Shown here: positions 1-64,000 of the stretch, piece by piece | How positions within the stretch are numbered: position 1 is the stretch's first letter | Layout: each line of letters starts with the position of its first letter | DNA from: an uncultured Acidimicrobiia bacterium | GTDB lineage: Bacteria; Pseudomonadota; Gammaproteobacteria; GCA-001735895 | Length of the DNA: 64,000 nucleotides | Assembly: GCA_964195315.1 (NCBI GenBank) | Contig: CAXMOZ010000089.1 | Location: 17,086 to 81,085 of the forward strand | Reading direction: 5' to 3' | The notes under the pieces: model-generated | Database searches by the model: none | Told to the model about the DNA's origin: nothing | Seen by the model: only the letters and a program-made list of their open reading frames with translations | Program-made: the position numbers and the translations under genes

Positions 1-582
1 ACTAATATAGGGTCATCCTGGCACACAGACCATAGTTATGATCAGATTCCAGCGATGGGTTCTATTTTGTATGCTCGTACTGTGCCTAAGCTAGGAGGCG
101 ATACTTTGTTTGCGAGCATGTATGCAGCTTATGACCATTTATCGGAGGGTATGAAAAACACCCTTCTCGGTATGCGAGCTGAGCACTCCAGTCGGCATGT
201 ATTTGGCGAGGCAGCTTATGCCTATACGGACCAGGAAGACATCAATGACAGGTTAGGGAATAAAGCGAAAGCCACTCAGGATGCAACACACCCAGTTATT
301 ATTAAACATCCTTTGTCGGGTAAACCGGCGTTATATGTTAATGGCGATTTTACGGTTAAATTCGAAGGTTGGAGCCAGTCCGAATCACAACCATTGCTCG
401 ACTATTTATACCAACACGCCAGCCAGAATGAATTCACCTGCCGCTTTCAATGGAGGGGAGGCTCAATAGCAATTTGGGATAACCGAGCGACGCATCATTG
501 TGCGCTGAACGATTATCACGGCGAACGTCGTCTGATGCATCGAATAACAATCGATGGTGAAGCTTTAAATCCAGCGATATAG
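1..582 (+). CDS. TauD/TfdA-family Fe(II)/2-oxoglutarate dioxygenase, 5'-truncated by the window edge
   Basis: Frame is open from base 1 and reads TNIGSSWHTDHSY (HxD iron motif) upstream of the ORF-track start; C-terminal WDNRATHH and RLMHR motifs. Confidence 0.92.
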   Translation, partial: TNIGSSWHTDHSYDQIPAMGSILYARTVPKLGGDTLFASMYAAYDHLSEGMKNTLLGMRAEHSSRHVFGEAAYAYTDQEDINDRLGNKAKATQDATHPVIIKHPLSGKPALYVNGDFTVKFEGWSQSESQPLLDYLYQHASQNEFTCRFQWRGGSIAIWDNRATHHCALNDYHGERRLMHRITIDGEALNPAI

Positions 583-601
583 CTCCGAGAGTCCATTATT
601 A

Positions 602-1870
602 ATGACACCAAATATAAAGCTCGGGGCGAGTCAACCGGGTGCAGTCGTTGCTTTTGTGCTCGGTGCCCTTTTTTTCGGCTATGCCTTTATTCAGCGCGTC
701 TCACCAAGTGTGATGACAGCCGAGTTGATGAGTGAGTTTGCGGTGGGTGCGACGGCTTTAGGTTCGTTATCAGCCTTTTATTTTTATACCTACGCATCCA
801 TTCAATTACCGGTTGGAATGCTCACCGATCGCTTTGGCCCTCGTAAGTTAATGAGCTTTGCGGCTGGGTTATGCGCTTTTGCTTCACTTGGTTTTGCTTT
901 AAGTGATTCAATTATTAGCGCCTCGATTGGACGAGCATTAATCGGTGGCACTGTCGCCTTTGCCTTCGTCGGTACTTTGTCTATCGCGAGTTACTGGTTT
1001 AGTGCCAGACGTTATGCGCTATTGGCAGGCTTACTACAATCAGTCGGTATGTGCGGTGCTATATTTGGCCAGGCACCATTGCGCCACCTAGTTGAGTCAG
1101 TTGGTTGGCGGGGTTCTATGATGGTGCTCGCGGGGGCCGCTATACTGCTGTCAATTTTGCTATTTTTATTGGTGCCTCGTCGTTCGGCCGATCAACTCGG
1201 TGTCTCGGGACAAAGTAAAATACTCGAGGGTTTAAAATTGATAGCAGGCAATAAACAAACCTGGATTTGCGCGCTCATCGGTTTCGGAATGGCCTCCATT
1301 ATGCTCGGCTTTGGCGGACTTTGGTCTGTGCCCTGGTTGACCACCGTTCACGGTTATTCGACGGTTGAAGCGGCTGGTATAACCTCGATGATATTTGTTG
1401 GTTGGGCAATATTTTCACCCATTGTTGGTTGGCTGTCCGATAAGATTGGTCGACGTAACCCAATTATGATGATGGGTTCTTTATTGTGTCTGACCGCATT
1501 TGCCAGTCTCATATTTTACACCCCTGATAACACTGCTATGATTATGTGGCTTATTTTTCTGACAGGTGCTGGTGGTAGTGCCATGACCGCAGGTTTTAGC
1601 TCAGTACGAGAACTAAATCACCCCAGCTTTAGCAGTACTGCACTGGGCTTAATGAATATGTTCATTGTTGGTGCAGGTGCAGTGATGCAGCCGCTTATTG
1701 GCTGGTTACTCGATAAGCATTGGGATGGAGTACTGGCTAATGGTGCCAGGGTTTATTCCGATCAGGCCTTCACAACCGCATTAACCAGTTTGCTTGTAGT
1801 AACCTTTATGGCGTTTATCGCGACATTTCTACTACGTGAAACTTATTGCAAACAATTAGACTTTGAATGA
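602..1870 (+). CDS. MFS transporter
   Basis: About 12 hydrophobic segments; motif A-like GMLTDRFGPRK and GWLSDKIGRR. Confidence 0.92.
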   Translation: MTPNIKLGASQPGAVVAFVLGALFFGYAFIQRVSPSVMTAELMSEFAVGATALGSLSAFYFYTYASIQLPVGMLTDRFGPRKLMSFAAGLCAFASLGFALSDSIISASIGRALIGGTVAFAFVGTLSIASYWFSARRYALLAGLLQSVGMCGAIFGQAPLRHLVESVGWRGSMMVLAGAAILLSILLFLLVPRRSADQLGVSGQSKILEGLKLIAGNKQTWICALIGFGMASIMLGFGGLWSVPWLTTVHGYSTVEAAGITSMIFVGWAIFSPIVGWLSDKIGRRNPIMMMGSLLCLTAFASLIFYTPDNTAMIMWLIFLTGAGGSAMTAGFSSVRELNHPSFSSTALGLMNMFIVGAGAVMQPLIGWLLDKHWDGVLANGARVYSDQAFTTALTSLLVVTFMAFIATFLLRETYCKQLDFE

Positions 1871-1879
1871 GTTTGAACT

Positions 1880-3595
1880 ATGGATATTCCACACCTTGAA
1901 TCGACCCAGTTAACCATCGATGATTGTCGCCGACTCACTGGCCCGTCGTTAGTATGGGATAAAACTGGTGCCATACTCGATGTTTTAATCGAGGGCAGGG
2001 ATATGGATGACGTGCTGACATGTTGGTATCGTCATATTAATAATTTGCTCGTGTCGATTAACTGGGCAGAGCCCAATTTGACGCATCGACGTTATGAGAA
2101 CGGTTTTAATTTACTTTTAGCCGCGCCAATCGACCAGCTTTACTCGGCAACGATCGTGCTCGAAACAGCCTGGTATTTTTGTAGCTGTGAAGTGCTTGTG
2201 AAGCCTGTGGATAGTCAGGCGCAATTAATTCAGGCAGTTCGAGATAGCATGCAATCTGAACAATTCCCCGAGTCGATTCAGTTACAACAAGCTGCTAAAG
2301 AACAATGTGTTGATTTTTTGATTGATGACGAATTGATTTCAGTAGGCCATGGCGAAGGTTGTATTCAATGGTCAGTGGATGAGTTACCCGAACCAAATCA
2401 AGTTGACTGGACTGCGGTTCATGATGTCCCTGTTGCGCTAGTGACTGGTACCAATGGAAAGTCGACGAGCGTGCGTATTCTAGATGAAATTGCACGAGCG
2501 GCAGGTCGAGTGTCGGGTGTTACTTCAACCGATTTTGTGCGTGTTGGTGATGACGTGTTAGACCGAGGCGATTACTCTGGGCCAGGCGGCGCGCGTTTAC
2601 TGTTACGCGATAGACGTTTACAGGTCGCATTTTTGGAAGTAGCCCGTGGTGGTATATTACGGCGTGGTTTGCCATTACAACGAGCGAGTGCCGCTTTAAT
2701 TACCAATGTCAGTTCCGATCATCTCGGTCAGTATGGCGTCAATACGCTTGAAGCTTTAATCGAAACTAAATTTGCAGTAAGGCATTCGATTACGGATCAC
2801 GCTATGCTGGTAGTGAACGCCGATGATGGTGGTATTGTTGACTACATGAGCAGTCACCCGCGTAACAACGTTTGCTGGTTTAGCCTTGACAAAAACAACA
2901 CCAAAATACAGCAACAATTTGAAAGCAATGGATGTTGCAGTTTTGCCGATAAAGATGAATTGTTTTACTTTGATGGGGATACCATTTCGTCGGTCTGCCG
3001 CATTGATAGTATTCCCATGACGATGAATGGTGCGGCCGTACATAATGTGCGTAATGCATTGGGTGCGATCGGTGTTTCAATCTTCATGGGGTTTTCTATC
3101 GACAATATTCGTCAAGGGTTAACTGAATTTCAAAGTGATGCGAGCGATAACCCAGGGCGACTCAATAGTTTTGAGTTGAAAAATGGGGCTCGAGTGATTG
3201 TAGATTTTGCACACAATGCGCATAGTGTTCAGGCAGTGACTGATACGATTAAACGTCTACCGGCAAAGCATAAATGGGTATTGTGTGGTTCGGCTGGCGA
3301 TCGGTCTGATTCGGATATTCAAGCTATAGCGCAGGGCGTTTGTTCGGTGCAACCGGATCACGTCATTATCGCTGAGGTTGAAGATTACTTACGCGGTCGG
3401 GTGCCGGGTGAAGTTGGCGATATTATGAAGCAGGTCTGTCTGGAGAGTGGGCTAAGTGATTCACAGATTCACTTTGCCAAGTCTCCATTAGCTGGGGTTT
3501 CCTTTGCTTTGTCTGAGATGGCTGAGCAGGACTTGGGGTTGTTTCTAGTCTTAGATGAGCGCGACGAAGTGATTGAATTAATTAGGGTATCTTGA
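1880..3595 (+). CDS. Mur-ligase-family protein with cyanophycin-synthetase-like N-terminus, no ATP-grasp domain
   Basis: P-loop VTGTNGKSTS, LEVARGGILRRGL, TNVSSDHLG, PGRLN, DFAHNA; N-terminal RRLTGPSLVW resembles the CphA N-domain start. Confidence 0.75.
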   Translation: MDIPHLESTQLTIDDCRRLTGPSLVWDKTGAILDVLIEGRDMDDVLTCWYRHINNLLVSINWAEPNLTHRRYENGFNLLLAAPIDQLYSATIVLETAWYFCSCEVLVKPVDSQAQLIQAVRDSMQSEQFPESIQLQQAAKEQCVDFLIDDELISVGHGEGCIQWSVDELPEPNQVDWTAVHDVPVALVTGTNGKSTSVRILDEIARAAGRVSGVTSTDFVRVGDDVLDRGDYSGPGGARLLLRDRRLQVAFLEVARGGILRRGLPLQRASAALITNVSSDHLGQYGVNTLEALIETKFAVRHSITDHAMLVVNADDGGIVDYMSSHPRNNVCWFSLDKNNTKIQQQFESNGCCSFADKDELFYFDGDTISSVCRIDSIPMTMNGAAVHNVRNALGAIGVSIFMGFSIDNIRQGLTEFQSDASDNPGRLNSFELKNGARVIVDFAHNAHSVQAVTDTIKRLPAKHKWVLCGSAGDRSDSDIQAIAQGVCSVQPDHVIIAEVEDYLRGRVPGEVGDIMKQVCLESGLSDSQIHFAKSPLAGVSFALSEMAEQDLGLFLVLDERDEVIELIRVS

Positions 3596-3731
3596 TTTTG
3601 TTGTTCCTTTAAATAGCGGGGACTAGTGACTTGTTATTTGTAAAGGTCTGTCCTTAGGTTTTCTAACCCCTCGATCTTGTCTCGGCGAGAGATTAGCAAT
3701 GAGGGAATCGTTGTGCATCACTGTGATTAAA

Positions 3732-4319
3732 TCAGGGCGTTTTTTTACCCGTAATACCTGCGGTTAATACAAATCGCATTGCTTCATTCATACTCATTTT
3801 ACAGGGGCTAATCCTGTCGAGCGGTACTAGTAATGTAAAGCCACCAACCATGTAACTCATCGGTATATAGACCAACGCAGTTTCTGGTTTTTGGAAAGCA
3901 TCTGGTAACCGATTAATATCTTCCTGAGTGATAAAACCGATCACTTCCAAACCATCAATGTTGACGATTACAACCTGACCAAAGCCCTTTTTCTTTGGTG
4001 AAAAGAAGTCAGACAGATCATGCATGATACGATAAATGGTATTCACTAATGGTAGTTTGTAGAGAATTCGCTCACCAAATGCAAAAACCTGTCGCACAAA
4101 AATAGCTCTCATCATTAGACCAACCAGAAATATGATAGCCAGTCCCACAATGGTGCCCAGACCTGGAAAATAAATCGCCCAGGGGAACGCCCATTGTAAA
4201 GCGCCACCCATGATTTTCTCTGCTGAAACGGCTAACCAATACAGTAGGTATACCGTCAAAACCACGGGTAATAAAGTGATTAATCCTGTGAGTAGGGTTG
4301 CACTAATAGATTTGAACAT
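3732..4319 (-). CDS. DUF502 domain membrane protein
   Basis: GLITLLPVVLT N-terminal TM, KLPLVNTIY, VYIPMSYMVGGF, MNEAMRFVLTAG. Confidence 0.85.
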   Translation of the reverse strand: MFKSISATLLTGLITLLPVVLTVYLLYWLAVSAEKIMGGALQWAFPWAIYFPGLGTIVGLAIIFLVGLMMRAIFVRQVFAFGERILYKLPLVNTIYRIMHDLSDFFSPKKKGFGQVVIVNIDGLEVIGFITQEDINRLPDAFQKPETALVYIPMSYMVGGFTLLVPLDRISPCKMSMNEAMRFVLTAGITGKKTP

Positions 4320-4477
4320 TGCCAGAAAACCTTTAACTAAACACGATCAGTATTCACACTTATATCGTCTCTGACCAGAGGTATTTTAAAACTTATAGGT
4401 CTTTCTAATAACGATTCATTTTTGTATTTCACAATAGATGAAAAGCAGGTCATCCTTCAAACTTATCGATCAGTTAT

Positions 4478-4623
4478 GTAGGCCGGAAAAGCGAAGCGCC
4501 TTCCGACAGGCGCTCATCAACGTTGTATGCAATCGACTATTACGAGTATTGTCCTATAGTTTAACTAGGTGGGTGTTGGCAAGTTGGTAACGCCTGATGG
4601 CGCCTATGGCTTATCAGACCTGC
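4478..4623. repeat. REP-doublet (REPIN/BIME-like) element, copy 1
   Basis: GTAG-footed hairpin GTAGGCCGGAAAAGCGAAGCGCCTTCCGAC facing an inverted GCAGGTCTGATAAGCCATAGGCGCCATCAGGC; related copy at 31370-31502. Confidence 0.7.
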
Positions 4624-4717
4624 ATTGATACATCGCTATCAAGGCTGAATAGCTAAGCGGGTAAACCTTTGTAAGAGATCGGTGAACACCACACGAGAAT
4701 CGGCAGTTGCCTAAAGC

Positions 4718-5641
4718 TCAATAGCCAATCAGGCCATTAATATGAGCTGCAACACTGCGTCCGAGTGAGCTTAAATCGTAGCCACCTTCGAGCACAGATA
4801 CGATGCGGCCCTTACTATGTTGTTTTGCGACTGCGCGCAGTTGTTCACTTACCCATCGATAGTCATTATCGTAAAGGCGGACTTGTGACATATCATCTTC
4901 GGCGTGTGCATCAAAGCCAGCGGATATGAAAATCATTTCAGGTTTAAACGCATTGAGTGCTGGCAGCCATCGGTCGGTTATTACTTGACGAAACTCATTG
5001 CTACTGGCGCTAGCATCAAGCGGTGTATTAATAATATTAGCTGATGTTGGTTCTGTGCCGGAGAAGGGATAAAACGGGTGTTGAAAACTTGAGCAAAATA
5101 AAACATTCGGCTCATCGGTAAATATATCTTCGGTGCCATTGCCGTGGTGGACATCAAAATCGACAATCGCAACCCGAGACAATTGATAATGTTGACGTGC
5201 ATAGGCAGCTGCGATAGCAATATTATTAAAAAAACAAAAGCCCATCGCGCTTTTTCTTTCAGCGTGATGTCCGGGTGGACGAGTGGCACAAAATGCGACT
5301 TTTAGTTCCTCTTTCATTACCAGGTCAACGGCCTGCACGGCAGCCCCGGCTGCGTGCAGTGCAGCCGATAAAGTATGGGGATTCATAACTGCGTCTTCGC
5401 CAATTTGGGCATAGCCTTCGCTGGGGGCATTGTCAAAAATATATGCGATATAGGCAGGGTCATGCACTAAACCTAGCAACTTTCGGTCAATCGGAATGGC
5501 GTCGTATTGTCGGGTCACAAAATCAAGCCCAGAGCTAATTAATTGATTTTGAATCGCAGGCAAACGATCAGGTGATTCGGGGTGGTGCTCTCCCATGTCA
5601 TGGGCCTGACACGCAAAATGGCTAATAATTCCAACTGACAT
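4718..5641 (-). CDS. Histone-deacetylase-family (AcuC/HDAH-like) Zn-dependent deacetylase
   Basis: RPPGHH, GFCFFNN, DFDVHHGNGT, SAGFDAH, LEGGY motifs. Confidence 0.95.
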   Translation of the reverse strand: MSVGIISHFACQAHDMGEHHPESPDRLPAIQNQLISSGLDFVTRQYDAIPIDRKLLGLVHDPAYIAYIFDNAPSEGYAQIGEDAVMNPHTLSAALHAAGAAVQAVDLVMKEELKVAFCATRPPGHHAERKSAMGFCFFNNIAIAAAYARQHYQLSRVAIVDFDVHHGNGTEDIFTDEPNVLFCSSFQHPFYPFSGTEPTSANIINTPLDASASSNEFRQVITDRWLPALNAFKPEMIFISAGFDAHAEDDMSQVRLYDNDYRWVSEQLRAVAKQHSKGRIVSVLEGGYDLSSLGRSVAAHINGLIGY

Positions 5642-5659
5642 AGTGTTTGCTCGGTTATC

Positions 5660-7507
5660 TCAAATGCTTTCTGATAGCAAAAGTTCGAGATTCACTTCCT
5701 GAAAGTCGTCACTCGGTATACGTTCGAATCCGTTATGTTTAAATACAGCAATCATGGGTAGATTATCACTGCGGACAAAGGCCAATACTTTATCAAGCTT
5801 GCGGATCCGAGCGATTCGAATCATTTCCGATAACAACGTTTTTGCCATCCCCATCCCGCGTTTGCTTTCTTTGATTACAAAGGCAACTTCGCAGCAATTG
5901 TCGGCAGGGATGAAGTAGTAGCGCCCGACGGCCTGGATGGTTTCTTCATCATAGTCTTGATCGGTAAAACAAAGTGCAAGGTCTTTATGTTGATCGACAC
6001 TGACCAGGCTGCATGACTTCTCTCGACTCATTTGGGTGATGTTATAATTGTAACGCAGCAGTAAGGTTTCCTTGCTATGTGAATAGAAAAACTCCTGTAG
6101 CTTGCGTTCATCAGCGGGGTGTAATGGTCTGAGTGTATATTCGACATCTCCGAAGGTATATTTTTTGAATTCAACTGCACCCAGTTCGGGTACTGATGTT
6201 GGTGAGTCTTCCTGGTATTCGGGTACCCAGTAGTGTTTTCTAACATCGTTCAATAGCTGTGACCTGAACTTTGGGTGCGCGACTCGAATGAGCTCGAGTG
6301 CTCGTTCACGGATAGACTTACCCCGCAGGTTGGCAATGCCGTATTCGGTGACAACGTAGTGGACGTGTCCTCTTGATGTGACAACACCCGCACCTTCGGT
6401 TAAGTGCGTAACAATCTTTGAAATGCTGCCATTGTGAGTGGTCGATTGCAACGCGATAATAGGTTTGCCACCACGACTTAATGAGGCGCCTCGAATAAAG
6501 TCAACCTGACCGCCAATACCACTAAAAAATTGATAGCCTATAGAATCTGCCACCACCTGGCCCGACAGGTCAATTTCAATTGCGCTGTTAATTGAAACCA
6601 TGTTGTCATTACGGGCGATATTGACAGGGGAGTTAACCACTTGTGAAGGATGGAATTCAATGTGAGGGTTGCCATCAACAAAGTCATACAATTGTTTTGA
6701 TCCCATGCAAAACGTGGTAACTGTTTTACCGGGATTATAGGTTTTACGGCGATTATTAATCACACCCTTTTTCATCAAATCGATAATGCCATCAGATATC
6801 ATTTCGCTGTGAATACCTAAATCTTTATGGTTACAAAGATAACGCAAAGCAGCGTCAGGAATTTTGCCAATACCCAACTGTAAGGTGGAGCCATTATCGA
6901 CTAGCATTGAAACATACTGTCCGATTTGCTCAGTAACCTTGTCGTATTGTGCTGGTGGTAACTCAGGTAAAACTTGCTCCTGTTGTATCCAGGCAGTAAT
7001 TTGATTGACGTGAATAAACGATTGACCATTAGTCCGCGGCATTTTCGTGTTGACCTGTGCCACAACATATTTAGCATGTTTCACCGCCGCCGACACGATA
7101 TCGACACTAACGCCGAGCGAACAGTAGCCATATTCATCTGCCGGGCTCACCATTACCAAAGCCACATCGAGCGGTAAAACATTATCCTCGAATAAGCTGG
7201 AAATTTCAGACAGGAAGCAGGGGGTGTAATCGGCACGTCCCTCCGCAATGGCTTCGCGCACATTTTTTCCGCCAATGAAGAGGGTATTCACCTTGAACAG
7301 CTCTTGATGTTCTGGCTTAGCCCAAATATTGTCTGATAGCGTTAAAATATGGACGACTTCAATATCGCGCAGGTTTTGATGGTTATCAATTAGGTCTTCG
7401 ATGAGTGCATTTGGAACGGCGGCATTTGAACCAATGAAGATTCGATTACCGGATTTTAGTAATGATTGCCAATCGATCAGCGAATCATCACCTGGCTTTG
7501 ATAACAC
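5660..7507 (-). CDS. Acetyl-CoA hydrolase/CoA-transferase fused to a C-terminal GNAT acetyltransferase
   Basis: LQLGIGKIP, GIHSEM (catalytic Glu), SGIGGQVDF, VVTEYGIANLRG; C-terminal EVAFVIKESKRGMGMAK acetyl-CoA-binding motif. Confidence 0.9.
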   Translation of the reverse strand: MLSKPGDDSLIDWQSLLKSGNRIFIGSNAAVPNALIEDLIDNHQNLRDIEVVHILTLSDNIWAKPEHQELFKVNTLFIGGKNVREAIAEGRADYTPCFLSEISSLFEDNVLPLDVALVMVSPADEYGYCSLGVSVDIVSAAVKHAKYVVAQVNTKMPRTNGQSFIHVNQITAWIQQEQVLPELPPAQYDKVTEQIGQYVSMLVDNGSTLQLGIGKIPDAALRYLCNHKDLGIHSEMISDGIIDLMKKGVINNRRKTYNPGKTVTTFCMGSKQLYDFVDGNPHIEFHPSQVVNSPVNIARNDNMVSINSAIEIDLSGQVVADSIGYQFFSGIGGQVDFIRGASLSRGGKPIIALQSTTHNGSISKIVTHLTEGAGVVTSRGHVHYVVTEYGIANLRGKSIRERALELIRVAHPKFRSQLLNDVRKHYWVPEYQEDSPTSVPELGAVEFKKYTFGDVEYTLRPLHPADERKLQEFFYSHSKETLLLRYNYNITQMSREKSCSLVSVDQHKDLALCFTDQDYDEETIQAVGRYYFIPADNCCEVAFVIKESKRGMGMAKTLLSEMIRIARIRKLDKVLAFVRSDNLPMIAVFKHNGFERIPSDDFQEVNLELLLSESI

Positions 7508-7562
7508 GAGGCGCTTCCTTTTGATGGCTTATAGGTAGTTGTTAAACGTTTTAGTTTAAACA

Positions 7563-7611
7563 TTAACTGATAATAACAAAGATCTAGCAGCCAAGTGTTG
7601 ATAAAAATCAA
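7563..7611 (-). promoter_or_regulatory. FNR/ANR-type class II promoter for the CoA-transferase-GNAT/deacetylase genes
   Basis: Perfect TTGAT-AAAA-ATCAA at 7598-7611; minus-strand extended -10 TG-T-TATTAT at 7578-7570; the box is centred at -41.5 if +1 is 7563. Confidence 0.75.
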
Positions 7612-7726
7612 CTGAGTATCATAAATAGTACTGCTTTTTTAGCTGGCTTTAGCTCAGGACCATCTCTTCAAACTTGGTGATTTTTGTTTTGTCGGTTTAG
7701 TGAATATTAGTACCGCATCGACAAAC

Positions 7727-8143
7727 TTATACCGACGTCGGCTCATTCAATTCAATCACATAACCATTTGGATCTTTAAAAAAAGCAATTACCCTTGTCC
7801 CCGCATTCATAGGGCCGGGCTCTCTGATACATTCAACGCCTTCCGATTTAAGATACTCAGCTGTTGCGTAAACATCGGATACCTTCAGCGCGAAATGCCC
7901 CCATGCGTTACCCATATCATAAGGTTCTGTCTGATCCCAATTGTAGGTCATTTCTATCGATGTGCCCTCATCTTCTCCTTGATAACCTACAAAGGTATTC
8001 GTGAATTGGCCATCAGGATATTCGTTTTGGCGCAGGATTTTCATACCGAGAACCCGAGTATAAAAGTCCATGGTCTTATCCTGGTCAAACACGCGGATCA
8101 TTGTATGGTCGAGACGAAAGTCTGGTTTTGTAATTGGATTCAT
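7727..8143 (-). CDS. gloA: Lactoylglutathione lyase (glyoxalase I)
   Basis: DHTMIRV, FYTRVLGM, IEMTYNWD, YDMGNAWGHFA, FFKDPNGYVIEL. Confidence 0.9.
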   Translation of the reverse strand: MNPITKPDFRLDHTMIRVFDQDKTMDFYTRVLGMKILRQNEYPDGQFTNTFVGYQGEDEGTSIEMTYNWDQTEPYDMGNAWGHFALKVSDVYATAEYLKSEGVECIREPGPMNAGTRVIAFFKDPNGYVIELNEPTSV

Positions 8144-8178
8144 TTTGCTCTCTTTAATATAATTGGAGGGTTATTTTG

Positions 8179-9300
8179 TCAGGTCAGGCCAGGGCGGATT
8201 GCATTCGCTACCAGTTCCTGAAATTTCCTGACACTGATTTCCCAGTAGGGAGATAATACGCCACCTGATGCTGCCAAATGTGAGTGACGCCCTATTTGTA
8301 AGCGCTCACCCATCTCGTGATCTTCGAGGTGCACACTATGCCATAATTTTTTAAGCCCCTGAATTTGGTCGTCACTATATTGGGAATCTTTGTGGACATA
8401 GATCACCCGATATTGAACAGTAGTGCCAGCATTAATCGGAACATTTAAATGGATACCAAGTTGATCAGGCTGATAGGTGCCCATCACAAAGTTTGGGAAG
8501 AGTGACAGGTATCTCGATGTGACGCCCAGAGTGCCTTGCCCGGCTCTGGCCACTTGTTCATCAGATAAGTCGACTGCGCTGCCAAGGCAATTACCTTCAA
8601 CAATCGCATAATGATTTTTGAGCGGCTGACTTGTCGTGGCTTTATGGACGAACTGCACATGGTATGGCTCTATGAAGTTTTCCATTAACAACTTCCAGTT
8701 ACAGGCAACTTCACCAAATTCAACCATGGCGACTGGTCTGTATTGAGTAACATCGTTATCACCAAGTATTTTTTTGAGCGGTTTCACAAAGTCGTCAAAT
8801 GGCTCTGCATTTGAGTCAAGGTTGATGAAAACCCAGTCGTGCCAAACCTCGCAATCAATTGTTGCTAAACCATTGTCTTTTAGATCAAACCCTTCGCAGG
8901 GTTGCGTAGCTTCGCCACCAAAGAAAGGGGCGTTTTTAAGATTACCAGCGAGATCGTAACTCCAGCTATGGTAAGGACAGCGAATCATGCGACCGCAGTT
9001 TGAGGCTTCAGACACTAATTGCAGGTTTCGATGCCGACACACATTGTGAAAGGCTTTGATCTCATGGTTTTCATTGCGAATTAAAAAGATGGGCTGCCCC
9101 GCAATTGTTAGCGGTTGAATATCACCTGGCTTGGGAAGTTGATGGGCGAACCCGCTAAAGGTCCATGATTTGGCAAACAGGTATTCGTCTTCTAACTGTT
9201 TAAATGCGTCGCTGATATAGGCTGCGCTGGGCAGCCCGTGCTTGGGTGCGCTATCGCTATCAAACTCGTCCAGTAGGTCCGTACTCAAAACTTGGTTCAT
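8179..9300 (-). CDS. Rieske non-heme iron oxygenase alpha subunit (choline-monooxygenase-like group)
   Basis: CRH...CPYH Rieske ligands; NWKLLMENFIEPYH..FVH and LED mononuclear iron ligands. Confidence 0.92.
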   Translation of the reverse strand: MNQVLSTDLLDEFDSDSAPKHGLPSAAYISDAFKQLEDEYLFAKSWTFSGFAHQLPKPGDIQPLTIAGQPIFLIRNENHEIKAFHNVCRHRNLQLVSEASNCGRMIRCPYHSWSYDLAGNLKNAPFFGGEATQPCEGFDLKDNGLATIDCEVWHDWVFINLDSNAEPFDDFVKPLKKILGDNDVTQYRPVAMVEFGEVACNWKLLMENFIEPYHVQFVHKATTSQPLKNHYAIVEGNCLGSAVDLSDEQVARAGQGTLGVTSRYLSLFPNFVMGTYQPDQLGIHLNVPINAGTTVQYRVIYVHKDSQYSDDQIQGLKKLWHSVHLEDHEMGERLQIGRHSHLAASGGVLSPYWEISVRKFQELVANAIRPGLT

Positions 9301-9302
9301 GG

Positions 9303-9420
9303 CGTAATAGTCCCGCTGAATTGCCTTAACATTAATATCTACGTAATTTATTCCTTAATTCGTAATAAATCCATACTATTGTTACGGTATAAGTAAATAA
9401 ATTCTTGATTAATGCGTAAT
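9303..9420. promoter_or_regulatory. Divergent control region with repeated CGTAAT motif (candidate Lrp/AsnC operator array)
   Basis: CGTAAT at 9303, 9342, 9361, 9415 and inverted CGTAAC (gttacg) at 9381 in an AT-rich spacer. Confidence 0.45.
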
Positions 9421-9476
9421 GCATATTTATGATTGCTAGGACTTTAGATGAATTGATGGCAGGATTGAGGAATTAT

Positions 9477-10016
9477 ATGGCTCGGGGTATCAGGGTAGTT
9501 GGACCGTTAGATGAATCAGAGTTGGCGTCAGCCGGCTCCGGAGTGGATGGTAAATTTTTTAGCGAAGACAAGTTAAATCGAGAAATAGTTAGCATGCTGC
9601 AAAGTGATGGGCGTATGGCTTTTTCAGAGATTGCGAAAAGCCTGTCAGTCTCTGAAGGCACGATTCGTAACCGTGTGAATAGTATGAAACAGGCCGGCAT
9701 GTTACGCATTGTCGCAATTGCTGACCCAGTCGCCGCTGAATACAAAAGCGATGCGATGCTTGGGATTAAGGTAGCCGCTGGACATACCGTCCAAGCCCTA
9801 TCAGAGAGGCTCGCTGCTTCTGCTGATGTGGTTTACATACTTTGGGTGAGCGGGCGTTATGACTTATTAGTTGAAGTGGTGAGCAATGATCGTGATGGAT
9901 TTCTCACCTTTCTCGATGAAGAAATTCATCAGCAGTTAGATATTGTATCCAGCGAAACCATGTCTGGACTTAAAAATTTCAAAAATCAGTTTCTGCTAAA
10001 ACAAAATTGGAGCTGA
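9477..10016 (+). CDS. Lrp/AsnC family transcriptional regulator
   Basis: LQSDGRMAFSEIAKSLSVSEGTIRNRV HTH, SGRYDLLVEV RAM domain; start moved to ATG 9477 after GAGGA RBS. Confidence 0.92.
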   Translation: MARGIRVVGPLDESELASAGSGVDGKFFSEDKLNREIVSMLQSDGRMAFSEIAKSLSVSEGTIRNRVNSMKQAGMLRIVAIADPVAAEYKSDAMLGIKVAAGHTVQALSERLAASADVVYILWVSGRYDLLVEVVSNDRDGFLTFLDEEIHQQLDIVSSETMSGLKNFKNQFLLKQNWS

Positions 10017-10084
10017 AAATTGCACTGTTAGTAGCGATCAAAAGTTAGTTTTTACCTTATAGAATCAAGATCTAGGAGAATGAT

Positions 10085-11500
10085 ATGACCGTTTATGTCG
10101 AAACCTTTGCCGAAGCCATACCCTCGAAAGAGCGTATTGCCGAAGTTCGAAAGGAGCTAGAAGATGCGGGTGTTGAATATGTACTTTCGAGCTGGATAGA
10201 TTTATTTGGTATCCCAAAAACTAAGCCAGTACCGATGAGTGATTTCGAGCAATTGTGTCTGGGAAAAGGGCCTCAATTTGCAGTTCACTCTATTTCATTT
10301 GTGCCTGAGTTATCGCCTGCCGATTCAGATCAGGTGATGGTGCCTGATTTAGATGCGGTTTATATCTGTCCCTGGGACAAATCAATGGCGATTATTTTCG
10401 CGGACTTGTTCTGGGAAGACAAACCCTACAATGTTTGTCCGCGCCAGTCACTAAAGCGTCAAATTCGCGATGCTAAAGACGCTGGTTATGTCGGTTATGC
10501 CGGGATCGAGCCAGAATTCATTGCGATGCGTTTTAACGATGAAGGGCAGCCAGTCAAAGCCTTCGATAGTGACCCTGAAAAAGGCTTACGCTCACGCCGA
10601 CAGGCCTTTGGTTACGATGTCGAGCAATCTATCGACTCGATGCCCTTCCTCAAGGACCTGATTGATATTCTAGAAGATATGGGTTGGAACATGCATGACG
10701 TAGTCGCCGAAGGCGCCTACTCACAGTTTGAACTAGATTTTCACTATACCGATTTATTAGAAATGGCCGATCGATATACCTTCCTGCGTATCCTATTAAA
10801 GGAAGTTGCCAAGGAACACGGCATGTTTATTACTTTTATGCCTAAGCCAACCAGTGGTGATTGGCGTTCAGGCGCTCATATCAACTTGTCTTTACAAAAG
10901 GCTGATGCGCCTGGCGTAAATATATTTGGCAATGATGAAGATGGTTGGAGTGACGAGTCTCTTTGGGCCGTTGGTGGTTTAATTAAACACTCAGAAGCCA
11001 TTACAGCTATTGCCTGCCCAATTGTTAACTCTTACAACGGGCTTGTACCGCGAGTGGGTGGTTTCGAAGGTGGTACGGTTACCTGGGCCCCGACTAACAT
11101 TACCTATGGCTACAACAATCGTGCAGCACAGTTCCGTTTGCCACAAAGCCGTTACTGTATTGAAAACCGCGCTGCTGATATGTGCATGAATATCTATCTA
11201 GGACTTGGCATGTCAATTGGTGGTGCTGTTAAAGGTATCCAGAACAAGATGGAACCAGGCGAGCCTTGTAATCTTAATCTTTATGAGATGACGGATGAAC
11301 AGTTCGAAGCAGCCGGAATTCGCAGGTTGCCACGTAATTTGATGATTGCACTGGAAGCATTGCGTAACGATGAATTGGCTGTTCAAGTGATGGGGCCAGT
11401 GATGCTTAAGTCATACTTGGCTTACAAGGATGACGAGTGGGAGCGCTACCACCAAACAGTGACCGACTGGGAAGTAGAAGAATACCTACGACTCTTCTAA
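10085..11500 (+). CDS. Glutamine-synthetase-fold amide ligase (GlnT/gamma-glutamylamide synthetase-like), divergent active site
   Basis: GIEPEF, EGAYSQFE, FMPKP, TWAP, NNR..FRLP, CIENR metal/ATP motifs retained; substrate-binding motifs altered. Confidence 0.88.
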   Translation: MTVYVETFAEAIPSKERIAEVRKELEDAGVEYVLSSWIDLFGIPKTKPVPMSDFEQLCLGKGPQFAVHSISFVPELSPADSDQVMVPDLDAVYICPWDKSMAIIFADLFWEDKPYNVCPRQSLKRQIRDAKDAGYVGYAGIEPEFIAMRFNDEGQPVKAFDSDPEKGLRSRRQAFGYDVEQSIDSMPFLKDLIDILEDMGWNMHDVVAEGAYSQFELDFHYTDLLEMADRYTFLRILLKEVAKEHGMFITFMPKPTSGDWRSGAHINLSLQKADAPGVNIFGNDEDGWSDESLWAVGGLIKHSEAITAIACPIVNSYNGLVPRVGGFEGGTVTWAPTNITYGYNNRAAQFRLPQSRYCIENRAADMCMNIYLGLGMSIGGAVKGIQNKMEPGEPCNLNLYEMTDEQFEAAGIRRLPRNLMIALEALRNDELAVQVMGPVMLKSYLAYKDDEWERYHQTVTDWEVEEYLRLF

Positions 11501-11555
11501 TCTGTAGAGGGTGAAAGTTTTGATCTCACCCTCGCTCAAACCAGTTTAAAGCCAA

Positions 11556-12587
11556 ATGACAAGTGCTCCAAAAAATGCACAGAAATGTGCCCAAACATAT
11601 GAAATACCCGATTTCGAACTTCAGTCGGGTGTTGTGTTGCCATGTGCCTGTCTGGTTTATAAAACCTATGGCGAGCTGAATGCAGCGAAAGATAATGTTG
11701 TGGTATTGCCCACTTTTTATACGGGCAGTCACCAACGCAACGAAGGGTTTTTTGGTGCAAAGCGCGCTATAAATACAGCTTTGCATTTTATTATTTCAGT
11801 GAACTTGTTTGGTAACGGAATTTCTTCGTCACCGAGCAATACTCCACCACCCTTTAATGCAGGTAACTTTCCAGCGATTACTTTGTTCGACAATGTCCGA
11901 GCGCAGCACAAACTACTCACCGAGGTGCTTGGTGTGACTGAAATTGCGTTGGTAACAGGCTGGTCGATGGCCGGTTGCCAGGCTTTTCAATGGGCTGCTC
12001 AATACCCCAATATGGTAAGAGCTATCCTACCTTTTTGCGCTTCGTCGAAGACATCTGAACATAACATTGTCTTCCTTGAAGGCATCAAATCGGCACTTCA
12101 GGCAGATGCAGTTTATGACGAAGGCAATTATCAGACACCACCCGTTAGAGGGTTAAAAGCGTTTGGCAGAAATTATGCTGGCTGGGCATTTTCGCAGACT
12201 TATTATCGTAAGAAAATGTACCGGTTGCAAGGTTTTGACAGCTTTGAAGCCTTATTGCAAGACTGGGAACAAGATCATCTTGATTGGGATGCAAATGACT
12301 TATTGTGCAAATTAAAGACCTGGCAGCAAGCTGATATAAGTCAGCAACCTGCCTACGATGGTGACTTTGTGAAAGCGTTAAATGCCATTAAAGCGAAAAC
12401 GATCATTATCGGCTGTGATGATGATATGTACTTTCGAGTTGAAGATAATCAAATTGAGGCGGCACAAATTAACAATGCTGAACTTCGTGTCTATTCATCA
12501 CCCTGGGGGCATTGTGTTGCATCACCTGGCAATGACCCTAAATTTGAAAAATTTCTGGATCAATCCATTTCAGAATTATTACCTTGA
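11556..12587 (+). CDS. MetX (homoserine acetyltransferase)-fold alpha/beta hydrolase or acyltransferase
   Basis: LVYKTYGELN, nucleophile GWSMAG, Asp in DDMYF, His in WGH; lacks the MetX HALTG-type motif. Confidence 0.85.
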   Translation: MTSAPKNAQKCAQTYEIPDFELQSGVVLPCACLVYKTYGELNAAKDNVVVLPTFYTGSHQRNEGFFGAKRAINTALHFIISVNLFGNGISSSPSNTPPPFNAGNFPAITLFDNVRAQHKLLTEVLGVTEIALVTGWSMAGCQAFQWAAQYPNMVRAILPFCASSKTSEHNIVFLEGIKSALQADAVYDEGNYQTPPVRGLKAFGRNYAGWAFSQTYYRKKMYRLQGFDSFEALLQDWEQDHLDWDANDLLCKLKTWQQADISQQPAYDGDFVKALNAIKAKTIIIGCDDDMYFRVEDNQIEAAQINNAELRVYSSPWGHCVASPGNDPKFEKFLDQSISELLP

Positions 12588-12621
12588 ATATTAATTCAGT
12601 GAACTTTAACCGGAGAAGAAA

Positions 12622-13026
12622 ATGACAGCACCAAGCGTATATAGAATCGCCGATATTCAGGATCGTATCGATAATCTGCCTGAGAATGGTACTTTCATTA
12701 AGCCATTCGTTACTATTGAAACCAGTACTAGCATGTGCGGTGGTATCAACGCACTGAATAAAATTTCAGTGCCATGGGACTTAACCTGTGATGAGTTAAT
12801 TTATTGCCTTGAGGGTACATTCCGTTTGGTTGTTGAGGACATTGGTTATGAGCTAAACCCAGGTGATATGATGTTTGTACCTAAGGATAATCATGTTGTT
12901 TATGAATGCGATGATAAGTGCGTTATTTTTTATTCGGCTTATCCTGTTGATTGGAAACAGCGTGCCGGTATTACCCATGTGCCTGGCATCGATTCAGATG
13001 AAATGCCTACACCATACAAGGACTAA
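12622..13026 (+). CDS. EutQ-like cupin
   Basis: WDLTCDELIYCLEG, LNPGDMMFVPK, YPVDW. Confidence 0.8.
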   Translation: MTAPSVYRIADIQDRIDNLPENGTFIKPFVTIETSTSMCGGINALNKISVPWDLTCDELIYCLEGTFRLVVEDIGYELNPGDMMFVPKDNHVVYECDDKCVIFYSAYPVDWKQRAGITHVPGIDSDEMPTPYKD

Positions 13027-13079
13027 CCCAGTGCCAGTCCTCTTCGTTTTGGAGAGGGCAATTTAACAGGTTTTTTACC

Positions 13080-13445
13080 ATGTCCATCCCCAAGATAATA
13101 GAAACCTATCTTAAAGGCTGGCAGCTAGGTGATGGAGCATTGAGCCTTACCGCCACTGCTGACAGTTTCTACTATGACGATCCTAATACGGGTAGAATTC
13201 AACGGCATGAGTTGGTTCAATTTGTAAATGATTTTAAAAGCGCTGCGGTAGACATGGGGGCGGAAGAGAATGCCAATCCGTTTTTAATTTATAGTGATGT
13301 TGTGATTGACTATAATATTAGCCCAGTAACTGTTTGGTGTTGGTGGCAGGCCAATGGTACTGATCTGCAAGGGTGCGCCTTAGTTAAAGTTGGAGAAGAG
13401 GGGGTCTTGAACGAGAAGATAGCTTACTTCTCTCAATTATCCTAA
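13080..13445 (+). CDS. SnoaL/NTF2-like protein
   Basis: 121 aa, YLKGWQLGD, FYYDDPNTG and beta-rich C-terminus typical of the NTF2 fold. Confidence 0.6.
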   Translation: MSIPKIIETYLKGWQLGDGALSLTATADSFYYDDPNTGRIQRHELVQFVNDFKSAAVDMGAEENANPFLIYSDVVIDYNISPVTVWCWWQANGTDLQGCALVKVGEEGVLNEKIAYFSQLS

Positions 13446-13510
13446 CTGACCGAGGACAGTAGACTGAAAAGCAGAAGCACGACATCTCTGCCGTGATTCT
13501 GTTTCGTTAT

Positions 13511-14338
13511 TTATGCTGCTTTAACTTCGTGCATGTGAACATCTTGCTGTGGGTACGGAATGCTAATACCTGCTTCATCTAGCTTAACCTTAATGCCCTC
13601 GAGCAACTCAGCACGAACGCCCCAGTAATCAGCTGAATTCACCCAGGGGCGAACATTCAAATTAACACTGCTGTCACCTAATTCTGCAACGGCAACACCC
13701 GGTGCAGGGTCTTTTAAAATAAGCTCGTTCGATTCTATAATCCTCATAATAATGTCTCGAGCTTGACCAATGTTGTCGTCATAGCCGATGCCAATGACAA
13801 GGTCGATACGGCGCGTTGGTAAAGCACTGGTATTAATAATATTGCCCCCCAAAATGGCCGAGTTAGGAATAATGATACGTTGGTTGTCAGCGGTATGCAT
13901 CAGAGTTGCGAACAAACCAATTTCATCAATCACACCTGCCGCGCCGCCAGCGGTAACAAAGTCACCAATTTTGAATGGGCGAAAAATGATGATCATAACG
14001 CCAGACGCAAAGTTAGATAGCGAGTCCTTCAGCGCTAAGCCAACAGCAAGACCGGCGGCAGCTACAATTGCCATCAGTGAGGTAACGTTTACACCGAGAG
14101 AGTCTACGGCGGCAAGTACAACGGCGACTATCAATACACCGTATGAAATGCTACCCATAAAATCCACTAGCATCGAATCGATGCCAGATTTTTGCAGAGC
14201 TTTTTTTAGAAGATTACTAACGATTCTGGCAACTATTTTACCGATAATAAATATCGCAATCGCAATGACGATCTTAATGCCCCAGTCAACCCCGTTATTG
14301 GCGATCCAATTTGTTACGTTGTCCATTTTTAGTTCCAT
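13511..14338 (-). CDS. mscS: Small-conductance mechanosensitive channel
   Basis: AAGLAVGLALKDSLSNFASG, RPFKIGD, IIPNS, PYPQQDVH. Confidence 0.93.
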   Translation of the reverse strand: MELKMDNVTNWIANNGVDWGIKIVIAIAIFIIGKIVARIVSNLLKKALQKSGIDSMLVDFMGSISYGVLIVAVVLAAVDSLGVNVTSLMAIVAAAGLAVGLALKDSLSNFASGVMIIIFRPFKIGDFVTAGGAAGVIDEIGLFATLMHTADNQRIIIPNSAILGGNIINTSALPTRRIDLVIGIGYDDNIGQARDIIMRIIESNELILKDPAPGVAVAELGDSSVNLNVRPWVNSADYWGVRAELLEGIKVKLDEAGISIPYPQQDVHMHEVKAA

Positions 14339-14667
14339 TGTTTATCTGTTTTTAGAATAATAAAGTAACGGGTCATACTTTTTCTAATCAAACTGAGTTT
14401 ATCGATAAAGAATCCCCGCGAGCCCTTGTCCACATCTATTATAGCGAATGCTTAGACCGATGGTAAACATGAAAGTTATACCGATCTTAATCTACCTGAA
14501 TGCGATTATCACGAGTACTATAAATGAAACCTGTTGTGTTACTCAATCAGGTTAATAGCGCTTAGACAATAAGATTTTGGATAAAAGTAAACTTTTAACC
14601 TATTCTGTACGCTTGGTATAAAGTTATATTATTGGTTAACAACAAATTAAAATAATGAGGAAGGGGT

Positions 14668-16209
14668 ATGGATTTACCATTCGTGGGCGACGGTGTTGAT
14701 AAATTTGTTGCTGGATTTGTATCAGTCACAACAACGCTTATTGTGTTATCGATCTGTTTTGGGGCTGTTGCGGTAGTTGTCATTTACATCATTGATATAA
14801 CTCAAACTAAGCAGGCGATCCGGCGTAACTATCCGGTTGTTGGACGATTTCGATACTTTTTTGAACATCTGGGTGAGTTTTTTCGGCAGTATTTCTTTTC
14901 GATGGATAGAGAGGAACTACCGTTTAATCGAGCCCAGCGATCATGGGTGTATCGAGCAGCCAAACAGGTGGACACCACGGTAGCATTTGGATCGACTAAA
15001 GACTTAAGGCCCGCAGGGACAAACATATTTCTGAATTGCCCATTTCCGACGCTGGGTACGGATGGGGTTGATCCAGGTGAGATAGTGATAGGGCCACAGG
15101 CAAGAAAGCCCTACGCCACACGCTCGTTGTACAATATATCGGGTATGAGTTTTGGAGCGCTTTCGGCCCCCGCTGTAACGGCACTGGCACGCGGTGCCAA
15201 GGAAACCAAGTGTTGGATGAATACAGGCGAAGGGGGCGTCTCTCCCTATCACCTCGCTCCAGGTTGCGATCTGATCGTGCAAATTGGCACCGCCAAATAT
15301 GGTGTGCGTGACCTTGAAGGTAATCTGAGTGATGATAAGCTGAAAGCGCTGGCTGAATACGAACAGATTAAAATGTTTGAGATTAAATTGAGTCAAGGTG
15401 CAAAGCCCGGTAAAGGTGGCATTCTGCCTGGCGAAAAAGTATCTGCTGAAATCGCTGAAATCCGAGGCATTGAAATTGGTACCAGCTCTATCAGTCCTAA
15501 TCGTCACCCCGATATTAATTCAGTTGATGACCTTACTGATATGATCAACCATATTCGTGAGGTGACTGGTCGTCCTGTTGGAGTTAAATGTGTTGTAGGT
15601 GCTAGTGGGTGGCTAGATGATTGGTTTGATAGCATCAATAAACGGGGTAAAGAATGCGCGCCTGATTTTATTACGGTCGACGGTGCGGAAGGGGGGACAG
15701 GTGCAGCACCTATGGCATTGATCGACGAAGTCGGGCTTCCGCTGCGCGAGAGCTTGCCACTAGTGGTAGATAAATTGGATATTCATGGTCTGCGTGATCG
15801 GGTCAAAGTGATCGCTTCTGGAAAATTAATCAATCCGTCAAATGTTGCCTGGGCTTTATGCATGGGTGCTGACTTTTGTACTTCAGCTCGAGGCTTTATG
15901 TTTTCACTTGGATGTATACAAGCCTTGCAGTGCAATAAAAATACTTGCCCAACTGGAATAACAACCCACGACATTAAATTGCAGCGTGGCCTTGACCCTA
16001 CCAATAAAGCAGTCCGAGTAGCCAAGTTTCAAGATCAAATTGAATACGAAGTTGGTCTTATCGCGCATGCTTGTGGTGTGACAGAGCCACGCCAATTACG
16101 TCGATTTCATTGCAGAGTGGTACAAGAGAATGGCATTTCGATACCCTTAAATGATATATATCCTGATAGGTCAACTGTCGGTTATTTGAGCCGGCGCGGA
16201 AACGGCTAG
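14668..16209 (+). CDS. FMN-binding glutamate synthase family protein (stand-alone, N-terminal TM)
   Basis: MSFGALS, NTGEGG, EIKLSQGAKPGKGG, DGAEGGTGAAP, GCIQALQCNKNTCPTG (3Fe-4S Cys motif). Confidence 0.92.
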   Translation: MDLPFVGDGVDKFVAGFVSVTTTLIVLSICFGAVAVVVIYIIDITQTKQAIRRNYPVVGRFRYFFEHLGEFFRQYFFSMDREELPFNRAQRSWVYRAAKQVDTTVAFGSTKDLRPAGTNIFLNCPFPTLGTDGVDPGEIVIGPQARKPYATRSLYNISGMSFGALSAPAVTALARGAKETKCWMNTGEGGVSPYHLAPGCDLIVQIGTAKYGVRDLEGNLSDDKLKALAEYEQIKMFEIKLSQGAKPGKGGILPGEKVSAEIAEIRGIEIGTSSISPNRHPDINSVDDLTDMINHIREVTGRPVGVKCVVGASGWLDDWFDSINKRGKECAPDFITVDGAEGGTGAAPMALIDEVGLPLRESLPLVVDKLDIHGLRDRVKVIASGKLINPSNVAWALCMGADFCTSARGFMFSLGCIQALQCNKNTCPTGITTHDIKLQRGLDPTNKAVRVAKFQDQIEYEVGLIAHACGVTEPRQLRRFHCRVVQENGISIPLNDIYPDRSTVGYLSRRGNG

Positions 16210-16296
16210 ATGTTGAGGTTGTCTGAAAACATTAATTAAAAAAAGGTCTGAAAAAACCAACTCAATAAGCGAAAGCTCTAACCCCAAGGAATCCCA

Positions 16297-17931
16297 ATGA
16301 AAGCGAGTGATCTGTTTGTACGTTGTCTAGAAAATGAAGGCGTTGAATATATTTTTGGCATCCCTGGAGAAGAGAATCTCGATGTCATGGATTCGATGAT
16401 TGGTAGCGATATTAAGTTTATAACCACTCGGCATGAACAGGGGGCCGCGTTTATGGCTGATGTTTATGGACGTTTAACCGGCAGAGCGGGTGTATGTCTA
16501 GCAACGCTCGGCCCTGGTGCTACCAATCTGGTCACTGGGTTTGCCGATGCCAATATGGATAGAGCGCCCATTGTTGGAATAGCCGGGCAGGGTGCGACCA
16601 CAAGAATGCATAAAGAAAGTCACCAGGTACTTGATTTGGTGAGTTTGTTTGCACCGATATCTAAATATAGCGTTGAGATTCGGGAACCTGAAATTGTTGG
16701 CGAAATTGTACGTAAAGCGTTTAAAGCCGCAGAAGCCGAAAAACCAGGCGGCAGCTTCATTTCATTTCCTGAAAATGTAGCGGAGATGACAGTCGAAGGT
16801 AAAGAGCCACTCAAGGTACAAAGTGCTAAGCCACCCGTACCACCGCAGGATAAAATTTTACAGGCAGCGGAGTTGATTTCGAATGCCAAATATCCTCTGG
16901 TGATGGCTGGCAACGGTGTCGTAAGAGCGAAAGCCGATTATGCATTAGTCGCCTTTGCCGAAAAACTCAATATACCGGTAGCCACTACCTTTATGGCCAA
17001 GGGCAGTATTCCATTTTCTCACGACCTGTCGCTTGGCACGGTTGGTTTACAGGCACATGATTATGTTGCCTGTGGTTTTGATCGAGCCGACGTCGTGATT
17101 TGTATCGGCTACGATATGATCGAATATCATCCTCATCTTTGGAATCAGGAAAAGAACAACAAGATTATTCACATTGATTTGAATCCGGCCGAAGTGGATG
17201 AACACTATATACTTGAATGTGGTGTTATCGGTGATATCACCGCTGCATTAGAAGGCATTGCAGCATTGGCAACCCCGAAGACAGGTTCACAGGCGCAAAA
17301 CTTACGCGAAACCATTGTCGAAGAACTGAATACCCACGAAGACGACAGCTCATTCCCATTAGTGCCTCAACGCATTGTGCTCGATATCCGAAAAGCCTTA
17401 GCACATGACGATATCGTGGTATCCGATGTGGGTGCTCATAAGATGTGGATGGCGCGTATGTATCAGGCTGAGCGTCCGAATACTTGTATTATCTCAAATG
17501 GTTTTGCATCGATGGGCATCGGTGTGCCAGGTGCGATAGCGGCCAAATTGGTTTATCCAGATAGAACCGCATTAACAGTAACAGGTGATGCCGGATTTCT
17601 AATGAATTCACAAGAGATCGAAACTGCCATGAGAATTGGCACCGCAATTATTATATTGATCTGGAACGATAGCAAATATGGTTTGATAAAATGGCATCAG
17701 GACCGTCGCTTTGGCCGTGACACTCAAATTCAATTTAATAACCCTGACTTTGTGATGTATGCCGAGAGTTTTGGCGCAAAAGGATATCGTGTTGAATCTG
17801 CTGATGACTTATTACCGACCATTAAAAAGGCCATTGCCGACGATACGGTGGTAATCATCGATTGTCCCGTGGATTACTCAGAGAACATGAAACTCACCGA
17901 GAAACTTGGAAATCTAGTTTGCCCTATTTAA
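16297..17931 (+). CDS. ThDP-dependent acetolactate-synthase-like enzyme; candidate 2-oxoglutarate decarboxylase (OgdA-like)
   Basis: FGIPGEEN, RHEQGAAFMAD, DVGAHKMW, SNGFASMG, GDAG..N ThDP motif; resembles, from memory, cyanobacterial OgdA. Confidence 0.85.
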   Translation: MKASDLFVRCLENEGVEYIFGIPGEENLDVMDSMIGSDIKFITTRHEQGAAFMADVYGRLTGRAGVCLATLGPGATNLVTGFADANMDRAPIVGIAGQGATTRMHKESHQVLDLVSLFAPISKYSVEIREPEIVGEIVRKAFKAAEAEKPGGSFISFPENVAEMTVEGKEPLKVQSAKPPVPPQDKILQAAELISNAKYPLVMAGNGVVRAKADYALVAFAEKLNIPVATTFMAKGSIPFSHDLSLGTVGLQAHDYVACGFDRADVVICIGYDMIEYHPHLWNQEKNNKIIHIDLNPAEVDEHYILECGVIGDITAALEGIAALATPKTGSQAQNLRETIVEELNTHEDDSSFPLVPQRIVLDIRKALAHDDIVVSDVGAHKMWMARMYQAERPNTCIISNGFASMGIGVPGAIAAKLVYPDRTALTVTGDAGFLMNSQEIETAMRIGTAIIILIWNDSKYGLIKWHQDRRFGRDTQIQFNNPDFVMYAESFGAKGYRVESADDLLPTIKKAIADDTVVIIDCPVDYSENMKLTEKLGNLVCPI

Positions 17932-17977
17932 GGCCAGAGATTCTTTATTAATAGACAAACAAAAATAGGGAGCAACC

Positions 17978-19414
17978 ATGACTGCTGAATTTCAACTAAT
18001 GGTTCCTGGCGCGACAGCGGATAAAGAACACAGAGTATCATCACCCTGGGATTTATCCGATATCGGCATGGTGCCAACCATCAACTCGACTGGTGCTGAT
18101 ATCGCGATGAAAACTGCACAAGCGGTATTTCGGGATAAATCTCGATGGCTAAAGCCCGAGCAGCGAATCCAGATACTGGAAAGAACAGCACAAATAATGA
18201 GCGAACAGTTCGAAGCCTTAGCCATTCTGGCGGCTAGCGAAGGCGGTAAGCCATTACTCGATTCACGTGTTGAAGTCGCTCGCGCTATTGATGGCGTACG
18301 TAATTCAGTGGAATGCCTGCGCACTGAAAGTGGTCGTGAAATTCCGATGAACTTGAATGCAGCTTCGGCTAATCGACTCGCGTTCACGAGACGAGAACCG
18401 ATAGGTGTGGTGATGTCGGTCAGTGCGTTTAATCACCCACTGAATTTAATTGTCCATCAAGTTGCACCCGCCATCGCTAGTGGTTGTCCGGTTATTATCA
18501 AACCAGCAGAAGATACACCTTTATCCTGTTTTCGCTTTGTACAAATACTACGTGAGGCTGGTTTGCCGGCTTCACATTGTCAGGCGGTGATGACGAGTGA
18601 TCTCGATGTCGCATCACAATTAGTGACAGACCGGCGTGTTGCCTTCTTTTCATTTATCGGCAGTGCCAAGGTCGGCTGGATGTTGCGCTCACAATTAGCC
18701 TCAGGCACTCGTTGTGCTTTAGAACATGGCGGTGCAGCGCCAGTCATTATCGCTCAAGATGCAGATCTTGATGATACGCTACCTTTGATAGCCAAGGGTG
18801 GTTTCTATCATGCCGGTCAAGTTTGCGTGTCAGTTCAGCGAGTTTTTGCGCATCGAAGCATCGCGCGTCAGGTCGCTGAAAAACTAGCTGAGCTTGGTTC
18901 GAAAATGAGCATCGGTGATCCAATACTTGAGTCAAGTTTGATAGGTCCATTAATACGGCCCAGAGAAGTCATGAGAGTTCATAACTGGGTAACGGACGCT
19001 ATTGCCGAAGGTGCCGAGTGCCTGGTCGGTGGCGAATTAAATTCAGACACCAGCTATCAATCGACTGTATTATTTGAGCCTTCGCCTCAAAGCAAAGTCA
19101 GTCAGTTAGAAATCTTTGGTCCTGTGATTTGTGTGTATGCCTATGACGATATCGATGAAGCAATTGCTCGCGCCAATAGTCTCGATGTCGCCTTTCAGGC
19201 ATCGGTATTAACCAGTAGCATCGATACCGCAATGCATTGTTATACTCAGCTTAATGCATCGGCGGTGATGGTCAACGACCACACAGCCTATCGTGTCGAC
19301 TGGATGCCTTTTGCTGGTTTGAAACAATCAGGCCTGGGCGTTGGCGGCATTCCCTATACCTATGAAGACATGCAAATCGAAAAGATGATGTTGTTACGCT
19401 CAAAGGCTTTATAA
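17978..19414 (+). CDS. NAD(P)-dependent aldehyde dehydrogenase
   Basis: AFNHP, IKPAEDTP, FIGS, LEHGG (Glu), GQVCVS (Cys), EIFGP, PFAGLKQSG. Confidence 0.95.
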   Translation: MTAEFQLMVPGATADKEHRVSSPWDLSDIGMVPTINSTGADIAMKTAQAVFRDKSRWLKPEQRIQILERTAQIMSEQFEALAILAASEGGKPLLDSRVEVARAIDGVRNSVECLRTESGREIPMNLNAASANRLAFTRREPIGVVMSVSAFNHPLNLIVHQVAPAIASGCPVIIKPAEDTPLSCFRFVQILREAGLPASHCQAVMTSDLDVASQLVTDRRVAFFSFIGSAKVGWMLRSQLASGTRCALEHGGAAPVIIAQDADLDDTLPLIAKGGFYHAGQVCVSVQRVFAHRSIARQVAEKLAELGSKMSIGDPILESSLIGPLIRPREVMRVHNWVTDAIAEGAECLVGGELNSDTSYQSTVLFEPSPQSKVSQLEIFGPVICVYAYDDIDEAIARANSLDVAFQASVLTSSIDTAMHCYTQLNASAVMVNDHTAYRVDWMPFAGLKQSGLGVGGIPYTYEDMQIEKMMLLRSKAL

Positions 19415-19436
19415 ATTTATTAGTTGGAAATATTCA

Positions 19437-20636
19437 GTGATCGAAATAATGCAGGGTCAACCAATGTTGATCGAAAATAGAGTGCCTCGACAAGACTGGG
19501 ATCGAGCCCCGTGGAATCGTTGGAGTTTTCAAAATATACGCCAGATTTTACCGACCACCGAAGTTTGGCGTGGCAATGGGAAAGTGCGCGAAATACCACG
19601 CCAAATACTCAATAAGGCGCAAGATATTAGTTATCTTCCAGTCGTTACATCGGACGCGAGACCTTCAACCATACAAACCTGGATAGACTCCAGCTACACC
19701 GATGGCATCGTTGTTTTGCATCATGGGGCGATAGTATTCGAGCAATATCACAACGGCATGTCAGAGCGAACATTACATCTGTCGCAGTCGATGGCGAAAT
19801 CAATCGTGGCTTCAGTCGCGGGTATATTAATGGGCCGAGGTTTATTGAGCCCAACCGAACAGGTCACCACCTACCTGCCTGAACTGGAAGCCACTGGATG
19901 GAAAGGGTCAACCTTACAGCAAGTAATGGACATGACGACTGGTGTGCGCTATATCGAAGACTACGAAGCACTCGACTCCGACATTGCGGTGACAGACTTT
20001 GCTTCAGGTTGGAAGCTACCCCCTCCTGGCAGTGCCACACCAACCTGCCTGTGGGATCAAATTTTAACCCTGACCGAAACCACTCGAGCGCATGGTGAGC
20101 TATTTAATTACCGTTCTATTGAAACTGATGTGCTCGCGCATTGCATGGAGCGTGTGACTCAAACCCGCCTCGCTGACCTGGTGAGCAACGAGCTTTGGCA
20201 ACCATTAGGCTGCGAAGAAAGCGCTAGTTTCACTGTTGACTCAGCTGGCTATGCGCTGGCTAACGGTGGCTTTAATGCGACCTTGCGAGACTACGCACGC
20301 TTCGGCCAAATGTTACTAGAACAAGGTAGTGTGGACGATAAGCAAATCGTACCCATGCGTTGGATCCATGATATTCACAATGCTAACCCTCAATTGTTTG
20401 GTGAGCCCTATACTTTTAGCACCCCTAATGGTGCTTATAAAAATCAGTTTTGGATCGAAGATGTTGCCCAAAAAGCATTTATGGCGAGGGGTGTTTTTGG
20501 CCAATTGATATACATTGATCCTGCCCACGACATGGTCGTGGTGAAGCTGTCGAGTTGTCCCGAGTTTGTTTCGGCGCCGCGATTACAGGATGATTTGAAT
20601 TCGATTCATGCTATAGCAAATGCTTTTCATGGCTAA
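19437..20636 (+). CDS. Serine hydrolase, beta-lactamase class C / NylB-like
   Basis: SMAK (SxxK), FNYRS, GVFGQ; NRWSFQN N-terminal motif of NylB-like proteins. Confidence 0.9.
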   Translation: MIEIMQGQPMLIENRVPRQDWDRAPWNRWSFQNIRQILPTTEVWRGNGKVREIPRQILNKAQDISYLPVVTSDARPSTIQTWIDSSYTDGIVVLHHGAIVFEQYHNGMSERTLHLSQSMAKSIVASVAGILMGRGLLSPTEQVTTYLPELEATGWKGSTLQQVMDMTTGVRYIEDYEALDSDIAVTDFASGWKLPPPGSATPTCLWDQILTLTETTRAHGELFNYRSIETDVLAHCMERVTQTRLADLVSNELWQPLGCEESASFTVDSAGYALANGGFNATLRDYARFGQMLLEQGSVDDKQIVPMRWIHDIHNANPQLFGEPYTFSTPNGAYKNQFWIEDVAQKAFMARGVFGQLIYIDPAHDMVVVKLSSCPEFVSAPRLQDDLNSIHAIANAFHG

Positions 20637-20681
20637 AGCTGATTCAAGCCTGAGCCACTAGACTTCGCTAAAGTTACAATA

Positions 20682-21182
20682 ATGACCAATAGTAAAAAGC
20701 ACATTTTTAGAAATACCCAAACGGCTAATGACATGTCAATCATAGATACTTGTGGCTGTACCGAACAAACCGGTCAATGGCAGCAATACCCAAGGCTAAG
20801 CAATCACCAACTAGTCGACTGGGTCGCTATTGGTGCTGGTTTCACCGGGATTGCCGCCGCGAGACGCCTCTCCCAACTTGACCCCAATAAACGAGTATTA
20901 CAGATTGATGGCAAACAACAAGGGCAGGGCTCTAGCGCTCGAAACTCTGGTTTCGCTGTCGCATATGACATGCTCAAATACAGACTAAAGCCGGACGTGA
21001 AGGTTAGATGGCACGCCACACCATCGACAGTGCGGGTGTTGCCGAGGTCGAAAGGCTAGTGACTGAACATCAAATAGCCTGCGACTGGAGCAGAACAGGA
21101 TCAATTCATGCGGCAGCAGATCACAAAAATTTTGTTGCTATCAATAAGCATCAGCAGTGCTTTCCTGAATTCGTTACTGTTA
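20682..21182 (+). pseudogene. Truncated FAD-dependent (DAO-family) oxidoreductase fragment
   Basis: Rossmann IGAGFTG and GSSARNSGF, then frameshift, TAG at 21005-21007, continuation IDSAGVAEVERLV...CDW..TG, then truncation at the convergent amidohydrolase. Confidence 0.8.
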
Positions 21183-22703
21183 TTACCTGGATCGATCTGC
21201 TGCCAGTGAGTTACGATCAATGACGCGTCCCCCCAAAACAAGCCAACGAATTTGATCATAAGCTTCAACCGAGTCGAGCGGGTTTGATTCTAGCAACAGC
21301 AGGTTTGCGGTTTTACCTGGTTCGACGCTGCCGTAGCGATCTTCTAGTCCAAACATCCTGGCATTGTTGATGGTTGCCGATTCCAATAATTTTCTTAAAG
21401 GTATGCCCAAGGCTGCCATGTGAACCATTTCTTGATAGCTGCTTAACCCTGGGAGATTGGCATGACCGGGTGTCGCAGGATGATCACTGGCGAGTAACAG
21501 GTCATGGCCGACCTCAGACAAGTAGCGCACACTTCGCTCGCTGCGACTGATGGGGATATTCATTAATGTAGCGATGCGGTCATCGGGTAGCTTATCGAAA
21601 CCCTCTTGTGCCAGTTCTCTTTTGAACTGGTGTGCAGCAGATGTTCGATACCATTCGAGCAGTTCGGCTGGCACTACTTTCTTCAATATTGGGTCGTCTA
21701 AATGATCAGGAATAAATAGTGATTGCATGCTGTCCATCACCTGGAGTGTTGGTTGGTAGCCGATGCCATTGGCATGTACTGTATCGAGGTGTTGGCGAAT
21801 TTCTTCCGGCATGCCGTTATGCTTCCGGTATTGATTCCAATTCCACAGGCCGTGTCCTAAAACATCCACGCCTGCCTTTACGGCAAGTTGTTACATGTCG
21901 AGTGCATTCGCATGCCCGATAACTTTAAGATTTTTAGCATGTGCAGCATGGATAACTCGCTCGATACTTTCATCGCTCAGCATTGGCCAGTCGTTGATCA
22001 AATCCCAGCCGTCTTCAAAAAACAGCTTTAGGCAGATAGCACCACCATCATTCATTCGTCTGACGACCGCTTCAGGCTTATGTTGCGAAAGATCCAGGTT
22101 GTGTGGGCTGGATTCAGTCGGAGTGTTTTCGTAAATACGATAGGGCAGGGTATTGTCGATTGCATCTGTGTCCATGAAGTTAGTTGGATAACCGGTGGCC
22201 AATGGAGCAGCACCACAGTGGAATATATCTGGGGTTAACGCCCGATTTTGGGACAGGGCTAAAGTTGCAGGATGCGCAGCTGGATCTAAAATTTGAGTCA
22301 CGCCAAAATAGAGCAGGCTACGCTCAAATTGTTGTTCGTATAGCTCAGTCATTCGAGCAAATTTCTGAGAGCGCTGTCCGCCCTTGGATCCGAGACCAGG
22401 AATAACCAACGTATGCAAGTGACTGTCCATCAGGCTAGGTTTAAGGAAAAGGTTACTGCCATCTAACACCTGCGTATTGGCCTTAGGCCGAATAGGCTGC
22501 TCGCTCACGGCTTCAATTTTGCCATCTCGAATGAGAACCGACGCGTGATGCAGTGGTGTCGAGCGTTCAGGTGACACTACAGTTGTGTTTTGAATAATCA
22601 GGTCGGCGGCTATTGCTTGCCCTGCCTCAGCAACGGAAATAATGGTCAATAAAAAAGAAATCAAAAATGGGTTCATAGGTTTTGAAAAGTGAGTAGTCAT
22701 CAT
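21183..22703 (-). pseudogene. Secreted amidohydrolase interrupted by one in-frame TAA
   Basis: Two ORFs in the same frame; read-through gives GHANALDM*QLAVKAGVDVLGHG (stop at 21891-21893); DSHLH, GHA, GHG, ASD metal ligands; hydrophobic N-terminus. Confidence 0.85.
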
Positions 22704-22753
22704 TTATCCTCATCAGGTTAGAGGCTCTATTGTGTTGTCTTTTGTTAAGGCCA

Positions 22754-22779
22754 ACGACCTCAAACGCGATTGAGGTCGT
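22754..22779. promoter_or_regulatory. Perfect 10-bp inverted repeat, candidate operator
   Basis: ACGACCTCAA-acgcga-TTGAGGTCGT between the divergent amidohydrolase and AraC genes. Confidence 0.5.
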
Positions 22780-22833
22780 CTCTAATCACGATCCAGTACA
22801 TACTTTCGCCAAATTTCAGTGAGGTGGCGTTCA

Positions 22834-23841
22834 ATGCCAATGATTCCTTTGTCCATCGTCCTGGCCTTGATGCTGGGATATTTTTTGTTGATCGAATTGA
22901 CGCGGCCATCTCCACGTAATCGTTTTGCCTGTGTGTTTTTAATTTTAGTGATGGTGCAGTTCACCATTGTTGGTATACGTTTTGGCTACGGTGTCGAAGT
23001 GTTTGGCGAAATATTTCCGATGACGGCAGCATTGATTGGGCTGTTGGCTTTTTTGAGCTTTCAAAACCCAGCTAATCTAAATGAAAATCCACTGTGGCCT
23101 GCTTTACTGCATCTTGTGCCATTGAGTGTTGCTTTGCTGTTAACACTATTTGCACCTAACTTCATCGATCTCGCACAGGGCTTGTTTACCTTTTTTTATG
23201 CGGTAGCACTGACACTACTGGGTTTACGTGAACGCGATACATTTCCCTGGGTTGATTTCAACCGGCGCGAATATGTGCGTCGAGCATTGTGGTGCGTGGT
23301 TGCACTGGCGTTTATGTCGGCAATTACCGATTTTGTCATTGCCGTCGATGACCAGCAGACTCAGGGCGCTAATATCCCGGGCATCGTCGGTTGGACATCA
23401 ATTATCGCAGCACTATTATTTACCTCCTTTATTGTTTGGCAGAAACGCAGTGAAAATCGGCCAGAAGTCGCGACCGATGTCCGCATGAAACCGGTCGACA
23501 GTAACGCAGAAGTCAAATTGCTAGCACAGCTTGATAATCTGATAGCTGCCACTCAACTTTATTTAGACCCTGATTTAAACCTGAACCGAATGGCGCGAAA
23601 GTTGGGTGTACCGAGCAGACAGATATCTGTAGCAATCAATCGACAGCGCTCTGTCAATGTTTCGCAATTCATTAATGGCTTACGAATTGATGAAGCTTGC
23701 CAGTTACTGAGAGAAACCAACTTATCCGTCACTCGAGTCATGTTACAGTCAGGGTTTATAACCAAGTCTAACTTTAATCGCGATTTTAGCCGCCGTATGG
23801 GTAGTAGCCCTAGCGTATGGCGTGCTGGTTTTGTAGGGTAA
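22834..23841 (+). CDS. AraC-family regulator with N-terminal multi-TM sensor domain
   Basis: About 7 hydrophobic segments, then LYLDPDLNLNRMARKLGVP..IS and SGFITKSNFNRDF; ATG 22834 follows GAGGTG. Confidence 0.9.
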   Translation: MPMIPLSIVLALMLGYFLLIELTRPSPRNRFACVFLILVMVQFTIVGIRFGYGVEVFGEIFPMTAALIGLLAFLSFQNPANLNENPLWPALLHLVPLSVALLLTLFAPNFIDLAQGLFTFFYAVALTLLGLRERDTFPWVDFNRREYVRRALWCVVALAFMSAITDFVIAVDDQQTQGANIPGIVGWTSIIAALLFTSFIVWQKRSENRPEVATDVRMKPVDSNAEVKLLAQLDNLIAATQLYLDPDLNLNRMARKLGVPSRQISVAINRQRSVNVSQFINGLRIDEACQLLRETNLSVTRVMLQSGFITKSNFNRDFSRRMGSSPSVWRAGFVG

Positions 23842-24068
23842 CATCAGCAAAGGTTGATCAAGTGCATCCCTGAGCCAGCCATTAAGAGGAGCGCTCATTG
23901 GTGTCGCTCAAAAAATAGTGGAGGGCGGCTAAACAACAAAAGAGAAGCATCTTTACAATTTTGTGTCACTGTGCATTGTATTTCGAGGGAATCTGCATAG
24001 GTAATGAAAATGAAAGCGATTCATACCTACTAATATTATTAGGTTGTTACTTAACCTGAGAGATATCA

Positions 24069-24458
24069 ATGAATACCATCAGGCACGGCATTATTTTGAA
24101 CGTCGAAAACTTTGAATCATGTGTAAAGTTTTATCGGAGTGTTTTTGACCTTCCGCTGATGTTTGAAAAAAATGAGGGTTCTTTTAAACTCTGTTGTCTC
24201 GAGTATGGCGATTGCTACCTGATGATCGAAACCGAAGGTGTTGCAAGTTCAAAAGAAAAATCAATAGCCGAGTGCCCGACTAAGTTTTGTTTCAATGTTC
24301 CAAATATTGATGACGCATTGGTACACCTCAAAAAACTTAATATTGAAGCTACCATTATTACAAACGACTGGGGTTCAACGATAAATATATTTGACCCTGA
24401 TGGAAACCGAATCGGTATTAGAGATGAGGCTAGTTTTTGTAAACAAATAGATCCCTGA
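24069..24458 (+). CDS. VOC/glyoxalase/bleomycin-resistance family protein
   Basis: CVKFYRSVFDL, DWG, FDPDGNRI. Confidence 0.8.
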   Translation: MNTIRHGIILNVENFESCVKFYRSVFDLPLMFEKNEGSFKLCCLEYGDCYLMIETEGVASSKEKSIAECPTKFCFNVPNIDDALVHLKKLNIEATIITNDWGSTINIFDPDGNRIGIRDEASFCKQIDP

Positions 24459-24530
24459 CAATTACTGGTCTTCATGAGTTAAGATATTCAGTATCCAGGT
24501 CACTTTTTGAAACGATGACACGAGCCTTCT

Positions 24531-24929
24531 ATGATTAAAGGAAGTTGTTTATGCCAGCAATGTAGGTACGAAGCAGGGGGCGAACTATTTGATGTTTTGC
24601 ATTGTCATTGCTCAATTTGCAGAAAATTACATGGGTCAGCCTTCGCGACTTACGGCGGTGTCTTACAGGATAAGTTTAAATGGATTGGTGACACATCAAC
24701 ATTAAATAAATATCAATCACCAAATAATGTAGCGCGATATTTTTGTGGTAATTGCAGCTCGTTACTGATGTCGATAGATAGCTCAGAGCCTAATACGGTT
24801 TACCTCAGTTTAGGTGGTGTTGATACCAACAATGAGATCAGTCCAGAATACCATCAGTTCGTTGCATCAAAAGCATCGTGGCATGAAGTTAATGATCACT
24901 TGCCTAAATTTAATGAGTCTGTAGATTAA
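24531..24929 (+). CDS. GFA (CENP-V) family Zn protein
   Basis: GSCLC, CHCSICRK, FCGNCSS. Confidence 0.9.
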   Translation: MIKGSCLCQQCRYEAGGELFDVLHCHCSICRKLHGSAFATYGGVLQDKFKWIGDTSTLNKYQSPNNVARYFCGNCSSLLMSIDSSEPNTVYLSLGGVDTNNEISPEYHQFVASKASWHEVNDHLPKFNESVD

Positions 24930-24941
24930 TTTCTTTAGACA

Positions 24942-24973
24942 GTAGAAGGTTGGGTTGAAGTATGAAACCCAAC
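24942..24973 (+). repeat. Single REP-like hairpin of a second family
   Basis: GTAGAAG-GTTGGGTT-gaagtatga-AACCCAAC: GTAG foot plus 8-bp stem; only one copy in the window. Confidence 0.45.
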
Positions 24974-25099
24974 AAGGGGTGCCCTCTCAGAGTCTAATCA
25001 ATCTTTATCTTCGAGGCTGTGTTAGTCAATACCGTAAAGCCGTTGTCCAATGGGAAACTTTTGGATAAATATTAGCAATGCTTCGATCTCTAATTTCAA

Positions 25100-28000
25100 T
25101 CAACGAAACGCCCGCGGTTTAACCAGCTCTACAGTTTCTATTACATCAGCTTGTTCTTTCTGATGGCGTTTTCGCATTGGCAATAAACTGGCTGTTTTGA
25201 CAGGTTCGAAAACTCGTTTAACCAAAATCGAATGTGATTCATTCACTCGCTGTAACTTGCCCACGACACAAAGATACGCCTCTTGATCAACCTGTTGATG
25301 GAATCGCATATAAACTTGCGGAGTAAAGGCGAGGTTAAAAAAACCTTTTTCATCTTCCGTAGTGACGAACACCATGCCTTTGGCTGAACCAGGAGATTGC
25401 TTTGTGAGCACCATGCCAAATACAAAGACATCGCAATTGGCTGTCAATGAAATTAATTCGCTCGACTGAGTAAACTTTTCCAATGCGACTGTAAACGGCC
25501 ATTGCTGTTGCTTAATGACGCGCACAGGGTGGTCGGCCAGACTAGTTTTAAAAGCCTTAAAGTCTTTTTGAATTCGCTCCATGGCTTGCTCTGGTTTCCA
25601 TTCAATCGGGCGTTCCTGATCATCCATTATTGATTGATAAGGGACTGCTTCGGCTTTCCATAATGCTTGTGAACGGGCCTGTCCGAGTTCACGAAAAACA
25701 TTGGTTGCGGCTAGCGTGGTGAGGTCATCGCGTGGCAATTGATTGGTTTGTACGAAGTGCTCAAAATTGTTCCAGCTACCCACTGTTCCTCGAACATTCA
25801 ACAGGCTATCTACTGCAGATTGAGACAAGCCATTGACAATACGAAATCCCAAACGGATGCCACATTTTTCATTATCGCCTAGCCTTTCCAGGGCATGATC
25901 CCAGTTCGAAATATTGAGTGACAATGGCAGTACGCTGACGCCTTCACGTTGTGCGCTTTGCAACAAGGCATGCGGGGAATAAAAACCCATCGGCTGTGAG
26001 TTTAAAACCGAAGTATAAAAAGCGGCAGGGTAATGGCATTTCAAATAACAGGAGACATAAGCGATCAATGAAAATGACACAGCATGTGATTCAGGAAAAC
26101 CATAGTCTGAGAAACCTTTCATTTGAGCGATAATCTGCTTGGCGAACTCTGCTGCGATACCATTCTCCTGCATACCTTGTTCGAGTTTTTTGAGTAGAGG
26201 GTTTATTTCTCGATCGAAATCCTTAATGCCCCAGGAACCAATTTTTTTACGTAACTCATCAGCTTCGCCACCGCTAAAATTACCGACCTCAATGGCAATT
26301 CGCATGGCCTGTTCCTGAAAAATGGCAATGCCCAATGTGCGTTTCAGTATTGGCTCGAGACGCTTATCTGGGTAAGTTATTGGTTCCAGTCCTTCACGCC
26401 TGGCGAGAAAAGGGTGTATGACCTTGCCTTGAATAGGGCCGGGACGAATGATTGCGATTTCGATTACCAGGTCGTAAAAACAGGCGGGTTTGAGACGCGG
26501 CAACATAGACATCTGTGCCCGTGATTCGATCTGGAAGGTGCCCACGGTTTCGGCCTTCTGTATCATTTGATAGGTTGCTTTATCATCATCTGGAATGCTG
26601 TGAAAACTTAACTTGCGACCATAAAACTGTTCGATAGTGTCGAAGCATTTTCGGATTGCGCTCAACATGCCTAAACTGAGTATGTCGATTTTAAAAAAGC
26701 CAAGTGCTTCTATATCCTCCTTACACCACTGAATCACGGTTCTGCCTTGCATGGTTGCAGGCTCTTGCGGTAACAGGCAATTAAGTGTTTTGTCGGCCAA
26801 CATGAAACCACCTGAATGTATGCCGATATGTCTGGGGAAACCCTGTAGCTTATTGCTGAGTTGGGTCCATAGCTTCCAGCTTATTTTTGGTGTATCCATA
26901 TTCTTATCTTCATAGTCATCTTTTAATGCCTTTACTATATTTTCCATACCACTGCCGCGAAAATATCGACTAGTGGCTATTTTTGATATTTGCTTGAGCA
27001 TCACTTCGCTGGCCCCCAGTGTTTTGCCCACCGCACGCAATGTGCCCTTGGCACGAAAGGTGATGATGTTGGCCACCATCGCTGCTCGGTCACGACCATA
27101 ACGTGCGTAGATATATTGAATCACTTCTTCACGCCGCTCATGTTCAAAGTCGACATCAATATCGGGAGGGTCTCCACGTTCCATACTAATAAAGCGTTCA
27201 AACAGCAGATCAAACTGGTCAGGGTTTACCGAGGTAATACCTAGCACATAACACACCGTAGAATTCGCTGCCGAACCACGACCCTGGCATAGGATATTTT
27301 GCTGTCTTGCCCATTGAACAATGTCCCAAACGGTTAAAAAGTAATCGGCAAAATTGAGCTGTTGAATTAGCCCCAGCTCGTGCTTGATCAAACCCAATAC
27401 TTTGTCGGACGGACTTTGATTAAAATATTGTTGTGTGCCCTGGTTCACCAGTTCGGTCAGGTAGGACTGTGCATCTCTGCCGGCAGGTAGCATTTCCTTC
27501 GGGTATTGATAACTCAACTGGCTGAGATCAAATACACAGGCATCATTTAACCTAGCCGACAAGGATAGAGCCTGCTGATAATTCGGTATGGTGGAAAATA
27601 GGCGGTGTAGTTCGGCCTGATGATGTAAGCATCGTTCACTGTTCGGGAAATAATGTTGAGGGCAACCATCGAAGGTAGTGTTATTGCGGATTGCCTGCAT
27701 CAAGTCGCTCATAATTTTTTCGCTACGCTGGTGAAAAAAAACATCCTGGCTAAGCAGTATTTCTAGCTGATTTTTTTTAGCGATTTCCAGTGTGGGCTTT
27801 ATCCAACGGTCTTCTGCTGGGTGGAGGTGTCGACTGATCGCTAGATAAAAACTGCCCTGAAATAGTGCCCCTAATTCAGCGTAATATTGTGGTGAGTTTT
27901 GGCAGCGAATATTGCCGCGCATTGGTTGAATAGCAATCACGCCAGATACATCGCTATTGAGCAAATATTCAAGAGGAATATTGGCATAATCTTTACCCGC

Positions 28001-28360
28001 CCGATGGGCGTAACTCAGCAGTTTATTCATATTGGCATAACCTGCTAAATCTTTCGCTATCAGCACTAGCGTGTCCTGTAACAAAACGGGTAAGTGATGA
28101 TCTTTTTTAAAGTGAATTTCGGCACCATAATTTAGTTTTAAATTTTTATGCTGGCCCTGTTTTTTTAAATAATCGAGCTCTCTATAACAACGTGCCAGTC
28201 CATAGCTGCCATCAAAGTCGTTGATACACAAAGAGTTATAACCCAAATTATTGGCACGCGAAATTAAATCAGCAGGATGCGAAGCGCCCTGCAAAAAACT
28301 AAAGTTGGTTTTGCATAACCATTCATTAAAATTTGAAAAAGAGTTTTTATTTGAAAGCAT
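25100..28360 (-). CDS. dnaE2: Error-prone DNA polymerase III alpha subunit
   Basis: TNFSFLQGASHP, GRGSAA, PDIDVDFE catalytic Asp motif, GFPESHA, SQPMGFY (DnaE2 signature). Confidence 0.95.
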   Translation of the reverse strand: MLSNKNSFSNFNEWLCKTNFSFLQGASHPADLISRANNLGYNSLCINDFDGSYGLARCYRELDYLKKQGQHKNLKLNYGAEIHFKKDHHLPVLLQDTLVLIAKDLAGYANMNKLLSYAHRAGKDYANIPLEYLLNSDVSGVIAIQPMRGNIRCQNSPQYYAELGALFQGSFYLAISRHLHPAEDRWIKPTLEIAKKNQLEILLSQDVFFHQRSEKIMSDLMQAIRNNTTFDGCPQHYFPNSERCLHHQAELHRLFSTIPNYQQALSLSARLNDACVFDLSQLSYQYPKEMLPAGRDAQSYLTELVNQGTQQYFNQSPSDKVLGLIKHELGLIQQLNFADYFLTVWDIVQWARQQNILCQGRGSAANSTVCYVLGITSVNPDQFDLLFERFISMERGDPPDIDVDFEHERREEVIQYIYARYGRDRAAMVANIITFRAKGTLRAVGKTLGASEVMLKQISKIATSRYFRGSGMENIVKALKDDYEDKNMDTPKISWKLWTQLSNKLQGFPRHIGIHSGGFMLADKTLNCLLPQEPATMQGRTVIQWCKEDIEALGFFKIDILSLGMLSAIRKCFDTIEQFYGRKLSFHSIPDDDKATYQMIQKAETVGTFQIESRAQMSMLPRLKPACFYDLVIEIAIIRPGPIQGKVIHPFLARREGLEPITYPDKRLEPILKRTLGIAIFQEQAMRIAIEVGNFSGGEADELRKKIGSWGIKDFDREINPLLKKLEQGMQENGIAAEFAKQIIAQMKGFSDYGFPESHAVSFSLIAYVSCYLKCHYPAAFYTSVLNSQPMGFYSPHALLQSAQREGVSVLPLSLNISNWDHALERLGDNEKCGIRLGFRIVNGLSQSAVDSLLNVRGTVGSWNNFEHFVQTNQLPRDDLTTLAATNVFRELGQARSQALWKAEAVPYQSIMDDQERPIEWKPEQAMERIQKDFKAFKTSLADHPVRVIKQQQWPFTVALEKFTQSSELISLTANCDVFVFGMVLTKQSPGSAKGMVFVTTEDEKGFFNLAFTPQVYMRFHQQVDQEAYLCVVGKLQRVNESHSILVKRVFEPVKTASLLPMRKRHQKEQADVIETVELVKPRAFR

Positions 28361-28518
28361 GATAAATATTCCAAATTGGCCTTAGAACGTCTCTTAAAAT
28401 AGTATTTTTTCGTGAATGCCAGAAGCCGGTGCCCAGCGGTGGCATCAGCCAGCGGGTGGCACACCAGCTAAGGAGCTAACGCGGCAATCATCGAAAAAGT
28501 GCATTTTTTTGAGGTGTC

Positions 28519-30017
28519 CTAGGTGTATTCACCTTGTTTAAACCACCTCCCTTCACCATCACGATATACCCAGCTTGCGTGCCCCTGATTATTTTTCAGA
28601 ACATAATAATCCTTGTTCTGATTGATCGATTCATCCCGTAGCCACCAACGACTGCCACAACGCTCTAAAAATTGATGTGGTTTGGTTGATGGGGTATCTA
28701 TTGGCTGTGATTCAGAATGGTAGAAAAGTGGTCGTTGGTTCGAACTGATAGACCATTGAAGATGATCAAAAGAGATTTCTGGAGTACTCCCAATAGGGGA
28801 TGTTTCGAATGACTGTTCTGGGCAAAAGTTTGCCTCGCAATGATAAGCCTCAATCAGCGTCGGTAACTTGTTTTGCAGTTCGCGTATATCCTCTAATTTG
28901 ATATCGGAACTTTCGTTCTCCAAACCTTCATGTCTAAATAAATCCCAGAGAACAGGCGGCAATTGAATGCGCTCACAAACTTCAACAGACCAGCTGAGCA
29001 AAGGCATTGTTTCTGGCAGGTCGAGATCTTCATCACGATTTTTTAATTGCCGCATTAAATCATCATAAACATACCAGGCCTGATACATTGCTGTTTTAAA
29101 TTCGGGTGATTCGCGGTGTAGCGAGTAAGGATGTCGAAACGATAATTCGACATCGATAACCTGATCATTAAATAATGTGATCTTCCAGAGCATACGATTG
29201 ATATGCTCATTTTCATTACCTTTGAATTGCAGGCAGAGTTTTTTGAAGTCCTCACATAGTAGAGCTTTTATATGTGACCATTGATTCAGCGGATATTCGA
29301 GGTCTCGGCTTACCGATGGCCGCAATGGCTCAGCAAAGGGTATCCAGGGGAAACCTTGCAGGTCGGATGATCGCGTATTGCTTGATTGGGCAAATGTCCA
29401 TCGCCAAATCTTACCGGCCCAAACATCAAAACGCCGGCTGATTGCATGAGCATCCGCCTGTTGTAAAGCAAAAGGCCCCGTGAGACTGATTCGATTTATA
29501 AAACGTTTCAGCTGCGCCTGTTTGCTTCGGAAAGATGCCATATTAAACTGCTTGGCGTTGATCTGTTCGGGTGATGGGTCAGCGTTTGTTGGGGTGCAAA
29601 CCAGAATCGCCAGCCCAATTTTATATATATATTACGATTCAGCAAACTCTGTAAAAAGTAAACACCTTGAGCCTGCTGATTCACCTGATAGCTCAGATAA
29701 ACCAGGTATTGCCAGGGGTGGTTGGCAAAAACTGCGATGTATTTTGCACCAAAAGAGTAGTTTAATATCCGATCAAAAAATTGATTTAGATCGCATTGGT
29801 ATTTTTGTTGTTGCGCCAGCCAAAACTGTTCGCAGTCATCCACTTTGCATAACAGAATGTCATCACTCCAAAGCATCACGTTAGGTGATAAGGCAAATGG
29901 GTTAGCTGTTACCTGAGGTGAGTGAATAGCAACATAAGCGGGAAAGCTATCAGCGGCTGTCAGTTGGTTTAGTCGTATAACAGCTTTAGTGGCGCCTTTC
30001 ATTTTATGGTTGTTCAT
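28519..30017 (-). pseudogene. Highly divergent ImuB-like protein split by a -1 frameshift
   Basis: Two overlapping ORFs between the imuA-like gene and dnaE2; C-terminal DYYVLKNNQGHASWVYR..W..QG matches the ImuB tail; rejoined length about 499 aa. Confidence 0.65.
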
Positions 30018-30639
30018 ACACATCCTGAGCAGCAATGTTGATGCGTCCGGTGTTATGCCCCTTAATCACTTGCAGAGAAAATCCACTGTTCTCGTTTTGC
30101 CAGCTATTTATTCGCAAACTGGCGTAGGGATTACCTCGCTTTTGGCTCAGGAAGTAATGACGAATTAAAAATACCACCTGCTGATTTTTACGGGCCTGCT
30201 GACTGACGAAAGCCAAGTCACCCGTCGAGAACTTTTTTGGTGCGTCGATGATAATGCGTTTGAATGTATCCTCCAGAAACAGAGGGCGAAGTTCTTTGGC
30301 AGGCTGTGCCGAACAGATAAAGAACAAACGCCGAAGATCAACGCCATGGCTAATCCAGCTTGAAGCAAAAATACCCAGGCCATGATGGTGGTATATCCAG
30401 ATACTCACGGGAATATTTTTTTTCAAAAACTGTAATGGAATCAGGCGTCCGTTCAAACCTGGTGGAATACCCCATTCAACCAAATCACCTGGCTTCACTG
30501 CGGTGAAACAATCATCAAGCGCGTCGATACCAGAACGTAATAATTGATGCTGATCGACTGAAGGCGAAAGCGATCTGGCTGATATTAGATGGCTAGAGAG
30601 GGGCGAATCAGTAAACTTTGGGGGGATTGACGCCATCAT
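30004..30639 (-). CDS. ImuA-like (degenerate RecA fold) protein
   Basis: LRSGIDALD..PGDLVEW, SHGVDLRRLFFI, IIIDAP; positioned between lexA and imuB; start set at ATG 30639. Confidence 0.65.
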   Translation of the reverse strand: MMASIPPKFTDSPLSSHLISARSLSPSVDQHQLLRSGIDALDDCFTAVKPGDLVEWGIPPGLNGRLIPLQFLKKNIPVSIWIYHHHGLGIFASSWISHGVDLRRLFFICSAQPAKELRPLFLEDTFKRIIIDAPKKFSTGDLAFVSQQARKNQQVVFLIRHYFLSQKRGNPYASLRINSWQNENSGFSLQVIKGHNTGRINIAAQDVYEQP

Positions 30640-30655
30640 AAATTCAAGCGTCCTG

Positions 30656-31255
30656 CTAAGTCTTGCGGATAATGCCGACAAGCTTGCCGATAATCTGCAG
30701 TTTTTGTGCAGGTACTTCACGTATCGCAATTTCAGGATTCGATGGCAATAGCAGAAATTGATCTCCTACCAGCTTGATACGTTTTAGTGTAATTTCATCA
30801 TCTATGCGCACGGCAAGAATGTCATTTTTGTTGTAGTCCTGCTGCAATTTAATCATCGCAATATCGCCTTCGGTAATCGAGTCTCCCGACATGCTTTCGC
30901 CCGCGACACGAATTCCCTGGATGTCACCACCACCGAAAAAATCACGGTTCACCGAGAAGGTTTCGCTGCTCTCATCAAACATAGCCGATGGCGCACCAGC
31001 TGGAATTCTGGCGGCCAGGTTAAACTCGCTGCTGTGCTCTACCGAATCACTCGCTAGCATGTAATCTGATACACGCTGCGAACGTTGTTTAATGTATCCC
31101 TTCTTCTGCAACGCCTTGAGGTGGAATCGAGCAGTAGTATGTTTAAAGCCAAAGTGATTGGCTATTTCGCGCAGCGATGGAAAAGGCAAACCTTGTGCCT
31201 GAACCTGCGTCGTAAAATCATAAACGGCTTGCTGAATATCGGTAAGAGAGTTCAT
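30656..31255 (-). CDS. lexA: LexA-family repressor (cassette-associated, LexA2-like)
   Basis: PSLREIANHFG HTH, IPAG cleavage site, GESM catalytic Ser, TLKR catalytic Lys; start at ATG 31255. Confidence 0.88.
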   Translation of the reverse strand: MNSLTDIQQAVYDFTTQVQAQGLPFPSLREIANHFGFKHTTARFHLKALQKKGYIKQRSQRVSDYMLASDSVEHSSEFNLAARIPAGAPSAMFDESSETFSVNRDFFGGGDIQGIRVAGESMSGDSITEGDIAMIKLQQDYNKNDILAVRIDDEITLKRIKLVGDQFLLLPSNPEIAIREVPAQKLQIIGKLVGIIRKT

Positions 31256-31261
31256 AAACGG

Positions 31262-31294
31262 TAGTCTAGTATCTAACAGCGTTATATGCAACAG
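31262..31294 (-). promoter_or_regulatory. Candidate LexA operator(s) immediately upstream of lexA
   Basis: Minus strand TTAG-ATACTA-GACTA (31276-31262) and imperfect CTGT-N8-ACGC (31294-31279). Confidence 0.35.
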
Positions 31295-31369
31295 TGTTTC
31301 ATAAAAATGAAGGCTCTACATAAGCGTATGAGTTTCCAGCTACCATCATGGCGCCGTCCGATATACGAC

Positions 31370-31502
31370 GTAGGCTATATAAGCCTGAGCGCCATCAGGC
31401 GTGAATAACTTGTCGATGCCAGCAAACAGACGATAAAAAATAATCGTAAGAACTCATAGTTGTTAGAAGCTTGCCGGAAGGCGTTTAGCTTTTCTGGCCT
31501 AG
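31370..31502. repeat. REP-doublet element, copy 2 (inverted relative to copy 1, more degenerate)
   Basis: GTAGGCTATATAAGCCTGAGCGCCATCAGGC ... TGCCGGAAGGCGTTTAGCTTTTCTGGCCTAG; ends align with 4478-4623. Confidence 0.68.
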
Positions 31503-31661
31503 GCAGCTCTGTGCCAGTATTTTAACTAGCCCTTTATCGAACAGCTAGTTTCAGTATACAATTTAGAATTTTCCTTTAAACTTTAACGCGTTGGCTGGAG
31601 CTTTGAGGCTTTATCAAAAAAATCATACGAGGCGTTTTACTCTTAAATTGGCTGTATTTTA

Positions 31662-32072
31662 ATGTTTTCTTGTTCGGGTAAACAACCCCTTAATCTAGGT
31701 GTTTCTGACGGGACTCTTGCGCCCTGTCCGGATACTCCCAACTGTGTCTCAAGCGACGCTAAAGACACAAAGCACCAAATATCGAATTACAGGTTAGCTT
31801 TGGCGCCAGACGAGGCTTGGCAGGCTGTTCGAGAAGCGGTGTTAAAGCTGCCAGGCACTAAAATTGTGAATGAGTCTGATGGATACCTGCATGCAGAATG
31901 CCGTAGCACCGTATTTGGATTTGTGGATGATCTAGAGCTGCACTTAAGGCCTGCTGCTGGGATTATTGCGATTCGGTCTGCGTCACGTCTGGGGCATTCT
32001 GATTTTGGCGTTAACCGAAAACGAGCAGAGCAATTGCGATTGAAGTTGACAGAGCAAGGCGTATTAAAGTAG
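31662..32072 (+). CDS. DUF1499 domain protein
   Basis: CPDTPNCVSS, FGFVDDLE, RSASRLGHSDFGVNRKR. Confidence 0.9.
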   Translation: MFSCSGKQPLNLGVSDGTLAPCPDTPNCVSSDAKDTKHQISNYRLALAPDEAWQAVREAVLKLPGTKIVNESDGYLHAECRSTVFGFVDDLELHLRPAAGIIAIRSASRLGHSDFGVNRKRAEQLRLKLTEQGVLK

Positions 32073-32164
32073 CTCGTTCGATCATGATCTTTATTGGCTT
32101 ATGCTTAAGCCTGTAAAATGTTTGAAATTTATACGCTTCTCAATTTAAATTAAAAGGTAGCACT

Positions 32165-33970
32165 ATGTCCTATTATAAAGCGCCGTTAAAGGAAATGCAG
32201 TTCGTTATTGAGGAGCTGTCAGAGTTGTCAGCACTGGCGAAGTTGCCAGGGTATGAAGATGCCGACAATGATCTTGTTGAAGCTATTCTTGAGCAGGCTG
32301 GAAAGTTTGCAGAAGAAGTCGTCTCGCCGTTGAATAAACCAGGTGATGAGCACGGTACGTTTATCGAAAATGGTCAGGTCGTTAGTCCACCTGGTTTTAC
32401 TGAAGCCTTCCAGCAGTTTGCTGAAAATGGTTGGTTGAGTCTCAAACAACCCACAGAGTACGATGGGCAGGGCATGCCTTATCTTTTGCATTCTGCGGTC
32501 ACTGAAATGTGGAATTCGTCGAATATTGCTTTGGCGCTATGCCCTTTATTAACATCGGGCGCCATCGAGTCAATTTATGTGCATGCCAGCGATGCGTTAA
32601 AGCAGCAATATCTTACCAAAATGATTGCAGGCGAGTGGACTGGTACGATGAACCTTACCGAGTCTCATGCGGGTACTGACCTCGCTGCTATTCGTACGCG
32701 GGCAGACCGTGATGGCGAGAATTACCGCATTAGTGGACAAAAAATATACATCACCTGGGGTGAGCACGAGATGTCGGAGAATATTATTCATCTCGTGTTG
32801 GCTCGTCTACCCGATGCGCCTGAAGGCGTTAAGGGGATTTCATTATTTTTGGTTCCCAAATTTATGGTGAATGAAGATGGCAGTTTGGGTGATCGAAACG
32901 ATTTAAAAGTCGTCTCTGTAGAGCATAAGCTGGGCATACATGCCTCGCCCACTTGTGTCATGAGCTATGGTGATAACGATGGCGCAGTGGGTTATTTGAT
33001 TGGCGAAGAAAATAATGGACTGGCCTGTATGTTTACGATGATGAATAACGCTCGTCATGAAGTTGGAATGCAGGGCGTTGGGTTATCGGAAAGAGCTTAT
33101 CAGGCTGCTTTGTGGTACGCCCAGGAACGCGTGCAGGGTTATGCTCATGGGTCTAGTGATCGCGTCACTATTATTCATCACCCGGATGTCCGGCGAGTAT
33201 TGATGCAAATGCGAGCGCTGACGGAAGCCAGCCGTGCCTTTGGCTACGTCACCGCGAGTATGACTGATCTGGCGCATCATTCTGTTTCAGGCGATGACCG
33301 GTCTCGCTATCAGCGTAGGCTCGATTTATATATTCCTATTATCAAAGCCTGGTGTACAGAGATGGCTCAGGAAGTCACTTATTTGGGCGTGCAAGTGTAT
33401 GGTGGAATGGGTTTTATCGAAGAAACGGGTGCGGCTCAATATATGCGTGATGCACGAATCTTGACTATTTATGAAGGTACAACTGGGATTCAGGCGATTG
33501 ACTTGATGGGGCGTAAAATGTGGCGTGATAAAGGGCTGGGCATGGGCGAGTTAATGGCCGAAATGGAAGCTTTCGAAGCTGCTATGCCCTATCAATCGGG
33601 TGAGGACCAAGCGGATGCGTTTGTTCGTATTAAACGTGAACTTGGCCGAGCATTGATTGGCTTGAAAGAAACAACGCAATGGTTTCTGGCGCAAGCTAGC
33701 GACGATCCTTATCTGGCAGGCTCAATTGGTGTAAATTATATGATGCAAGCGGGTAATGTGATTGCTGGATGGTTAATGGCTCGATCAGCGGTTTCTGCCC
33801 AACAGCATATTGATGCTGGTGCGAGTGAGGTTTTTTATCGCAATAAGATAAGTACTGCGTTATTTTTTGCCGAGCATATTTTGCCGCGTAGTGAGGCCTT
33901 GAAAATATCGGTTCAGGCTGGTTCGGGTAGTGTCATGGGTATCGATGTTGATGATTTTTCAAGCCATTAG
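32165..33970 (+). CDS. Acyl-CoA dehydrogenase (long, about 600-aa type)
   Basis: MNLTESHAGTDL, GQKIYITWG, EHKLGIHASPTC, YGGMGFIEE, IYEGTTGIQA. Confidence 0.95.
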   Translation: MSYYKAPLKEMQFVIEELSELSALAKLPGYEDADNDLVEAILEQAGKFAEEVVSPLNKPGDEHGTFIENGQVVSPPGFTEAFQQFAENGWLSLKQPTEYDGQGMPYLLHSAVTEMWNSSNIALALCPLLTSGAIESIYVHASDALKQQYLTKMIAGEWTGTMNLTESHAGTDLAAIRTRADRDGENYRISGQKIYITWGEHEMSENIIHLVLARLPDAPEGVKGISLFLVPKFMVNEDGSLGDRNDLKVVSVEHKLGIHASPTCVMSYGDNDGAVGYLIGEENNGLACMFTMMNNARHEVGMQGVGLSERAYQAALWYAQERVQGYAHGSSDRVTIIHHPDVRRVLMQMRALTEASRAFGYVTASMTDLAHHSVSGDDRSRYQRRLDLYIPIIKAWCTEMAQEVTYLGVQVYGGMGFIEETGAAQYMRDARILTIYEGTTGIQAIDLMGRKMWRDKGLGMGELMAEMEAFEAAMPYQSGEDQADAFVRIKRELGRALIGLKETTQWFLAQASDDPYLAGSIGVNYMMQAGNVIAGWLMARSAVSAQQHIDAGASEVFYRNKISTALFFAEHILPRSEALKISVQAGSGSVMGIDVDDFSSH

Positions 33971-34018
33971 AATTTTAGTGAGCCTTTACTGATAGAGAAA
34001 GACTAAGGGGAAAGATTT

Positions 34019-34501
34019 ATGAGTCAGCTTAAATCGAGAACCTACAAAGAGCTCGAAACCGGAGATCAAGGACGATTCTCGAAAACGGTGACGGAGCGTG
34101 ACATTATTCTGTTTGGTGAAACCTCGGGTGATGTTAATCCGGTCCATTTCGATGAAGCCTATGCCTCGAAGACGATTTTTAAAGGCCGTATTGCACACGG
34201 CATGTGGTCCGCCAGTTTAATATCGACCTGCATTGGCACTGTCATGCCGGGCCCTGGCAGTATTTACCTGGGGCAAACACTAGATTTTAAACTGCCGGTT
34301 CGTTTGGGCGATACCTTAACGGCTGTAGTCACTATTGATCAAAAGATCGATGCAAAAAAATTACTAATTATTAATTGTGTGGTGACAAATCAAAATAATG
34401 AAGTTGTTGTGAATGGAGAAGCAAAGGTTATGCCGCCACGTAAGAGTGCTGATCTTATCTCAGCTCCATTACCAAGCATTACTGTCGCTGGTTTGCATTA
34501 G
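34019..34501 (+). CDS. MaoC/PhaJ-like (R)-specific enoyl-CoA hydratase
   Basis: SGDVNPVHFD hydratase motif, IAHGM, FKLPVRLGD. Confidence 0.9.
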   Translation: MSQLKSRTYKELETGDQGRFSKTVTERDIILFGETSGDVNPVHFDEAYASKTIFKGRIAHGMWSASLISTCIGTVMPGPGSIYLGQTLDFKLPVRLGDTLTAVVTIDQKIDAKKLLIINCVVTNQNNEVVVNGEAKVMPPRKSADLISAPLPSITVAGLH

Positions 34502-34503
34502 TC

Positions 34504-34950
34504 ATGTCCAGAGTCGATGATCTTGAAAGGGTAGACTTTAATTTTTTCACCTCGGTGCCTACACGCTGGGGCGATGCGGATATGTTGGGGCATATTAATA
34601 ATGCGATTTTCGTCCGTTATCTTGAGTCAGGACGGTTAGATTATTTAGATCGAGTGCTTGGCCTTAAATTCAAGCAACCGATAGCGCAGGGTATCTTGGT
34701 GGCAGATATGCACGTTTCCTACTTAAGTCAGGTACATCACCCGGCAAATCTCGAAGTCGCCACGCGTGTCAGTCGAATCGGTAATACCAGTTTCGATATA
34801 TCGGCTAATATTTATGACGAAAATGGTGCTGTGGTAGTGATATCAAAAGCCGTTTGTGTGTGGTTTGATTTTGCATTGAACCAAAAAAAAGCGGTACCGT
34901 TAGCTGCCAGAGATGCTGTGTTTGATATAGAAGTCATTAAACCTGATTGA
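34504..34950 (+). CDS. Acyl-CoA thioesterase (4HBT/YbgC hot-dog family)
   Basis: RWGDADMLGHINNA..YLESGR, RIGNTS. Confidence 0.9.
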   Translation: MSRVDDLERVDFNFFTSVPTRWGDADMLGHINNAIFVRYLESGRLDYLDRVLGLKFKQPIAQGILVADMHVSYLSQVHHPANLEVATRVSRIGNTSFDISANIYDENGAVVVISKAVCVWFDFALNQKKAVPLAARDAVFDIEVIKPD

Positions 34951-35086
34951 GCCAGACGAATAGTGTTACCTGATGAAAAAGCCTTTCTTATTCGTGGCCT
35001 ATTCATTCTAAATCTAGTATTTTTATAGAAGATAGTGATTATTTTTTATCCAATTCGATAAGATCGATTTTAGTTTTGTGATTGTG

Positions 35087-35103
35087 TGTTAGAATGTGCG
35101 CCG
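35087..35103 (+). promoter_or_regulatory. Candidate extended -10 promoter for the stand-alone fusA
   Basis: TG-T-TAGAAT followed by GC-rich GTGCGCCG discriminator. Confidence 0.4.
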
Positions 35104-35260
35104 ATAGAAACCCTGTTCGATGTAAATTACTTTGTAAATCAATAGCTTGCGTTAGTTTAGCTCCTTTGATTCATGAAGAAGGAACGCTATTCCTTAGCAA
35201 CATGCCGGCGATAAGTGGGCAGTTAACAGTATTTTATAACCATTTTATTTGAGAATAACC

Positions 35261-37348
35261 ATGGCAGACCTTGATAAGTATCGAAATATAGGCATTTTTG
35301 CCCATGTCGATGCCGGTAAAACAACGACCACTGAACGCATACTGAAGCTCACCGGAAAAATCCACAAAATCGGTGAAGTGCACGATGGTGCAGCTACCAC
35401 TGATTTCATGGATCAGGAGCAAGAGCGTGGTATTACCATTCAATCAGCTGCAACTAGTTGTGAGTGGGACGGGCATCGTTTCAATATCATTGATACACCG
35501 GGTCACGTTGATTTCACAATTGAAGTTTATCGTTCACTGAAAGTGCTGGATGGTGGTGTTGGTGTATTCTGTGGTTCTGGCGGCGTAGAGCCTCAATCAG
35601 AAACCAACTGGCGTTATGCGAATGAATCGGGCGTTGCTCGTGTTATTTTCGTTAACAAGTTAGATCGGCTTGGTGCTGACTACTACCGCGTTGTAAAGCA
35701 AGTTGAAGAAGTTTTGGGCGCAAACCCAATGTTGATGGTGTTGCCAATTGGCACTGAAGAAGATTTTACCGGTTGTGTTGATTTACTGACTCGCAAAGCA
35801 TGGGTGTGGGACGGTTCAGGTGATCCTACCAAATACGAAATTCAAGAGCCACCAGCTGACATGGCGGATCTGGTTGAAGAGTATCGCGAAAAATTAATCG
35901 AATTGGCGTTAGAGCAAGATGACGATCTACTTGAGAAGTACCTTGAAGGCGAAGAGCCATCAATGGCCGATATTAAGCGTTGTATACGAAAAGGTACGAT
36001 CGCACTCGATTTCTTTCCAACTTTTTGTGGTTCGGCGTTCAAGAACAAAGGCATTCAGTTAGTTTTGAATGGTGTTGTTGATTACTTGCCAAGCCCAACT
36101 GAGGTAATACCTCAGCCGGAAGTTGATCTGGAAGGAAATGCTACCGGTGAGTTTGCTATTGTTGATCCAGAGAAGCCTTTGCGCGCATTGGCATTCAAGA
36201 TCATGGATGACCGTTTTGGCGCATTAACTTTTACTCGAATATACTCTGGTAAGCTGGAAAAAGGCTCGAGCGTATTAAATACCTTTACCGGTAAGACTGA
36301 ACGAATCGGGCGTATTGTTGAAATGCATGCGGATGATCGAATCGAGCTAGATTCTGCGCAAGCAGGCGATATTGTCGCGATCGTTGGTATGAAGAATGTT
36401 CAGACAGGCCACACGCTTTGTGATCCTAAGTTTCCCGCAACGCTAGAGCCTATGGTGTTTCCTGATCCAGTTATCTCTATATCGATTACGCCTAAAGATC
36501 AAAGTGCGTCAGAAAAAATGGGTGTAGCACTGGGTAAGATGATTAAAGAAGATCCATCTTTTCATGTCGAAACTGACGAAGAGAGTGGGGAAACTATCAT
36601 CAAAGGTATGGGTGAATTACACCTAGATATCAAAGTAGATATTTTACGTCGCACACACATGGTTGATGTTACTGTTGGTAAGCCGCAGGTGGCCTACCGT
36701 GAAACAATTACGCAGCGTATTGAGGACAGCTACACGCACAAGAAGCAAACCGGTGGTTCTGGTCAGTTCGGTAAGATCGACTATGTTATCGAGCCAGGTG
36801 AGCCAGGTAGTGGTTATGAGTTCGAGTCGAAAGTGACTGGCGGTAATGTTCCGCGCGAATTTTGGACTGCAGTCGAAAAGGGTTTTCGTGTTTGTATGGT
36901 GGAAGGCGTGCTTGCAGGCTTCCCGTTGCTGGACGTTAAGATAACGTTGGTTGATGGTGCTTTCCATGCGGTCGATTCATCGGCTATTGCGTTTGAGACA
37001 GCGGCAAAAGGCGGTTATCGTCAGTCGATACCAAAAGCGAGTCCGCAGTTAATGGAGCCAATCATGAAGGTTGACGTTTTCGTGCCCGAGGATCACGTAG
37101 GTGATGTTATCGGCGACTTGAACCGGCGTCGTGGCATGATTAAGGCGCAGGAAGCTGCAGCCAGTGGCGTTCGGGTAAAAGCGAATGTACCCCTGTCAGA
37201 AATGTTTGGCTACATCGGTGACTTGCGGACCATGACTTCTGGTCGTGGTCAGTTCTCAATGGAGTTTGAGCACTACCTGCCTTGTCCAAAGAATGTATCT
37301 GAGCAAGTTATTAAAGAAGTTAAAGAGCGTAAAGAAGCTAAAAAGTAG
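35261..37348 (+). CDS. fusA: Elongation factor G, stand-alone paralogue
   Basis: [27 protein letters not shown]; full five-domain length; ATG 35261. Confidence 0.97.
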
Positions 37349-37381
37349 TCTCTTACATCGGGCAATTTAAGCTCGATATTG

Positions 37382-37410
37382 AAAGGCCTCGAACTAATAG
37401 AGGCCTTTTT
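37382..37410 (+). terminator. Intrinsic terminator after fusA
   Basis: AAAGGCCTC-9 nt-GAGGCCTTT followed by TT. Confidence 0.75.
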
Positions 37411-37452
37411 CAATAAGGCGTTGATTAATTGTTAAATTATGCGTTATTGCTA

Positions 37453-37481
37453 TTGACAGAACCATACGCCATGTAGAGAAT
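37453..37481 (+). promoter_or_regulatory. Sigma70 promoter of the tRNA-tuf operon
   Basis: TTGACA, 17 bp, GAGAAT, 13 bp upstream of tRNA-Tyr. Confidence 0.6.
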
Positions 37482-37494
37482 ACGCACCTTGTTT

Positions 37495-37579
37495 GGAGGG
37501 GTTCCCGAGCGGCCAAAGGGGGCAGACTGTAAATCTGCTGGCTCAGCCTTCGGTGGTTCGAATCCACCTCCCTCCACCA
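37495..37579 (+). tRNA. tRNA-Tyr(GTA)
   Basis: Cloverleaf with CTGTAAA loop, long variable arm, GTTCGAATC, encoded CCA. Confidence 0.97.
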
Positions 37580-37733
37580 TTATTAAGTTAAGAGCGGCAT
37601 TGGCTAGAAAAGTAATCAGCGACTTGTAACCATCGTTGATTATTCGTTTGTCACTCAGTGGTAGAAATCGCGCAGAAGCGCGTACTGGTAAGGCCGATAC
37701 GATTGGCTGGTCTAAGCCAGAAATGTAAAGCTT

Positions 37734-37807
37734 GCGGGTGTCGTATAATGGTATTACCTCAGCCTTCCAAGCTGATGACGCGGGTCCGATTCCCGCCACC
37801 CGCTCCA
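37734..37807 (+). tRNA. tRNA-Gly(TCC), T-loop variant
   Basis: 74-nt cloverleaf, CTTCCAA loop, encoded CCA; T-loop reads TCCGATT. Confidence 0.93.
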
Positions 37808-37853
37808 TACTTTATAGGGTATAGATTAAAGGTTGGAGTTGTTATTGAATTAG

Positions 37854-37929
<76 letters not shown>

Positions 37930-38049
37930 TTGTTTAATATGGAATGTTTGATGTTAAATGATGAGCTTTAATTTTAAGCCTAGATTTTTATTGGCTAGGG
38001 CTAGTTTTAGCCGAATTGTAATTAGATAAGTAGCGCTGAGAGAACTGTT

Positions 38050-39240
38050 ATGGCAAAAGCAAAATTTGAAAGAAACAAGCCCCACGTCAATGTGGGAACG
38101 ATTGGTCACGTCGATCATGGCAAGACCACGCTAACCGCAGCACTGACCAAAGTAATGGCAGAGCAGCAAGGTGGTGAAGTTAAAGCATTCGCTGAAATCG
38201 ATAATGCACCCGAAGAAAAGGCGCGTGGTATAACTATCTCGACTTCGCATGTCGAGTATGAATCAGTTAATCGTCACTACGCACACGTCGATTGCCCAGG
38301 TCACGCAGATTATGTTAAAAACATGATTACTGGTGCAGCCCAAATGGACGGCGCTATTTTAGTCTGTTCAGCAGCAGACGGTCCAATGCCTCAAACACGT
38401 GAGCACATCTTGCTATCACGTCAGGTTGGTGTTCCTTATATCGTAGTCTTCATGAATAAAGCCGACATGGTTGATGATGAAGAGCTATTAGAGCTAGTAG
38501 AAATGGAAATTCGTGAACTACTAGACGCTTACGATTTCCCGGGCGACGATACGCCAATCATCACAGGTTCTGCCCTAAAAGCATTAGAAGGCGATACTAG
38601 TGAAATTGGTGTTCCATCGATCATGAGGCTAGTCGAGGCATTAGATACTTACGTACCAGAGCCAGAACGAGCAATCGAAGGCGACTACCTGATGCCAGTA
38701 GAAGATGTGTTCTCTATTTCAGGTCGAGGAACAGTAGTAACAGGTCGAATTGAGCGTGGAATCGTCAAAGTTGGCGAAGAAATAGCTGTTGTCGGTATTA
38801 CCGATACTATCAAGACCACTTGTACTGGTGTTGAGATGTTTCGTAAATTGCTTGACCAAGGTCAGGCTGGTGACAACGTTGGTATCTTATTACGTGGTAC
38901 TAAACGGGAAGACGTTCAGCGTGGTCAAGTATTAGCGAAGCCGGGTTCAATTACGCCACACACAAAGTTTGAATGTGAAGTGTATATCCTGTCGAAAGAC
39001 GAAGGTGGTCGTCACACACCATTCTTTAATGGCTATCGCCCTCAGTTTTACTTCCGTACGACTGACGTTACTGGTGCTTGTGAATTACCAGAAGGTATTG
39101 AAATGGTCATGCCTGGTGACAACGTTAAGATGGAAGTTACCTTAATAGCACCAATCGCAATGGACGATGGACTTCGCTTCGCAATTCGTGAAGGTGGTCG
39201 TACTGTTGGTGCGGGTGTTGTTGCTAAGATTCTTGCGTAA
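38050..39240 (+). CDS. tuf: Elongation factor Tu, copy 1
   Basis: [34 protein letters not shown]. Confidence 0.99.
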
Positions 39241-39327
39241 GATTCTGTATAGAATTATTGAGTGAGAATATTGATTAGGAAGGTCGGGTAAAATACTCGA
39301 GTAAGTAAGTAGATATATTATTGCATC

Positions 39328-39358
39328 AGGGCGGGAGATGGGCTACCATCCCCGCCCT
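39328..39358. other. Stable GC-rich hairpin between tuf and tRNA-Trp
   Basis: AGGGCGGG(A)GATGG-gcta-CCATCCCCGCCCT, 13 bp with one bulge. Confidence 0.55.
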
Positions 39359-39422
39359 TCGTTTGAAGGCGATAATTATCTTATGCAAGTAAAGGCGGAG
39401 ATTTAGTTCCGTCGCCAAGTTT

Positions 39423-39498
<76 letters not shown>

Positions 39499-39524
39499 TA
39501 TTCGCTAAAGGTCGAGGTATTTTC

Positions 39525-39896
39525 GTGGTAGCAAAGGATGAACAGCCGGCGTCAAGTTTTGATACATTAAAGCTTGTAGTAGCTTTATTGATGTTGATTG
39601 GTGCTATTGCTGGTTACTACTATTTTGAAGGTGAGTCTCAGTTATTTCGAGTCCTCGGTTTGTTGGTGGTGGCTGGAGTTGCAGTTTTTCTGGTTTCGAT
39701 TACCAGTATTGGGAAAAGAGCGCTTGGGTTTTTTAAGGATGCCCGGGTTGAAGTCCGTAAGGTGGTCTGGCCTACACGGCAGGAAACGATTCAAACAACA
39801 CTGATGGTTATAATCATGGTGTTTATTGTGGCGCTGATGCTTTGGGCTGTTGATTCTGCTCTTGGTTGGGGTGTTCGTAGTATATTGGCTTTATGA
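39525..39896 (+). CDS. secE: Preprotein translocase SecE (3-TM type)
   Basis: EVRKVVWPTRQET; GTG start. Confidence 0.97.
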   Translation: MVAKDEQPASSFDTLKLVVALLMLIGAIAGYYYFEGESQLFRVLGLLVVAGVAVFLVSITSIGKRALGFFKDARVEVRKVVWPTRQETIQTTLMVIIMVFIVALMLWAVDSALGWGVRSILAL

Positions 39897-39932
39897 ACGT
39901 ACTTAAGATGAACGCTTTGGTGAGCTGGTTAA

Positions 39933-40547
39933 ATGAGTGATATGTCGAACGAAGAAGTTGAAGGGCAAGAACAGGCCTCTGCAGAAGATTCTGAAGTCGA
40001 GCAGGTGGTTAATGATGCATGGCGTTGGTATGTTGTGCATGCTTATTCTGGCTTTGAAGCTTATGTGAAGAAAGTTCTGGAAAGCCGGGTTCTGGCCTCA
40101 GAATTTCAGCCGTGTTTTGGAAAAATACTTATCCCGACTGAAGAAGTTGTGGAGATGAGAGATGGTGTTCGTCGAAAGAGTGAGCGCAAATTTTTCCCCG
40201 GTTATGTATTGGTTCAGATGGAAATGAATAATGACACCTGGCATATGGTTAAGCAGGTACCTAAGGTGCTTGGTTTTATTGGTGGAACCAGTTCTACCCC
40301 GGCTGCGATTACCGAAGCGGAAGCTAATTCTATTTTGAATAGAGTTGAAGCAGGTGTCGATAAGCCGAAACCTAAAGTCTTATTCGAAGTTGGTGAAGTT
40401 GTTCGCGTTAACGACGGGCCTTTCAATGACTTTAATGGCGTTGTTGAAGAAGTGAATTACGAGAAAAGTAAAATGCTAGTCTCGGTTCAAATCTTTGGTC
40501 GTTCAACTCCAGTTGAACTTGGCTTCGGTCAGGTTGAAAAGGGTTGA
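39933..40547 (+). CDS. nusG: Transcription factor NusG
   Basis: [21 protein letters not shown] motif, [10 protein letters not shown]. Confidence 0.98.
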
Positions 40548-40588
40548 TAAAAGTTTAGTCAATTTTTTAAGTTTCTTAAAACAAGTTT

Positions 40589-40621
40589 GGGGAGGGCGAA
40601 TTAAGTAGTCCGTTTGAACCC
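40589..40621 (+). promoter_or_regulatory. Candidate L1-binding autoregulatory leader of rplK-rplA
   Basis: GGGGAG-stem-GTTTGAACCC just upstream of rplK, resembling the enterobacterial L1 site. Confidence 0.45.
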
Positions 40622-40635
40622 GGGAGAAAGTCATT

Positions 40636-41067
40636 ATGGCTAAGAAGATAGTCAATTATATTAAGTTACAGGTACCTGCTGGTGCTGCAAATCCAAGTCC
40701 ACCGGTTGGTCCAGCTCTGGGTCAACATGGTCTTAACATCATGGAGTTTTGTAAGGCGTTCAACGCACAAACCCAGGAAGTTGAAAAGGGCATGCCACTA
40801 CCAGTTGTTATTGCTGTTTACAGTGATAAGAGCTTTACATTCGAAATCAAGACACCGCCTGCGTCAGTCTTACTGATGAAGGCTGCTGGTCTAACTAAAG
40901 GAAGTGGTACGCCAAATACTAATAAAGTGGGTAAGGTAACTCGTGCTCAATTAGAAGAAATAGCGACAACTAAAATGGCTGACCTGAACGCCAACGATAT
41001 GGACGCTGCTGTTAATATTATTGCTGGTAGTGCTCGTAGTATGGGCCTCGACGTGGAGGGTGTGTAA
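40636..41067 (+). CDS. rplK: 50S ribosomal protein L11
   Basis: [18 protein letters not shown]. Confidence 0.99.
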
Positions 41068-41068
41068 C

Positions 41069-41767
41069 ATGGCTAAAACATCAAAGCGCTTTGCCGCAAT
41101 CAATGAGAAAGTTGACCCAACAAAACAGTATGCAATCGATGAAGGTTTGCAGTTACTGAAAGAATTAAGCACCGCTAAATTTGATGAAGCAGTAGATGCG
41201 GCAATCAACTTGGGGGTTGATCCACGTAAGTCCGATCAAAATGTTCGTGGTTCTAGTGTATTACCCAACGGTACTGGAAAAACTGTACGAGTGGCCGTTT
41301 TTACTCAAGGTGAAAATGCTGAAAAAGCTTTAGCTGCTGGTGCTGACGTTGTTGGTATGCAGGACTTGGCTGAGTCAATGAAAGCAGGTGATATCGACTA
41401 CGGTGTTGTTATTGCGAGCCCAGACGCCATGGGTGTCGTAGGTCAGTTAGGTCAGCTGTTAGGCCCTCGTGGTTTGATGCCTAACCCTAAAGTTGGTACG
41501 GTTTCACCAGACGTAGCAACTGCCGTTAAAAACGCTAAGGCTGGCCAGGTTCGTTACAGAACTGATAAGGGTGGTATTATTCACTGCACCATTGGAAAGT
41601 CTAGTTTTGAAGTAGAAAAATTGCGCGAGAACTTAGAGTTCCTGCTGGCTGACTTGAAAAAAGCTAAGCCAAGTACTGCAAAAGGTGTTTATCTAAAGAA
41701 AATTTCGATCTCAACCACCATGGGTGCGGGTGTTGTGGTTGATCAAGCGAGTCTAGAGCTTAAATAG
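41069..41767 (+). CDS. rplA: 50S ribosomal protein L1
   Basis: [21 protein letters not shown]; true start ATG 41069. Confidence 0.98.
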
Positions 41768-41792
41768 ACTGGTTTTTATGAATCTTTGAGAA

Positions 41793-41829
41793 CGTCGGTA
41801 TCATTAGTATTAATTAGTGATCACCGACG
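41793..41829. other. Hairpin downstream of rplA
   Basis: CGTCGGT-ATCA...TGAT-C-ACCGACG. Confidence 0.4.
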
Positions 41830-41837
41830 ACTCGTCA

Positions 41838-41910
41838 AAGACCGTGGGTGTCTTGTGATTAGCCGCTTACTTAAGGGTTAGGTAGTGAGTCTTAATTTCC
41901 TGCGTAGACG
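41838..41910 (+). promoter_or_regulatory. L10 (rplJ) autoregulatory leader
   Basis: AAGACCGTGGG...TTAA...CCTGCGTAGACG flanks resemble the L10 leader consensus. Confidence 0.7.
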
Positions 41911-42054
41911 ATCTTCTGAGACAGGAATACCTGGTTAAGAGGTCGTGAAGGAGTAGGTAGTGTAGTCCTGATAGTGATGTCAGGCTGGCAATATCAGAAG
42001 GGACTGAAGGGCTGAACATTTGTTCAGTATGGTTTATTAATCAGGAGAACTTAT

Positions 42055-42579
42055 ATGCCTTTAACACTCGAGCAAAAGCAAGCAGTGGTGAGCGAAGTAG
42101 CGCAGGTTGCTGCCGATGCACATTCTGTTATTGCGGCTGAGTATCAGGGCTTGTCAGTTGGTGAGATGACCCAGTTACGTGTTCAGGCACGCGAGTCCAA
42201 CGTTCATTTACGTGTAGTCAAGAATACCTTGGCACGTCGCGCATTTGAAGGTACGGATTGCGATTGCATGAGCAATGCGTTACAGGGTCAGATGGTTTAT
42301 GCATTTTCTATGGACGAGCCAGGCAGTGCTGCCCGTGTTCTGAAAAAATTTGCAGATGCCAATGATAAACTAGTCGTTAAGCTAATCGCCTTTGGCGGTG
42401 AGTTATTGGATCCGTCCGAAATTAAACGACTGGCTTTGTTGCCAACATACGATCAAGCAATTAGTTTGCTGATGGCCGTTATGAAAGCACCTGTCGAAAA
42501 ACTTGCGCGTACTATGAACGAAGTACCGGGCAAGCTAACTCGAACAGTTGCTGCGATTCGCGATCAAAAACAAGCTTAA
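42055..42579 (+). CDS. rplJ: 50S ribosomal protein L10
   Basis: VVKNTLARRA, LPTYDQAIS. Confidence 0.98.
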   Translation: MPLTLEQKQAVVSEVAQVAADAHSVIAAEYQGLSVGEMTQLRVQARESNVHLRVVKNTLARRAFEGTDCDCMSNALQGQMVYAFSMDEPGSAARVLKKFADANDKLVVKLIAFGGELLDPSEIKRLALLPTYDQAISLLMAVMKAPVEKLARTMNEVPGKLTRTVAAIRDQKQA

Positions 42580-42612
42580 CTATTTTATTATTTCTGTATC
42601 AGGAGAAGAACA

Positions 42613-42990
42613 ATGGCAGTTTCTAAAGACGACATTCTTGAAACTTTATCAAGTATGACAATAATGGAAGTGGTCGATTTAATTTCAGCAATGGAAGAGA
42701 AATTCGGCGTATCGGCAGCGGCAGCAGTCGCGGCAGCACCTGCTGGCGGCGATGCTGGTGGCGCAGCTGAAGCTGAAAAAGACGAGTTCGACGTAGTTCT
42801 AGCTAGTTTTGGTGAAAAGAAAGTTGGCGTAATTAAAGCAGTTCGTGCTATTACAGGTCTTGGCTTGAAAGAAGCTAAGGACATGGTAGAAAGCGCACCA
42901 ACTACTGTTAAGGAAGCAGCATCTAAGACAGAAGCTGAAGATCTTAAAAAGCAGCTTGAAGAAGCTGGCGCAACTGTAGAACTTAAGTAA
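42613..42990 (+). CDS. rplL: 50S ribosomal protein L7/L12
   Basis: [18 protein letters not shown]. Confidence 0.99.
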
Positions 42991-43041
42991 TTTAAGTATT
43001 GAAACAGTTGTCGGGTAGCTTTACCCAACACTTACAAGCAA

Positions 43042-43070
43042 GGGCTGATGGCGGAAAACGTCATCGGCCC
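43042..43070 (+). promoter_or_regulatory. rplL-rpoB attenuator-like hairpin
   Basis: GGGCTGATGGCG-gaaaa-CGTCATCGGCCC, 12-bp stem at the position of the known attenuator. Confidence 0.5.
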
Positions 43071-43167
43071 GCGCGTGTTTATGGCTTTTATGAATTTTTC
43101 ATAGCCGCCCAATAAGCACCGCGTCATCAAATGTGACATGAAAACGGTTTTTTTACGAGGACTATAA

Positions 43168-46100
43168 ATGGCTTACTCTTTTACTGAGAAAAAACGTATT
43201 CGCAGGGATTTTGGTAAACGACCCGCAGTGATCGATGAACCTTATCTACTGGCTATTCAAACGGATTCGTATAAACGTTTTCTAAATCCTGACGGCATTC
43301 AAAAAGGCACTGGCTTACAGCGCGCTTTTGAATCTATCTTTCCGATTGTTAGTTTTTCGGGCAATGTTGAGCTGGAATATGTCAGCTACCGAGTCAACCC
43401 ACCAGTATTTGACGTTAAAGAATGTCAAATCCGTGGCCTCACTTATGCCGCGCCATTGCGAGTGCTGGTAAGACTTGTAATTTATGACAAAGAAGCTTCT
43501 GCTAAAAATCGCTCGGTAAAAGATGTTAAAGAGCAAGAAGTTTATATGGGCGAAATGCCCTTGATGACTGACAACGGCACCTTTGTAATTAATGGCACAG
43601 AGCGTGTTATCGTTTCCCAGTTGCATCGTTCTCCCGGCGTGTTTTTTGATCACGATCGAGGCAAGTCACACTCATCTGGAAAATTATTATATTCAGCTCG
43701 CGTTATTCCTTACCGCGGTTCATGGCTTGATTTTGAATTTGATCCAAAAGATTCGCTTTTTGTTCGTATCGATCGTCGCCGTAAATTACCAGCCACTATT
43801 CTTTTGCGAGCTCTTGGCTTTGATAGCGTTCAGATGCTTGATATGTTTTTTGAACATGACATATTCAAAATCAAAAAAGCAGATGTCGATATGGTTTTAG
43901 TCGCCGATAGACTTAAAGGTGATACTGCAACATTCGACATCGTAGTTAAAGGCGAAGTAATGGTGCCACAAGGGCGTCGTATTACTGCTAAGCACGTCAA
44001 AGATTTGAAAAAGTCAGCCATTAAGTCATTAGCCGTTCCTGAAGATTTTATCCTCGGCAAGATCCTCGCTGATAATTTAGTTGATGTCGAAACAGGTGAA
44101 GTATTCGCCAACGCAAATGACGAGATTACTGAAGAGTTAATCGTCTTAATTCGTGAAAAAGGCATTAAGCAAATCAAGACGATTTTCACCAATGAAATTG
44201 ATCATGGTGCTTATATCTCAAATGCACTCGCACTTGATCCAACAACCAATGATCTCGAAGCGAAAGTTGAAATTTATCGCATGATGCGTCCTGGTGAGCC
44301 ACCTACTAAGGACTCTGCTGAGAACCTGTTCCAGAACCTATTCTTTAACAGCGAACGTTATGACCTGTCTGAAGTGGGACGAATGAAATTCAATCGTCGC
44401 CTTGGGCGTGAAGAGATTATTGGTGAAGGCACTCTGTCTACCGATGATATTGTCGATGCAATGAAGGTGTTGATCGACATTCGTAATGGTAATGGTCAAG
44501 TGGATGATATCGATCACCTCGGTAACCGTCGCATTCGTAGTGTTGGTGAAATGGCAGAAAACGCATTTCGTACTGGTATTGTTCGTGTCGAGCGTGCGGT
44601 TCGTGATCGTCTTGGTCTTGTTGAATCTGAAGGTTTGATGCCGCAGGATATTATCAATGCCAAGCCAGTTGCGGCAGCTGTAAAAGAATTTTTTGGTTCA
44701 AGTCAGTTATCGCAGTTCATGGATCAAAATAATCCGTTGTCAGAAGTAACACACAAACGTCGTGTTTCAGCCTTAGGCCCAGGCGGTTTGACGCGAGAGC
44801 GTGCAGGTTTTGAAGTACGTGACGTGCATCCAACGCATTACGGAAGAGTTTGTCCAATCGAGACACCTGAGGGACCAAACATCGGTCTAATTAACTCACT
44901 GTCTGTTTATGCTCGTACTAATCATTATGGCTTTCTTGAAACGCCTTATCGAAAAGTAATTAATGGCAAAGTAACCGACGATGTCGAATACCTGTCAGCG
45001 ATAGACGAAGGTCAGTATCAAATTGCACAGGCCAATGTCACAATCAACAAAAAAGGTTTAATGACGGACGAATTAATTCCCTGTCGTTTTCAAAATGAAG
45101 CGATTTTATCAACAGTTGATAAAATTCAATTCATGGATGTGTCGCCTAAACAAATAGTTTCTGTCGCGGCTTCATTGATACCTTTTCTTGAGCACGACGA
45201 TGCTAACCGAGCATTGATGGGATCAAACATGCAGCGCCAGGCCGTTCCATGTCTACGTGCAGAAAAGCCTATTGTAGGAACTGGAATGGAGCGCGTTGTT
45301 GCGATCGATTCAGGTACTATCGTTAAGGCAGAGCGCGGTGGTGTTGTCGACTCAGTTGACGCAAGCCGAGTGGTTATTCGGGTCAATGATAAAGAGACAA
45401 CAGCTGGTGATCCAGGTGTTGATATCTACAACTTTACAAAATATACACGATCTAACCAAAATACCTGTATTAACCAAAAACCGTTGGTTAAACCAGGCGA
45501 TAAAGTTGAAAAAGGTGATGTACTGGCCGACGGCGCTTCAACCGATTTGGGTGAATTGGCACTTGGTCAAAACATGCAAGTCGCATTCATGCCTTGGAAC
45601 GGATACAACTTCGAAGACTCGATTTTGTTATCAGAGCGTGTGGTTAAAGAAGATCGTTTTACAACTATTCATATCGAAGAGTTAAGCTGTTTAGCAAGGG
45701 ACACTAAATTAGGATCAGAGGAAATTACCGCTGATATTCCTAATGTTAGTGAAGGCCTACTATCCAAGCTAGATGAATCTGGTGTGGTGTATGTTGGTGC
45801 TGAAGTAAAGGCTGGCGACATTCTTGTCGGAAAGGTAACGCCCAAAGGCGAAACCCAGCTGACACCAGAAGAAAAACTGCTTCGAGCCATTTTTGGTGAG
45901 AAAGCGTCTGATGTAAAAGACACGTCACTTCGAATGAAGTCAGGCGTTGTTGGAACCGTGGTTGATGTTCGAGTATTTACTCGTGATGGGGTCGATAAAG
46001 ATGCTCGTGCGCTCGAAAATGAACGCGCAGAAATTATTTCTTTAAAGAAGGATCTCGACGATCAGTTCCGTATCATCGAAGGTAATATTTACCAAAGAGT

Positions 46101-47235
46101 AGCACGCTTAATTACCGGCCAACCAGCCAGTGGCGGGCCAGAAGGACTAAAGCGTGGCGCAGTAATAACTCAAGAGTATCTTACTTCGATTAGTCGCGAC
46201 CAATGGTCAAGTATTCGAATGAGTGATGACGGTGTTAGTAAGGAACTCGAGTCTTTGAGTGATCAGCTAGCAGGTCAACGCTCTGAATTTGATAGTTTGT
46301 TCGAAGAAAAGAAACGCAAAGTAACTGCAGGCGATGACCTTAAACCAGGCGTGTTAAAAATGGTTAAGGTGTATGTTGCAGTTAAGCGTCGCATGCAGCC
46401 TGGTGATAAAATGGCGGGACGTCATGGCAACAAAGGTGTTGTGTCGATGATCGTACCTGAAGAAGACATGCCTTATCGTGCTGATGGCACGCCAGTAGAT
46501 GTTGTTTTAAATCCCCTAGGTGTTCCATCACGCATGAATGTTGGGCAGGTACTCGAAGCGCATCTTGGTTGGGCTGCAAATGGACTTGGTTTAAAGATTG
46601 GTGGCATGTTAGATGCTCATACTAAAGCTGAAGAAATGCGTGGTTTCTTGAAGAAGATATACAACAGCACTAGTGAGAAGGTCGATTTCTCCAAATTAAA
46701 TGACGCTGAAGTCCTCGAGCTTTGTAAGAATCTAAGACGCGGCGTGCCTATGGCGACGCCTGTTTTTGACGGTGCCGACGAAGACGAAATTCGTACTATG
46801 CTTGCGTTAGCTGATTTGCCAGAAACAGGTCAGACAACATTGATTGACGGACGTACGGGTGAAGAATTTGATCGCCCAGTCACTGTTGGTTACATGTACA
46901 TGCTTAAGCTCAACCATCTGGTTGACGATAAGATGCATGCTCGTTCAACTGGTCCATACAGTCTCGTTACACAGCAGCCATTGGGCGGTAAAGCTCAGTT
47001 TGGTGGTCAGCGCTTTGGAGAGATGGAAGTATGGGCACTAGAGTCTTATGGCGCAGCCTATACGCTTCAGGAAATGTTGACCGTAAAGTCGGACGACGTG
47101 AATGGTCGTAATAAGATGTACAAGAATATCGTTGATGGCGACTTCCGTATGGAACCAGGCATGCCTGAGTCATTTAACGTATTACTTAAAGAGATTCGTT
47201 CTTTGAGCCTTAACATAGAGCTTGAGCAGGAGTAA
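43168..47235 (+). CDS. rpoB: RNA polymerase beta subunit
   Basis: [39 protein letters not shown]. Confidence 0.99.
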
Positions 47236-47237
47236 TC

Positions 47238-50200
47238 ATGAAAGACTTACTTAATTTATTAAAGAAGCAGGGCCAGGTTGATGATTTCGACCATATCAAA
47301 GTTGGCTTAGCATCTCCTGATATGGTTCGTTCGTGGTCTTATGGCGAAGTAAAAAAGCCTGAGACGATTAACTACCGTACTTTTAAACCAGAACGTGATG
47401 GTTTGTTTTGCGCCAAAGTTTTCGGTCCCGTAAAAGACTTCGAATGTTTGTGTGGAAAGTACAAGCGTCTTAAGCATCGCGGCGTTGTCTGTGAGAAATG
47501 TGGTGTTGAAGTCACTCAGACTAAAGTTCGTCGTGACCGTATGGGACATATCGAGCTGGCCTGTCCTATTGCACATATCTGGTTCCTGAAGTCTTTACCT
47601 TCACGCATTGGTTTGTTGTTGGATATGACCTTACGTGATATCGAACGCGTACTTTATTTTGAAGGATTTGTTGTAATCGATCCTGGCATGACGACGCTAG
47701 AAAAAGGTCAGTTATTAAACGACGAGATGTACCTTGAAGCGACCGAAGAATTTGGTGACGATTTCAATGCCAAAATGGGTGCTGAGGCGATCTACGAGTT
47801 GTTAAAAGAAGTTGATCTGAAAAGTGATACGCTAACCTTACGTGAAGAAATCGAGAGCACAAAATCGGAAACTAAATTTAAGCGCTTATCTAAGCGATTA
47901 AAGTTGGTCGAAGCTTTTATCGATTCGGGCAATAAGCCTGAATGGATGGTAATGACGGTATTGCCCGTTTTACCACCTGATCTTCGTCCGTTAGTGCCAC
48001 TAGACGGCGGACGTTTTGCAACCTCTGATTTGAATGATTTATATCGTCGTGTCATCAACCGAAATAATCGTTTAAAGCGTCTGCTTGAATTAAATGCACC
48101 TGACATTATCGTGCGTAACGAAAAACGCATGTTGCAAGAATCTGTGGATGCCTTGCTAGACAATGGACGACGTGGTCGCGCCATTACAGGCACCAACAAA
48201 CGTCCGTTGAAATCTTTGTCTGACATGATCAAAGGTAAGCAAGGCCGTTTCCGTCAAAATCTACTGGGCAAGCGAGTCGATTATTCAGGTCGTTCGGTTA
48301 TTGTGGTTGGTCCGACCCTTAAGCTGCACCAATGTGGTTTACCGAAAAAAATGGCACTTGAATTATTCAAGCCATTTATTTTTAGCAAGTTACAACTACG
48401 GGGTCTAGCGACAACCATTAAAGCTGCCAAGAAATTGGTAGAACGCGAAGTCGCAGAAGTTTGGGATATTCTCGAAGAAGTTATTCGTGAGCATCCAATC
48501 ATGCTAAACCGAGCGCCAACACTTCACCGTTTGGGTATCCAGGCATTCGAGCCGACCCTAATTGAAGGAAAAGCGATTCAGTTGCATCCTTTGGTTTGTA
48601 CCGCTTTCAACGCTGACTTTGACGGCGATCAGATGGCAGTACACGTACCATTATCTATCGAAGCGCAGCTTGAAGTGCGTACGCTGATGATGTCGACCAA
48701 TAACATTCTTTCACCAGCAAATGGTAAGCCTATTATCGTACCGACTCAGGATATTATCCTTGGTCTTTATTATATGACTCGTGAAAAGATTAATTCTGTT
48801 GGTGAAGGCATGGTGTTCAGTGATGCTAAAGAAGCGTTACGAGCCTACCAGACTAACGTTGTTGCGCTGCAAGCTAAAATTCGCTGTCGAGTGGTTGAAT
48901 ATACGACAGATGAAGAGGGCAACAAAATAGCTCAAAAACGACTTGTTGAAACGACTGTGGGTCGTGCGATCTTAAGCGAATTGCTACCAAAAGGGCTTTC
49001 TTTCGACCAAATCAATAAAACATTGGATAAGAAAAATGTGTCTAAGTTAATTGACGCTTGTTATCGCGATGTTGGTCTTAAAGACACCGTTATATTGGCT
49101 GATCAATTAATGTATACCGGTTATAAGTATGCGACTAAGTCAGGCATATCAATCGGTGTTAACGATATGATTATTCCTGATGATAAGGCTGGTTTGATCA
49201 ATGCAGCAAAAGCTGATATCAAGGAAATCGAAAAGCAATGGTCAACTGGTTTGGTTACATCAGGCGAACGTTACAATAAAGTCGTTGATATCTGGTCGCA
49301 CACTAACGATAAAGTAGCGCGCGCGATGATGCATGAAATTGGTAAAGAAACCGTTACCGATGCGAAAGGTAAAAAGATCGTTCAGGACTCGTTTAATTCA
49401 ATCTTCGTCATGGCTGATTCAGGTGCTCGTGGTTCTGCCGCGCAGATCAGACAGTTAGCGGGAATGCGTGGTTTGATGGCTAAACCAGATGGATCGATTA
49501 TTGAGAATGCTATCACAGCAAACTTCCGAGAAGGATTGGACGTTTTACAATACTTTATTTCTACTCACGGTGCTCGTAAAGGTCTTGCCGATACTGCGCT
49601 GAAAACAGCTAACTCAGGTTACTTAACACGACGTTTGGTCGACGTGTCACAGGATCTGGTCGTAAACCAGGATGACTGTGGCACGATGAAAGGCATAGTA
49701 TTAAAGCCAGTTATCGAAGGCGGTGATATTGTTGTCGAGCTAGGTGAGCGAGTTCTGGGTCGTACATTGCAACAAGACTTAATGGGCAACGACGGCGAAC
49801 TATTAATTGAAAGAGGTACTCTGATCGAAGAAGCTGAAGTTGATATTATCGATGAGTTAGGTGTAGACGAACTAACGGTTCGATCTGCGGTTACCTGTGA
49901 AGCCAGATATGGTTTATGCGTGAAGTGTTATGGACGCGAGCTTGCTCGAGGACATCAGGTAGGTAAAGGTGAGGCTGTCGGCGTTATCGCAGCTCAGTCT
50001 ATCGGTGAGCCAGGAACTCAGTTAACCATGCGTACCTTCCACATCGGTGGTGCTGCTAGTAGTTCTGCGTCAGTCAACAGCATCGAGATCAAGAATCAGG
50101 GTACAGTTAAATTCCATAATGTTAAAACGGTTAAGAATTCGTCTGGCAAGCTGGTGGCTGTATCACGCTCTGGCGAAGTTGGTATTACTGATGTCAACGG

Positions 50201-51473
50201 ACGTGAAAAAGAACGTTATAAAATCCCTTATGGTTCAGAGTTCGTTGTTAAAGATAATCAAAAGGTAAAAGCGGGTCAGACAGTTGCTAACTGGGATCCA
50301 CACATGCACCCAGTTATCACCGAGGTTGCTGGTAAGGTTAAATTTTCAGACTTTATGGAAGCAGTCACGGTTCAGCATAAAGTTGATGACACGACAGGCC
50401 TAACGTCAATCGAAGTAATGGATGATTCAATTCGATCTAATGCAGGTAAGGAGCTACGTCCTACTATCGAGTTGATAGACAGCAAGGGCGAGGCTTTGTG
50501 TTATGCGGGAACTAATATACCAGCGCATTACATGTTGCCAGGTGGCGCTTTTGTTAATGTTGAGGATGGATCTTCAATTTCTGTCGGTGATGTTATTGCG
50601 AGAATTCCACAGGAATCTGCTAAAAACCGAGATATAACCGGTGGTTTGCCGCGTGTAGCCGACCTGTTCGAAGCGAGAAAGCCAAAAGAGCCAGCCGTAC
50701 TATCTGAGATGACGGGCGTTGTTTCTTATGGTAAGGAGACTAAAGGTAAGAAACGTTTAGTCATTACCAATAAAGACAATGAATCAATCGAAACATTGAT
50801 TCCTAAGTTTCGTCATATCAATGTGTTCGAAGGCGAGCATGTAGAAAAAGGTGAAGTGTTAGTCGATGGTGAATTAGATTCACATGATATTGTTCGGATC
50901 AAAGGTTTGATGGATCTTACAACCTACATGGTTGACGAAGTCCAGGATGTATATCGTTTACAGGGCGTTGGTATCAACAACAAGCACATCGAAGTAATCG
51001 TTCGTCAGATGTTGCGTAAGGTTACAATCGTAAACGGTGGTGATACTCGTCTTATTCGTGGTGATCAAGTCGATAAATCACGCGTGTTAGACTTGAATGA
51101 TAAGGCCGTATCATTGAATAAAATGCCTGCTACTTTTACTCAGGATCTTTTGGGAATCACCAAGGCATCTCTAGTAACAGAGTCATTCATTTCTGCGGCT
51201 TCGTTCCAGGAAACTACTCGAGTCTTAACCGAAGCAGCTGTTAGAGGCGCCAAGGATGATTTACGTGGACTGAAAGAGAACGTCATTGTTGGACGCTTGA
51301 TTCCTGCTGGAACAGGTCAGACCTATCATGAAGAACGTCGTAAGCGTCGTATGAAGCAGATAATGCCCGTAATGCCTGATATGTCTGAAGCGATAGTTGA
51401 AACTGATACTCTGGAGTTGGTCGTAGATGCACCCATTGATCCGTCAATCGGCGCAGTGACTATTACTGAATAG
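47238..51473 (+). CDS. rpoC: RNA polymerase beta' subunit
   Basis: NADFDGD catalytic motif, Zn-finger CLCGKY..CEKC. Confidence 0.99.
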
Positions 51474-51503
51474 AAATCTAAAGAAGTAGTTTTTGTAACT
51501 AAG

Positions 51504-51542
51504 AACCAGTCACCAATATTTCATTGTTGGCTGGTTTTTTTA
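51504..51542 (+). terminator. Intrinsic terminator after rpoC
   Basis: AACCAGTCACCAAT-atttc-ATTGTTGGCTGGTT plus T-run. Confidence 0.65.
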
Positions 51543-51801
51543 CTTTTAAGGCCAATAAATCGGTTAATCTTTGCATTGCTTCTCCATGGGTGTCGAAATT
51601 ATTTTTTCGCGTTTCCTACTAATGCTTAAATATAGGTAAGTGCTTTATTATTAATTCTGAATATAAACTCTATGATCAATACAGACTGTACTGATTCTTT
51701 CAGTATTTTTTGTAATTGCGGAGATGGTGTTTATTCTGTTTCTCTTTCGTCGAGTCAGATCAATACTCTCCTATTGTTAATAAGTTAAACGCAGCACTGG
51801 C

Positions 51802-51915
51802 CTAATTGGCTTTTGCGGGCGTATAAAGTCTGGGGTGGATCAATTCCTTGATAATCATGGCCGAGCTACTACAGGCCGCCACAGTAGTGATAGGCGCAAA
51901 GCCTTTTTGATTCAT
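51802..51915 (-). other. 37-aa micro-ORF or gene remnant with prepilin-like start
   Basis: Translates MNQKGFAPITTVAACSSSAMIIKELIHPRLYTPAKAN; below the ORF-track cutoff. Confidence 0.25.
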
Positions 51916-52325
51916 ATGCTCAAAAAAAATGTCTCTATGGGTGTGTATATTCAGACCTGTAGGTGTTCGTAATTTTAGTTTCTACACGTTAAAATTAGAA
52001 AATACAGGGTCCTACTTTCTAAACACCAAAAAAAGAGCTAATAAGTGTTTCAACGACAGCAATAAATCGGTTTAAAATTCAGCTCAGTAGTGGTTGTTCA
52101 TTGTATAGAGGTAGGGTGGTTAGATTGTTTATTTCAGGTCTAACAGTATGTGGAGATATAAAGCCGCATCACATCCAGTTAGTATCAGTAAAAGAGTGCT
52201 TTTAAGGTTTTTCCTGGCTGTTCAAATGATAGCCATATAGACAAATCTAGATATAAATTGACCGAAGTTCAAGTGGCCTGTGCAGGTAAGCATTTAAAGA
52301 GTCTGTATAAATGCCAAAACAGCAG

Positions 52326-52354
52326 TTGACAGCAAGCTGTTTCGCCCCTAGAAT
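52326..52354 (+). promoter_or_regulatory. Sigma70 promoter of the str operon
   Basis: TTGACA, 17 bp, TAGAAT, then GC-rich discriminator. Confidence 0.8.
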
Positions 52355-52447
52355 TCTGCCTCCCAATATCAGGCCGCCTTCGGGTGTGGCCTGTTGTTTT
52401 GATATTGAAGATAAAATTAACAGTCTGCTCTAAGGAGAGTCGAATAG

Positions 52448-52822
52448 ATGGCAACAGTTAACCAGTTGGTGCGCAAGCCGCGCCAATCAAAGCGGTCAAA
52501 GAGTAATGTACCAGCCCTTGAGGCATCACCTCAAAAGCGTGGTGTGTGTACTCGCGTCTATACTACGACGCCAAAAAAGCCTAACTCAGCTCTGAGAAAG
52601 GTAGCTCGTGTCCGTTTAACAACTGGCTACGAAGTTGCTTCTTACATTGGTGGTGAAGGTCATAATCTACAGGAGCACTCAGTTGTTCTAGTTAGAGGTG
52701 GTCGAGTTAAAGATTTACCTGGTGTTCGTTATCACGTTGTTCGTGGCAGTTTGGATACGCAGGGTGTTCCATCGCGTCGTCAAGGCCGTTCAAAATATGG
52801 CGCTAAGCGTCCCAAGTCATAG
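52448..52822 (+). CDS. rpsL: 30S ribosomal protein S12
   Basis: [20 protein letters not shown]. Confidence 0.99.
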
Positions 52823-52834
52823 GTTTTAAGTAAA

Positions 52835-53305
52835 ATGCCAAGACGTAGAGAAGTACCGAAAAGAGTAATATTACCAGACCCTAAGTTTGGTGATCTTCAA
52901 ATTTCTAAGTTCATTAACATGATTATGCGTAGTGGTAAAAAATCCACCGCCGAAAGAATCTTGTATTTTGCATTAGATAACATTGCTAACAAGAGTCCTA
53001 TGGATTCTGTTGAGTTATTGGAAAAGGCGCTTGAAAATGTTCGGCCTGTTGTCGAGGTTAAATCTCGTCGTGTAGGTGGTGCTACTTATCAGGTGCCTAT
53101 CGAAGTTCGTCCTTCGCGTCGGAACACTCTGGCAATGCGTTGGTTGATCGATGCGGCTCAAAAGCGTGGAGAAAAAACAATGGCCCAGAAGTTAGCTGGT
53201 GAGTTACTTGATGCCTCTGAAAGCAAGGGTTCTGCTGTAAAGAAGCGTGAAGATACGCATCGTATGGCTGAAGCTAATAAGGCGTTTGCTCACTTCCGTT
53301 GGTAG
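52835..53305 (+). CDS. rpsG: 30S ribosomal protein S7
   Basis: [22 protein letters not shown]. Confidence 0.99.
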
Positions 53306-53345
53306 TGGTTGTAACTCAGTAAAAGACATTTAGGAAGGCAGGACG

Positions 53346-55448
53346 GTGGCTCGCACGACTCCGATTACCCAGTATCGTAATATTGGTATAATGGCCCATA
53401 TAGATGCGGGAAAAACGACCACTACAGAACGAATTTTGTTCTACACCGGAGTCTCTCATAAAATTGGTGAGGTGCACGATGGTGCTGCAGTGATGGATTG
53501 GATGGAGCAAGAGCAGGAGCGAGGCATAACTATTACCTCGGCTGCTACAACTTGTTTCTGGAAGGGCATGGATGATCAGTTTGAGCAGCATCGTATCAAT
53601 ATCATTGATACGCCTGGGCATGTCGATTTCACGATTGAAGTCGAGCGTTCGCTAAGGGTTTTGGATGGTGCTTGTGCTGTTTTTTGTGCAGTTGGTGGTG
53701 TAGAGCCACAATCTGAAACAGTTTGGCGACAAGCAAATAAATATGGAGTGCCGAGGATAGCATTCGTCAATAAGATGGATCGGCAGGGCGCAGATTTCGA
53801 GCGTGTAGTTTCTCAGATAAGAGATCGGCTCGGTAGTAATCCGATTCCCGTGCAAATCAATATTGGATCTGAAGAGCAGTTTAAGGGTGTTGTCGATCTA
53901 GTAAGGATGAGGGCTATTTTCTGGGATGAAACCAATATGGGTACAACCTATATTGAGCAAGAAGTACCAGAGACTTTGTTATCAGAGGCTTTGGAGTGGC
54001 GCGAAACAATGCTCGAAGCAGCTGCAGAAGCCAACGACGAATTGATGGAAAAGTACCTCGATGAAGGTGTTTTGACAGAAGACGAGGTCTACCAGGGTTT
54101 AAGGATTCGTACTCTAAGTGGTGAGATTGTGCCGACACTCTGCGGCAGTGCTTTTAAAAATAAGGGCGTGCAAGCTATGCTTGACGCCATTGTTAGATAT
54201 ATGCCATCGCCATTAGATGTCCCTGCTATCAGGGGTGTTGTTGGCGGTGAGGCGTCTGGCAAAGAAGAAGGTCGGACGGCTGATGACGAGCAGCCTTTCG
54301 CGGCGCTTGCATTTAAAATAGCGACTGACCCTTTCGTGGGTACTTTAACATTTTTTAGGGTTTATTCGGGTACATTGAAATCAGGTGATTCTGTTTTCAA
54401 TTCGATCCGAGGCAAGAAAGATCGTGTGGGTCGCATACTGCAAATGCATGCCAACTCACGAGAAGAAATTAAAGAAGTTTGTGCCGGCGATATTGCAGCG
54501 GCAGTCGGGCTTAGAGACGTAGGTACAGGTGACACCTTGTGCGACGTAAATAGTAAGATCATGTTAGAGCGGATGATATTTCCAGATCCAGTGATATCGG
54601 TTGCTGTAGAGCCTAAGACTCTTTCCGATCAGGATAAAATGGGAATAGCGCTAGGAAAGTTGGCAAAGGAAGACCCTTCGTTTCAGGTGCGTACAGATGA
54701 AGAGTCTGGTCAGACCATAATTTCAGGCATGGGTGAATTGCATCTTGACATTATAGTCGATCGCATGAAGCGAGAGTTTAATGTAGGCGCCAATATTGGT
54801 AAGCCTCAGGTTGCGTTCAGAGAGACTATACGTGACACGATACAGCAAGAAGGTAAATTTATACGCCAGAGTGGTGGTCGTGGTATGTACGGCCATGTTT
54901 GGTTGAAGCTAGAGCCGCTAGATGTTGGCACTGGTTATATATTCGAGAATTCGATTGTTGGTGGTGTTGTTCCGAGGGAGTACATATCAGCAATCGATAA
55001 GGGTATTCAAGAGCAGTTGGAAAACGGTGTTTTAGCTGGATTTCCGTTGGTTGATATTAAAGTGTCCTTGTACGACGGGTCTTATCATGATGTTGACTCA
55101 AATGAAATGGCGTTTAAGTTGGCTGGATCGCAAGCAATGCGAGAAGGAGCTTTGGCGGCTAAGCCGGTGTTACTAGAGCCGGTTATGGGTGTTGAGGTGG
55201 TAACGCCAGAAGATTACATGGGTGACGTAATGGGAGACTTGAATCGTCGTCGTGGAATTGTAGTGGGTATGGATGACTCACCAGCAGGAAAGATTATTCG
55301 TGCCTCAGTACCGTTGGCTCAGATGTTTGGTTACGCAACTGATTTGCGTTCCGCAACACAGGGTCGGGCTACTTACTCGATGGAGTTTGAGAAGTACGAT
55401 GAGGCGCCAAAAAGTGTTGCAGATGCAATCATTAATGGTGGTAACTAG
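53346..55448 (+). CDS. fusA: Elongation factor G, str-operon copy
   Basis: [27 protein letters not shown]; GTG start. Confidence 0.98.
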
Positions 55449-55500
55449 GTTTATTATCGGTCGTAACTGACAAACTAATTTGTGATAGAGGATTAAGGTC

Positions 55501-56691
55501 GTGTCAAAAGCAAAATTTGAAAGAAACAAACCCCACGTCAACGTGGGAACGATTGGTCACGTCGATCATGGCAAGACTACGCTAACCGCAGCACTGACCA
55601 AGGTAATGGCAGAGCAGCAAGGCGGTGAAGTTAAGGCGTTCGCTGAAATCGATAATGCACCGGAAGAAAAGGCGCGTGGCATAACTATTTCTACTTCGCA
55701 TGTCGAGTATGAATCAGTTAATCGTCATTACGCACACGTAGATTGCCCAGGTCACGCCGATTATGTTAAGAACATGATTACTGGTGCGGCTCAAATGGAT
55801 GGCGCTATATTAGTCTGTTCAGCAGCAGACGGTCCAATGCCTCAGACGCGTGAGCACATTTTGCTATCTCGTCAGGTTGGTGTTCCTTACATTGTAGTTT
55901 TCATGAATAAAGCCGATATGGTTGATGATGAAGAGCTATTGGAGCTAGTTGAAATGGAAATTCGTGAATTACTAGACGCTTACGATTTCCCGGGCGACGA
56001 TACACCTGTTATTACAGGTTCTGCATTAAAAGCATTAGAGGGCGATACCAGTGAAATTGGTGTTCCATCCATTATGAGGTTAGTTGAGGCGCTGGATACT
56101 TACGTACCTGAGCCAGAACGAGCGATCGAAGGCGACTACCTGATGCCAGTAGAGGATGTATTCTCTATTTCAGGTCGAGGAACCGTAGTAACCGGTCGAA
56201 TTGAGCGTGGAATCGTCAAAGTTGGCGAAGAAATAGCTGTTGTCGGTATTACAGATACCATCAAGACCACTTGTACTGGTGTTGAGATGTTCCGTAAATT
56301 GCTTGACCAGGGTCAAGCTGGTGACAATGTTGGTATCTTATTACGAGGTACTAAACGTGAAGACGTTCAGCGCGGTCAAGTATTAGCGAAGCCAGGTTCA
56401 ATTACGCCACATACAAAGTTTGAATGTGAAGTGTATATTCTGTCGAAAGACGAAGGTGGTCGTCACACGCCATTCTTTAATGGCTATCGCCCACAGTTTT
56501 ACTTCCGTACGACTGACGTTACTGGTGCTTGTGAGTTACCAGAAGGTATTGAAATGGTCATGCCTGGCGACAACGTAAAGATGGAAGTTACCTTAATAGC
56601 ACCAATCGCAATGGACGATGGACTTCGCTTCGCAATTCGTGAAGGTGGTCGTACCGTTGGTGCGGGTGTTGTTGCTAAGATTCTTGCGTAA
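55501..56691 (+). CDS. tuf: Elongation factor Tu, copy 2
   Basis: Differs from copy 1 at two residues (A2S, PIITG vs PVITG); GTG start. Confidence 0.99.
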
Positions 56692-56735
56692 GACTCTTAA
56701 ACTAAGAAATTACCGAATAAACTGGAAATATAGAC

Positions 56736-57050
56736 ATGGCTACTAATCAAACGATACGTATTCGCCTTAAAGCTTTTGATCATCGATTAATCGACCGGTC
56801 AGCCGCAGAGATTGTTGAAACAGCAAAGCGTACCGGTGCTCGTGTAAAAGGACCTATTCCTTTGCCGACACGTAAAGAGCGCTTCACTATTTTGATATCT
56901 CCACACGTTAATAAGGATGCTCGTGATCAATATGAGATCCGTACTCACAAGCGCTTAATGGATATTGTAGATCCTACAGACAAGACTGTTGACGCGCTTA
57001 TGAAGCTCGATTTAGCAGCTGGTGTGGATGTGCAAATTAAGCTTAACTAA
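56736..57050 (+). CDS. rpsJ: 30S ribosomal protein S10
   Basis: [21 protein letters not shown]. Confidence 0.99.
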
Positions 57051-57079
57051 TCAGATTTATTCTGTTATAGTGCGCGCCC

Positions 57080-57114
57080 TCGCGGCCCGAAGCAGATTTT
57101 GTTTCGGGCCGCGA
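57080..57114. other. Very stable GC-rich hairpin in the rpsJ-rplC spacer
   Basis: TCGCGGCCCGAAGC-agatttt-GTTTCGGGCCGCGA, 14 bp with one G-U. Confidence 0.7.
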
Positions 57115-57167
57115 CTTCGATAAAAGCTGAGTAAATCAGTAGTTTAGGTTTCAGATTGAGGTTAAAA

Positions 57168-57800
57168 ATGTCTCTCGGATTAGTAGGACGTAAAGTCGGA
57201 ATGACCCGGGTTTTCTCTGACGACGGTGTATCAACTCCAGTTACCGTTATAGAAGTAGAGCCCAACCGTGTTTCACAGATTAAAACTGTTGAGACTGATG
57301 GTTATACCGCTGTTCAGGTTATAACAGGTACGCGCCGTGCAAGTCGAGTGACAAAGCCTTTGGCTGGTCATTATCGTAAGGCGGGTGTAGAGCCAGGTCG
57401 CGGTTCTTGGGAATTTCGTGTTGATTCAGTTGACGGTGTTGAGTTGGGTTCGGAAATTCATGTTGATATTTTCGAGCAGGGTCAGATTGTTGACGTTGCC
57501 GGTGTTAGTAAGGGTAAGGGATTCCAGGGCGGCATCAAGCGTCATAATTTCACCATGCAGGACGCAACACATGGTAACTCGATTTCGCATCGTTCAAACG
57601 GTTCGATAGGTCAAAACCAAACACCTGGTCGAGTGTTTAAGGGTAAAAAGATGTCAGGACACATGGGTGCGGCTAATGTCACTACTCAAAATCTGCAGAT
57701 TGTAAGAATCGATGCAGAGCGTAATCTGGTGTTGATTCGTGGAGCGGTTCCTGGCGCTAAAAGTGGTGACGTGATCATCCTTCCTGCGACCAAGCAATAG
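57168..57800 (+). CDS. rplC: 50S ribosomal protein L3
   Basis: [22 protein letters not shown]; true start ATG 57168. Confidence 0.98.
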
Positions 57801-57841
57801 AAACCTTGCAATAAGTGCCATAAAGGTAGAGAAGAGACGAA

Positions 57842-58447
57842 ATGGACATAACCATTCATAATTCAAAGAAGAAAGTGTCTGTATCAGATGCAAACTTCGA
57901 CGTTAGTTTTAATGAGCCATTGGTTCATCAGTTGGTGGTGTCGTATATGAGCGCAGCTCGTGCCGGCACCGTAGCTCAGAAAAACCGCGCTGCAGTCAGT
58001 GGTGGTGGTGCTAAGCCTTGGCGTCAGAAAGGTACGGGTCGTGCTCGTGCCGGTACTATTAGAAGTCCTATTTGGCGTTCTGGTGGTGTTACTTTTGCAG
58101 CTAGTCCTCGTGATTATTCGAAGAAGTTGAACAAGAAGATGTATCGCGTTGGAATGCGGAGCTTGATTTCTGAGCTAATTCGTCAGCAGCGTTTAATTCT
58201 GATTGAAGAGTTGGGTGTTAGTGAAGCAAAGACAAAGGTTATGATCGCCAAGCTGAAAGAGCTGGGTGTTAGTAACGCACTAATCCTGACTGATGGTCTT
58301 GATTCTGCTGTTTATCTTGCGGCGCGAAATATTCCGCATATCCAAGTTATGGATATAGCGGTAGTTGATCCTTTGAGCCTGGTTCGTCAAGAGCATGTGG
58401 TTATTGATCAAGCTGCGTTGCAAAAACTTGAGGAGCGCTTGTCATGA
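57842..58447 (+). CDS. rplD: 50S ribosomal protein L4
   Basis: KPWRQKGTGRARAG. Confidence 0.99.
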   Translation: MDITIHNSKKKVSVSDANFDVSFNEPLVHQLVVSYMSAARAGTVAQKNRAAVSGGGAKPWRQKGTGRARAGTIRSPIWRSGGVTFAASPRDYSKKLNKKMYRVGMRSLISELIRQQRLILIEELGVSEAKTKVMIAKLKELGVSNALILTDGLDSAVYLAARNIPHIQVMDIAVVDPLSLVRQEHVVIDQAALQKLEERLS

Positions 58448-58743
58448 ATGAACAAAGAATTTTTCAGGTACTGTTAGCGCCGCATATTTCTGAAAAAGCG
58501 GCATTGCTTGGCGATGCTTCTAATCAGCATGTCTTTAAGGTTGCTACTGATGCAAAGAAAGGCGAGATCAAAACTGCTGTAGAGCAGTTGTTTAATGTCA
58601 AGGTTTCTGACGTTCGCACGCTTAACCAGAATGGTAAAGCGAAGCGTATGGGTCAGCGATTAGGGCAGCGCAACAACTGGAAAAAGGCATATGTTTCACT
58701 TGAACAAGGTCATGAAATCGACCTTGCATCCATAGGCGCTTAG
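58444..58743 (+). CDS. rplW: 50S ribosomal protein L23
   Basis: PHISEK, WKKAYV. Confidence 0.98.
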
Positions 58744-58747
58744 AACC

Positions 58748-59575
58748 ATGGCACTGATTAAAGCAAAACCAACGTCACCAGGTCGCCGCTTTGTCGTTTC
58801 GGTTAAGACACCGGGACTTCATAAGGGTGGTCCATTTGCGGCGCTGGTAGAAAAGAAGTCAAAGACTGGTGGTCGTAACAACGCCGGCCGAATCACTACC
58901 CGTCATATTGGTGGTGGTCATAAACAGCGCTATCGCATTATTGATTTCAAACGCAATAAAGATGGTATTAGTGCGGTAGTCGAGCATCTTGAGTATGATC
59001 CAAATCGTACTGCTCACATCGCTCTATTGAAATATATGGACGGAGAGCGGCGTTATATAATCGCACCAAAAGGTATAGTCGTCGGCTCTGTTGTTCGCTC
59101 TGGTGATGATGCCGGTATTAAACCAGGTAATTGTTTGCCACTGCGTAATATACCAGTTGGTTCTATCGTTCATTGTGTAGAGATGAAGCCAAGTAAAGGC
59201 GCTCAAATTGCACGTTCTGCTGGTACATCTGCTCAGTATGTTGCCCGTGATGGTTCTTATGTCACATTGCGTCTTCGTTCTGGCGAAATGCGTAAGGTAT
59301 TGGCTGAATGTCGTGCGGTTATCGGCGAAGTCGGGAATGGCGAGCACAGCCTAAGATCATTAGGTAAGGCAGGCGCATCACGTTGGAGGGGCGTACGCCC
59401 TACCGTTCGTGGTGTTGCGATGAACCCGGTCGATCACCCGCATGGTGGTGGTGAAGGTCGTACATCGGGTGGTCGTCATCCAGTGTCTCCCTGGGGAACT
59501 CCAGCCAAAGGATTTAAAACACGTTCTAACAAGCGCACCGATAAGTTGATCGTGCGTAGACGGAATAAGAGGTAA
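58748..59575 (+). CDS. rplB: 50S ribosomal protein L2
   Basis: [23 protein letters not shown]. Confidence 0.99.
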
Positions 59576-59581
59576 TTATTC

Positions 59582-59857
59582 ATGCCACGTTCACTACGTA
59601 AAGGCCCGTTCATTGATCAGCATTTGTTTAAGAAAGTGCTGGATGCGGTTGCTAGTAAAAATAAACGTCCGATCAAGACTTGGTCTCGTCGGTCAATGGT
59701 CATACCCGAAATGGTTGGCTTAACTATCGCAGTTCACAATGGTCGACAGCATGTGCCTGTTTTGATCAATGAGAACATGGTAGGTCACAAGTTAGGTGAA
59801 TTCTCACTGACTCGCACCTATCGTGGTCATATTGTCGATAAGAAAGCGAAAAGGTAA
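59582..59857 (+). CDS. rpsS: 30S ribosomal protein S19
   Basis: KTWSRRS, GHKLGEF. Confidence 0.99.
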
Positions 59858-59862
59858 GAGTT

Positions 59863-60195
59863 ATGCAAACTAGTGCAAAGCACCGCCACGCTAAAATATC
59901 GGCACAAAAGTGTCGTTTGGTGGCAGATCAGATTAGAGGCTTAGCTGTTGATAAGGCGCTAACTACTCTTAAGTTCAGTAATAAAAAGGCAGCAGAATTA
60001 ATTCGTACGGTGCTCGAGTCGGCCATAGCGAATGCTGAGCACAACGATGGTGCTGATATTGATGAGCTGAAAGTAGCTTCAATATTTGTAGATCAAGGTC
60101 CTAGTGCAAAGCGTATGAGAGCGCGAGCAAAAGGTCGTGGTAACCGTATTTTGAAACGTACTAGTCACATTACTGTGACTGTCGCAGATAGTTAA
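59863..60195 (+). CDS. rplV: 50S ribosomal protein L22
   Basis: [14 protein letters not shown]. Confidence 0.99.
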
Positions 60196-60206
60196 TAGAG
60201 GCACTG

Positions 60207-60893
60207 ATGGGACAAAAAGTTCATCCAACGGGTTTTCGTCTCGGTATTTCTACCGACTGGACATCTAAGTGGTACGCAGACTCTGCGAAATTTGCAGACT
60301 TCCTTGAGGAAGATCTAAAGATTCGTCAATTTCTACGTAAAAAATTGGCTCAGGCTTCTGTTAGTAGAATCCAGATCTCTCGCCCGGCCAAATCTGTATC
60401 GGTAACGATTCATTCTGGTCGACCAGGAATCATCATTGGTAAGAAGGGTGAAGATATTGAGAAGCTTCGTGTTGAAGTAGCCTCTATCGTTGAAGCACAC
60501 CTTAATAACGTGAAGATCAATATAGAAGAGATTCGTAAGCCAGAATTAGATGCTCAATTAGTTGCTGAAGGCGTTGCCTCGCAGTTAGAGCGTCGAGTAA
60601 TGTTTCGCCGTGCGATGCGACGCTCTGTCACCAATGCCATGCGCATCGGTGCAGAAGGAATTAAGATTAATGTCTCTGGCCGTTTAAACGGCGCAGAAAT
60701 AGCAAGAAACGAATGGTATCGAGAAGGTCGTGTACCGCTTCATACTTTACGTGCTGATGTTGATTATGGTTTCGCTGAAGCGCTAACTACTTATGGCATT
60801 TTGGGTGTGAAGGTTTGGATTTACAAAGGTGAAGTTTTTGACCTAGAGACTAAAGACAAAGACTCGGGCAAAGGCCGGAAATCAGGTAAGTAG
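60207..60893 (+). CDS. rpsC: 30S ribosomal protein S3
   Basis: [23 protein letters not shown]. Confidence 0.99.
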
Positions 60894-60903
60894 AGATTAA
60901 GTT

Positions 60904-61317
60904 ATGTTACAGCCTAAAAGAACAAAATTTAGAAAGCAGTTTAAAGGTCGTAACCGTGGCCTAGCTTCAACTGGTAGTAAAGTCAGTTTTGGAGAATTTG
61001 GTCTTAAAGCGATCGAGCGCGGAATGATTACTGCCCGTCAAATCGAAGCCGCTCGTCGTGCTATGACTCGTCATATCAAGCGAGGTGGTAAAATTTGGAT
61101 CCGTGTTTTCCCAGACGTTCCGGTATCAAAGAAGCCGCTTGAAGTTCGTATGGGTAAGGGTAAGGGTAACGTCGAATACTGGGTTTGTAAGATTCAACCT
61201 GGTCGCGTTTTATATGAAATGGAAGGTGTTACTGAAGTGATTGCTCGTGAAGCTTTCAAGCTTGCTTCTGCAAAACTGCCATTTAAGACAACATTTGTTT
61301 CCAGGCAGGTTATGTAA
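60904..61317 (+). CDS. rplP: 50S ribosomal protein L16
   Basis: [18 protein letters not shown]. Confidence 0.99.
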
Positions 61318-61520
61318 TGAAAGCATCTGAGTTACGTTCAAAAACGGAAAAAGAGCTCCGTGACGAATTGACTGCATTGTTTCGTGAGCAATTCAACTTG
61401 CGCATGCAGCGAGGCGTTAACCCTGAAGGGGTTCGTCCTAATCAGTTTAAGGAAGTTCGCCGAAATATCGCGCGAGTTAAGACAGTAATGAGCGCCAATC
61501 GTAAGGGTGAGCAATCATGA
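61317..61520 (+). CDS. rpmC: 50S ribosomal protein L29
   Basis: [17 protein letters not shown]. Confidence 0.97.
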
Positions 61521-61807
61521 GCGAAGTAATCGTGGATGATACCAAGGTGAATGAAACTAAAGTTTTAAGAATCCAGATGGGTTTGATTGTAAGCGACAAA
61601 ATGGACAAGTCAGCGACCGTTTTGATTGAGCGCAAGGTGAAGCATCCCATTTACGGTAAGTTCATGAGAAAGTCTACCAAATTGCATATCCACGATGAGA
61701 ATAATGATTGTGGTATAGGCGATACGGTTCAAATTTCGGAATGTCGCCCAATGTCTAAGACTAAGTCTTGGACATTGGTGAAAGTTGTTAGTAAAGCAGC
61801 CAAATAG
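61517..61807 (+). CDS. rpsQ: 30S ribosomal protein S17
   Basis: [22 protein letters not shown]. Confidence 0.97.
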
Positions 61808-61827
61808 TCACGAGGCAGGAATAAGTC

Positions 61828-62196
61828 ATGATACAGATGCAAACAGTTTTGAGTGCGGCAGACAATAGTGGTGCTCGTAGAATGCAGTGCATTAAGGTTT
61901 TGGGTGGTTCTCATCGTCGTTATGCGGCAATCGGAGATATCATCAAGGTAAGTATCAAAGATGCCATACCTCGTGGAAAGGTAAAGAAAGGTGAAGTTTA
62001 CAACGCAGTTGTTGTAAGGACGGCTAACGGCGTTCGTCGTCCTGATGGATCTTTAATTCGTTTCGATGGTAATGCAGCGGTTATTTTAAATAATAACTTA
62101 CAGCCAATCGGTACGCGCATTTTTGGCCCAGTAACACGTGAACTTCGTGGAGAGAAATTTATGAAAATTATCTCCTTAGCGCCTGAAGTGCTGTAG
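61828..62196 (+). CDS. rplN: 50S ribosomal protein L14
   Basis: [15 protein letters not shown]. Confidence 0.99.
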
Positions 62197-62238
62197 CACT
62201 GAGTTATTGGATAGAAAGAACCAGACCTGAGAATTAAA

Positions 62239-62559
62239 GTGATGCAAAATATTAAGAAAGGTGACGAAGTCATCGTTATCGCTGGTCGCAGTAAGGGCAA
62301 GCGTGGCAACGTATTAAAGAGACTCGACGAGAACCGTCTGTTAGTGGAAAATGTCAACATGGTTAAAAAGCATGTTAAAGGCAACCCGCGTTCAGGTGAG
62401 GCTGGTGGTATTGTTGAGCAAGAAGCGCCAATTCAGCAATCTAACGTTATGCTGTTTAACCCAGTTACTCAAAAGGGTGACCGAGTCGGTATTAAGACGT
62501 TGGAAGACAATCGTAAAGTTCGCTATTTTAAGTCGAACGGCGAAGTGATCGACAGCTAG
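62239..62559 (+). CDS. rplX: 50S ribosomal protein L24
   Basis: [15 protein letters not shown] motif; start may be ATG 62242. Confidence 0.97.
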
Positions 62560-62569
62560 GATATTAGAG

Positions 62570-63109
62570 ATGACTAGATTAGAACAATATTATCGCGATA
62601 CTGTAACTAAGAGCTTGCAGGAACAGTTTTCATACAGTTCTTCGATGCAGATTCCGCGTATTAGTAAGATTAGTATTAACATGGGTGTAGGCGAAGGCTC
62701 TCAGGATAAGAAAGTTGTCGATTATGCCGTTAACGATTTAACCTTAATTGCTGGCCAAAAGCCTGTTATTACAATTGCTAAGAAAGCTATTGCTGGTTTC
62801 AAATTACGTGAAGGCATGCCGATTGGTTGTAAAGTAACTTTACGCCGTGACAACATGTGGGAATTCATGGATAGGTTGGTTAACTTTGCTATTCCGCGGA
62901 TCCGTGACTTTCGCGGCCTGAGTGCAAAATCTTTTGATGGGCGTGGTAACTATAACCTTGGTATTACCGAGCAAATAGCTTTCCCAGAAATTGATTATGA
63001 CAAGATTGACAAATTACGTGGCATGAACATTTGTTTCACGACCACGGCGAAGACTAACGAAGAAGGCCAGGCTCTACTTGCTGCTTTCCAGTTTCCTTTC
63101 AAGAAATAA
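62570..63109 (+). CDS. rplE: 50S ribosomal protein L5
   Basis: [18 protein letters not shown]. Confidence 0.99.
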
Positions 63110-63134
63110 TCGAGTTATAGGTAGATTTTAAAAA

Positions 63135-63440
63135 ATGGCTAAGAATTCCATGATTCAACGTGAATTGAAGCGTACCAAGTTGGTTGCTCGATTCGCTGAT
63201 AAGAGAAAAGCTCTTAAAGATATTATTAAGAGCACCACAGTTAGCTTTGAAGAAAAGATGGCGGCCTCTGATCAGTTGGCAAGATTACCTAGAGATTCGT
63301 CACCTGTTCGACAGCAAAATCGTTGTCGTATTACTGGTAGACCTCATGGTGTGTACCGTAAATTTGGACTATGCCGTAATAAGATCCGCGAAGCAGCTAT
63401 GCGCGGTGATATTCCTGGTCTAGTTATGGCTAGCTGGTAA
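63135..63440 (+). CDS. rpsN: 30S ribosomal protein S14 (101-aa type lacking the CxxC Zn motif)
   Basis: [21 protein letters not shown]. Confidence 0.98.
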
Positions 63441-63451
63441 GAGAGAATATA

Positions 63452-63844
63452 ATGAGCTTACAAGATCCTATTTCAGATATGTTGACTCGCGTACGTAATG
63501 CCCAAAAGGCGCGTAAAGTTAACGTGAAGATGCCGTCGTCAAAGCAAAAGGTTGGTATTGCAACTGTGCTTCAAGAAGAAGGCTTTATTGGTTTATTCTC
63601 AGTATCAGACGATATTAAGAAGACCCTCACGATTGAGTTAAAGTATTATCAAGGTCAACCAGTTATCGAGACTATCAAGCGAATAAGCCGCCCAGGTCTG
63701 CGAATTTTTAAATCGAAAGACGAACTACCCACAGTGAATGCTGGGCTCGGTATATCGATCATCTCAACCTCACACGGTTTGATGACTGATAAGAAAGCCA
63801 GAGCAGCAGGACACGGTGGCGAAGTCATCTGTTCAGTCGTTTAG
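63452..63844 (+). CDS. rpsH: 30S ribosomal protein S8
   Basis: [24 protein letters not shown]. Confidence 0.99.
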
Positions 63845-63854
63845 GTTAATTAGA

Positions 63855-64000
63855 ATGTCTAGAATCGCAAAACAGCCAATCAACATTCCTAGTGGAGTTG
63901 AGCTGAGTATTACAGGTCGCGAGCTTGCTGCCAAGGGTCCTAAAGGGTCATTGACATTCACGCTTCATGCCAATGTTGATGTGTCGCATGAAGACAATGT
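63855..64000 (+). CDS. rplF: 50S ribosomal protein L6, partial (runs off window)
   Basis: MSRIAKQPINIP...KGPKGSL follows rpsH. Confidence 0.95.
   Translation, partial: MSRIAKQPINIPSGVELSITGRELAAKGPKGSLTFTLHANVDVSHEDN

Follow-up and report, generated by a model that had tools for sequence, protein, structure and literature searches.

An AsnC-associated gene cluster around a GS-fold ligase distinct from GmaS: a candidate system for small cationic amines in marine bacteria

The window, i.e. the whole stretch of 64,000 nucleotides analyzed here, contains seven genes grouped around a divergent control region:

7727..8143, minus strand: predicted GloI, Ni/Co-type lactoylglutathione lyase, second gene of the divergent operon
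8179..9300, minus strand: predicted Rieske non-haem-iron oxygenase alpha subunit, group Va-like, related to CntA and choline monooxygenase
9301..9428, no strand: divergent promoter/operator region, candidate AsnC operator with four CGTAAT copies
9429..10016, plus strand: Lrp/AsnC-family transcription regulator with HTH_AsnC-type and AsnC_trans_reg domains
10085..11500, plus strand: predicted GS-fold ATP-dependent carboxylate-amine ligase of a distinct clade (Gln-synt_C, 285 bits)
11556..12587, plus strand: predicted MetX-fold serine hydrolase of the MekB/Hle esterase subfamily (PRK07581, above cut-off)
12622..13026, plus strand: EutQ-like cupin, cupin domain alone (PF06249, 54 bits), accessory gene
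13080..13445, plus strand: conserved 121-aa protein, possibly NTF2/SnoaL-like, recognized by homologue conservation, accessory gene

All seven open reading frames listed in the first-pass annotation are present in the sequence, and the layout described there, an lrp/asnC gene between a divergent Rieske-GloI pair and a tight run of ligase, hydrolase, cupin and 121-aa genes, was borne out. The gaps along the plus-strand run, starting from asnC, measure 68, 55, 34 and 53 nt, the Rieske and GloI genes are spaced by 35 nt, and a 128-nt intergenic region is common to the two divergent operons. Families were assigned by Pfam and NCBIfam profile searches judged against the cut-offs of the models; six of the earlier family calls held, while 'SnoaL' for the 121-aa protein is a weak call.

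Identification of the ligase as GS, GmaS or PuuA was rejected. The protein scores below every curated cut-off (285 against 429 for the GlnA model, 350 against 469.6 for TIGR03105 and 184 against 650 for the PuuA model) and has invariant substitutions at the positions that bind ammonium, methylamine and glutamate. Its top match in the PDB is glutamate-methylamine ligase 9qur with 239 bits. In the alignment, read with the residue roles of GS/GmaS-type active sites (PMC7948447), all metal, ATP and phosphate residues are retained, the ammonium residue Asp50' is missing, the methylamine-deprotonating Asp177 is replaced by Val, and Gln175 and Asn188 of GmaS are both replaced by Asp. Arg288, which binds the glutamate alpha-carboxylate, has become Gly (NSYKR to NSYNG), and a new Trp-Arg pair appears where the alpha-amino end of glutamate binds (GDNGSGMH to GDWRSGAH). 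All 72 of 72 family members share the signatures FAVHSI, GDWRSGAH and NSYNGL without change. The ligase belongs to a distinct clade that is sister to GmaS. Protection of an amine by acylation, as proposed earlier, agrees with the GS fold, but gamma-glutamylation is only putative because the Arg that holds the alpha-carboxylate in GS and GmaS is lost.

The hydrolase scores 427 against PRK07581 (cut-off 332) and stays below the cut-offs of all MetX models (146 against 500 for MetX). It aligns over its full length with the esterases CgHle (5d6o) and MekB (5e4y), retains the Ser-Asp-His triad and carries the nucleophile motif GWSMAG, which is found in 65 of 66 orthologues. Judged from its sequence, it is a MekB/Hle-type esterase and not a gamma-glutamyl-amide hydrolase of the PuuD/IpuF type, which speaks against the deprotecting, acyl-removing function originally assigned to it. 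The cupin matches EutQ in the PDB (4axo, 49.5 bits), and no His-rich metal motif was found in the cupin sequences. The 121-aa protein of the window has no Pfam or NCBIfam match; SnoaL_2 is matched weakly (best E 0.0035) by two of ten homologues, and a single-sequence AF2 model has an alpha+beta pattern at low confidence (pLDDT 50.8). Across the ten homologues, 38 columns are invariant.

The Rieske protein combines the Pfam Rieske domain with Ring_hydroxyl_A. Carnitine monooxygenase CntA (6y9c, 99 bits) is its top match in the PDB, and GbcA its top NCBIfam match (142 bits, below the cut-off of 670). The motif NFIEPYHVQFVH aligns with NYMECYH of CntA, placing Phe at Tyr203 and retaining Glu205, His208 and His213; NFIEPYH recurs in 42 of 46 orthologues. 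The aromatic pi-cation position (Tyr203 in CntA) and the bridging Glu are group-Va traits that go along with free quaternary or cationic amine substrates, not N-acylated ones (PMC7948474). The enzyme is thus placed in group Va, as a probable CntA/choline-monooxygenase-like member of the class acting on free quaternary amines, at odds with the earlier idea that an acylated, protected amine is oxidized. Carnitine itself was dismissed as substrate because the residues contacting it in CntA are not retained (Tyr225 is replaced by His, Asn270 by Gly and Tyr295 by Arg). Members of the cluster are annotated as 'choline monooxygenase' at JGI. A gene for a Rieske reductase was not found within the cluster. 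GloI belongs to PF00903, exceeds the cut-off of TIGR00068 (136.6 against 120), matches E. coli GloA (1f9z, 122.6 bits) and plant GLYI (6bnn, 208 bits) in the PDB and contains the motifs HTMIRV, IEMTYNW, GHFAL and IELNE, which mark it as a true Ni-type glyoxalase I.

The regulator reaches 69 bits with the NCBIfam model for AsnC (PRK11179), below its cut-off. The N-terminal 45 residues of its open reading frame may be over-called. Lrp/AsnC regulators typically sense amino acids. An operator-like CGTAAT/TTCGTAA motif upstream of asnC is enriched 16-fold across taxa; among 41 orthologous regions upstream of asnC, 16 contain 7-mers of TAATTCGTAA/TTACGAATTA, against an expectation of about one. Neither a riboswitch nor any other Rfam family was found in the divergent control region.

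Related ligases, 72-98% identical, are encoded at 80 species-level loci from Gamma- and Alphaproteobacteria (SAR11 and Ruegeria among them) plus one Mycolicibacterium, an actinobacterium. Neighborhoods were counted at those 36 species-level loci where the ligase gene is flanked by 8 kb or more on both sides. The hydrolase gene adjoins it in 32 of these and asnC, immediately upstream, in 30; GloI and Rieske genes lie nearby in 23 and 22 loci, respectively, and adjoin each other in 22-23. The cupin gene is present in nine and the 121-aa gene in three to five. The full set of seven genes, earlier regarded as a complete module, is a minority form that occurs in only four of the 36 loci. The block from 7734 to 14394 forms one collinear segment that is 82% identical in the relative L001, with both flanks differing. 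The cupin gene is missing from the close relatives L004 and L005. In other genomes, a different Rieske protein and a D-2-hydroxyacid dehydrogenase replace Rieske and GloI. Ligase, hydrolase and regulator stay neighbors across Gamma- and Alphaproteobacteria despite differing gene orders, as do Rieske and GloI, so the families do recur together and the grouping is more than chance. The conserved Lrp/AsnC-associated unit around a non-canonical GS-fold ligase that had been postulated therefore exists, with AsnC, ligase and hydrolase as its stable core, Rieske plus GloI as one of at least two interchangeable oxygenase modules and the cupin and the 121-aa protein as optional parts. Numerous genomes contain the core alone beside housekeeping genes, and it must thus function without either oxygenase module.

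Some relatives feature further genes next to the cluster. A BCCT transporter gene is inserted between those for ligase and hydrolase in Ruegeria and adjoins the cluster in Arenicella, whereas Arenicellales have NitT/TauT-type ABC transporter genes between ligase and hydrolase; the binding protein of the ABC system belongs to the sulfonate/taurine/nitrate and not to the betaine-binding type, which counts against the cationic-amine reading given below. In six relatives (L017, L022, L026, L067, L070 and L076), the ligase-hydrolase pair is adjoined by mgsABC and a bona fide gmaS (TIGR03105 score 651, above 469) whose product is 30-31% identical to the cluster ligase; in Arenicellales mgsABC-gmaS follow directly downstream on the same strand, and in Ruegeria they are adjacent. 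An APC-type permease gene adjoins the core in Hansschlegelia, a gene for a PuuR-like regulator is part of the Arenicellales operon, and arginase-family genes adjoin the ligase gene in L008, L010, L027 and L048. The arginase family includes guanidinobutyrase-like enzymes. The conserved block contains no aldehyde dehydrogenase gene, contrary to the complete oxidation route envisaged earlier; such a gene directly follows the block in L001 and lies 4.5 kb downstream of it in the window, and one for a BADH-like enzyme is located in a SAR11 island. The cluster occurs in SAR11 single-cell genomes and is carried by only some SAR11 genomes; Ruegeria lacuscaerulensis, Hoeflea sp. TYP-13 and Mesorhizobium sp. 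Root552 are carriers that can be cultured.

We tentatively propose that the cluster serves AsnC/Lrp-controlled catabolism of, and nitrogen salvage from, a small cationic nitrogen compound that gives rise to a 2-oxoaldehyde. The most likely candidates for the substrate are methylated or quaternary amines and choline/carnitine-related amino-ketones or amino-alcohols. A 2-oxoaldehyde product is indicated because the group-Va Rieske protein is always accompanied by true GloI, in Gamma- as well as in Alphaproteobacteria. The Rieske enzyme would hold the charged nitrogen against Phe at CntA position 203 and hydroxylate the neighboring carbon, and the product would fall apart into an amine and a methylglyoxal- or glyoxal-type 2-oxoaldehyde. 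With glutathione, GloI could convert the aldehyde to S-(D-2-hydroxyacyl)glutathione, and D-2-hydroxyacid dehydrogenase may take its place in other genomes. Amine that is set free or taken up would be bound in an amide by the ligase at the expense of ATP, through gamma-glutamyl-type chemistry in a remodelled pocket. The serine hydrolase could act on an ester, thioester or amide, in either the precursor or the conjugate, and presence of the substrate, or of an amino compound derived from it, would lead the regulator to derepress both operons. Cleavage of the C-N bond in a quaternary amine would give a tertiary amine, for example TMA, which cannot be amidated, so the connection from Rieske product to ligase substrate is only putative. 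It also counts against this proposal that the window has no transporter gene for the cluster, that the cluster has no Rieske reductase gene, and that the core must function without either oxygenase module. In the source genome, the transporter, the reductase and any aldehyde dehydrogenase have to come from genes beyond the block. We found no description of the cluster in the literature or among curated family models, in line with the earlier statement that the gene combination resembles no characterized pathway. It would thus represent a pathway common to many marine bacteria that has no match among curated models or in the literature searched.

The scheme of protection, oxidation and deprotection put forward originally (Puu/Ipu/GlnA4-like) is partly supported, in that the unit is based on a GS-fold ligase, and as a whole we consider it rather unlikely. 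It would apply to a primary amine, most plausibly an amino-alcohol such as ethanolamine or 1-amino-2-propanol: the ligase would form a gamma-glutamyl amide, the choline-monooxygenase-like Rieske enzyme would oxidize this conjugate at its carbinol carbon, the oxidation would be finished by an aldehyde dehydrogenase from another locus, the alpha/beta hydrolase would free glutamate and glycine or alanine, and GloI would clear glyoxal or methylglyoxal from amino-aldehyde or amino-ketone intermediates. Absence of Asp50' is shared with known gamma-glutamyl-amine ligases (PMC7948447), but the Phe203 pi-cation trait favors a free charged amine (PMC7948474). The type of Rieske protein together with the EutQ-like cupin, the permease in Hansschlegelia, the aldehyde dehydrogenases in L001, the window and SAR11, and the PuuR-like regulator would fit. 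On the other hand, the hydrolase is an esterase-subfamily MetX homologue, the Arg for the glutamate alpha-carboxylate is replaced by Gly, core-only genomes have no oxidizing enzyme nearby, and the scheme fails to predict the 2-oxoaldehyde indicated by the GloI partnership.

Loss of this Arg and the Trp-Arg pair, both invariant in 72 of 72, could instead mean that not glutamate but a 'decarboxy-glutamate' skeleton (GABA, gamma-butyrobetaine or a carnitine-like betaine) is activated as acyl phosphate, with the MetX-fold enzyme handling the acyl intermediate and the CntA-like Rieske enzyme freeing trimethylamine for the neighboring methylamine genes. This improbable route would agree with operon-borne BCCT transporters, with CntA being the nearest Rieske relative of known structure, with the arginase-family genes and with the gmaS-mgsABC adjacency. 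However, the Arg may simply be relocated (Gly265 to Arg) and still bind glutamate, the carnitine-binding residues of CntA are missing, and we know of no GS-fold enzyme for such a substrate.

It is quite improbable that the cluster is devoted to internal detoxification and salvage of aminoacetone or a similar alpha-amino-carbonyl from threonine/glycine metabolism. Here, the Rieske enzyme would deaminate aminoacetone to methylglyoxal, GloI would form S-D-lactoylglutathione, the MetX-fold hydrolase would act as a thioesterase analogous to glyoxalase II, the D-2-hydroxyacid dehydrogenase of other genomes would oxidize D-lactate and the ligase would recapture the nitrogen. This single line gives roles to all these enzymes and suits amino-acid sensing by the regulator, but operon-embedded transporters indicate an external substrate, the Asp50' needed for ammonium is missing and core-only genomes lack GloI in the cluster. 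MetX-fold enzymes naturally act on thioesters, but we know of no thioesterase activity in the MekB/Hle subfamily.

A dimethylamine bypass appears distinctly improbable. The ligase would produce gamma-glutamyl-dimethylamide, which a Rieske N-demethylase of either module would convert to gamma-glutamylmethylamide for MgsABC/Mgd, standing in for DmmDABC, which is missing from all SAR11 (PMC5520151). The ligase as sister of GmaS with Val for Asp177, its position next to mgsABC-gmaS in Arenicellales and Ruegeria, the occurrence in SAR11 and some dimethylamine activity of RhGmaS (PMC7948447) speak in favor. GloI, the hydrolase and the BCCT/ABC transporters would be left without explanation, though, an amide nitrogen is not cationic as the Rieske trait suggests for the substrate, only some SAR11 carry the cluster, and since Ruegeria pomeroyi possesses Dmm (PMC5520151) the bypass is perhaps needless in Ruegeria carriers. 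That the genes are neighbors without shared function is very unlikely: cupin and 121-aa genes do vary even between close relatives, but conserved adjacencies in different gene orders, the shared upstream motif and a conserved block within variable flanks argue against it.

Among known systems, the N-methylglutamate pathway (gmaS-mgsABC-mgdABCD) shares with the cluster a GS-fold ligase without Asp50', for which GmaS is the best solved relative (9qur, 7cql), the gene neighborhood in six relatives and the marine setting (Roseobacter, SAR11, marine Gammaproteobacteria). It differs in ligase identity, TIGR03105 score and the residues at Asp177, Gln175/Asn188 and Arg288, and GmaS has no alpha/beta hydrolase partner. 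Escherichia coli PuuABCD, IpuC-I for isopropylamine in Pseudomonas and GlnA4 for ethanolamine in Streptomyces likewise join a GS-like ligase, an oxidizing enzyme and a hydrolase in one regulated locus and follow the logic of masking an amine ahead of oxidation. Their oxidizer is a flavin oxidase or P450 instead of a group-V Rieske enzyme and their hydrolase has a class-I amidotransferase-like instead of a MetX/MekB fold; the ligase is far from the PuuA model, the conserved block lacks aldehyde dehydrogenase, and GloI is an extra, obligate oxygenase partner. CntAB and other group-V Rieske systems (choline monooxygenase, GbcA, Stc2, OxyBAC) resemble the cluster in being alpha-only, in Glu205, His208, His213 and the aromatic position 203 and in their association with BCCT transporters and trimethylamine/methylamine genes. 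The cluster Rieske protein lacks Tyr225, Asn270, Tyr295 and the Cys206/Cys209 pair of CntA as well as a CntB/GbcB-type reductase gene beside it, and to our knowledge no described group-V Rieske system is paired with glyoxalase I. The aniline and 1-naphthylamine systems (AtdA1-A5, TdnQTA1A2B, NpaA1...) are the sole described cases known to us in which one substrate is handled by both a GS-like ligase and a Rieske enzyme, the glutamyl group being taken off by a hydrolase. They act on arylamines and employ aromatic-ring dioxygenases of two subunits, a hydrolase resembling glutamine amidotransferases and a dedicated reductase, whereas the oxygenase of the cluster belongs to the quaternary-amine type and implies nothing aromatic. 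Finally, MekB from Pseudomonas veronii and CgHle from Corynebacterium glutamicum share the PRK07581 subfamily, full-length alignment and catalytic triad with the cluster hydrolase, but MekB acts after a Baeyer-Villiger monooxygenase on ethyl acetate, whereas the partner of the cluster hydrolase is a GS-fold ligase.

ORF calling recovered seven genes at the positions proposed in the first-pass annotation, and the boundaries drawn there proved correct. Against L001, the closest relative among the loci encoding a close ligase homologue, segment 7734-14394 forms a single 82%-identical block that also takes in an MscS gene (13511-14338). The cluster is laid out as follows:

7727-8143, minus strand: GloI, glyoxalase I, second in a minus-strand operon, 35 nt past the Rieske gene
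8179-9300, minus strand: Rieske oxygenase alpha subunit, divergent from the plus-strand run
9301-9428: divergent intergenic region, 128 nt between the Rieske and AsnC genes
9429-10016, plus strand: AsnC/Lrp regulator (Pfam)
10085-11500, plus strand: GS-fold ligase (Pfam/NCBIfam)
11556-12587, plus strand: MetX-fold alpha/beta hydrolase (Pfam/NCBIfam)
12622-13026, plus strand: EutQ-like cupin (Pfam, cupin domain)
13080-13445, plus strand: 121-aa ORF, no Pfam or NCBIfam match for the window protein

The gaps in the plus-strand run from AsnC through ligase, hydrolase and cupin to the 121-aa ORF measure 68, 55, 34 and 53 nt. Pfam and NCBIfam agree with the families originally assigned to six of the genes, while the assignment of the 121-aa protein to SnoaL could not be confirmed. 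A weak SnoaL_2 match (E 0.0035) appears in two of its ten homologues, and its single-sequence AF2 model (pLDDT 50.8) is unreliable.

The window also carries rpoBC, tuf/fusA, tRNA and ribosomal-protein genes and is therefore chromosomal; its nearest relatives are marine gammaproteobacterial MAGs, part of them named Candidatus Azotimanducaceae. Segments 1855-7733 and 14395-17826 are insertions relative to L001. Two genes inserted between MscS and ALDH, one for a membrane-anchored FMN 'glutamate synthase domain' protein (14668-16209; 30-33% identical to the MgsC of relatives) and one for an acetolactate-synthase-like TPP enzyme (16297-17931; PRK08322, 800 bits), were rejected as cluster members because they belong to an insertion. 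A roughly 181-aa ORF that recurs 3' of the hydrolase gene was likewise dismissed as a hidden conserved member, since the ORFs are non-homologous. The other insertion includes, at 4718-7507 (minus strand), genes for a histone-deacetylase-family protein and an acetyl-CoA hydrolase/transferase-GNAT acetyltransferase fusion, a possible acyl-lysine modification pair. At the window edge lies the C-terminal part of a TauD/TfdA-family 2-oxoglutarate dioxygenase (55-582, plus strand), followed by an MFS transporter (602-1870) and a Mur-ligase-like protein (1880-3595). Two adjacent same-strand ORFs of 228 and 270 aa at 21183-22703 (minus strand), of which only the downstream one holds the C-terminal amidohydrolase part, may derive from a single gene interrupted by a frameshift or a sequencing error. 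An SOS mutagenesis-type cassette occupies 25100-31291 (minus strand throughout) and consists of a LexA-like repressor (30656-31291; Peptidase_S24 and LexA_DNA_bind), three overlapping ORFs without Pfam matches that are possibly imuA/imuB-like or frameshifted (28519-30729), and a DnaE2-type DNA polymerase III alpha homologue (25100-28360).

For the comparison of neighborhoods one genome per species was scanned, and the best 80 of 202 loci with ligase relatives were fetched. Within these best 80 the ligase is 72-98% identical and is carried by Gammaproteobacteria (Arenicellales, Granulosicoccaceae, Cocleimonas), by Alphaproteobacteria (Ruegeria, SAR11 single-cell genomes, Mesorhizobium, Hoeflea, Rhodospirillales) and by one actinobacterium, a Mycolicibacterium. 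Such identity across these taxa implies strong constraint and horizontal spread. In Mycolicibacterium parafortuitum (locus L065, 10001-11413) the ligase is 74% and the hydrolase 58% identical to the marine gammaproteobacterial proteins, a similarity that indicates transfer of the pair between phyla. L001 itself (JBLHID010000060.1) is labelled as a Polaribacter (Bacteroidota) MAG and yet its whole cluster is 82% identical at the DNA level to the gammaproteobacterial window, which suggests binning contamination. A partial copy within the 90% cluster of the ligase is likewise labelled Rubritalea.

Neighbors were counted for those 36 loci whose ligase gene is flanked by 8 kb or more on both sides. 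The families do recur together: hydrolase (32/36) and AsnC (30/36) genes are found adjacent to the ligase gene most often, followed by GloI (23/36) and Rieske (22/36). The core consists of AsnC, ligase and hydrolase. What did not hold is the first-pass claim that the seven genes make up a complete module, as the full form is a minority (4 of 36 loci), the cupin gene is adjacent in nine loci and the 121-aa gene in three to five, and both are absent even from relatives with a 92-93% identical ligase. The Rieske-GloI operon is divergent in Gammaproteobacteria; the order in SAR11 is collinear (Rieske > GloI > cupin > ligase > hydrolase). The grouping is nevertheless a genuine unit because its partnerships are kept in both classes despite the different order and the block is conserved relative to L001.

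The oxygenase part of the locus is variable. In many genomes the site of the Rieske and GloI genes is taken by genes for a 454-aa phthalate-family Rieske protein and a D-2-hydroxyacid dehydrogenase, sometimes with a Rieske ferredoxin. Both modules occur together in the Arenicellales loci L042, L044 and L046, which have long flanks, and in SAR11 loci, and a third Rieske type is seen in a single locus. Roughly one in four long-flank loci has neither Rieske type nearby, and a search for alternative oxidizing enzymes in the flanks checked for core-only loci returned housekeeping genes only. The Arenicellales chromosome OZ242007.1 harbors two ligase-hydrolase pairs at separate sites (L017 and L022), one with each oxygenase module.

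The ligase matches Gln-synt_C with 285 bits (Pfam) and falls below the cut-offs for GlnA (TIGR00653, 284.9 bits against 429.15), GmaS (TIGR03105, 350.4 against 469.6) and PuuA (NF045547, 184 against 650), so that none of these identities can be assigned. Among solved structures the closest is that of a glutamate-methylamine ligase (9qur, 239 bits). Its residues were read against the RhGmaS structure (PMC7948447) from an alignment of the ligase, its family members and the true GmaS proteins encoded in the same loci. The metal, ATP and gamma-phosphate residues E142, E144, E209, E216, H265, R346, R351, E360 and R362 are invariant in this alignment. Asp50' of GS, the residue that binds and deprotonates ammonium (PMC7948447), is replaced by Ala as in GmaS, FDGSSI becoming FAVHSI in all 72 of 72 sequences. 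Among the strictly conserved catalytic residues of GmaS, Arg312, Asp177 and Glu186 (PMC7948447), the ligase keeps Glu186 and the Arg, and the GmaS base Asp177 aligns with Val; GmaS Gln175 and Asn188 both align with Asp. The Arg of NSYKR that serves the glutamate alpha-carboxylate (Arg321 St, Arg298 Bs, Arg288 RhGmaS) is Gly (NSYNGL, 72/72), the Asn-Gly contacting the alpha-amino end of glutamate is Trp-Arg (GDWRSGAH, 72/72), and the flap is four residues longer, with a GS-like Glu. Since these signatures are invariant, while NSYKR is retained by true GmaS and a 36% paralogue and NSY[KR]R by 30-36% paralogues, the ligase is, judged by its sequence, a distinct GS-fold clade.

The hydrolase exceeds the cut-off of PRK07581 (427.1 against 332) and aligns over its full length with CgHle (5d6o, 187.7 bits) and MekB (5e4y, 178.4 bits), with Ser (GWSMAG), Asp and His in place. 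It is not MetX, as scores for TIGR01392 (146.5 against 500) and PRK00175 (134.5 against 331) stay far below threshold. The cupin lacks a His-rich metal motif and matches the EutQ cupin domain only (PF06249, 54 bits); full-length EutQ, the acetate kinase of the eut operon, was rejected on the basis of NF012001 (40.7 against 193) and of the lack of eut genes nearby.

The closest solved relative of the Rieske protein is the carnitine monooxygenase CntA. Clade Va of the group-V oxygenases, which is defined by Phe or Tyr at position 203 and associated with C-N cleavage or choline oxidation, contains the enzymes for carnitine, choline and benzalkonium, with hydroxylation adjacent to a charged nitrogen or one carbon away from it, while Asn marks the clade Vb demethylases (PMC7948474). 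The motif NFIEPYHVQFVH aligns with CntA NYMECYH, and the pi-cation Tyr203 of CntA is Phe, with NFIEPYH in 42 of 46 orthologues. The CRHR...CPYH Rieske motif is present in 43 of 46, and E-P-Y-H-x4-H retains the bridging Glu205 and the iron ligands His208 and His213 of CntA. The Cys pair present in some group-V enzymes is missing. In a lower-confidence, hand-mapped region of the alignment, the CntA carnitine contacts Tyr225, Asn270 and Tyr295 are replaced by His, Gly and Arg, which argues against carnitine itself as substrate; with these changes, and since the block has no reductase gene, identity with CntA was rejected. GbcA was also discarded (NF058607, 142 against 670, covering the N-terminal half only). 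JGI names the family 'choline monooxygenase'.

GloI exceeds the equivalog cut-off of TIGR00068 (136.6 against 120), shows His/Glu/His/Glu metal-ligand motifs and resembles E. coli GloA (1f9z, 122.6 bits) and plant Ni-type enzymes. A housekeeping GloI would not track a catabolic oxygenase through two bacterial classes, and the oxygenase is therefore inferred to form a 2-oxoaldehyde. The glyoxalase route ends in a D-2-hydroxyacid, so the D-2-hydroxyacid dehydrogenase of the alternative module fits the same carbon end-product.

The regulator combines an AsnC-type HTH (PF13404, 40 bits) with an AsnC/RAM domain (PF01037, 33 bits), both above cut-off. The 128-nt divergent region contains four copies of CGTAAT, and 7-mers of TAATTCGTAA/TTACGAATTA occur in 16 of 41 orthologous AsnC-upstream regions, against about one expected from a background that included coding DNA. 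This enrichment is independent of the oxygenase module lying upstream, and the CGTAAT-type repeat is a plausible candidate for the AsnC operator. A Rfam search for riboswitches upstream of the operons gave no credible matches, and promoter and terminator scans gave no more matches than shuffled sequence.

Transporter genes accompany the cluster in several lineages. Between the ligase and hydrolase genes, Arenicellales carry a NitT/TauT-type ABC system and Ruegeria a BCCT carrier; a BCCT carrier also borders the cluster in Arenicella. Hansschlegelia has an APC permease within or beside the operon, and in SAR11 a TAXI-TRAP system lies near the cluster. Arginase-family genes flank the ligase in four loci. 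The strongest contextual clue is the link to methylamine genes. Arenicellales encode AsnC > ligase > hydrolase > (PuuR-like) > mgsA > mgsB > mgsC > gmaS on one strand, and the order in Ruegeria is mgsABC-gmaS-(FMN protein)-Rieske-GloI-cupin-ligase-BCCT-hydrolase. The adjacent gmaS is genuine; the gene in L070, one of these relatives' loci, scores 651.5 on TIGR03105 (cut-off 469.6). In locus L026 (1-17564) mgsABC is present as two separate sets, and a gmaS-like gene of its own goes with each of them. In the SAR11 loci L072-L079 (e.g. L072, 745-12615) the cluster resides within a longer same-strand island that also encodes a luciferase-like monooxygenase, an Xsc/ALS-like TPP enzyme, AA_synth (PF06684), a second alpha/beta hydrolase, a BADH-like ALDH, an EamA exporter and a Leu/Ile/Val-type binding protein; some of these loci have both Rieske modules and an aminotransferase upstream.

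Our tentative preference, held at somewhat less than even confidence, is that the cluster serves to break down a small cationic, probably methylated, amine and to salvage its nitrogen. The Rieske enzyme would act on the free charged compound, its carbon product would be the 2-oxoaldehyde taken on by GloI, and the ligase-hydrolase core would fix and process an amine that, in several lineages, feeds or parallels the N-methylglutamate pathway. Every chemical step here is deduced, against a background of gene identities, conservation, modularity, residue signatures and transporter and mgs/gmaS context that were observed directly. Two points weigh on this proposal: the core also occurs without any oxygenase, and the proposal does not account for the hand-over from oxygenase to ligase, because a quaternary substrate would release a tertiary amine, which cannot be amidated.

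The first-pass annotation had instead seen a protect-oxidize-deprotect scheme, which would work best for an amino-alcohol whose conjugate undergoes a choline-monooxygenase-like oxidation. We consider this possible but doubtful. The Rieske protein shares its group-Va trait with enzymes binding free quaternary amines (PMC7948474), although it might still accept a gamma-glutamyl conjugate. Completeness in the sense of the Puu/Ipu pathways was not borne out, as the locus lacks both an ALDH, the nearest lying outside 7727-13445 at 17978-19414, and a PuuD/IpuF-type hydrolase; the enzymes that remove the gamma-glutamyl group in those pathways belong to another class than the MetX/MekB-type protein of the cluster. 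The acid may be glutamate, bound via a relocated Arg, or a glutamate-like acid without the alpha-carboxylate; activation of a GABA- or gamma-butyrobetaine-like acid is an unlikely reading. The hydrolase is predicted to act, by hydrolysis or acyl transfer, on an ester, a thioester or possibly an amide, and its use as a thioesterase in a salvage of aminoacetone via methylglyoxal to D-lactate appears quite unlikely. A dimethylamine bypass of the missing Dmm step (PMC5520151) is improbable, and mere adjacency of the genes is hardly credible.

As a long shot, the ligase-hydrolase pair with its interchangeable Rieske modules could represent an unrecognized branch of marine methylated-/quaternary-amine nitrogen cycling. 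In one form, a gamma-glutamyl route would move dimethylamine or another secondary or odd osmolyte-derived amine into the N-methylglutamate pathway. If true, this would close the gap at DmmDABC that SAR11 and other abundant marine bacteria are reported to have, and would provide a GS-fold enzyme with an acid/amine pocket unlike that of every characterized member. The ligase is common in marine metagenomes and is found, among others, in SAR11, the Roseobacter group and Arenicellales associated with sponges, which dominate the turnover of dissolved organic nitrogen. That such bacteria share a dedicated and regulated pathway by horizontal transfer points to a substrate or route that is abundant yet unrecognized. 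Once the substrate is identified, thousands of database annotations could be put right, marine methylamine and osmolyte cycling would gain a node, and the GS fold would gain a new specificity class.

The source annotations are generic ('glutamine synthetase', 'homoserine O-acetyltransferase', 'choline monooxygenase'), and the cluster is therefore hidden in current annotation. Pathway-specific models for the cluster genes and their recurrent neighbors are absent from both NCBIfam (June 2026) and Pfam, and the full-text literature searched, outside of which a paper may exist, describes CntA, GmaS and Dmm as background and not this gene set. The view that the combination matches no characterized pathway is thus upheld by these curated models and by the literature searched. 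Amine-catabolic loci centered on a GS-like ligase are already known, as are group-V Rieske oxygenases; the ligase clade, its obligate MekB-type partner and the pairing of Rieske oxygenase with GloI appear to be new.

Follow-up and report, generated by a model that had tools for sequence, protein, structure and literature searches.

The open reading frame at 10085–11500 (+ strand) of the 64,000-nt window, the whole stretch of contig DNA analyzed here, is, judged by its sequence, an intact, full-length GS-fold relative of glutamine synthetase (GS), predicted to be a GS-family ATP-dependent carboxylate-amine ligase of 471 aa. We place the probability at roughly 0.55 that this ligase is an active GS-fold enzyme of a previously undescribed "arginine-swap" ("WR") clade within the GmaS-like branch of gamma-glutamyl-amide synthetases. 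In such an enzyme, Arg261 would anchor the alpha-carboxylate so that gamma-glutamyl phosphate is formed from L-glutamate or a very close analogue, the acyl group would then be passed to an organic amine and not to ammonium, and the reaction would initiate a "glutamylate, oxidise, deglutamylate" scheme encoded by a catabolic island that an AsnC/Lrp regulator controls.

The ligase matches the Pfam Gln-synt_C domain (PF00120) at 285 bits (gathering cutoff 24), its best sequence match in the PDB is the GmaS structure 9qur (1e-69), and its AF2 model (pLDDT 93.4; TM 0.89/0.94 vs 9qur) has the GS superfamily fold, with TM scores of 0.83–0.89 against GmaS and GS structures. GmaS is the closest solved relative, and the ligase scores under the cutoffs of the profiles for GmaS (TIGR03105, 350.4 bits, curated cutoff 469.6), type I GS (TIGR00653, 284.9, cutoff 429.15), GS (PRK09469, 138, cutoff 845), and the PuuA equivalog (NF045547, 184, cutoff 650). 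In a MAFFT alignment to Escherichia coli GlnA (reference identical to PDB 7w85_A), the metal ligands are retained as E142/E144 (GlnA E129/E131), E209/E216 (E212/E220), and H265 (H269), along with R346/R351 (R339/R344) and E360/R362 (E357/R359). By this alignment, nothing is missing from the two-metal site or from the arginines that serve the ATP gamma-phosphate and the acyl-phosphate, and the metal site and phosphate-handling arginines are invariant in all groups compared.

Around this core, the ligase differs from GlnA by the substitutions D50 to A66, N264 to W260, G265 to R261, K320 to N318, and R321 to G319. Direct translation of the + strand places QFAVHSI at 10274–10294, including the "Asp50 loop" FAVHS (residues 65–69; 10277–10291), and GDWRSGAHIN (residues 258–267) at 10856–10885, where W260-R261 is encoded by 10862–10867 and is followed by the metal ligand H265. 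The stretch NSYNGLVPRVGGFEGGTVTWAP lies at 11027–11092 and begins with NSYNGL (residues 315–320; 11027–11044), in which G319 occupies 11039–11041. None of FAVHS, GDWRSGAHIN, VNSYNGLV, and GTVTWAP varies among 157 gamma- and alphaproteobacterial homologues sharing at least 70% identity, which indicates that the motif changes are not due to chance. The only Actinomycetota member aligned (P0316, 60% identical) retains FAVHS, GDWRSGAHIN, and the Gly at position 321.

On the evidence of the aligned positions, the amine pocket of the ligase really is rebuilt. Ala66 is invariant across the swap family at the ammonium-binding and -deprotonating Asp50 site, and the family thereby lacks a defining feature of type I GS. 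A further change, absent from the preliminary description of this DNA, lies in the amine-pocket strand HDVVAEGAYSQFELDFHY (residues 204–221; 10694–10747, +), where the GmaS Asp177 position is Val207. In RhGmaS, Asp177 deprotonates methylamine, and Arg312, Asp177, and Glu186 are reported as strictly conserved catalytic residues (PMC7948447). Val replaces Asp177 in 157/157 members, and the equivalents of Arg312 and Glu186 are retained as R346 and E216. The same strand, which also carries the metal ligands E209 and E216, contains four residues (H204, D205, Y212, and H220) that are new and invariant among the swap-family homologues; His68 of the Asp50 loop is likewise invariant, as are D205, D218, E209, E216, and E328. 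We infer that the nucleophile pocket is lined by His68, His204, Asp205, Tyr212, His220, and Glu328, and this new invariant set, together with the Ala at Asp50 and the Val at Asp177, points to an organic amine as the nucleophile.

The extended flap PRVGGFEGGTVTWAP (residues 322–336; 11048–11092, +) is six residues longer than that of GlnA. Its GFE aligns with the E. coli GYE, which pairs E328 with E327; E328 is invariant in the family and is a flap-Glu candidate, possibly equivalent to Glu327 though placed in a longer loop, where the AF2 confidence is lower (block 321–330, pLDDT = 74). The TWAP extension and the D50-to-Ala change are common to ordinary GmaS, so neither is special to this ligase. 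The preliminary description had quoted FAVHS, WRSGAH, SYNGL, and TWAP, noted the loss of Asp50, and regarded the metal and ATP ligands as kept, and all of this is borne out at the codon level and in the alignment; its picture of two rewritten substrate pockets holds for the amine pocket, and its proposal that the GYEAP flap had become TWAP with loss of Glu327 is probably wrong.

Arg321 is the fixed glutamate anchor in the textbook view of the GS family, with E. coli R321 and RhGmaS R288 both holding the alpha-carboxylate. Across 208 GS-like sequences, the residues at positions 265 and 321 (E. coli numbering) are Arg/Gly in 98, Gly/Arg in 100, and another residue with Arg321 in 10, with zero cases of Arg/Arg or Gly/Gly; the sole Gly265/Gly321 sequence (P0188) is scrambled in its C-terminal half and was set aside as an artefact of assembly or of a frameshift. 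Such strict coupling implies that the arginine was relocated to a neighbouring loop and not lost. The swapped sequences formed a monophyletic group in 1% of 200 NJ bootstraps (a simple tree method, on a tree with short internal branches), which would require at least two coupled transitions, and the paired change has apparently toggled more than once, with reversal. In RhGmaS, Gly231 and Arg288 are both in contact with the alpha end of MetSox, the glutamate analogue bound there (PMC7948447), and these glutamate-binding residues correspond to Arg261 and Gly319 in the ligase.

Gene neighbourhoods are likewise shared between the two states: the unswapped P0302 and the swapped P0126, P0272, and P0292 have AsnC, permease, AllG, FmdA/AmdA, and arginase or creatininase genes as common neighbours, and a Peptidase_C26 protein of the PuuD family is encoded immediately next to the ligase in P0302 and a short distance away in P0126 (the neighbourhoods of P0139 and P0188 are on short or unannotated contigs). 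We infer that Arg261 supplies the carboxylate anchor in place of Arg321; as the same anchor, it would leave the enzyme still making gamma-glutamyl phosphate. Gly does stand at the Arg321 site, as first described, but the arginine is not lost, and the suggestion made at that time that the new Arg of WRSG takes over from Arg321 is favoured by the coupling, the repeated transitions, the ligand contacts in GmaS, and the common neighbourhoods. An arginine retained elsewhere, named in the preliminary description as the observation that would count against an enzyme not using glutamate, is essentially what the Arg at the Gly265 position, coupled to Gly321, represents.

The ligase is embedded in a set of recurrent partner genes. 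Directly upstream (9429–10016, +) is an AsnC/Lrp-family regulator (Pfam HTH_AsnC-type and AsnC_trans_reg) with an orthologue in 60 of 80 related loci. The AT-rich divergent intergenic region that precedes it (9301–9428) contains three CGTAAT-containing repeats and may be the operator of this regulator; promoter and terminator scans over 7400–14700 did no better than shuffled sequence. Following the ligase on the + strand are a MetX/MekB-like alpha/beta serine hydrolase of the PRK07581 subfamily (11556–12587; NF005757, 427 bits, cutoff 332; best PDB matches 5d6o and 5e4y), a small EutQ-like cupin of 134 aa (12622–13026; Pfam EutQ, 54 bits; PDB 4axo, 4e-12) found in 27 loci, and, as the final gene of the run, a 121-aa protein (13080–13445) that has orthologues in 8 loci and gave no match in Pfam and NCBIfam searches. 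The serine hydrolase is the tightest-linked partner of the ligase, present in 68 of the 78 ligase-holding loci, and 64 of these 68 proteins retain the GWSMAG nucleophile elbow.

Divergent from the ligase, the − strand encodes a CntA-like Rieske non-haem-iron oxygenase alpha subunit (8179–9300; 40 of 80 loci) and, downstream of it, glyoxalase I (lactoylglutathione lyase; 7727–8143; TIGR00068, 136.6 bits, cutoff 120), which occurs in 41 loci, 37 of them with a Rieske orthologue. The best PDB match of the oxygenase is the carnitine monooxygenase CntA (6y8j/6y9c, 2e-27). Group Va oxygenases are marked by an aromatic residue at CntA Tyr203, the bridging Glu205, and the Fe-binding His pair (PMC7948474). 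Sequence comparison finds the aromatic residue, the bridging Glu, and the His pair in the island enzyme, whose motif ENFIEPYH, within ENFIEPYHVQFVH, has a Phe at the Tyr203 position and is invariant in 37 orthologues; the Cys pair of CntA is missing.

A membrane-anchored FMN "glutamate-synthase-domain" protein, an acetolactate-synthase-like ThDP enzyme, and an aldehyde dehydrogenase (14668–19414, +) are listed as a possible extension of the island since the trio recurs downstream of it on the plasmid of Leisingera thetidis (61/42/58% identity); the 8-kb flanks of the other loci showed no such trio. An mgsABC-gmaS cluster adjoins the island in 6 of 80 loci; these six come from two classes and hold a separate, ordinary gmaS with Asp177, Gly231, and Arg288. 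Additionally, BCCT and ProU-type transporters are associated with the island, carnitine genes are present on the Leisingera plasmid, and an FMO (Tmm-like) occurs in one locus. A PDB sequence search with the ABC substrate-binding protein returned no match and hence no clue to its ligand.

The combination of a ligase lacking the ammonium site with a Rieske oxygenase and a serine hydrolase is the gene context of a gamma-glutamylation pathway. In the proposed sequence of reactions, the CntA-like oxygenase would oxidise the glutamylated (or quaternary/N-methylated) intermediate next to the nitrogen, glyoxalase I would remove a 2-oxoaldehyde product, and the MetX/MekB-like hydrolase would release glutamate, a role suggested by its operon slot, which is that of PuuD-type gamma-glutamyl hydrolases in the sister clades. 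The neighbouring transporters and methylamine genes suggest that the amine is probably a small nitrogen compound, either methylated or quaternary. Several properties of the partners run against this scheme: the MetX/MekB relatives are esterases or acyltransferases and not known gamma-glutamyl amidases; the CntA-like oxygenase and the BCCT/ProU transporters suit a quaternary ammonium substrate, and such a compound cannot be the amine nucleophile; and the role given to glyoxalase I makes sense only if a 2-oxoaldehyde is formed.

Pathways of this logic, in which an amine is protected as a gamma-glutamyl amide, oxidised, and freed of glutamate, are represented by PuuA-PuuD (putrescine), IpuC (isopropylamine), and Streptomyces GlnA2/3/4. 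These systems likewise have a GS-like ligase without Asp50, encoded together with an oxidising enzyme, a hydrolase, and a dedicated regulator. They differ from the island in that its hydrolase is of the MetX/MekB alpha/beta serine type in place of the class-I amidotransferase-like PuuD, its oxidant is a Rieske oxygenase, and its ligase has the swapped arginine. The aniline and 1-naphthylamine systems (AtdA1/TdnQ/NpaA1) show by precedent that a GS-like glutamylating enzyme can be paired with a Rieske enzyme that attacks the gamma-glutamyl amide; however, their oxygenases are two-subunit aromatic ring dioxygenases, whereas that of the island consists of an alpha subunit only and resembles CntA (quaternary-amine group V), and the island partners, including glyoxalase I, are of aliphatic type.

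Judged by the Arg265/Gly321 coupling and by the PuuD-type hydrolases in sister contexts, L-glutamate is the likelier acyl donor of the ligase. It is possible, though doubtful, that the donor is a related acid instead, such as N-methylglutamate, glutamate betaine, or some other dicarboxylate that Arg261 would hold in a different manner, or an acid of the 4-aminobutyrate type without an alpha-carboxylate (gamma-butyrobetaine, carnitine). Four alpha-end positions (W260, R261, N318, and G319) are altered and all are invariant, and the changes of Asn264 to Trp and Lys320 to Asn mean that the alpha-end pocket is modified beyond a simple arginine swap. Trp at 264 could make a cation-pi contact, and the surroundings of the gene are in keeping with such a donor: quaternary-amine functions (the CntA-like oxygenase, the BCCT and ProU-type transporters, the Leisingera carnitine genes) and N-methylglutamate-pathway genes are associated with the island, which contains no PuuD-type hydrolase. 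Yet the strict and repeated coupling of Arg265 to Gly321 speaks for a constant need of one carboxylate-binding arginine, and swapped and unswapped relatives occur in common contexts, each kind once with a PuuD-type hydrolase. Position 264 is also aromatic or hydrophobic (Phe, Met, or Leu) in unswapped sister groups, so that a residue of this kind does not depend on the swap, and a cationic trimethylammonium group beside Arg261 would be unfavourable. The idea in the preliminary description that the enzyme may not use glutamate is weakened by the coupling and by the contexts shared with PuuD-type hydrolases.

Two more specific proposals, that Trp260, Asn318, and the relocated Arg tune the acid pocket to a non-glutamate donor (N-methylglutamate, a betaine-type acid, or another dicarboxylate), or that the ligase is a gamma-glutamyl-dimethylamide (or similar) synthetase, are a shade less probable still. 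Were the former correct, this would be the first GS-family ligase shown to activate another acid, within a widespread marine pathway; the latter, combined with the CntA-like oxygenase, would provide a route for secondary or quaternary methylated amines independent of dimethylamine monooxygenase.

Use of the acyl-phosphate for an ester, a thioester, or a cyclisation, with the MetX-like enzyme acting on the product as an acyltransferase or esterase, is improbable. The ligase and this hydrolase are the most conserved pair of the island, MetX/MekB relatives work on O-acyl esters, and both known amine-deprotonating residues (Asp50 and GmaS Asp177) are missing. The pocket nevertheless remains acidic through D205, D218, E209, E216, and E328, which fits a cationic amine, amide hydrolases pair with the sister clades, and no GS-family enzyme is known to us that puts the acyl-phosphate to a non-amide use.

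The nearest characterized enzymes are the GmaS proteins (RhGmaS, 7CQL-7CQX; Methylovorus mays, 9QUR). These share with the ligase the metal ligands, the equivalents of Arg312/Arg317/Arg327, the Asp50-to-Ala change, and a lengthened flap with a TWAP end, and mgsABC is sometimes adjacent. From such similarity the ligase might be taken for a second GmaS isozyme that joins monomethylamine to glutamate, and we regard this as quite improbable: the six loci in which mgsABC adjoins the island already carry an ordinary gmaS, the score is under the TIGR03105 cutoff, Asp177 is replaced throughout, and the ligase is about 33% identical to GmaS as compared with 72–98% within its own family (across SAR11, roseobacters, sponge-associated Arenicellales, and other lineages). 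Relative to GmaS, the ligase has Gly231 to Arg, Arg288 to Gly, Asp177 to Val, Gln175 to Asp, and Asn188 to Asp, as well as a flap Glu, and its partners are the Rieske oxygenase, glyoxalase I, cupin, and MetX-like hydrolase. A true ammonium-assimilating GS, which would share with E. coli GlnA (31% identity) the fold, the two-metal site, the ATP-binding arginines, and the flap-Glu candidate, can be practically dismissed, given that Asp50 is Ala, the scores fall short of the TIGR00653 and PRK09469 cutoffs, and the gene belongs to a catabolic island that carries an AsnC regulator of its own. Relative to GlnA, Asn264, Gly265, Lys320, and Arg321 are likewise replaced.

A full-text literature search found no paper describing this ligase family. 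The gene glnT/SAR11_1316 in a SAR11 one-carbon paper is a putative GmaS and a different gene, and the newly published homarine operon homABCDER, which has no GS, Rieske, or glyoxalase component, is unrelated. The ligase would represent a natural example of a compensated active-site swap, in which a large clade has moved the arginine to another loop, and it cautions against taking the absence of Arg321 to mean that glutamate is not used. Gamma- and Alphaproteobacteria, SAR11 and Ruegeria among them, share the conserved island, which also occurs in Thermoleophilaceae. Its carriers include abundant marine bacteria, and its links to methylamine genes and betaine-type transporters suggest that a small organic nitrogen compound is processed by a route not yet recognised. 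The sequencing runs that hold the ligase sequence are metagenomes and one metatranscriptome only, and contigs from the latter, which is of marine origin, show transcription of the gene and not its induction. Furthermore, the cultured carriers Leisingera thetidis BMJM1, which bears the island on a plasmid, and Ruegeria lacuscaerulensis make the island open to direct testing.

The GS-like ligase encoded at 10085-11500 (+ strand; 471 aa) is probably a new variant among the gamma-glutamyl-amide synthetases, and it lies in a marine, probably catabolic island, widespread and uncharacterised, that merits experiments. Pfam finds a complete Gln-synt_C domain (285 bits) in the protein, with a weak match to Gln-synt_N, and the protein falls under all curated NCBIfam equivalog cutoffs, including those of TIGR03105 (350 vs 470), TIGR00653 (285; cutoff, 429), and the PuuA model (184; cutoff, 650). 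Its nearest solved relatives in a PDB sequence search are gamma-glutamylmethylamide synthetases (GmaS; 9qur, 1e-69; 7cql, 2e-58) and GSI-alpha enzymes, and Methylovorus GmaS is the top superposition partner (TM 0.89/0.94) for an AlphaFold2 model built with 59 relatives (pLDDT 93.4, pTM 0.94, with lower confidence in the flap region).

Direct translation confirmed the motif strings and codons quoted in the preliminary description of this gene. In an alignment with E. coli GlnA (identical to PDB 7w85_A), two GmaS, and one archaeal GS, the ligase keeps every metal ligand and the equivalents of R339, R344, and R359, as that description held for the metal and ATP ligands; the replacements relative to GlnA are D50 to A66, N264 to W260, G265 to R261, K320 to N318, and R321 to G319. 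That description is largely right, and the pattern is far from chance, but two features, Ala in place of D50 and a flap lengthened by TWAP, are commonplace in GmaS and not peculiar to this enzyme. TWAP probably does not replace the Glu327 flap, as had been proposed: in the ligase flap (PRVGGFEGGTVTWAP), GFE lines up with GYE of E. coli, and a Glu327 equivalent is thus probably present as E328, which is invariant in the family. In RhGmaS, the methylamine-deprotonating base is Asp177, and the glutamate analogue is bound by residues including Gly231 and Arg288 (PMC7948447); the corresponding ligase residues are Val207, Arg261, and Gly319. The nucleophile pocket has been rebuilt, yet is still acidic; the arginine has moved, and the GS-type phosphoryl-transfer site is intact.

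The exchange at GlnA positions 265 and 321 is coupled. In a set of 95 representatives, obtained by clustering at 50% identity, Arg265 is accompanied by Gly321 without exception. After enlargement of the set by a search with P0126 (a 42% relative), 208 aligned sequences comprised 100 with Gly/Arg, 98 with the swapped Arg/Gly, and 10 with Ala, Asn, Thr, or Ser at 265 and Arg at 321; Arg/Arg and Gly/Gly were each absent from these 208, the sole Gly/Gly sequence having been left out because its C-terminal half is scrambled. Identity between swapped sequences extends down to 33%, and a group without the swap, bearing the motifs DNFGSGAHYN and SYKR, falls among them. With columns 265 and 321 removed, monophyly of the swapped sequences was recovered in only 1% of 200 neighbour-joining bootstraps, so the pair has changed jointly at least twice. 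In GmaS, each of the two positions contacts the bound substrate analogue at its alpha end (PMC7948447), and the simplest reading of these patterns is that one carboxylate-anchoring Arg is always required and that either loop may supply it.

Gene neighbourhoods say that the swap entails no change of pathway. The unswapped homologue P0302 has an AsnC regulator, an amino-acid permease, FmdA/AmdA, AllG, and, directly downstream, Peptidase_C26 (a PuuD-family gamma-glutamyl hydrolase); the swapped homologues P0126, P0272, and P0292 have neighbours of the same types, namely AsnC, an NCS1 or amino-acid permease, AllG, FmdA/AmdA, and arginase- and creatininase-family genes, with Peptidase_C26 also near P0126. 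The PuuD-type hydrolase accompanying both versions gives indirect support for gamma-glutamyl chemistry on either side of the swap. Around other swap-clade subfamilies and the unswapped sister group (loci L089, from Devosia, L093, L091, L081, and L092), creatininase-family, arginase-family, DDAH/ADI, FmdA/AmdA, AllG, and DUF1989 genes recur, which suggests that the GS-like clade is tied more broadly to the breakdown of guanidino, amide, or ureide compounds.

We favour, at a probability of roughly 0.55, a glutamate-based mechanism in which the gamma-carboxylate of L-glutamate would be phosphorylated while Arg261 holds the alpha-carboxylate, and an organic amine would then attack to give a gamma-glutamyl amide. 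The Rieske oxygenase would oxidise this amide or a related intermediate, and the serine hydrolase would take the role held by PuuD in sister operons. The preliminary description had instead raised an acyl donor other than glutamate, for which the best support is that Trp260 and Asn318 accompany the swap in the ligase family and that the partners are quaternary-amine enzymes; this is unlikely, and the claim that the ligase may not use glutamate is probably wrong, since the 265/321 coupling favours relocation of the arginine. Its fallback, a new Arg standing in for Arg321, is well supported by that coupling across the 208 sequences.

On the + strand, the island runs from an AsnC/Lrp regulator through the ligase, a MetX/MekB-like serine hydrolase, and an EutQ-like cupin to a 121-aa protein, with gaps of 34-68 bases; the Rieske oxygenase and glyoxalase I are transcribed divergently. 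Among 80 related loci, the hydrolase occurs in 68, the regulator in 60, glyoxalase I in 41, the Rieske oxygenase in 40, and the cupin in 27. Accessory genes include those for a second Rieske protein with a D-2-hydroxyacid dehydrogenase (∼20 loci), a NitT/TauT-type ABC transporter, and, in Ruegeria, a BCCT transporter. The core also occurs in Thermoleophilaceae and on plasmid pBMJM1_1 of Leisingera thetidis, a cultured bacterium, where all of it is annotated. The hydrolase retains its nucleophile elbow, and its nearest structures (5d6o and 5e4y) were deposited as homoserine O-acetyltransferases; these entries are probably small-ester hydrolases. Glyoxalase I scores above its curated cutoff. The nearest solved relative of the Rieske oxygenase is CntA (carnitine monooxygenase), whose Tyr203 is replaced by Phe in a motif invariant across 37 orthologues; an aromatic residue here is a hallmark of group Va quaternary-amine oxygenases (PMC7948474). 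The AT-rich interval between the Rieske and regulator genes (9301-9428) holds three CGTAAT-containing repeats (tacgtaat, ttcgtaat, and tgcgtaat); these are candidate binding sites for the regulator. At 4718-7507 (- strand), a histone-deacetylase-family gene (acetylpolyamine amidohydrolase-like) adjoins a fusion of acetyl-CoA hydrolase/transferase and GNAT acetyltransferase domains; neither is a conserved neighbour of the island elsewhere.

At six loci, drawn from two classes, mgsABC-gmaS, the N-methylglutamate pathway genes for monomethylamine, adjoins the island, and each of these loci has an ordinary gmaS of its own; one Arenicellales locus carries, in addition, a Tmm-type flavin monooxygenase. 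The Arenicellales chromosome OZ242007.1 carries the ligase and hydrolase pair twice (L017 and L022), each ∼80% identical to the query and each followed by its own mgsABC-gmaS set. On Leisingera and Alisedimentitalea plasmids, the island lies amid betaine transporters, carnitine dehydrogenase, an MttB-family methyltransferase, and arginase-family genes. Farther downstream, 14668-19414 encodes a trio that looks like an oxidise-decarboxylate-oxidise module: a membrane-anchored FMN protein with a glutamate synthase domain, a ThDP enzyme resembling acetolactate synthase (PRK08322, 800 bits), and an aldehyde dehydrogenase. This trio also follows the island on the L. thetidis plasmid (61/42/58% identity). 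Taken together, these associations suggest as substrate a small nitrogen compound, methylated or quaternary, whose oxidation next to nitrogen would yield an aldehyde; this would be a 2-oxoaldehyde provided that glyoxalase I has a role.

At the level of sequence, the ligase family is very tightly conserved. The best 120 database matches each share at least 80% identity, and 202 stretches in species-representative genomes (72-98%) come from uncultured Gammaproteobacteria, Arenicellales, Granulosicoccaceae, Rhodospirillales, Mesorhizobium, Ruegeria, SAR11 single-cell genomes, and one Mycolicibacterium; the next relatives are distant (57, 42, and 38%). The motifs FAVHS, HDVV.EG.YSQFELDFH, GDWRSGAHIN, VNSYNGLV, and GTVTWAP are invariant across the 157 members that share at least 70% identity, and the flap GGFEG varies only at residue 327 (F/L). 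The nearest genomic relative (L001, JBLHID010000060.1) has the same gene order at 98% identity. Its assignment to a Polaribacter MAG is probably a binning error, because all other close relatives are gammaproteobacterial.

A sequencing-run search found the sequence in marine, sea-ice, brine, and sediment metagenomes only, and a marine metatranscriptome contains exact contigs within the ligase and cupin genes. The window belongs to the chromosome of an uncultured marine gammaproteobacterium; rpoBC and genes for ribosomal proteins lie at 32-64 kb. Two ORFs of the same length (396 aa; 38050-39240 and 55501-56691) flank rpoBC (43168-51473) and the ribosomal protein region; judged by size and position, they may be duplicated tuf genes. 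A 175-aa ORF at 55-582 resembles TauD/TfdA dioxygenases over their C-terminal half alone (profile positions 113-267), and this gene probably begins outside the window or is truncated.

Follow-up and report, generated by a model that had tools for sequence, protein, structure and literature searches.

We analysed a 64-kb window from a marine gammaproteobacterium and identified three co-oriented ORFs on the plus strand, separated by spacers of 87 and 46 nt. The ORF coordinates confirm the arrangement described in the initial annotation of this DNA. The trio encodes a GltS-like flavoprotein, a ThDP enzyme of the OgdA/KGD type and an ALDH21-like aldehyde dehydrogenase (ALDH). The genes and features of the locus are as follows.

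13511 to 14338, minus strand, MscS-type mechanosensitive channel (mscS) with Pfam MS_channel domains
14339 to 14667, AT-rich spacer of 329 nt between the trio and the divergent mscS, geneless on both strands
14668 to 16209, plus strand, GltS-like flavoprotein gene, 513 aa, with Pfam Glu_synthase (PF01645, residues 149-471) as its sole domain
16297 to 17931, plus strand, OgdA/KGD-type ThDP enzyme gene, 544 aa, with three Pfam TPP_enzyme domains
17978 to 19414, plus strand, ALDH21-like aldehyde dehydrogenase gene, 478 aa, with Pfam Aldedh (PF00171, 409 bits)
19437 to 20636, plus strand, beta-lactamase-fold serine hydrolase gene (PF00144, 106 bits), 22 nt downstream of the ALDH gene

The 329-nt spacer presumably contains the promoter or regulatory region of the trio, and a Shine-Dalgarno-like GAGGAAGG lies upstream of the flavoprotein ATG. 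Matches to consensus promoters in this spacer point in the mscS direction only. Promoter and terminator counts in the scan did not rise above chance level, and the scan thus yields no operon evidence. The inverted repeats in the spacers of the trio are short and unremarkable. At 12 congener loci and on a JGI contig (L021), mscS adjoins the gltS-like gene or else the ThDP gene, even where the gltS-like gene is lacking. In other families mscS was not observed next to the trio, and we rejected it as part of the module because the pairing is kept within the genus only. The beta-lactamase-fold gene may be co-transcribed with the trio. In L021, a 92%-identical relative, the ALDH gene is followed by an unrelated gene in the reverse orientation. 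The beta-lactamase-fold gene and a DAO fragment downstream were rejected as module parts because they are missing from relatives. A GS-like ligase cluster is also nearby in the window, and the window genes near the trio include amine and betaine catabolism functions.

The ThDP enzyme belongs to a family that is elsewhere annotated as acetolactate synthase large subunit. It scored 800 bits against NF006187 (cut-off 509), 491.7 bits against the AlsS model TIGR02418, which is under the cut-off of 551.1, 525.9 bits against the NCBIfam AlsS model NF006378, which is slightly over the cut-off of 510, and 299 bits against the AruI model NF005712 (cut-off 500). Among 50%-identity representatives no clearly cyanobacterial OgdA was returned and the cluster names were uninformative; the OgdA reference was found with a back-translated peptide from mutagenesis primers (PMC10418658 supplement) scanned against genome contigs. 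The MiKGD sequence used, from Microcystis aeruginosa NIES-4325, agrees in residue numbering with PMC10418658 and is 55.6% identical to the ThDP enzyme. Cyanobacterial OgdA orthologues are 54-57% identical over the full length, as compared to AlsS (33%) and the genome's own IlvB-like protein (32%). Among solved structures, AlsS enzymes come closest to the ThDP enzyme. In a careful tree run the proteobacterial ThDP clade is sister to the cyanobacterial OgdA/MiKGD clade with joint support of 98/95, a placement that recurs in all three trees (100, 98 and 98/95). Each of the two clades is supported at 100/99 on its own, with the window protein outside the cyanobacterial one, and the AlsS clade stands apart at 100/100. 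The trees thus place the enzyme with OgdA rather than with AlsS/IlvB, as had been proposed. Three of the four OgdA-like peptide stretches listed in the initial annotation are exact in MiKGD and the fourth differs at two of nine positions; each of the four has four to seven differences in AlsS and in the IlvB of the genome itself.

Residues of MaKGD were mapped by real alignment, which replaced a crude position-only fingerprinting. The alignment showed that the ThDP enzyme keeps Glu47, Gln252, Lys382, Ala404, Met406, Asp431, Asp458, Tyr461 and Leu463. The three-domain ThDP fold, the cofactor-activating Glu and the GDG...N(D) diphosphate/Mg motif are present, with Glu47, Asp431, Asp458 and Met406 equivalent to Glu50, Asp435, Asp462 and Met410 of MaKGD. 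Docking into an AlphaFold model rather than a crystal structure gave the 2-oxoglutarate (2-OG) contacts proposed for MaKGD, namely Gln254, Lys386, Lys471, Val382, Ala408 and Leu467 (PMC10418658). Five of these six docking-derived contacts are kept in the window enzyme, while AlsS differs at four of the six. The exception is Lys471, the salt-bridge residue proposed from docking (PMC10418658), which is replaced by His467, a change found in six of the seven most closely related clade members; Glu469 of MaKGD is replaced by Lys465. His467 and Lys465 make the distal part of the pocket unlike that of the cyanobacterial KGDs. The cyanobacterial KGDs, the nearest characterised relatives of the ThDP enzyme, reportedly show strict specificity for 2-OG (PMC10418658). 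Judged by its sequence, the ThDP enzyme is probably a 2-oxoglutarate decarboxylase.

No NCBIfam equivalog model reached its cut-off with the ALDH, and its score against the GabD/ALDH5 model TIGR01780 was 268.8 bits, below the cut-off of 646.35. ALDHs encoded next to cyanobacterial ogdA have other pocket residues and share 26-33% identity with the window enzyme, which is not an orthologue of cyanobacterial SsaD but a member of an ALDH21-like subfamily. Its closest matches among solved structures are Burkholderia ALDHs (5KF0, 5J6B, 5JRY) and moss ALDH21, the latter matching at E 4e-77 over query residues 59-475 only. Arg102, Tyr277 and Arg439 of the window enzyme correspond to Arg121, Tyr296 and Arg457 of ALDH21, the triad that binds the carboxylate of succinic semialdehyde (SSA) in the moss enzyme (bioRxiv 10.64898/2026.01.13.699213). 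The catalytic Cys283, Glu249 and Asn152 are also present, and both the triad and the catalytic residues are kept in 14 of 14 other ThDP-linked ALDHs compared. The carboxylate-binding triad supports the expectation that the ThDP enzyme is paired with an ALDH suited to SSA. The likely assignment is a succinic semialdehyde dehydrogenase of the ALDH21-like subfamily; the triad would also suit other omega-carboxy aldehydes.

We know of no stand-alone GltS-like flavoprotein with a known function, and an ESM Atlas search with the window flavoprotein returned generic names only. The PF01645 match scored 295 bits, and the match to the full-length GltB model is partial (137 bits, cut-off 1047). It was found to lack the glutaminase, central and GXGXG domains as well as a GltD partner. 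With PF01645 alone and a low GltB score, the flavoprotein is not a glutamate synthase. The motifs CIQALQCNKNTCP (CX5CX4CP) and QGAKPGKGG come after a single N-terminal hydrophobic helix at about residues 24-42. All 27 orthologues retain the helix, the CX5CX4CP motif and the motifs of the FMN domain. Equivalents of Fd-GOGAT Glu903, Gln969, Lys972 and Arg992 are present, and the equivalent of Gln978 is hydrophobic in all 27; we take these five to be site residues of the FMN domain. In glutamate synthase the FMN domain binds 2-OG in front of FMN and is physiologically reductive in direction (PMC8097209). Close orthologues of the flavoprotein occur in roughly 15% of sampled Pseudomonadota genomes, and 10 of the 20 examined have no ThDP or ALDH partner nearby.

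The trio was found in at least seven proteobacterial families (f1, f13, f130, f154, f163, f180 and f187) and in three gene orders. This recurrence beside the ThDP/ALDH pair upholds the GltS-like gene as a true partner, as the initial annotation had it. The ThDP enzymes of the trios fall in three subclades, and those in the other families' trios belong to two other subclades that have no characterised member. The same ThDP and ALDH families are also fused in one natural protein of 1016 aa, whose ALDH portion shares 54% identity with the window ALDH. The trio of family f154 is next to glnA. A trio is also carried on a plasmid of Leisingera caerulea, with a LysR regulator and a gene of the agmatinase family as neighbours; no agmatinase gene was observed at other trio loci. 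No consistent outer neighbours of the trio or of solo flavoprotein genes are shared across the other families. Congeners often keep the ThDP gene without the flavoprotein or ALDH gene, a pattern that fits a substrate and a product supplied and removed by core metabolism. Quaternary-amine genes (MttB, BCCT and carnitine genes) abound around the loci of relatives, a hint that the feed compound may be a more exotic one. We found no paper that describes the trio.

The host genome is 98.2% complete. A profile search identified sucA (1146 bits) and sucB (550 bits) adjacent to each other on contig C150, and the genome also encodes a large NAD-GDH, a GabD-type SSADH (contig C19) and a true gltB (contig C214). 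The sole ilvH/ilvN small subunit match (C82:15605-16075) lies beside the 32%-identical IlvB-like gene, and alsD (TIGR01252) was not found in the genome, in agreement with the earlier remark that neither ilvN/ilvH nor alsD is near the trio. The presence of sucA and sucB means that nothing needs bypassing, and with sucAB, the large NAD-GDH and GabD in place there is no obvious selective need for the trio. The initial annotation had proposed a bypass from glutamate to succinate in a gammaproteobacterium and had named sucAB as the genes to check. The OgdA-type ThDP enzyme with its ALDH stands, while the bypass and any cycle-closing role fall with the finding of both genes on C150. Because sucAB, GDH, GabD and GltB are present and congeners often lack the flavoprotein or ALDH gene, the trio appears accessory.

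Our preferred reading, which we hold at a little under an even chance, is that the trio forms an accessory catabolic module that takes glutamate to succinate via 2-OG and SSA. The flavoprotein would be a single-pass membrane protein whose cytoplasmic FMN/Fe-S domain corresponds to the 2-iminoglutarate/glutamate site of glutamate synthase. It would run the glutamate synthase half-reaction backwards, from L-glutamate or a very close analogue to 2-OG and ammonia, and pass the electrons to a membrane acceptor. The ThDP enzyme would then decarboxylate 2-OG to SSA, and the ALDH21-like dehydrogenase would oxidise SSA to succinate with NAD(P)+. In their chemistry these last two steps would match the OgdA/SsaD route of cyanobacteria. 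With 2-oxoglutarate dehydrogenase present in the cell, the module would be optional, free of CoA and lipoate, and not a repair of the cycle. The arrangement of the genes, their family placement, the conserved residues and the repeated linkage are observed, and from them we infer all the substrates, the direction of the flavoprotein and its electron acceptor. That the flavoprotein oxidises glutamate to 2-OG is a tentative assignment, less likely than not and clearly less probable than those of its two partners. It is doubtful, if conceivable, that the flavoprotein represents a new enzyme class, a deaminating respiratory L-glutamate:quinone (or other membrane acceptor) oxidoreductase. It would then feed a route to succinate that starts from glutamate, runs via 2-OG and SSA without CoA and is widespread among marine Alpha- and Gammaproteobacteria. 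Because the module is always back to back with mscS in this genus, a link to the disposal of osmolyte glutamate is possible there.

The trio could follow the same logic with another acidic substrate, a non-glutamate amino dicarboxylate such as 2-aminoadipate or a glutamate derivative, substituted or N-alkylated, that arises when amines or betaines are broken down. The flavoprotein would then yield a 2-oxoacid that is converted to an omega-carboxy aldehyde and on to a dicarboxylate such as glutarate. The ALDH triad needs just a distal carboxylate, His467 and Lys465 alter the distal pocket relative to the cyanobacterial KGD, the Gln978 equivalent is hydrophobic in every flavoprotein compared, and amine and betaine catabolism genes lie near the trio in the window and in relatives. 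This is an unlikely reading: the lone ThDP gene of congeners sits uneasily with an exotic 2-oxoacid, different families have no neighbours in common beyond the trio itself, and the nearest characterised ThDP relatives are reportedly strictly 2-OG-specific (PMC10418658). We consider it rather improbable that the ThDP enzyme and the ALDH make succinate from 2-OG with a flavoprotein that is not their feeder. Such a flavoprotein would aminate 2-OG with membrane electrons or have another redox role, and the linkage would reflect shared 2-OG/glutamate regulation. Half of the flavoprotein orthologues lack the two partners, the f154 trio adjoins glnA, and the domain is reductive in the physiology of glutamate synthase (PMC8097209). 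However, the tight linkage is repeated in three gene orders and seven families, and two competing 2-OG consumers in one operon would seem less economical than a linear pathway.

ThDP decarboxylases of this fold often have carboligase side reactions, and the NF006378 score and the AlsS structures would suit a catabolic acetolactate synthase or other carboligase with unrelated neighbours. We regard this as very unlikely given the NF006187 score, the TIGR02418 score below its cut-off, the low identity to true AlsS and its separate clade, and the differences of AlsS at four of six docking-derived positions. Moreover, the genome has no alsD and keeps its AHAS pair elsewhere, and the ALDH is a recurrent partner that is once fused to the ThDP enzyme. 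A pathway of the Ehrlich or arginine type, acting on a cationic or neutral amino acid in the manner of AruI/KauB (2-ketoarginine to guanidinobutyraldehyde to guanidinobutyrate), has the same enzyme order of an ALS-like decarboxylase followed by an ALDH. The LysR regulator and agmatinase-family gene at the Leisingera caerulea trio, an arrangement that we take to be like gbuR-gbuA, would fit such a pathway. Yet it is the least credible of the readings, as the agmatinase neighbour was observed at this locus only and the AruI model scores far below its cut-off. In addition, two arginines line the ALDH channel, and such residues are said to repel cationic aldehydes in ALDH5 and ALDH21 (bioRxiv 10.64898/2026.01.13.699213).

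Thousands of marine-bacterial genes annotated as acetolactate synthase large subunit may be 2-oxoglutarate decarboxylases, in which case metabolic models of these bacteria lack a CoA- and lipoate-independent branch from glutamate/2-OG to succinate. The recurrent trio gives a concrete functional hypothesis for the membrane GltS-like flavoprotein, and Leisingera caerulea is a culturable carrier.

Among known systems, biosynthetic AHAS (IlvB/IlvI/IlvG) differs from the window ThDP gene, which has no adjacent regulatory small subunit. Catabolic AlsS (B. subtilis, K. pneumoniae) shares the three-domain ThDP fold and is the best solved-structure match, but is set apart by 33% identity, a separate clade, the TIGR02418 score below cut-off, the lack of alsD and four of six contact positions that differ from the docked MaKGD set. 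Glutamate synthase GltB/GltS shares with the flavoprotein the PF01645 TIM-barrel, the FMN-site motifs and the CX5CX4CP 3Fe-4S motif, whereas the flavoprotein is without the glutaminase, central and GXGXG domains and GltD, has an N-terminal membrane anchor and carries a hydrophobic equivalent of Gln978. The N-methylglutamate synthase MgsABC of methylamine users also has a separate GltS-like FMN subunit that handles glutamate/2-OG, and a GS-like ligase cluster lies near the trio in the window; in contrast to MgsABC, no amidotransferase-like or GXGXG subunit genes adjoin, and the flavoprotein is membrane-anchored with ThDP and ALDH partners. Moss ALDH21 (PpALDH21A1, PDB 5MZ5/5MZ8), an NADP+-dependent SSADH, has the triad and the catalytic Cys, Glu and Asn in common with the window ALDH, although the match is a distant one, of a plant with a bacterial enzyme, over query residues 59-475; Burkholderia 5KF0, 5J6B and 5JRY, with no assigned substrate, are closer. 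The cyanobacterial OgdA/SsaD route (Synechococcus sp. PCC 7002 A2770/A2771, Synechocystis Sll1981, Microcystis MaKGD/MiKGD) differs in that the host here has an intact 2-oxoglutarate dehydrogenase, the window ALDH is of another subfamily with its gene downstream and not upstream of the ThDP gene, the membrane GltS-like gene is absent from all the cyanobacterial loci examined, and Lys471 of MaKGD is replaced by His. Like the trio, that route has an ALS-like ThDP gene next to an ALDH gene, and its OgdA forms the sister clade of the window enzyme, with 54-57% identity and most of the proposed 2-OG contacts kept.

Three genes read from one strand of the window, separated by gaps of 87 nt (flavoprotein/ThDP) and 46 nt (ThDP/ALDH), most likely encode, judging by their sequences, an accessory route from glutamate through 2-oxoglutarate (2-OG) and succinic semialdehyde (SSA) to succinate:

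14668-16209, + strand: flavoprotein whose sole domain is the conserved FMN region of glutamate synthase (PF01645)
16297-17931, + strand: ThDP enzyme (putative OgdA/KGD-type 2-oxoacid decarboxylase) with three acetolactate-synthase-like ThDP domains
17978-19414, + strand: aldehyde dehydrogenase (ALDH) with an ALDH domain

The flavoprotein would convert glutamate to 2-OG, the ThDP enzyme 2-OG to SSA, and the ALDH SSA to succinate. Evidence for the latter two predicted steps comes from phylogeny, pocket residues, synteny and a fusion protein; domain chemistry and gene linkage are the whole basis of the first, putative step. The genome (G000; 4.88 Mb, 98% complete) contains the window on contig C89, and close homologues are labelled only as marine Gammaproteobacteria MAGs. 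A divergent mscS lies upstream of the flavoprotein gene, and a gene for a beta-lactamase-fold hydrolase follows 22 nt past the ALDH gene. A 125-aa ORF (20682-21059, + strand) matches no more of the DAO (FAD oxidoreductase) profile than its initial ∼50 positions and looks like a gene remnant; a close relative has a full DAO-FAO_M-GCV_T gene after its ALDH gene, on the opposite strand. At 21183-22703 (− strand), a signal-peptide amidohydrolase of ∼505 aa is broken by one in-frame stop into same-frame ORFs 21891-22703 and 21183-21869, reflecting either a pseudogene or a sequencing error.

Among NCBIfam models, the ThDP enzyme passes NF006187 ("acetolactate synthase large subunit"; 800 bits, cut-off 509) and slightly exceeds the catabolic acetolactate synthase (AlsS) model NF006378 (525.9, cut-off 510). 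It falls under the cut-off of a second AlsS model, TIGR02418 (491.7, cut-off 551.1), and no biosynthetic AHAS model comes near its cut-off. The mutagenesis primers listed in the PMC10418658 supplement yielded short peptides of the Microcystis enzyme MaKGD, and NDGGYGLIEWK was back-translated and used to scan species-representative genomes. The matches were overwhelmingly cyanobacterial and included Microcystis aeruginosa NIES-4325, whose protein is the characterised MiKGD because the numbering of E50, M410, D462 and K471 agrees with that report. The ThDP enzyme shares 54-57% identity, along its whole length, with the cyanobacterial matches; its identity is 33% with two bona fide AlsS proteins and 32% with the IlvB-like protein encoded in its own genome. 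A careful IQ-TREE tree and two quick trees gave the same picture: the window enzyme falls in a proteobacterial clade (100/99) whose sister group is the cyanobacterial OgdA clade (100/99), with a joint node at 98/95 and AlsS apart at 100/100. Five of the six residues set against 2-OG by docking in MaKGD (PMC10418658) are retained, the exception being Lys471, replaced by His467, and AlsS departs from MaKGD at four of the six. G000 has an ordinary ilvB-ilvH pair elsewhere, and a search of this 98%-complete genome found no alsD. A real acetolactate synthase is much less likely than a 2-OG decarboxylase; the initial annotation had linked the enzyme to OgdA by shared sequence stretches, and three of the OgdA motifs that it listed are identical in MiKGD.

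Genomes of Thiofaba, Halothiobacillus, Nitrospirota and Thermodesulfobacteriota (loci L101, L131, L028, L099 and L076) encode NDGGYGLIEWK as well, and none of the non-cyanobacterial loci examined (8 kb each) has an ALDH or GltS-like neighbour. Other fusions in the same ThDP family (P0122/P0251) carry a C-terminal cyclic-nucleotide-binding domain (677 aa, 16-member cluster) or an N-terminal FlK-type thioesterase domain (691 aa).

The window ALDH reaches the cut-off of no NCBIfam model. Its nearest solved structures are Burkholderia ALDHs of no assigned substrate and ALDH21 of moss, which is a succinic semialdehyde dehydrogenase that depends on NADP. In ALDH21, according to a preprint (10.64898/2026.01.13.699213), Arg121, Arg457 and Tyr296 hold the SSA carboxylate; by HMMER alignment, corrected for an 18-residue tag, they correspond to Arg102, Arg439 and Tyr277 of the window ALDH. 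The 14 other ThDP-linked ALDHs in the alignment retain this triad along with the catalytic residues Cys, Glu and Asn. A cationic Ehrlich-type route is much less likely than the route to succinate, and the substrate may instead be another acidic amino acid or oxo acid.

The 513-aa flavoprotein aligns to positions ∼850-1160 of GltB and Fd-GOGAT, and its SGEGG, QGAKPG, IRG and CX5CX4CP cluster motifs are invariant in 27 orthologues. In GltS, the homologous domain places 2-OG before FMN and converts 2-iminoglutarate to glutamate and back (PMC8097209). A domain search found no glutaminase, central or GXGXG domain in the flavoprotein, which rules it out as a glutamate synthase; the genome has its true gltB on another contig, C214. 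At its N-terminus the flavoprotein has a single hydrophobic helix and then a basic stretch, which points to a catalytic domain on the cytoplasmic side. The flavoprotein may instead have a role other than glutamate conversion. Beyond gltB and the window copy, G000 has four further stand-alone GltS-FMN-like genes (C125, C69, C104 and C28); the one on C69, beside a GXGXG-like fragment, may be an N-methylglutamate synthase, and the one on C125 has two ALDH genes nearby.

Flavoprotein orthologues (51-69% identity) were found in ∼60 of 401 sampled Pseudomonadota genomes. In nine of 20 extended flavoprotein loci, a ThDP gene and the gene for an ALDH of 54-58% identity are immediate neighbours (one of these loci ends at a contig edge past the ALDH); one more locus has the ThDP partner alone. 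Across seven families the order is flavoprotein-ThDP-ALDH, flavoprotein-ALDH-ThDP or ThDP-ALDH-flavoprotein, the ThDP partners fall into three distinct subclades of their family, and the neighbourhood comparison found no conserved outer neighbours. A 1016-aa metagenomic protein fuses a ThDP enzyme of this family to an ALDH 54% identical to that of the window. A Leisingera caerulea plasmid also carries the trio in its RefSeq annotation, with a LysR regulator upstream; our literature search found no published description of the trio.

In the small genomes of family f154 (loci L194-L196), the genes after flavoprotein-ALDH-ThDP encode a pyridine-nucleotide-disulfide oxidoreductase and a type I glutamine synthetase of the true kind, which gives that trio a nitrogen-assimilation context. 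The Leisingera trio (L213, NZ_CP081081) lies beside an MttB-family methyltransferase, a BCCT transporter, a carnitine dehydrogenase and a BKACE enzyme, and that of locus L021 beside MTTB, DAO-GCV_T and class III aminotransferase genes; these neighbours are quaternary-amine genes. G000 itself has a second ALDH-then-ThDP pair (C119, L017, 1190-3859), with 52% and 47% identity to its window counterparts; this pair is cut off where the contig ends, has no GltS-like gene upstream, and its ThDP enzyme clusters with those of the f154 trios.

The initial annotation had proposed a possible bypass, and the genome itself contains:

C150: sucA and sucB
C39: large NAD-glutamate dehydrogenase
C19: GabD-type SSA dehydrogenase
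C214: gltB (GOGAT)

With these genes present there is nothing to bypass. Across the genus, the constant element is the mscS-ThDP pair: ∼8 loci carry the flavoprotein gene and five lack it (L150, L151, L153, L154 and L156 of congeners G014, G006, G008, G001 and G022), and in those five mscS still stands back to back with the ThDP gene. An ALDH adjoins the ThDP gene only in G000, one congener and one metagenomic contig, and for each of the missing genes, flavoprotein and ALDH, a search of five congeners turned up no copy at another place in the genome. We infer that the ThDP enzyme probably uses a substrate that core metabolism supplies (2-OG) and yields a product that it removes (SSA, via GabD).

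The window pair differs from the cyanobacterial OgdA/SsaD pair in its ALDH. In the cyanobacterial 8-kb loci with visible flank, the ALDH gene is usually immediately upstream of ogdA, whereas the window's is downstream of the ThDP gene, and the ogdA-adjacent ALDHs are just 26-33% identical to it. Cyanobacterial SsaD has other residues at the pocket positions compared, and the carboxylate-binding triad is common to the window ALDH and moss ALDH21. The flavoprotein has the FMN-domain motifs in common with glutamate synthase, whereas the glutaminase, central and GXGXG domains belong to glutamate synthase alone.
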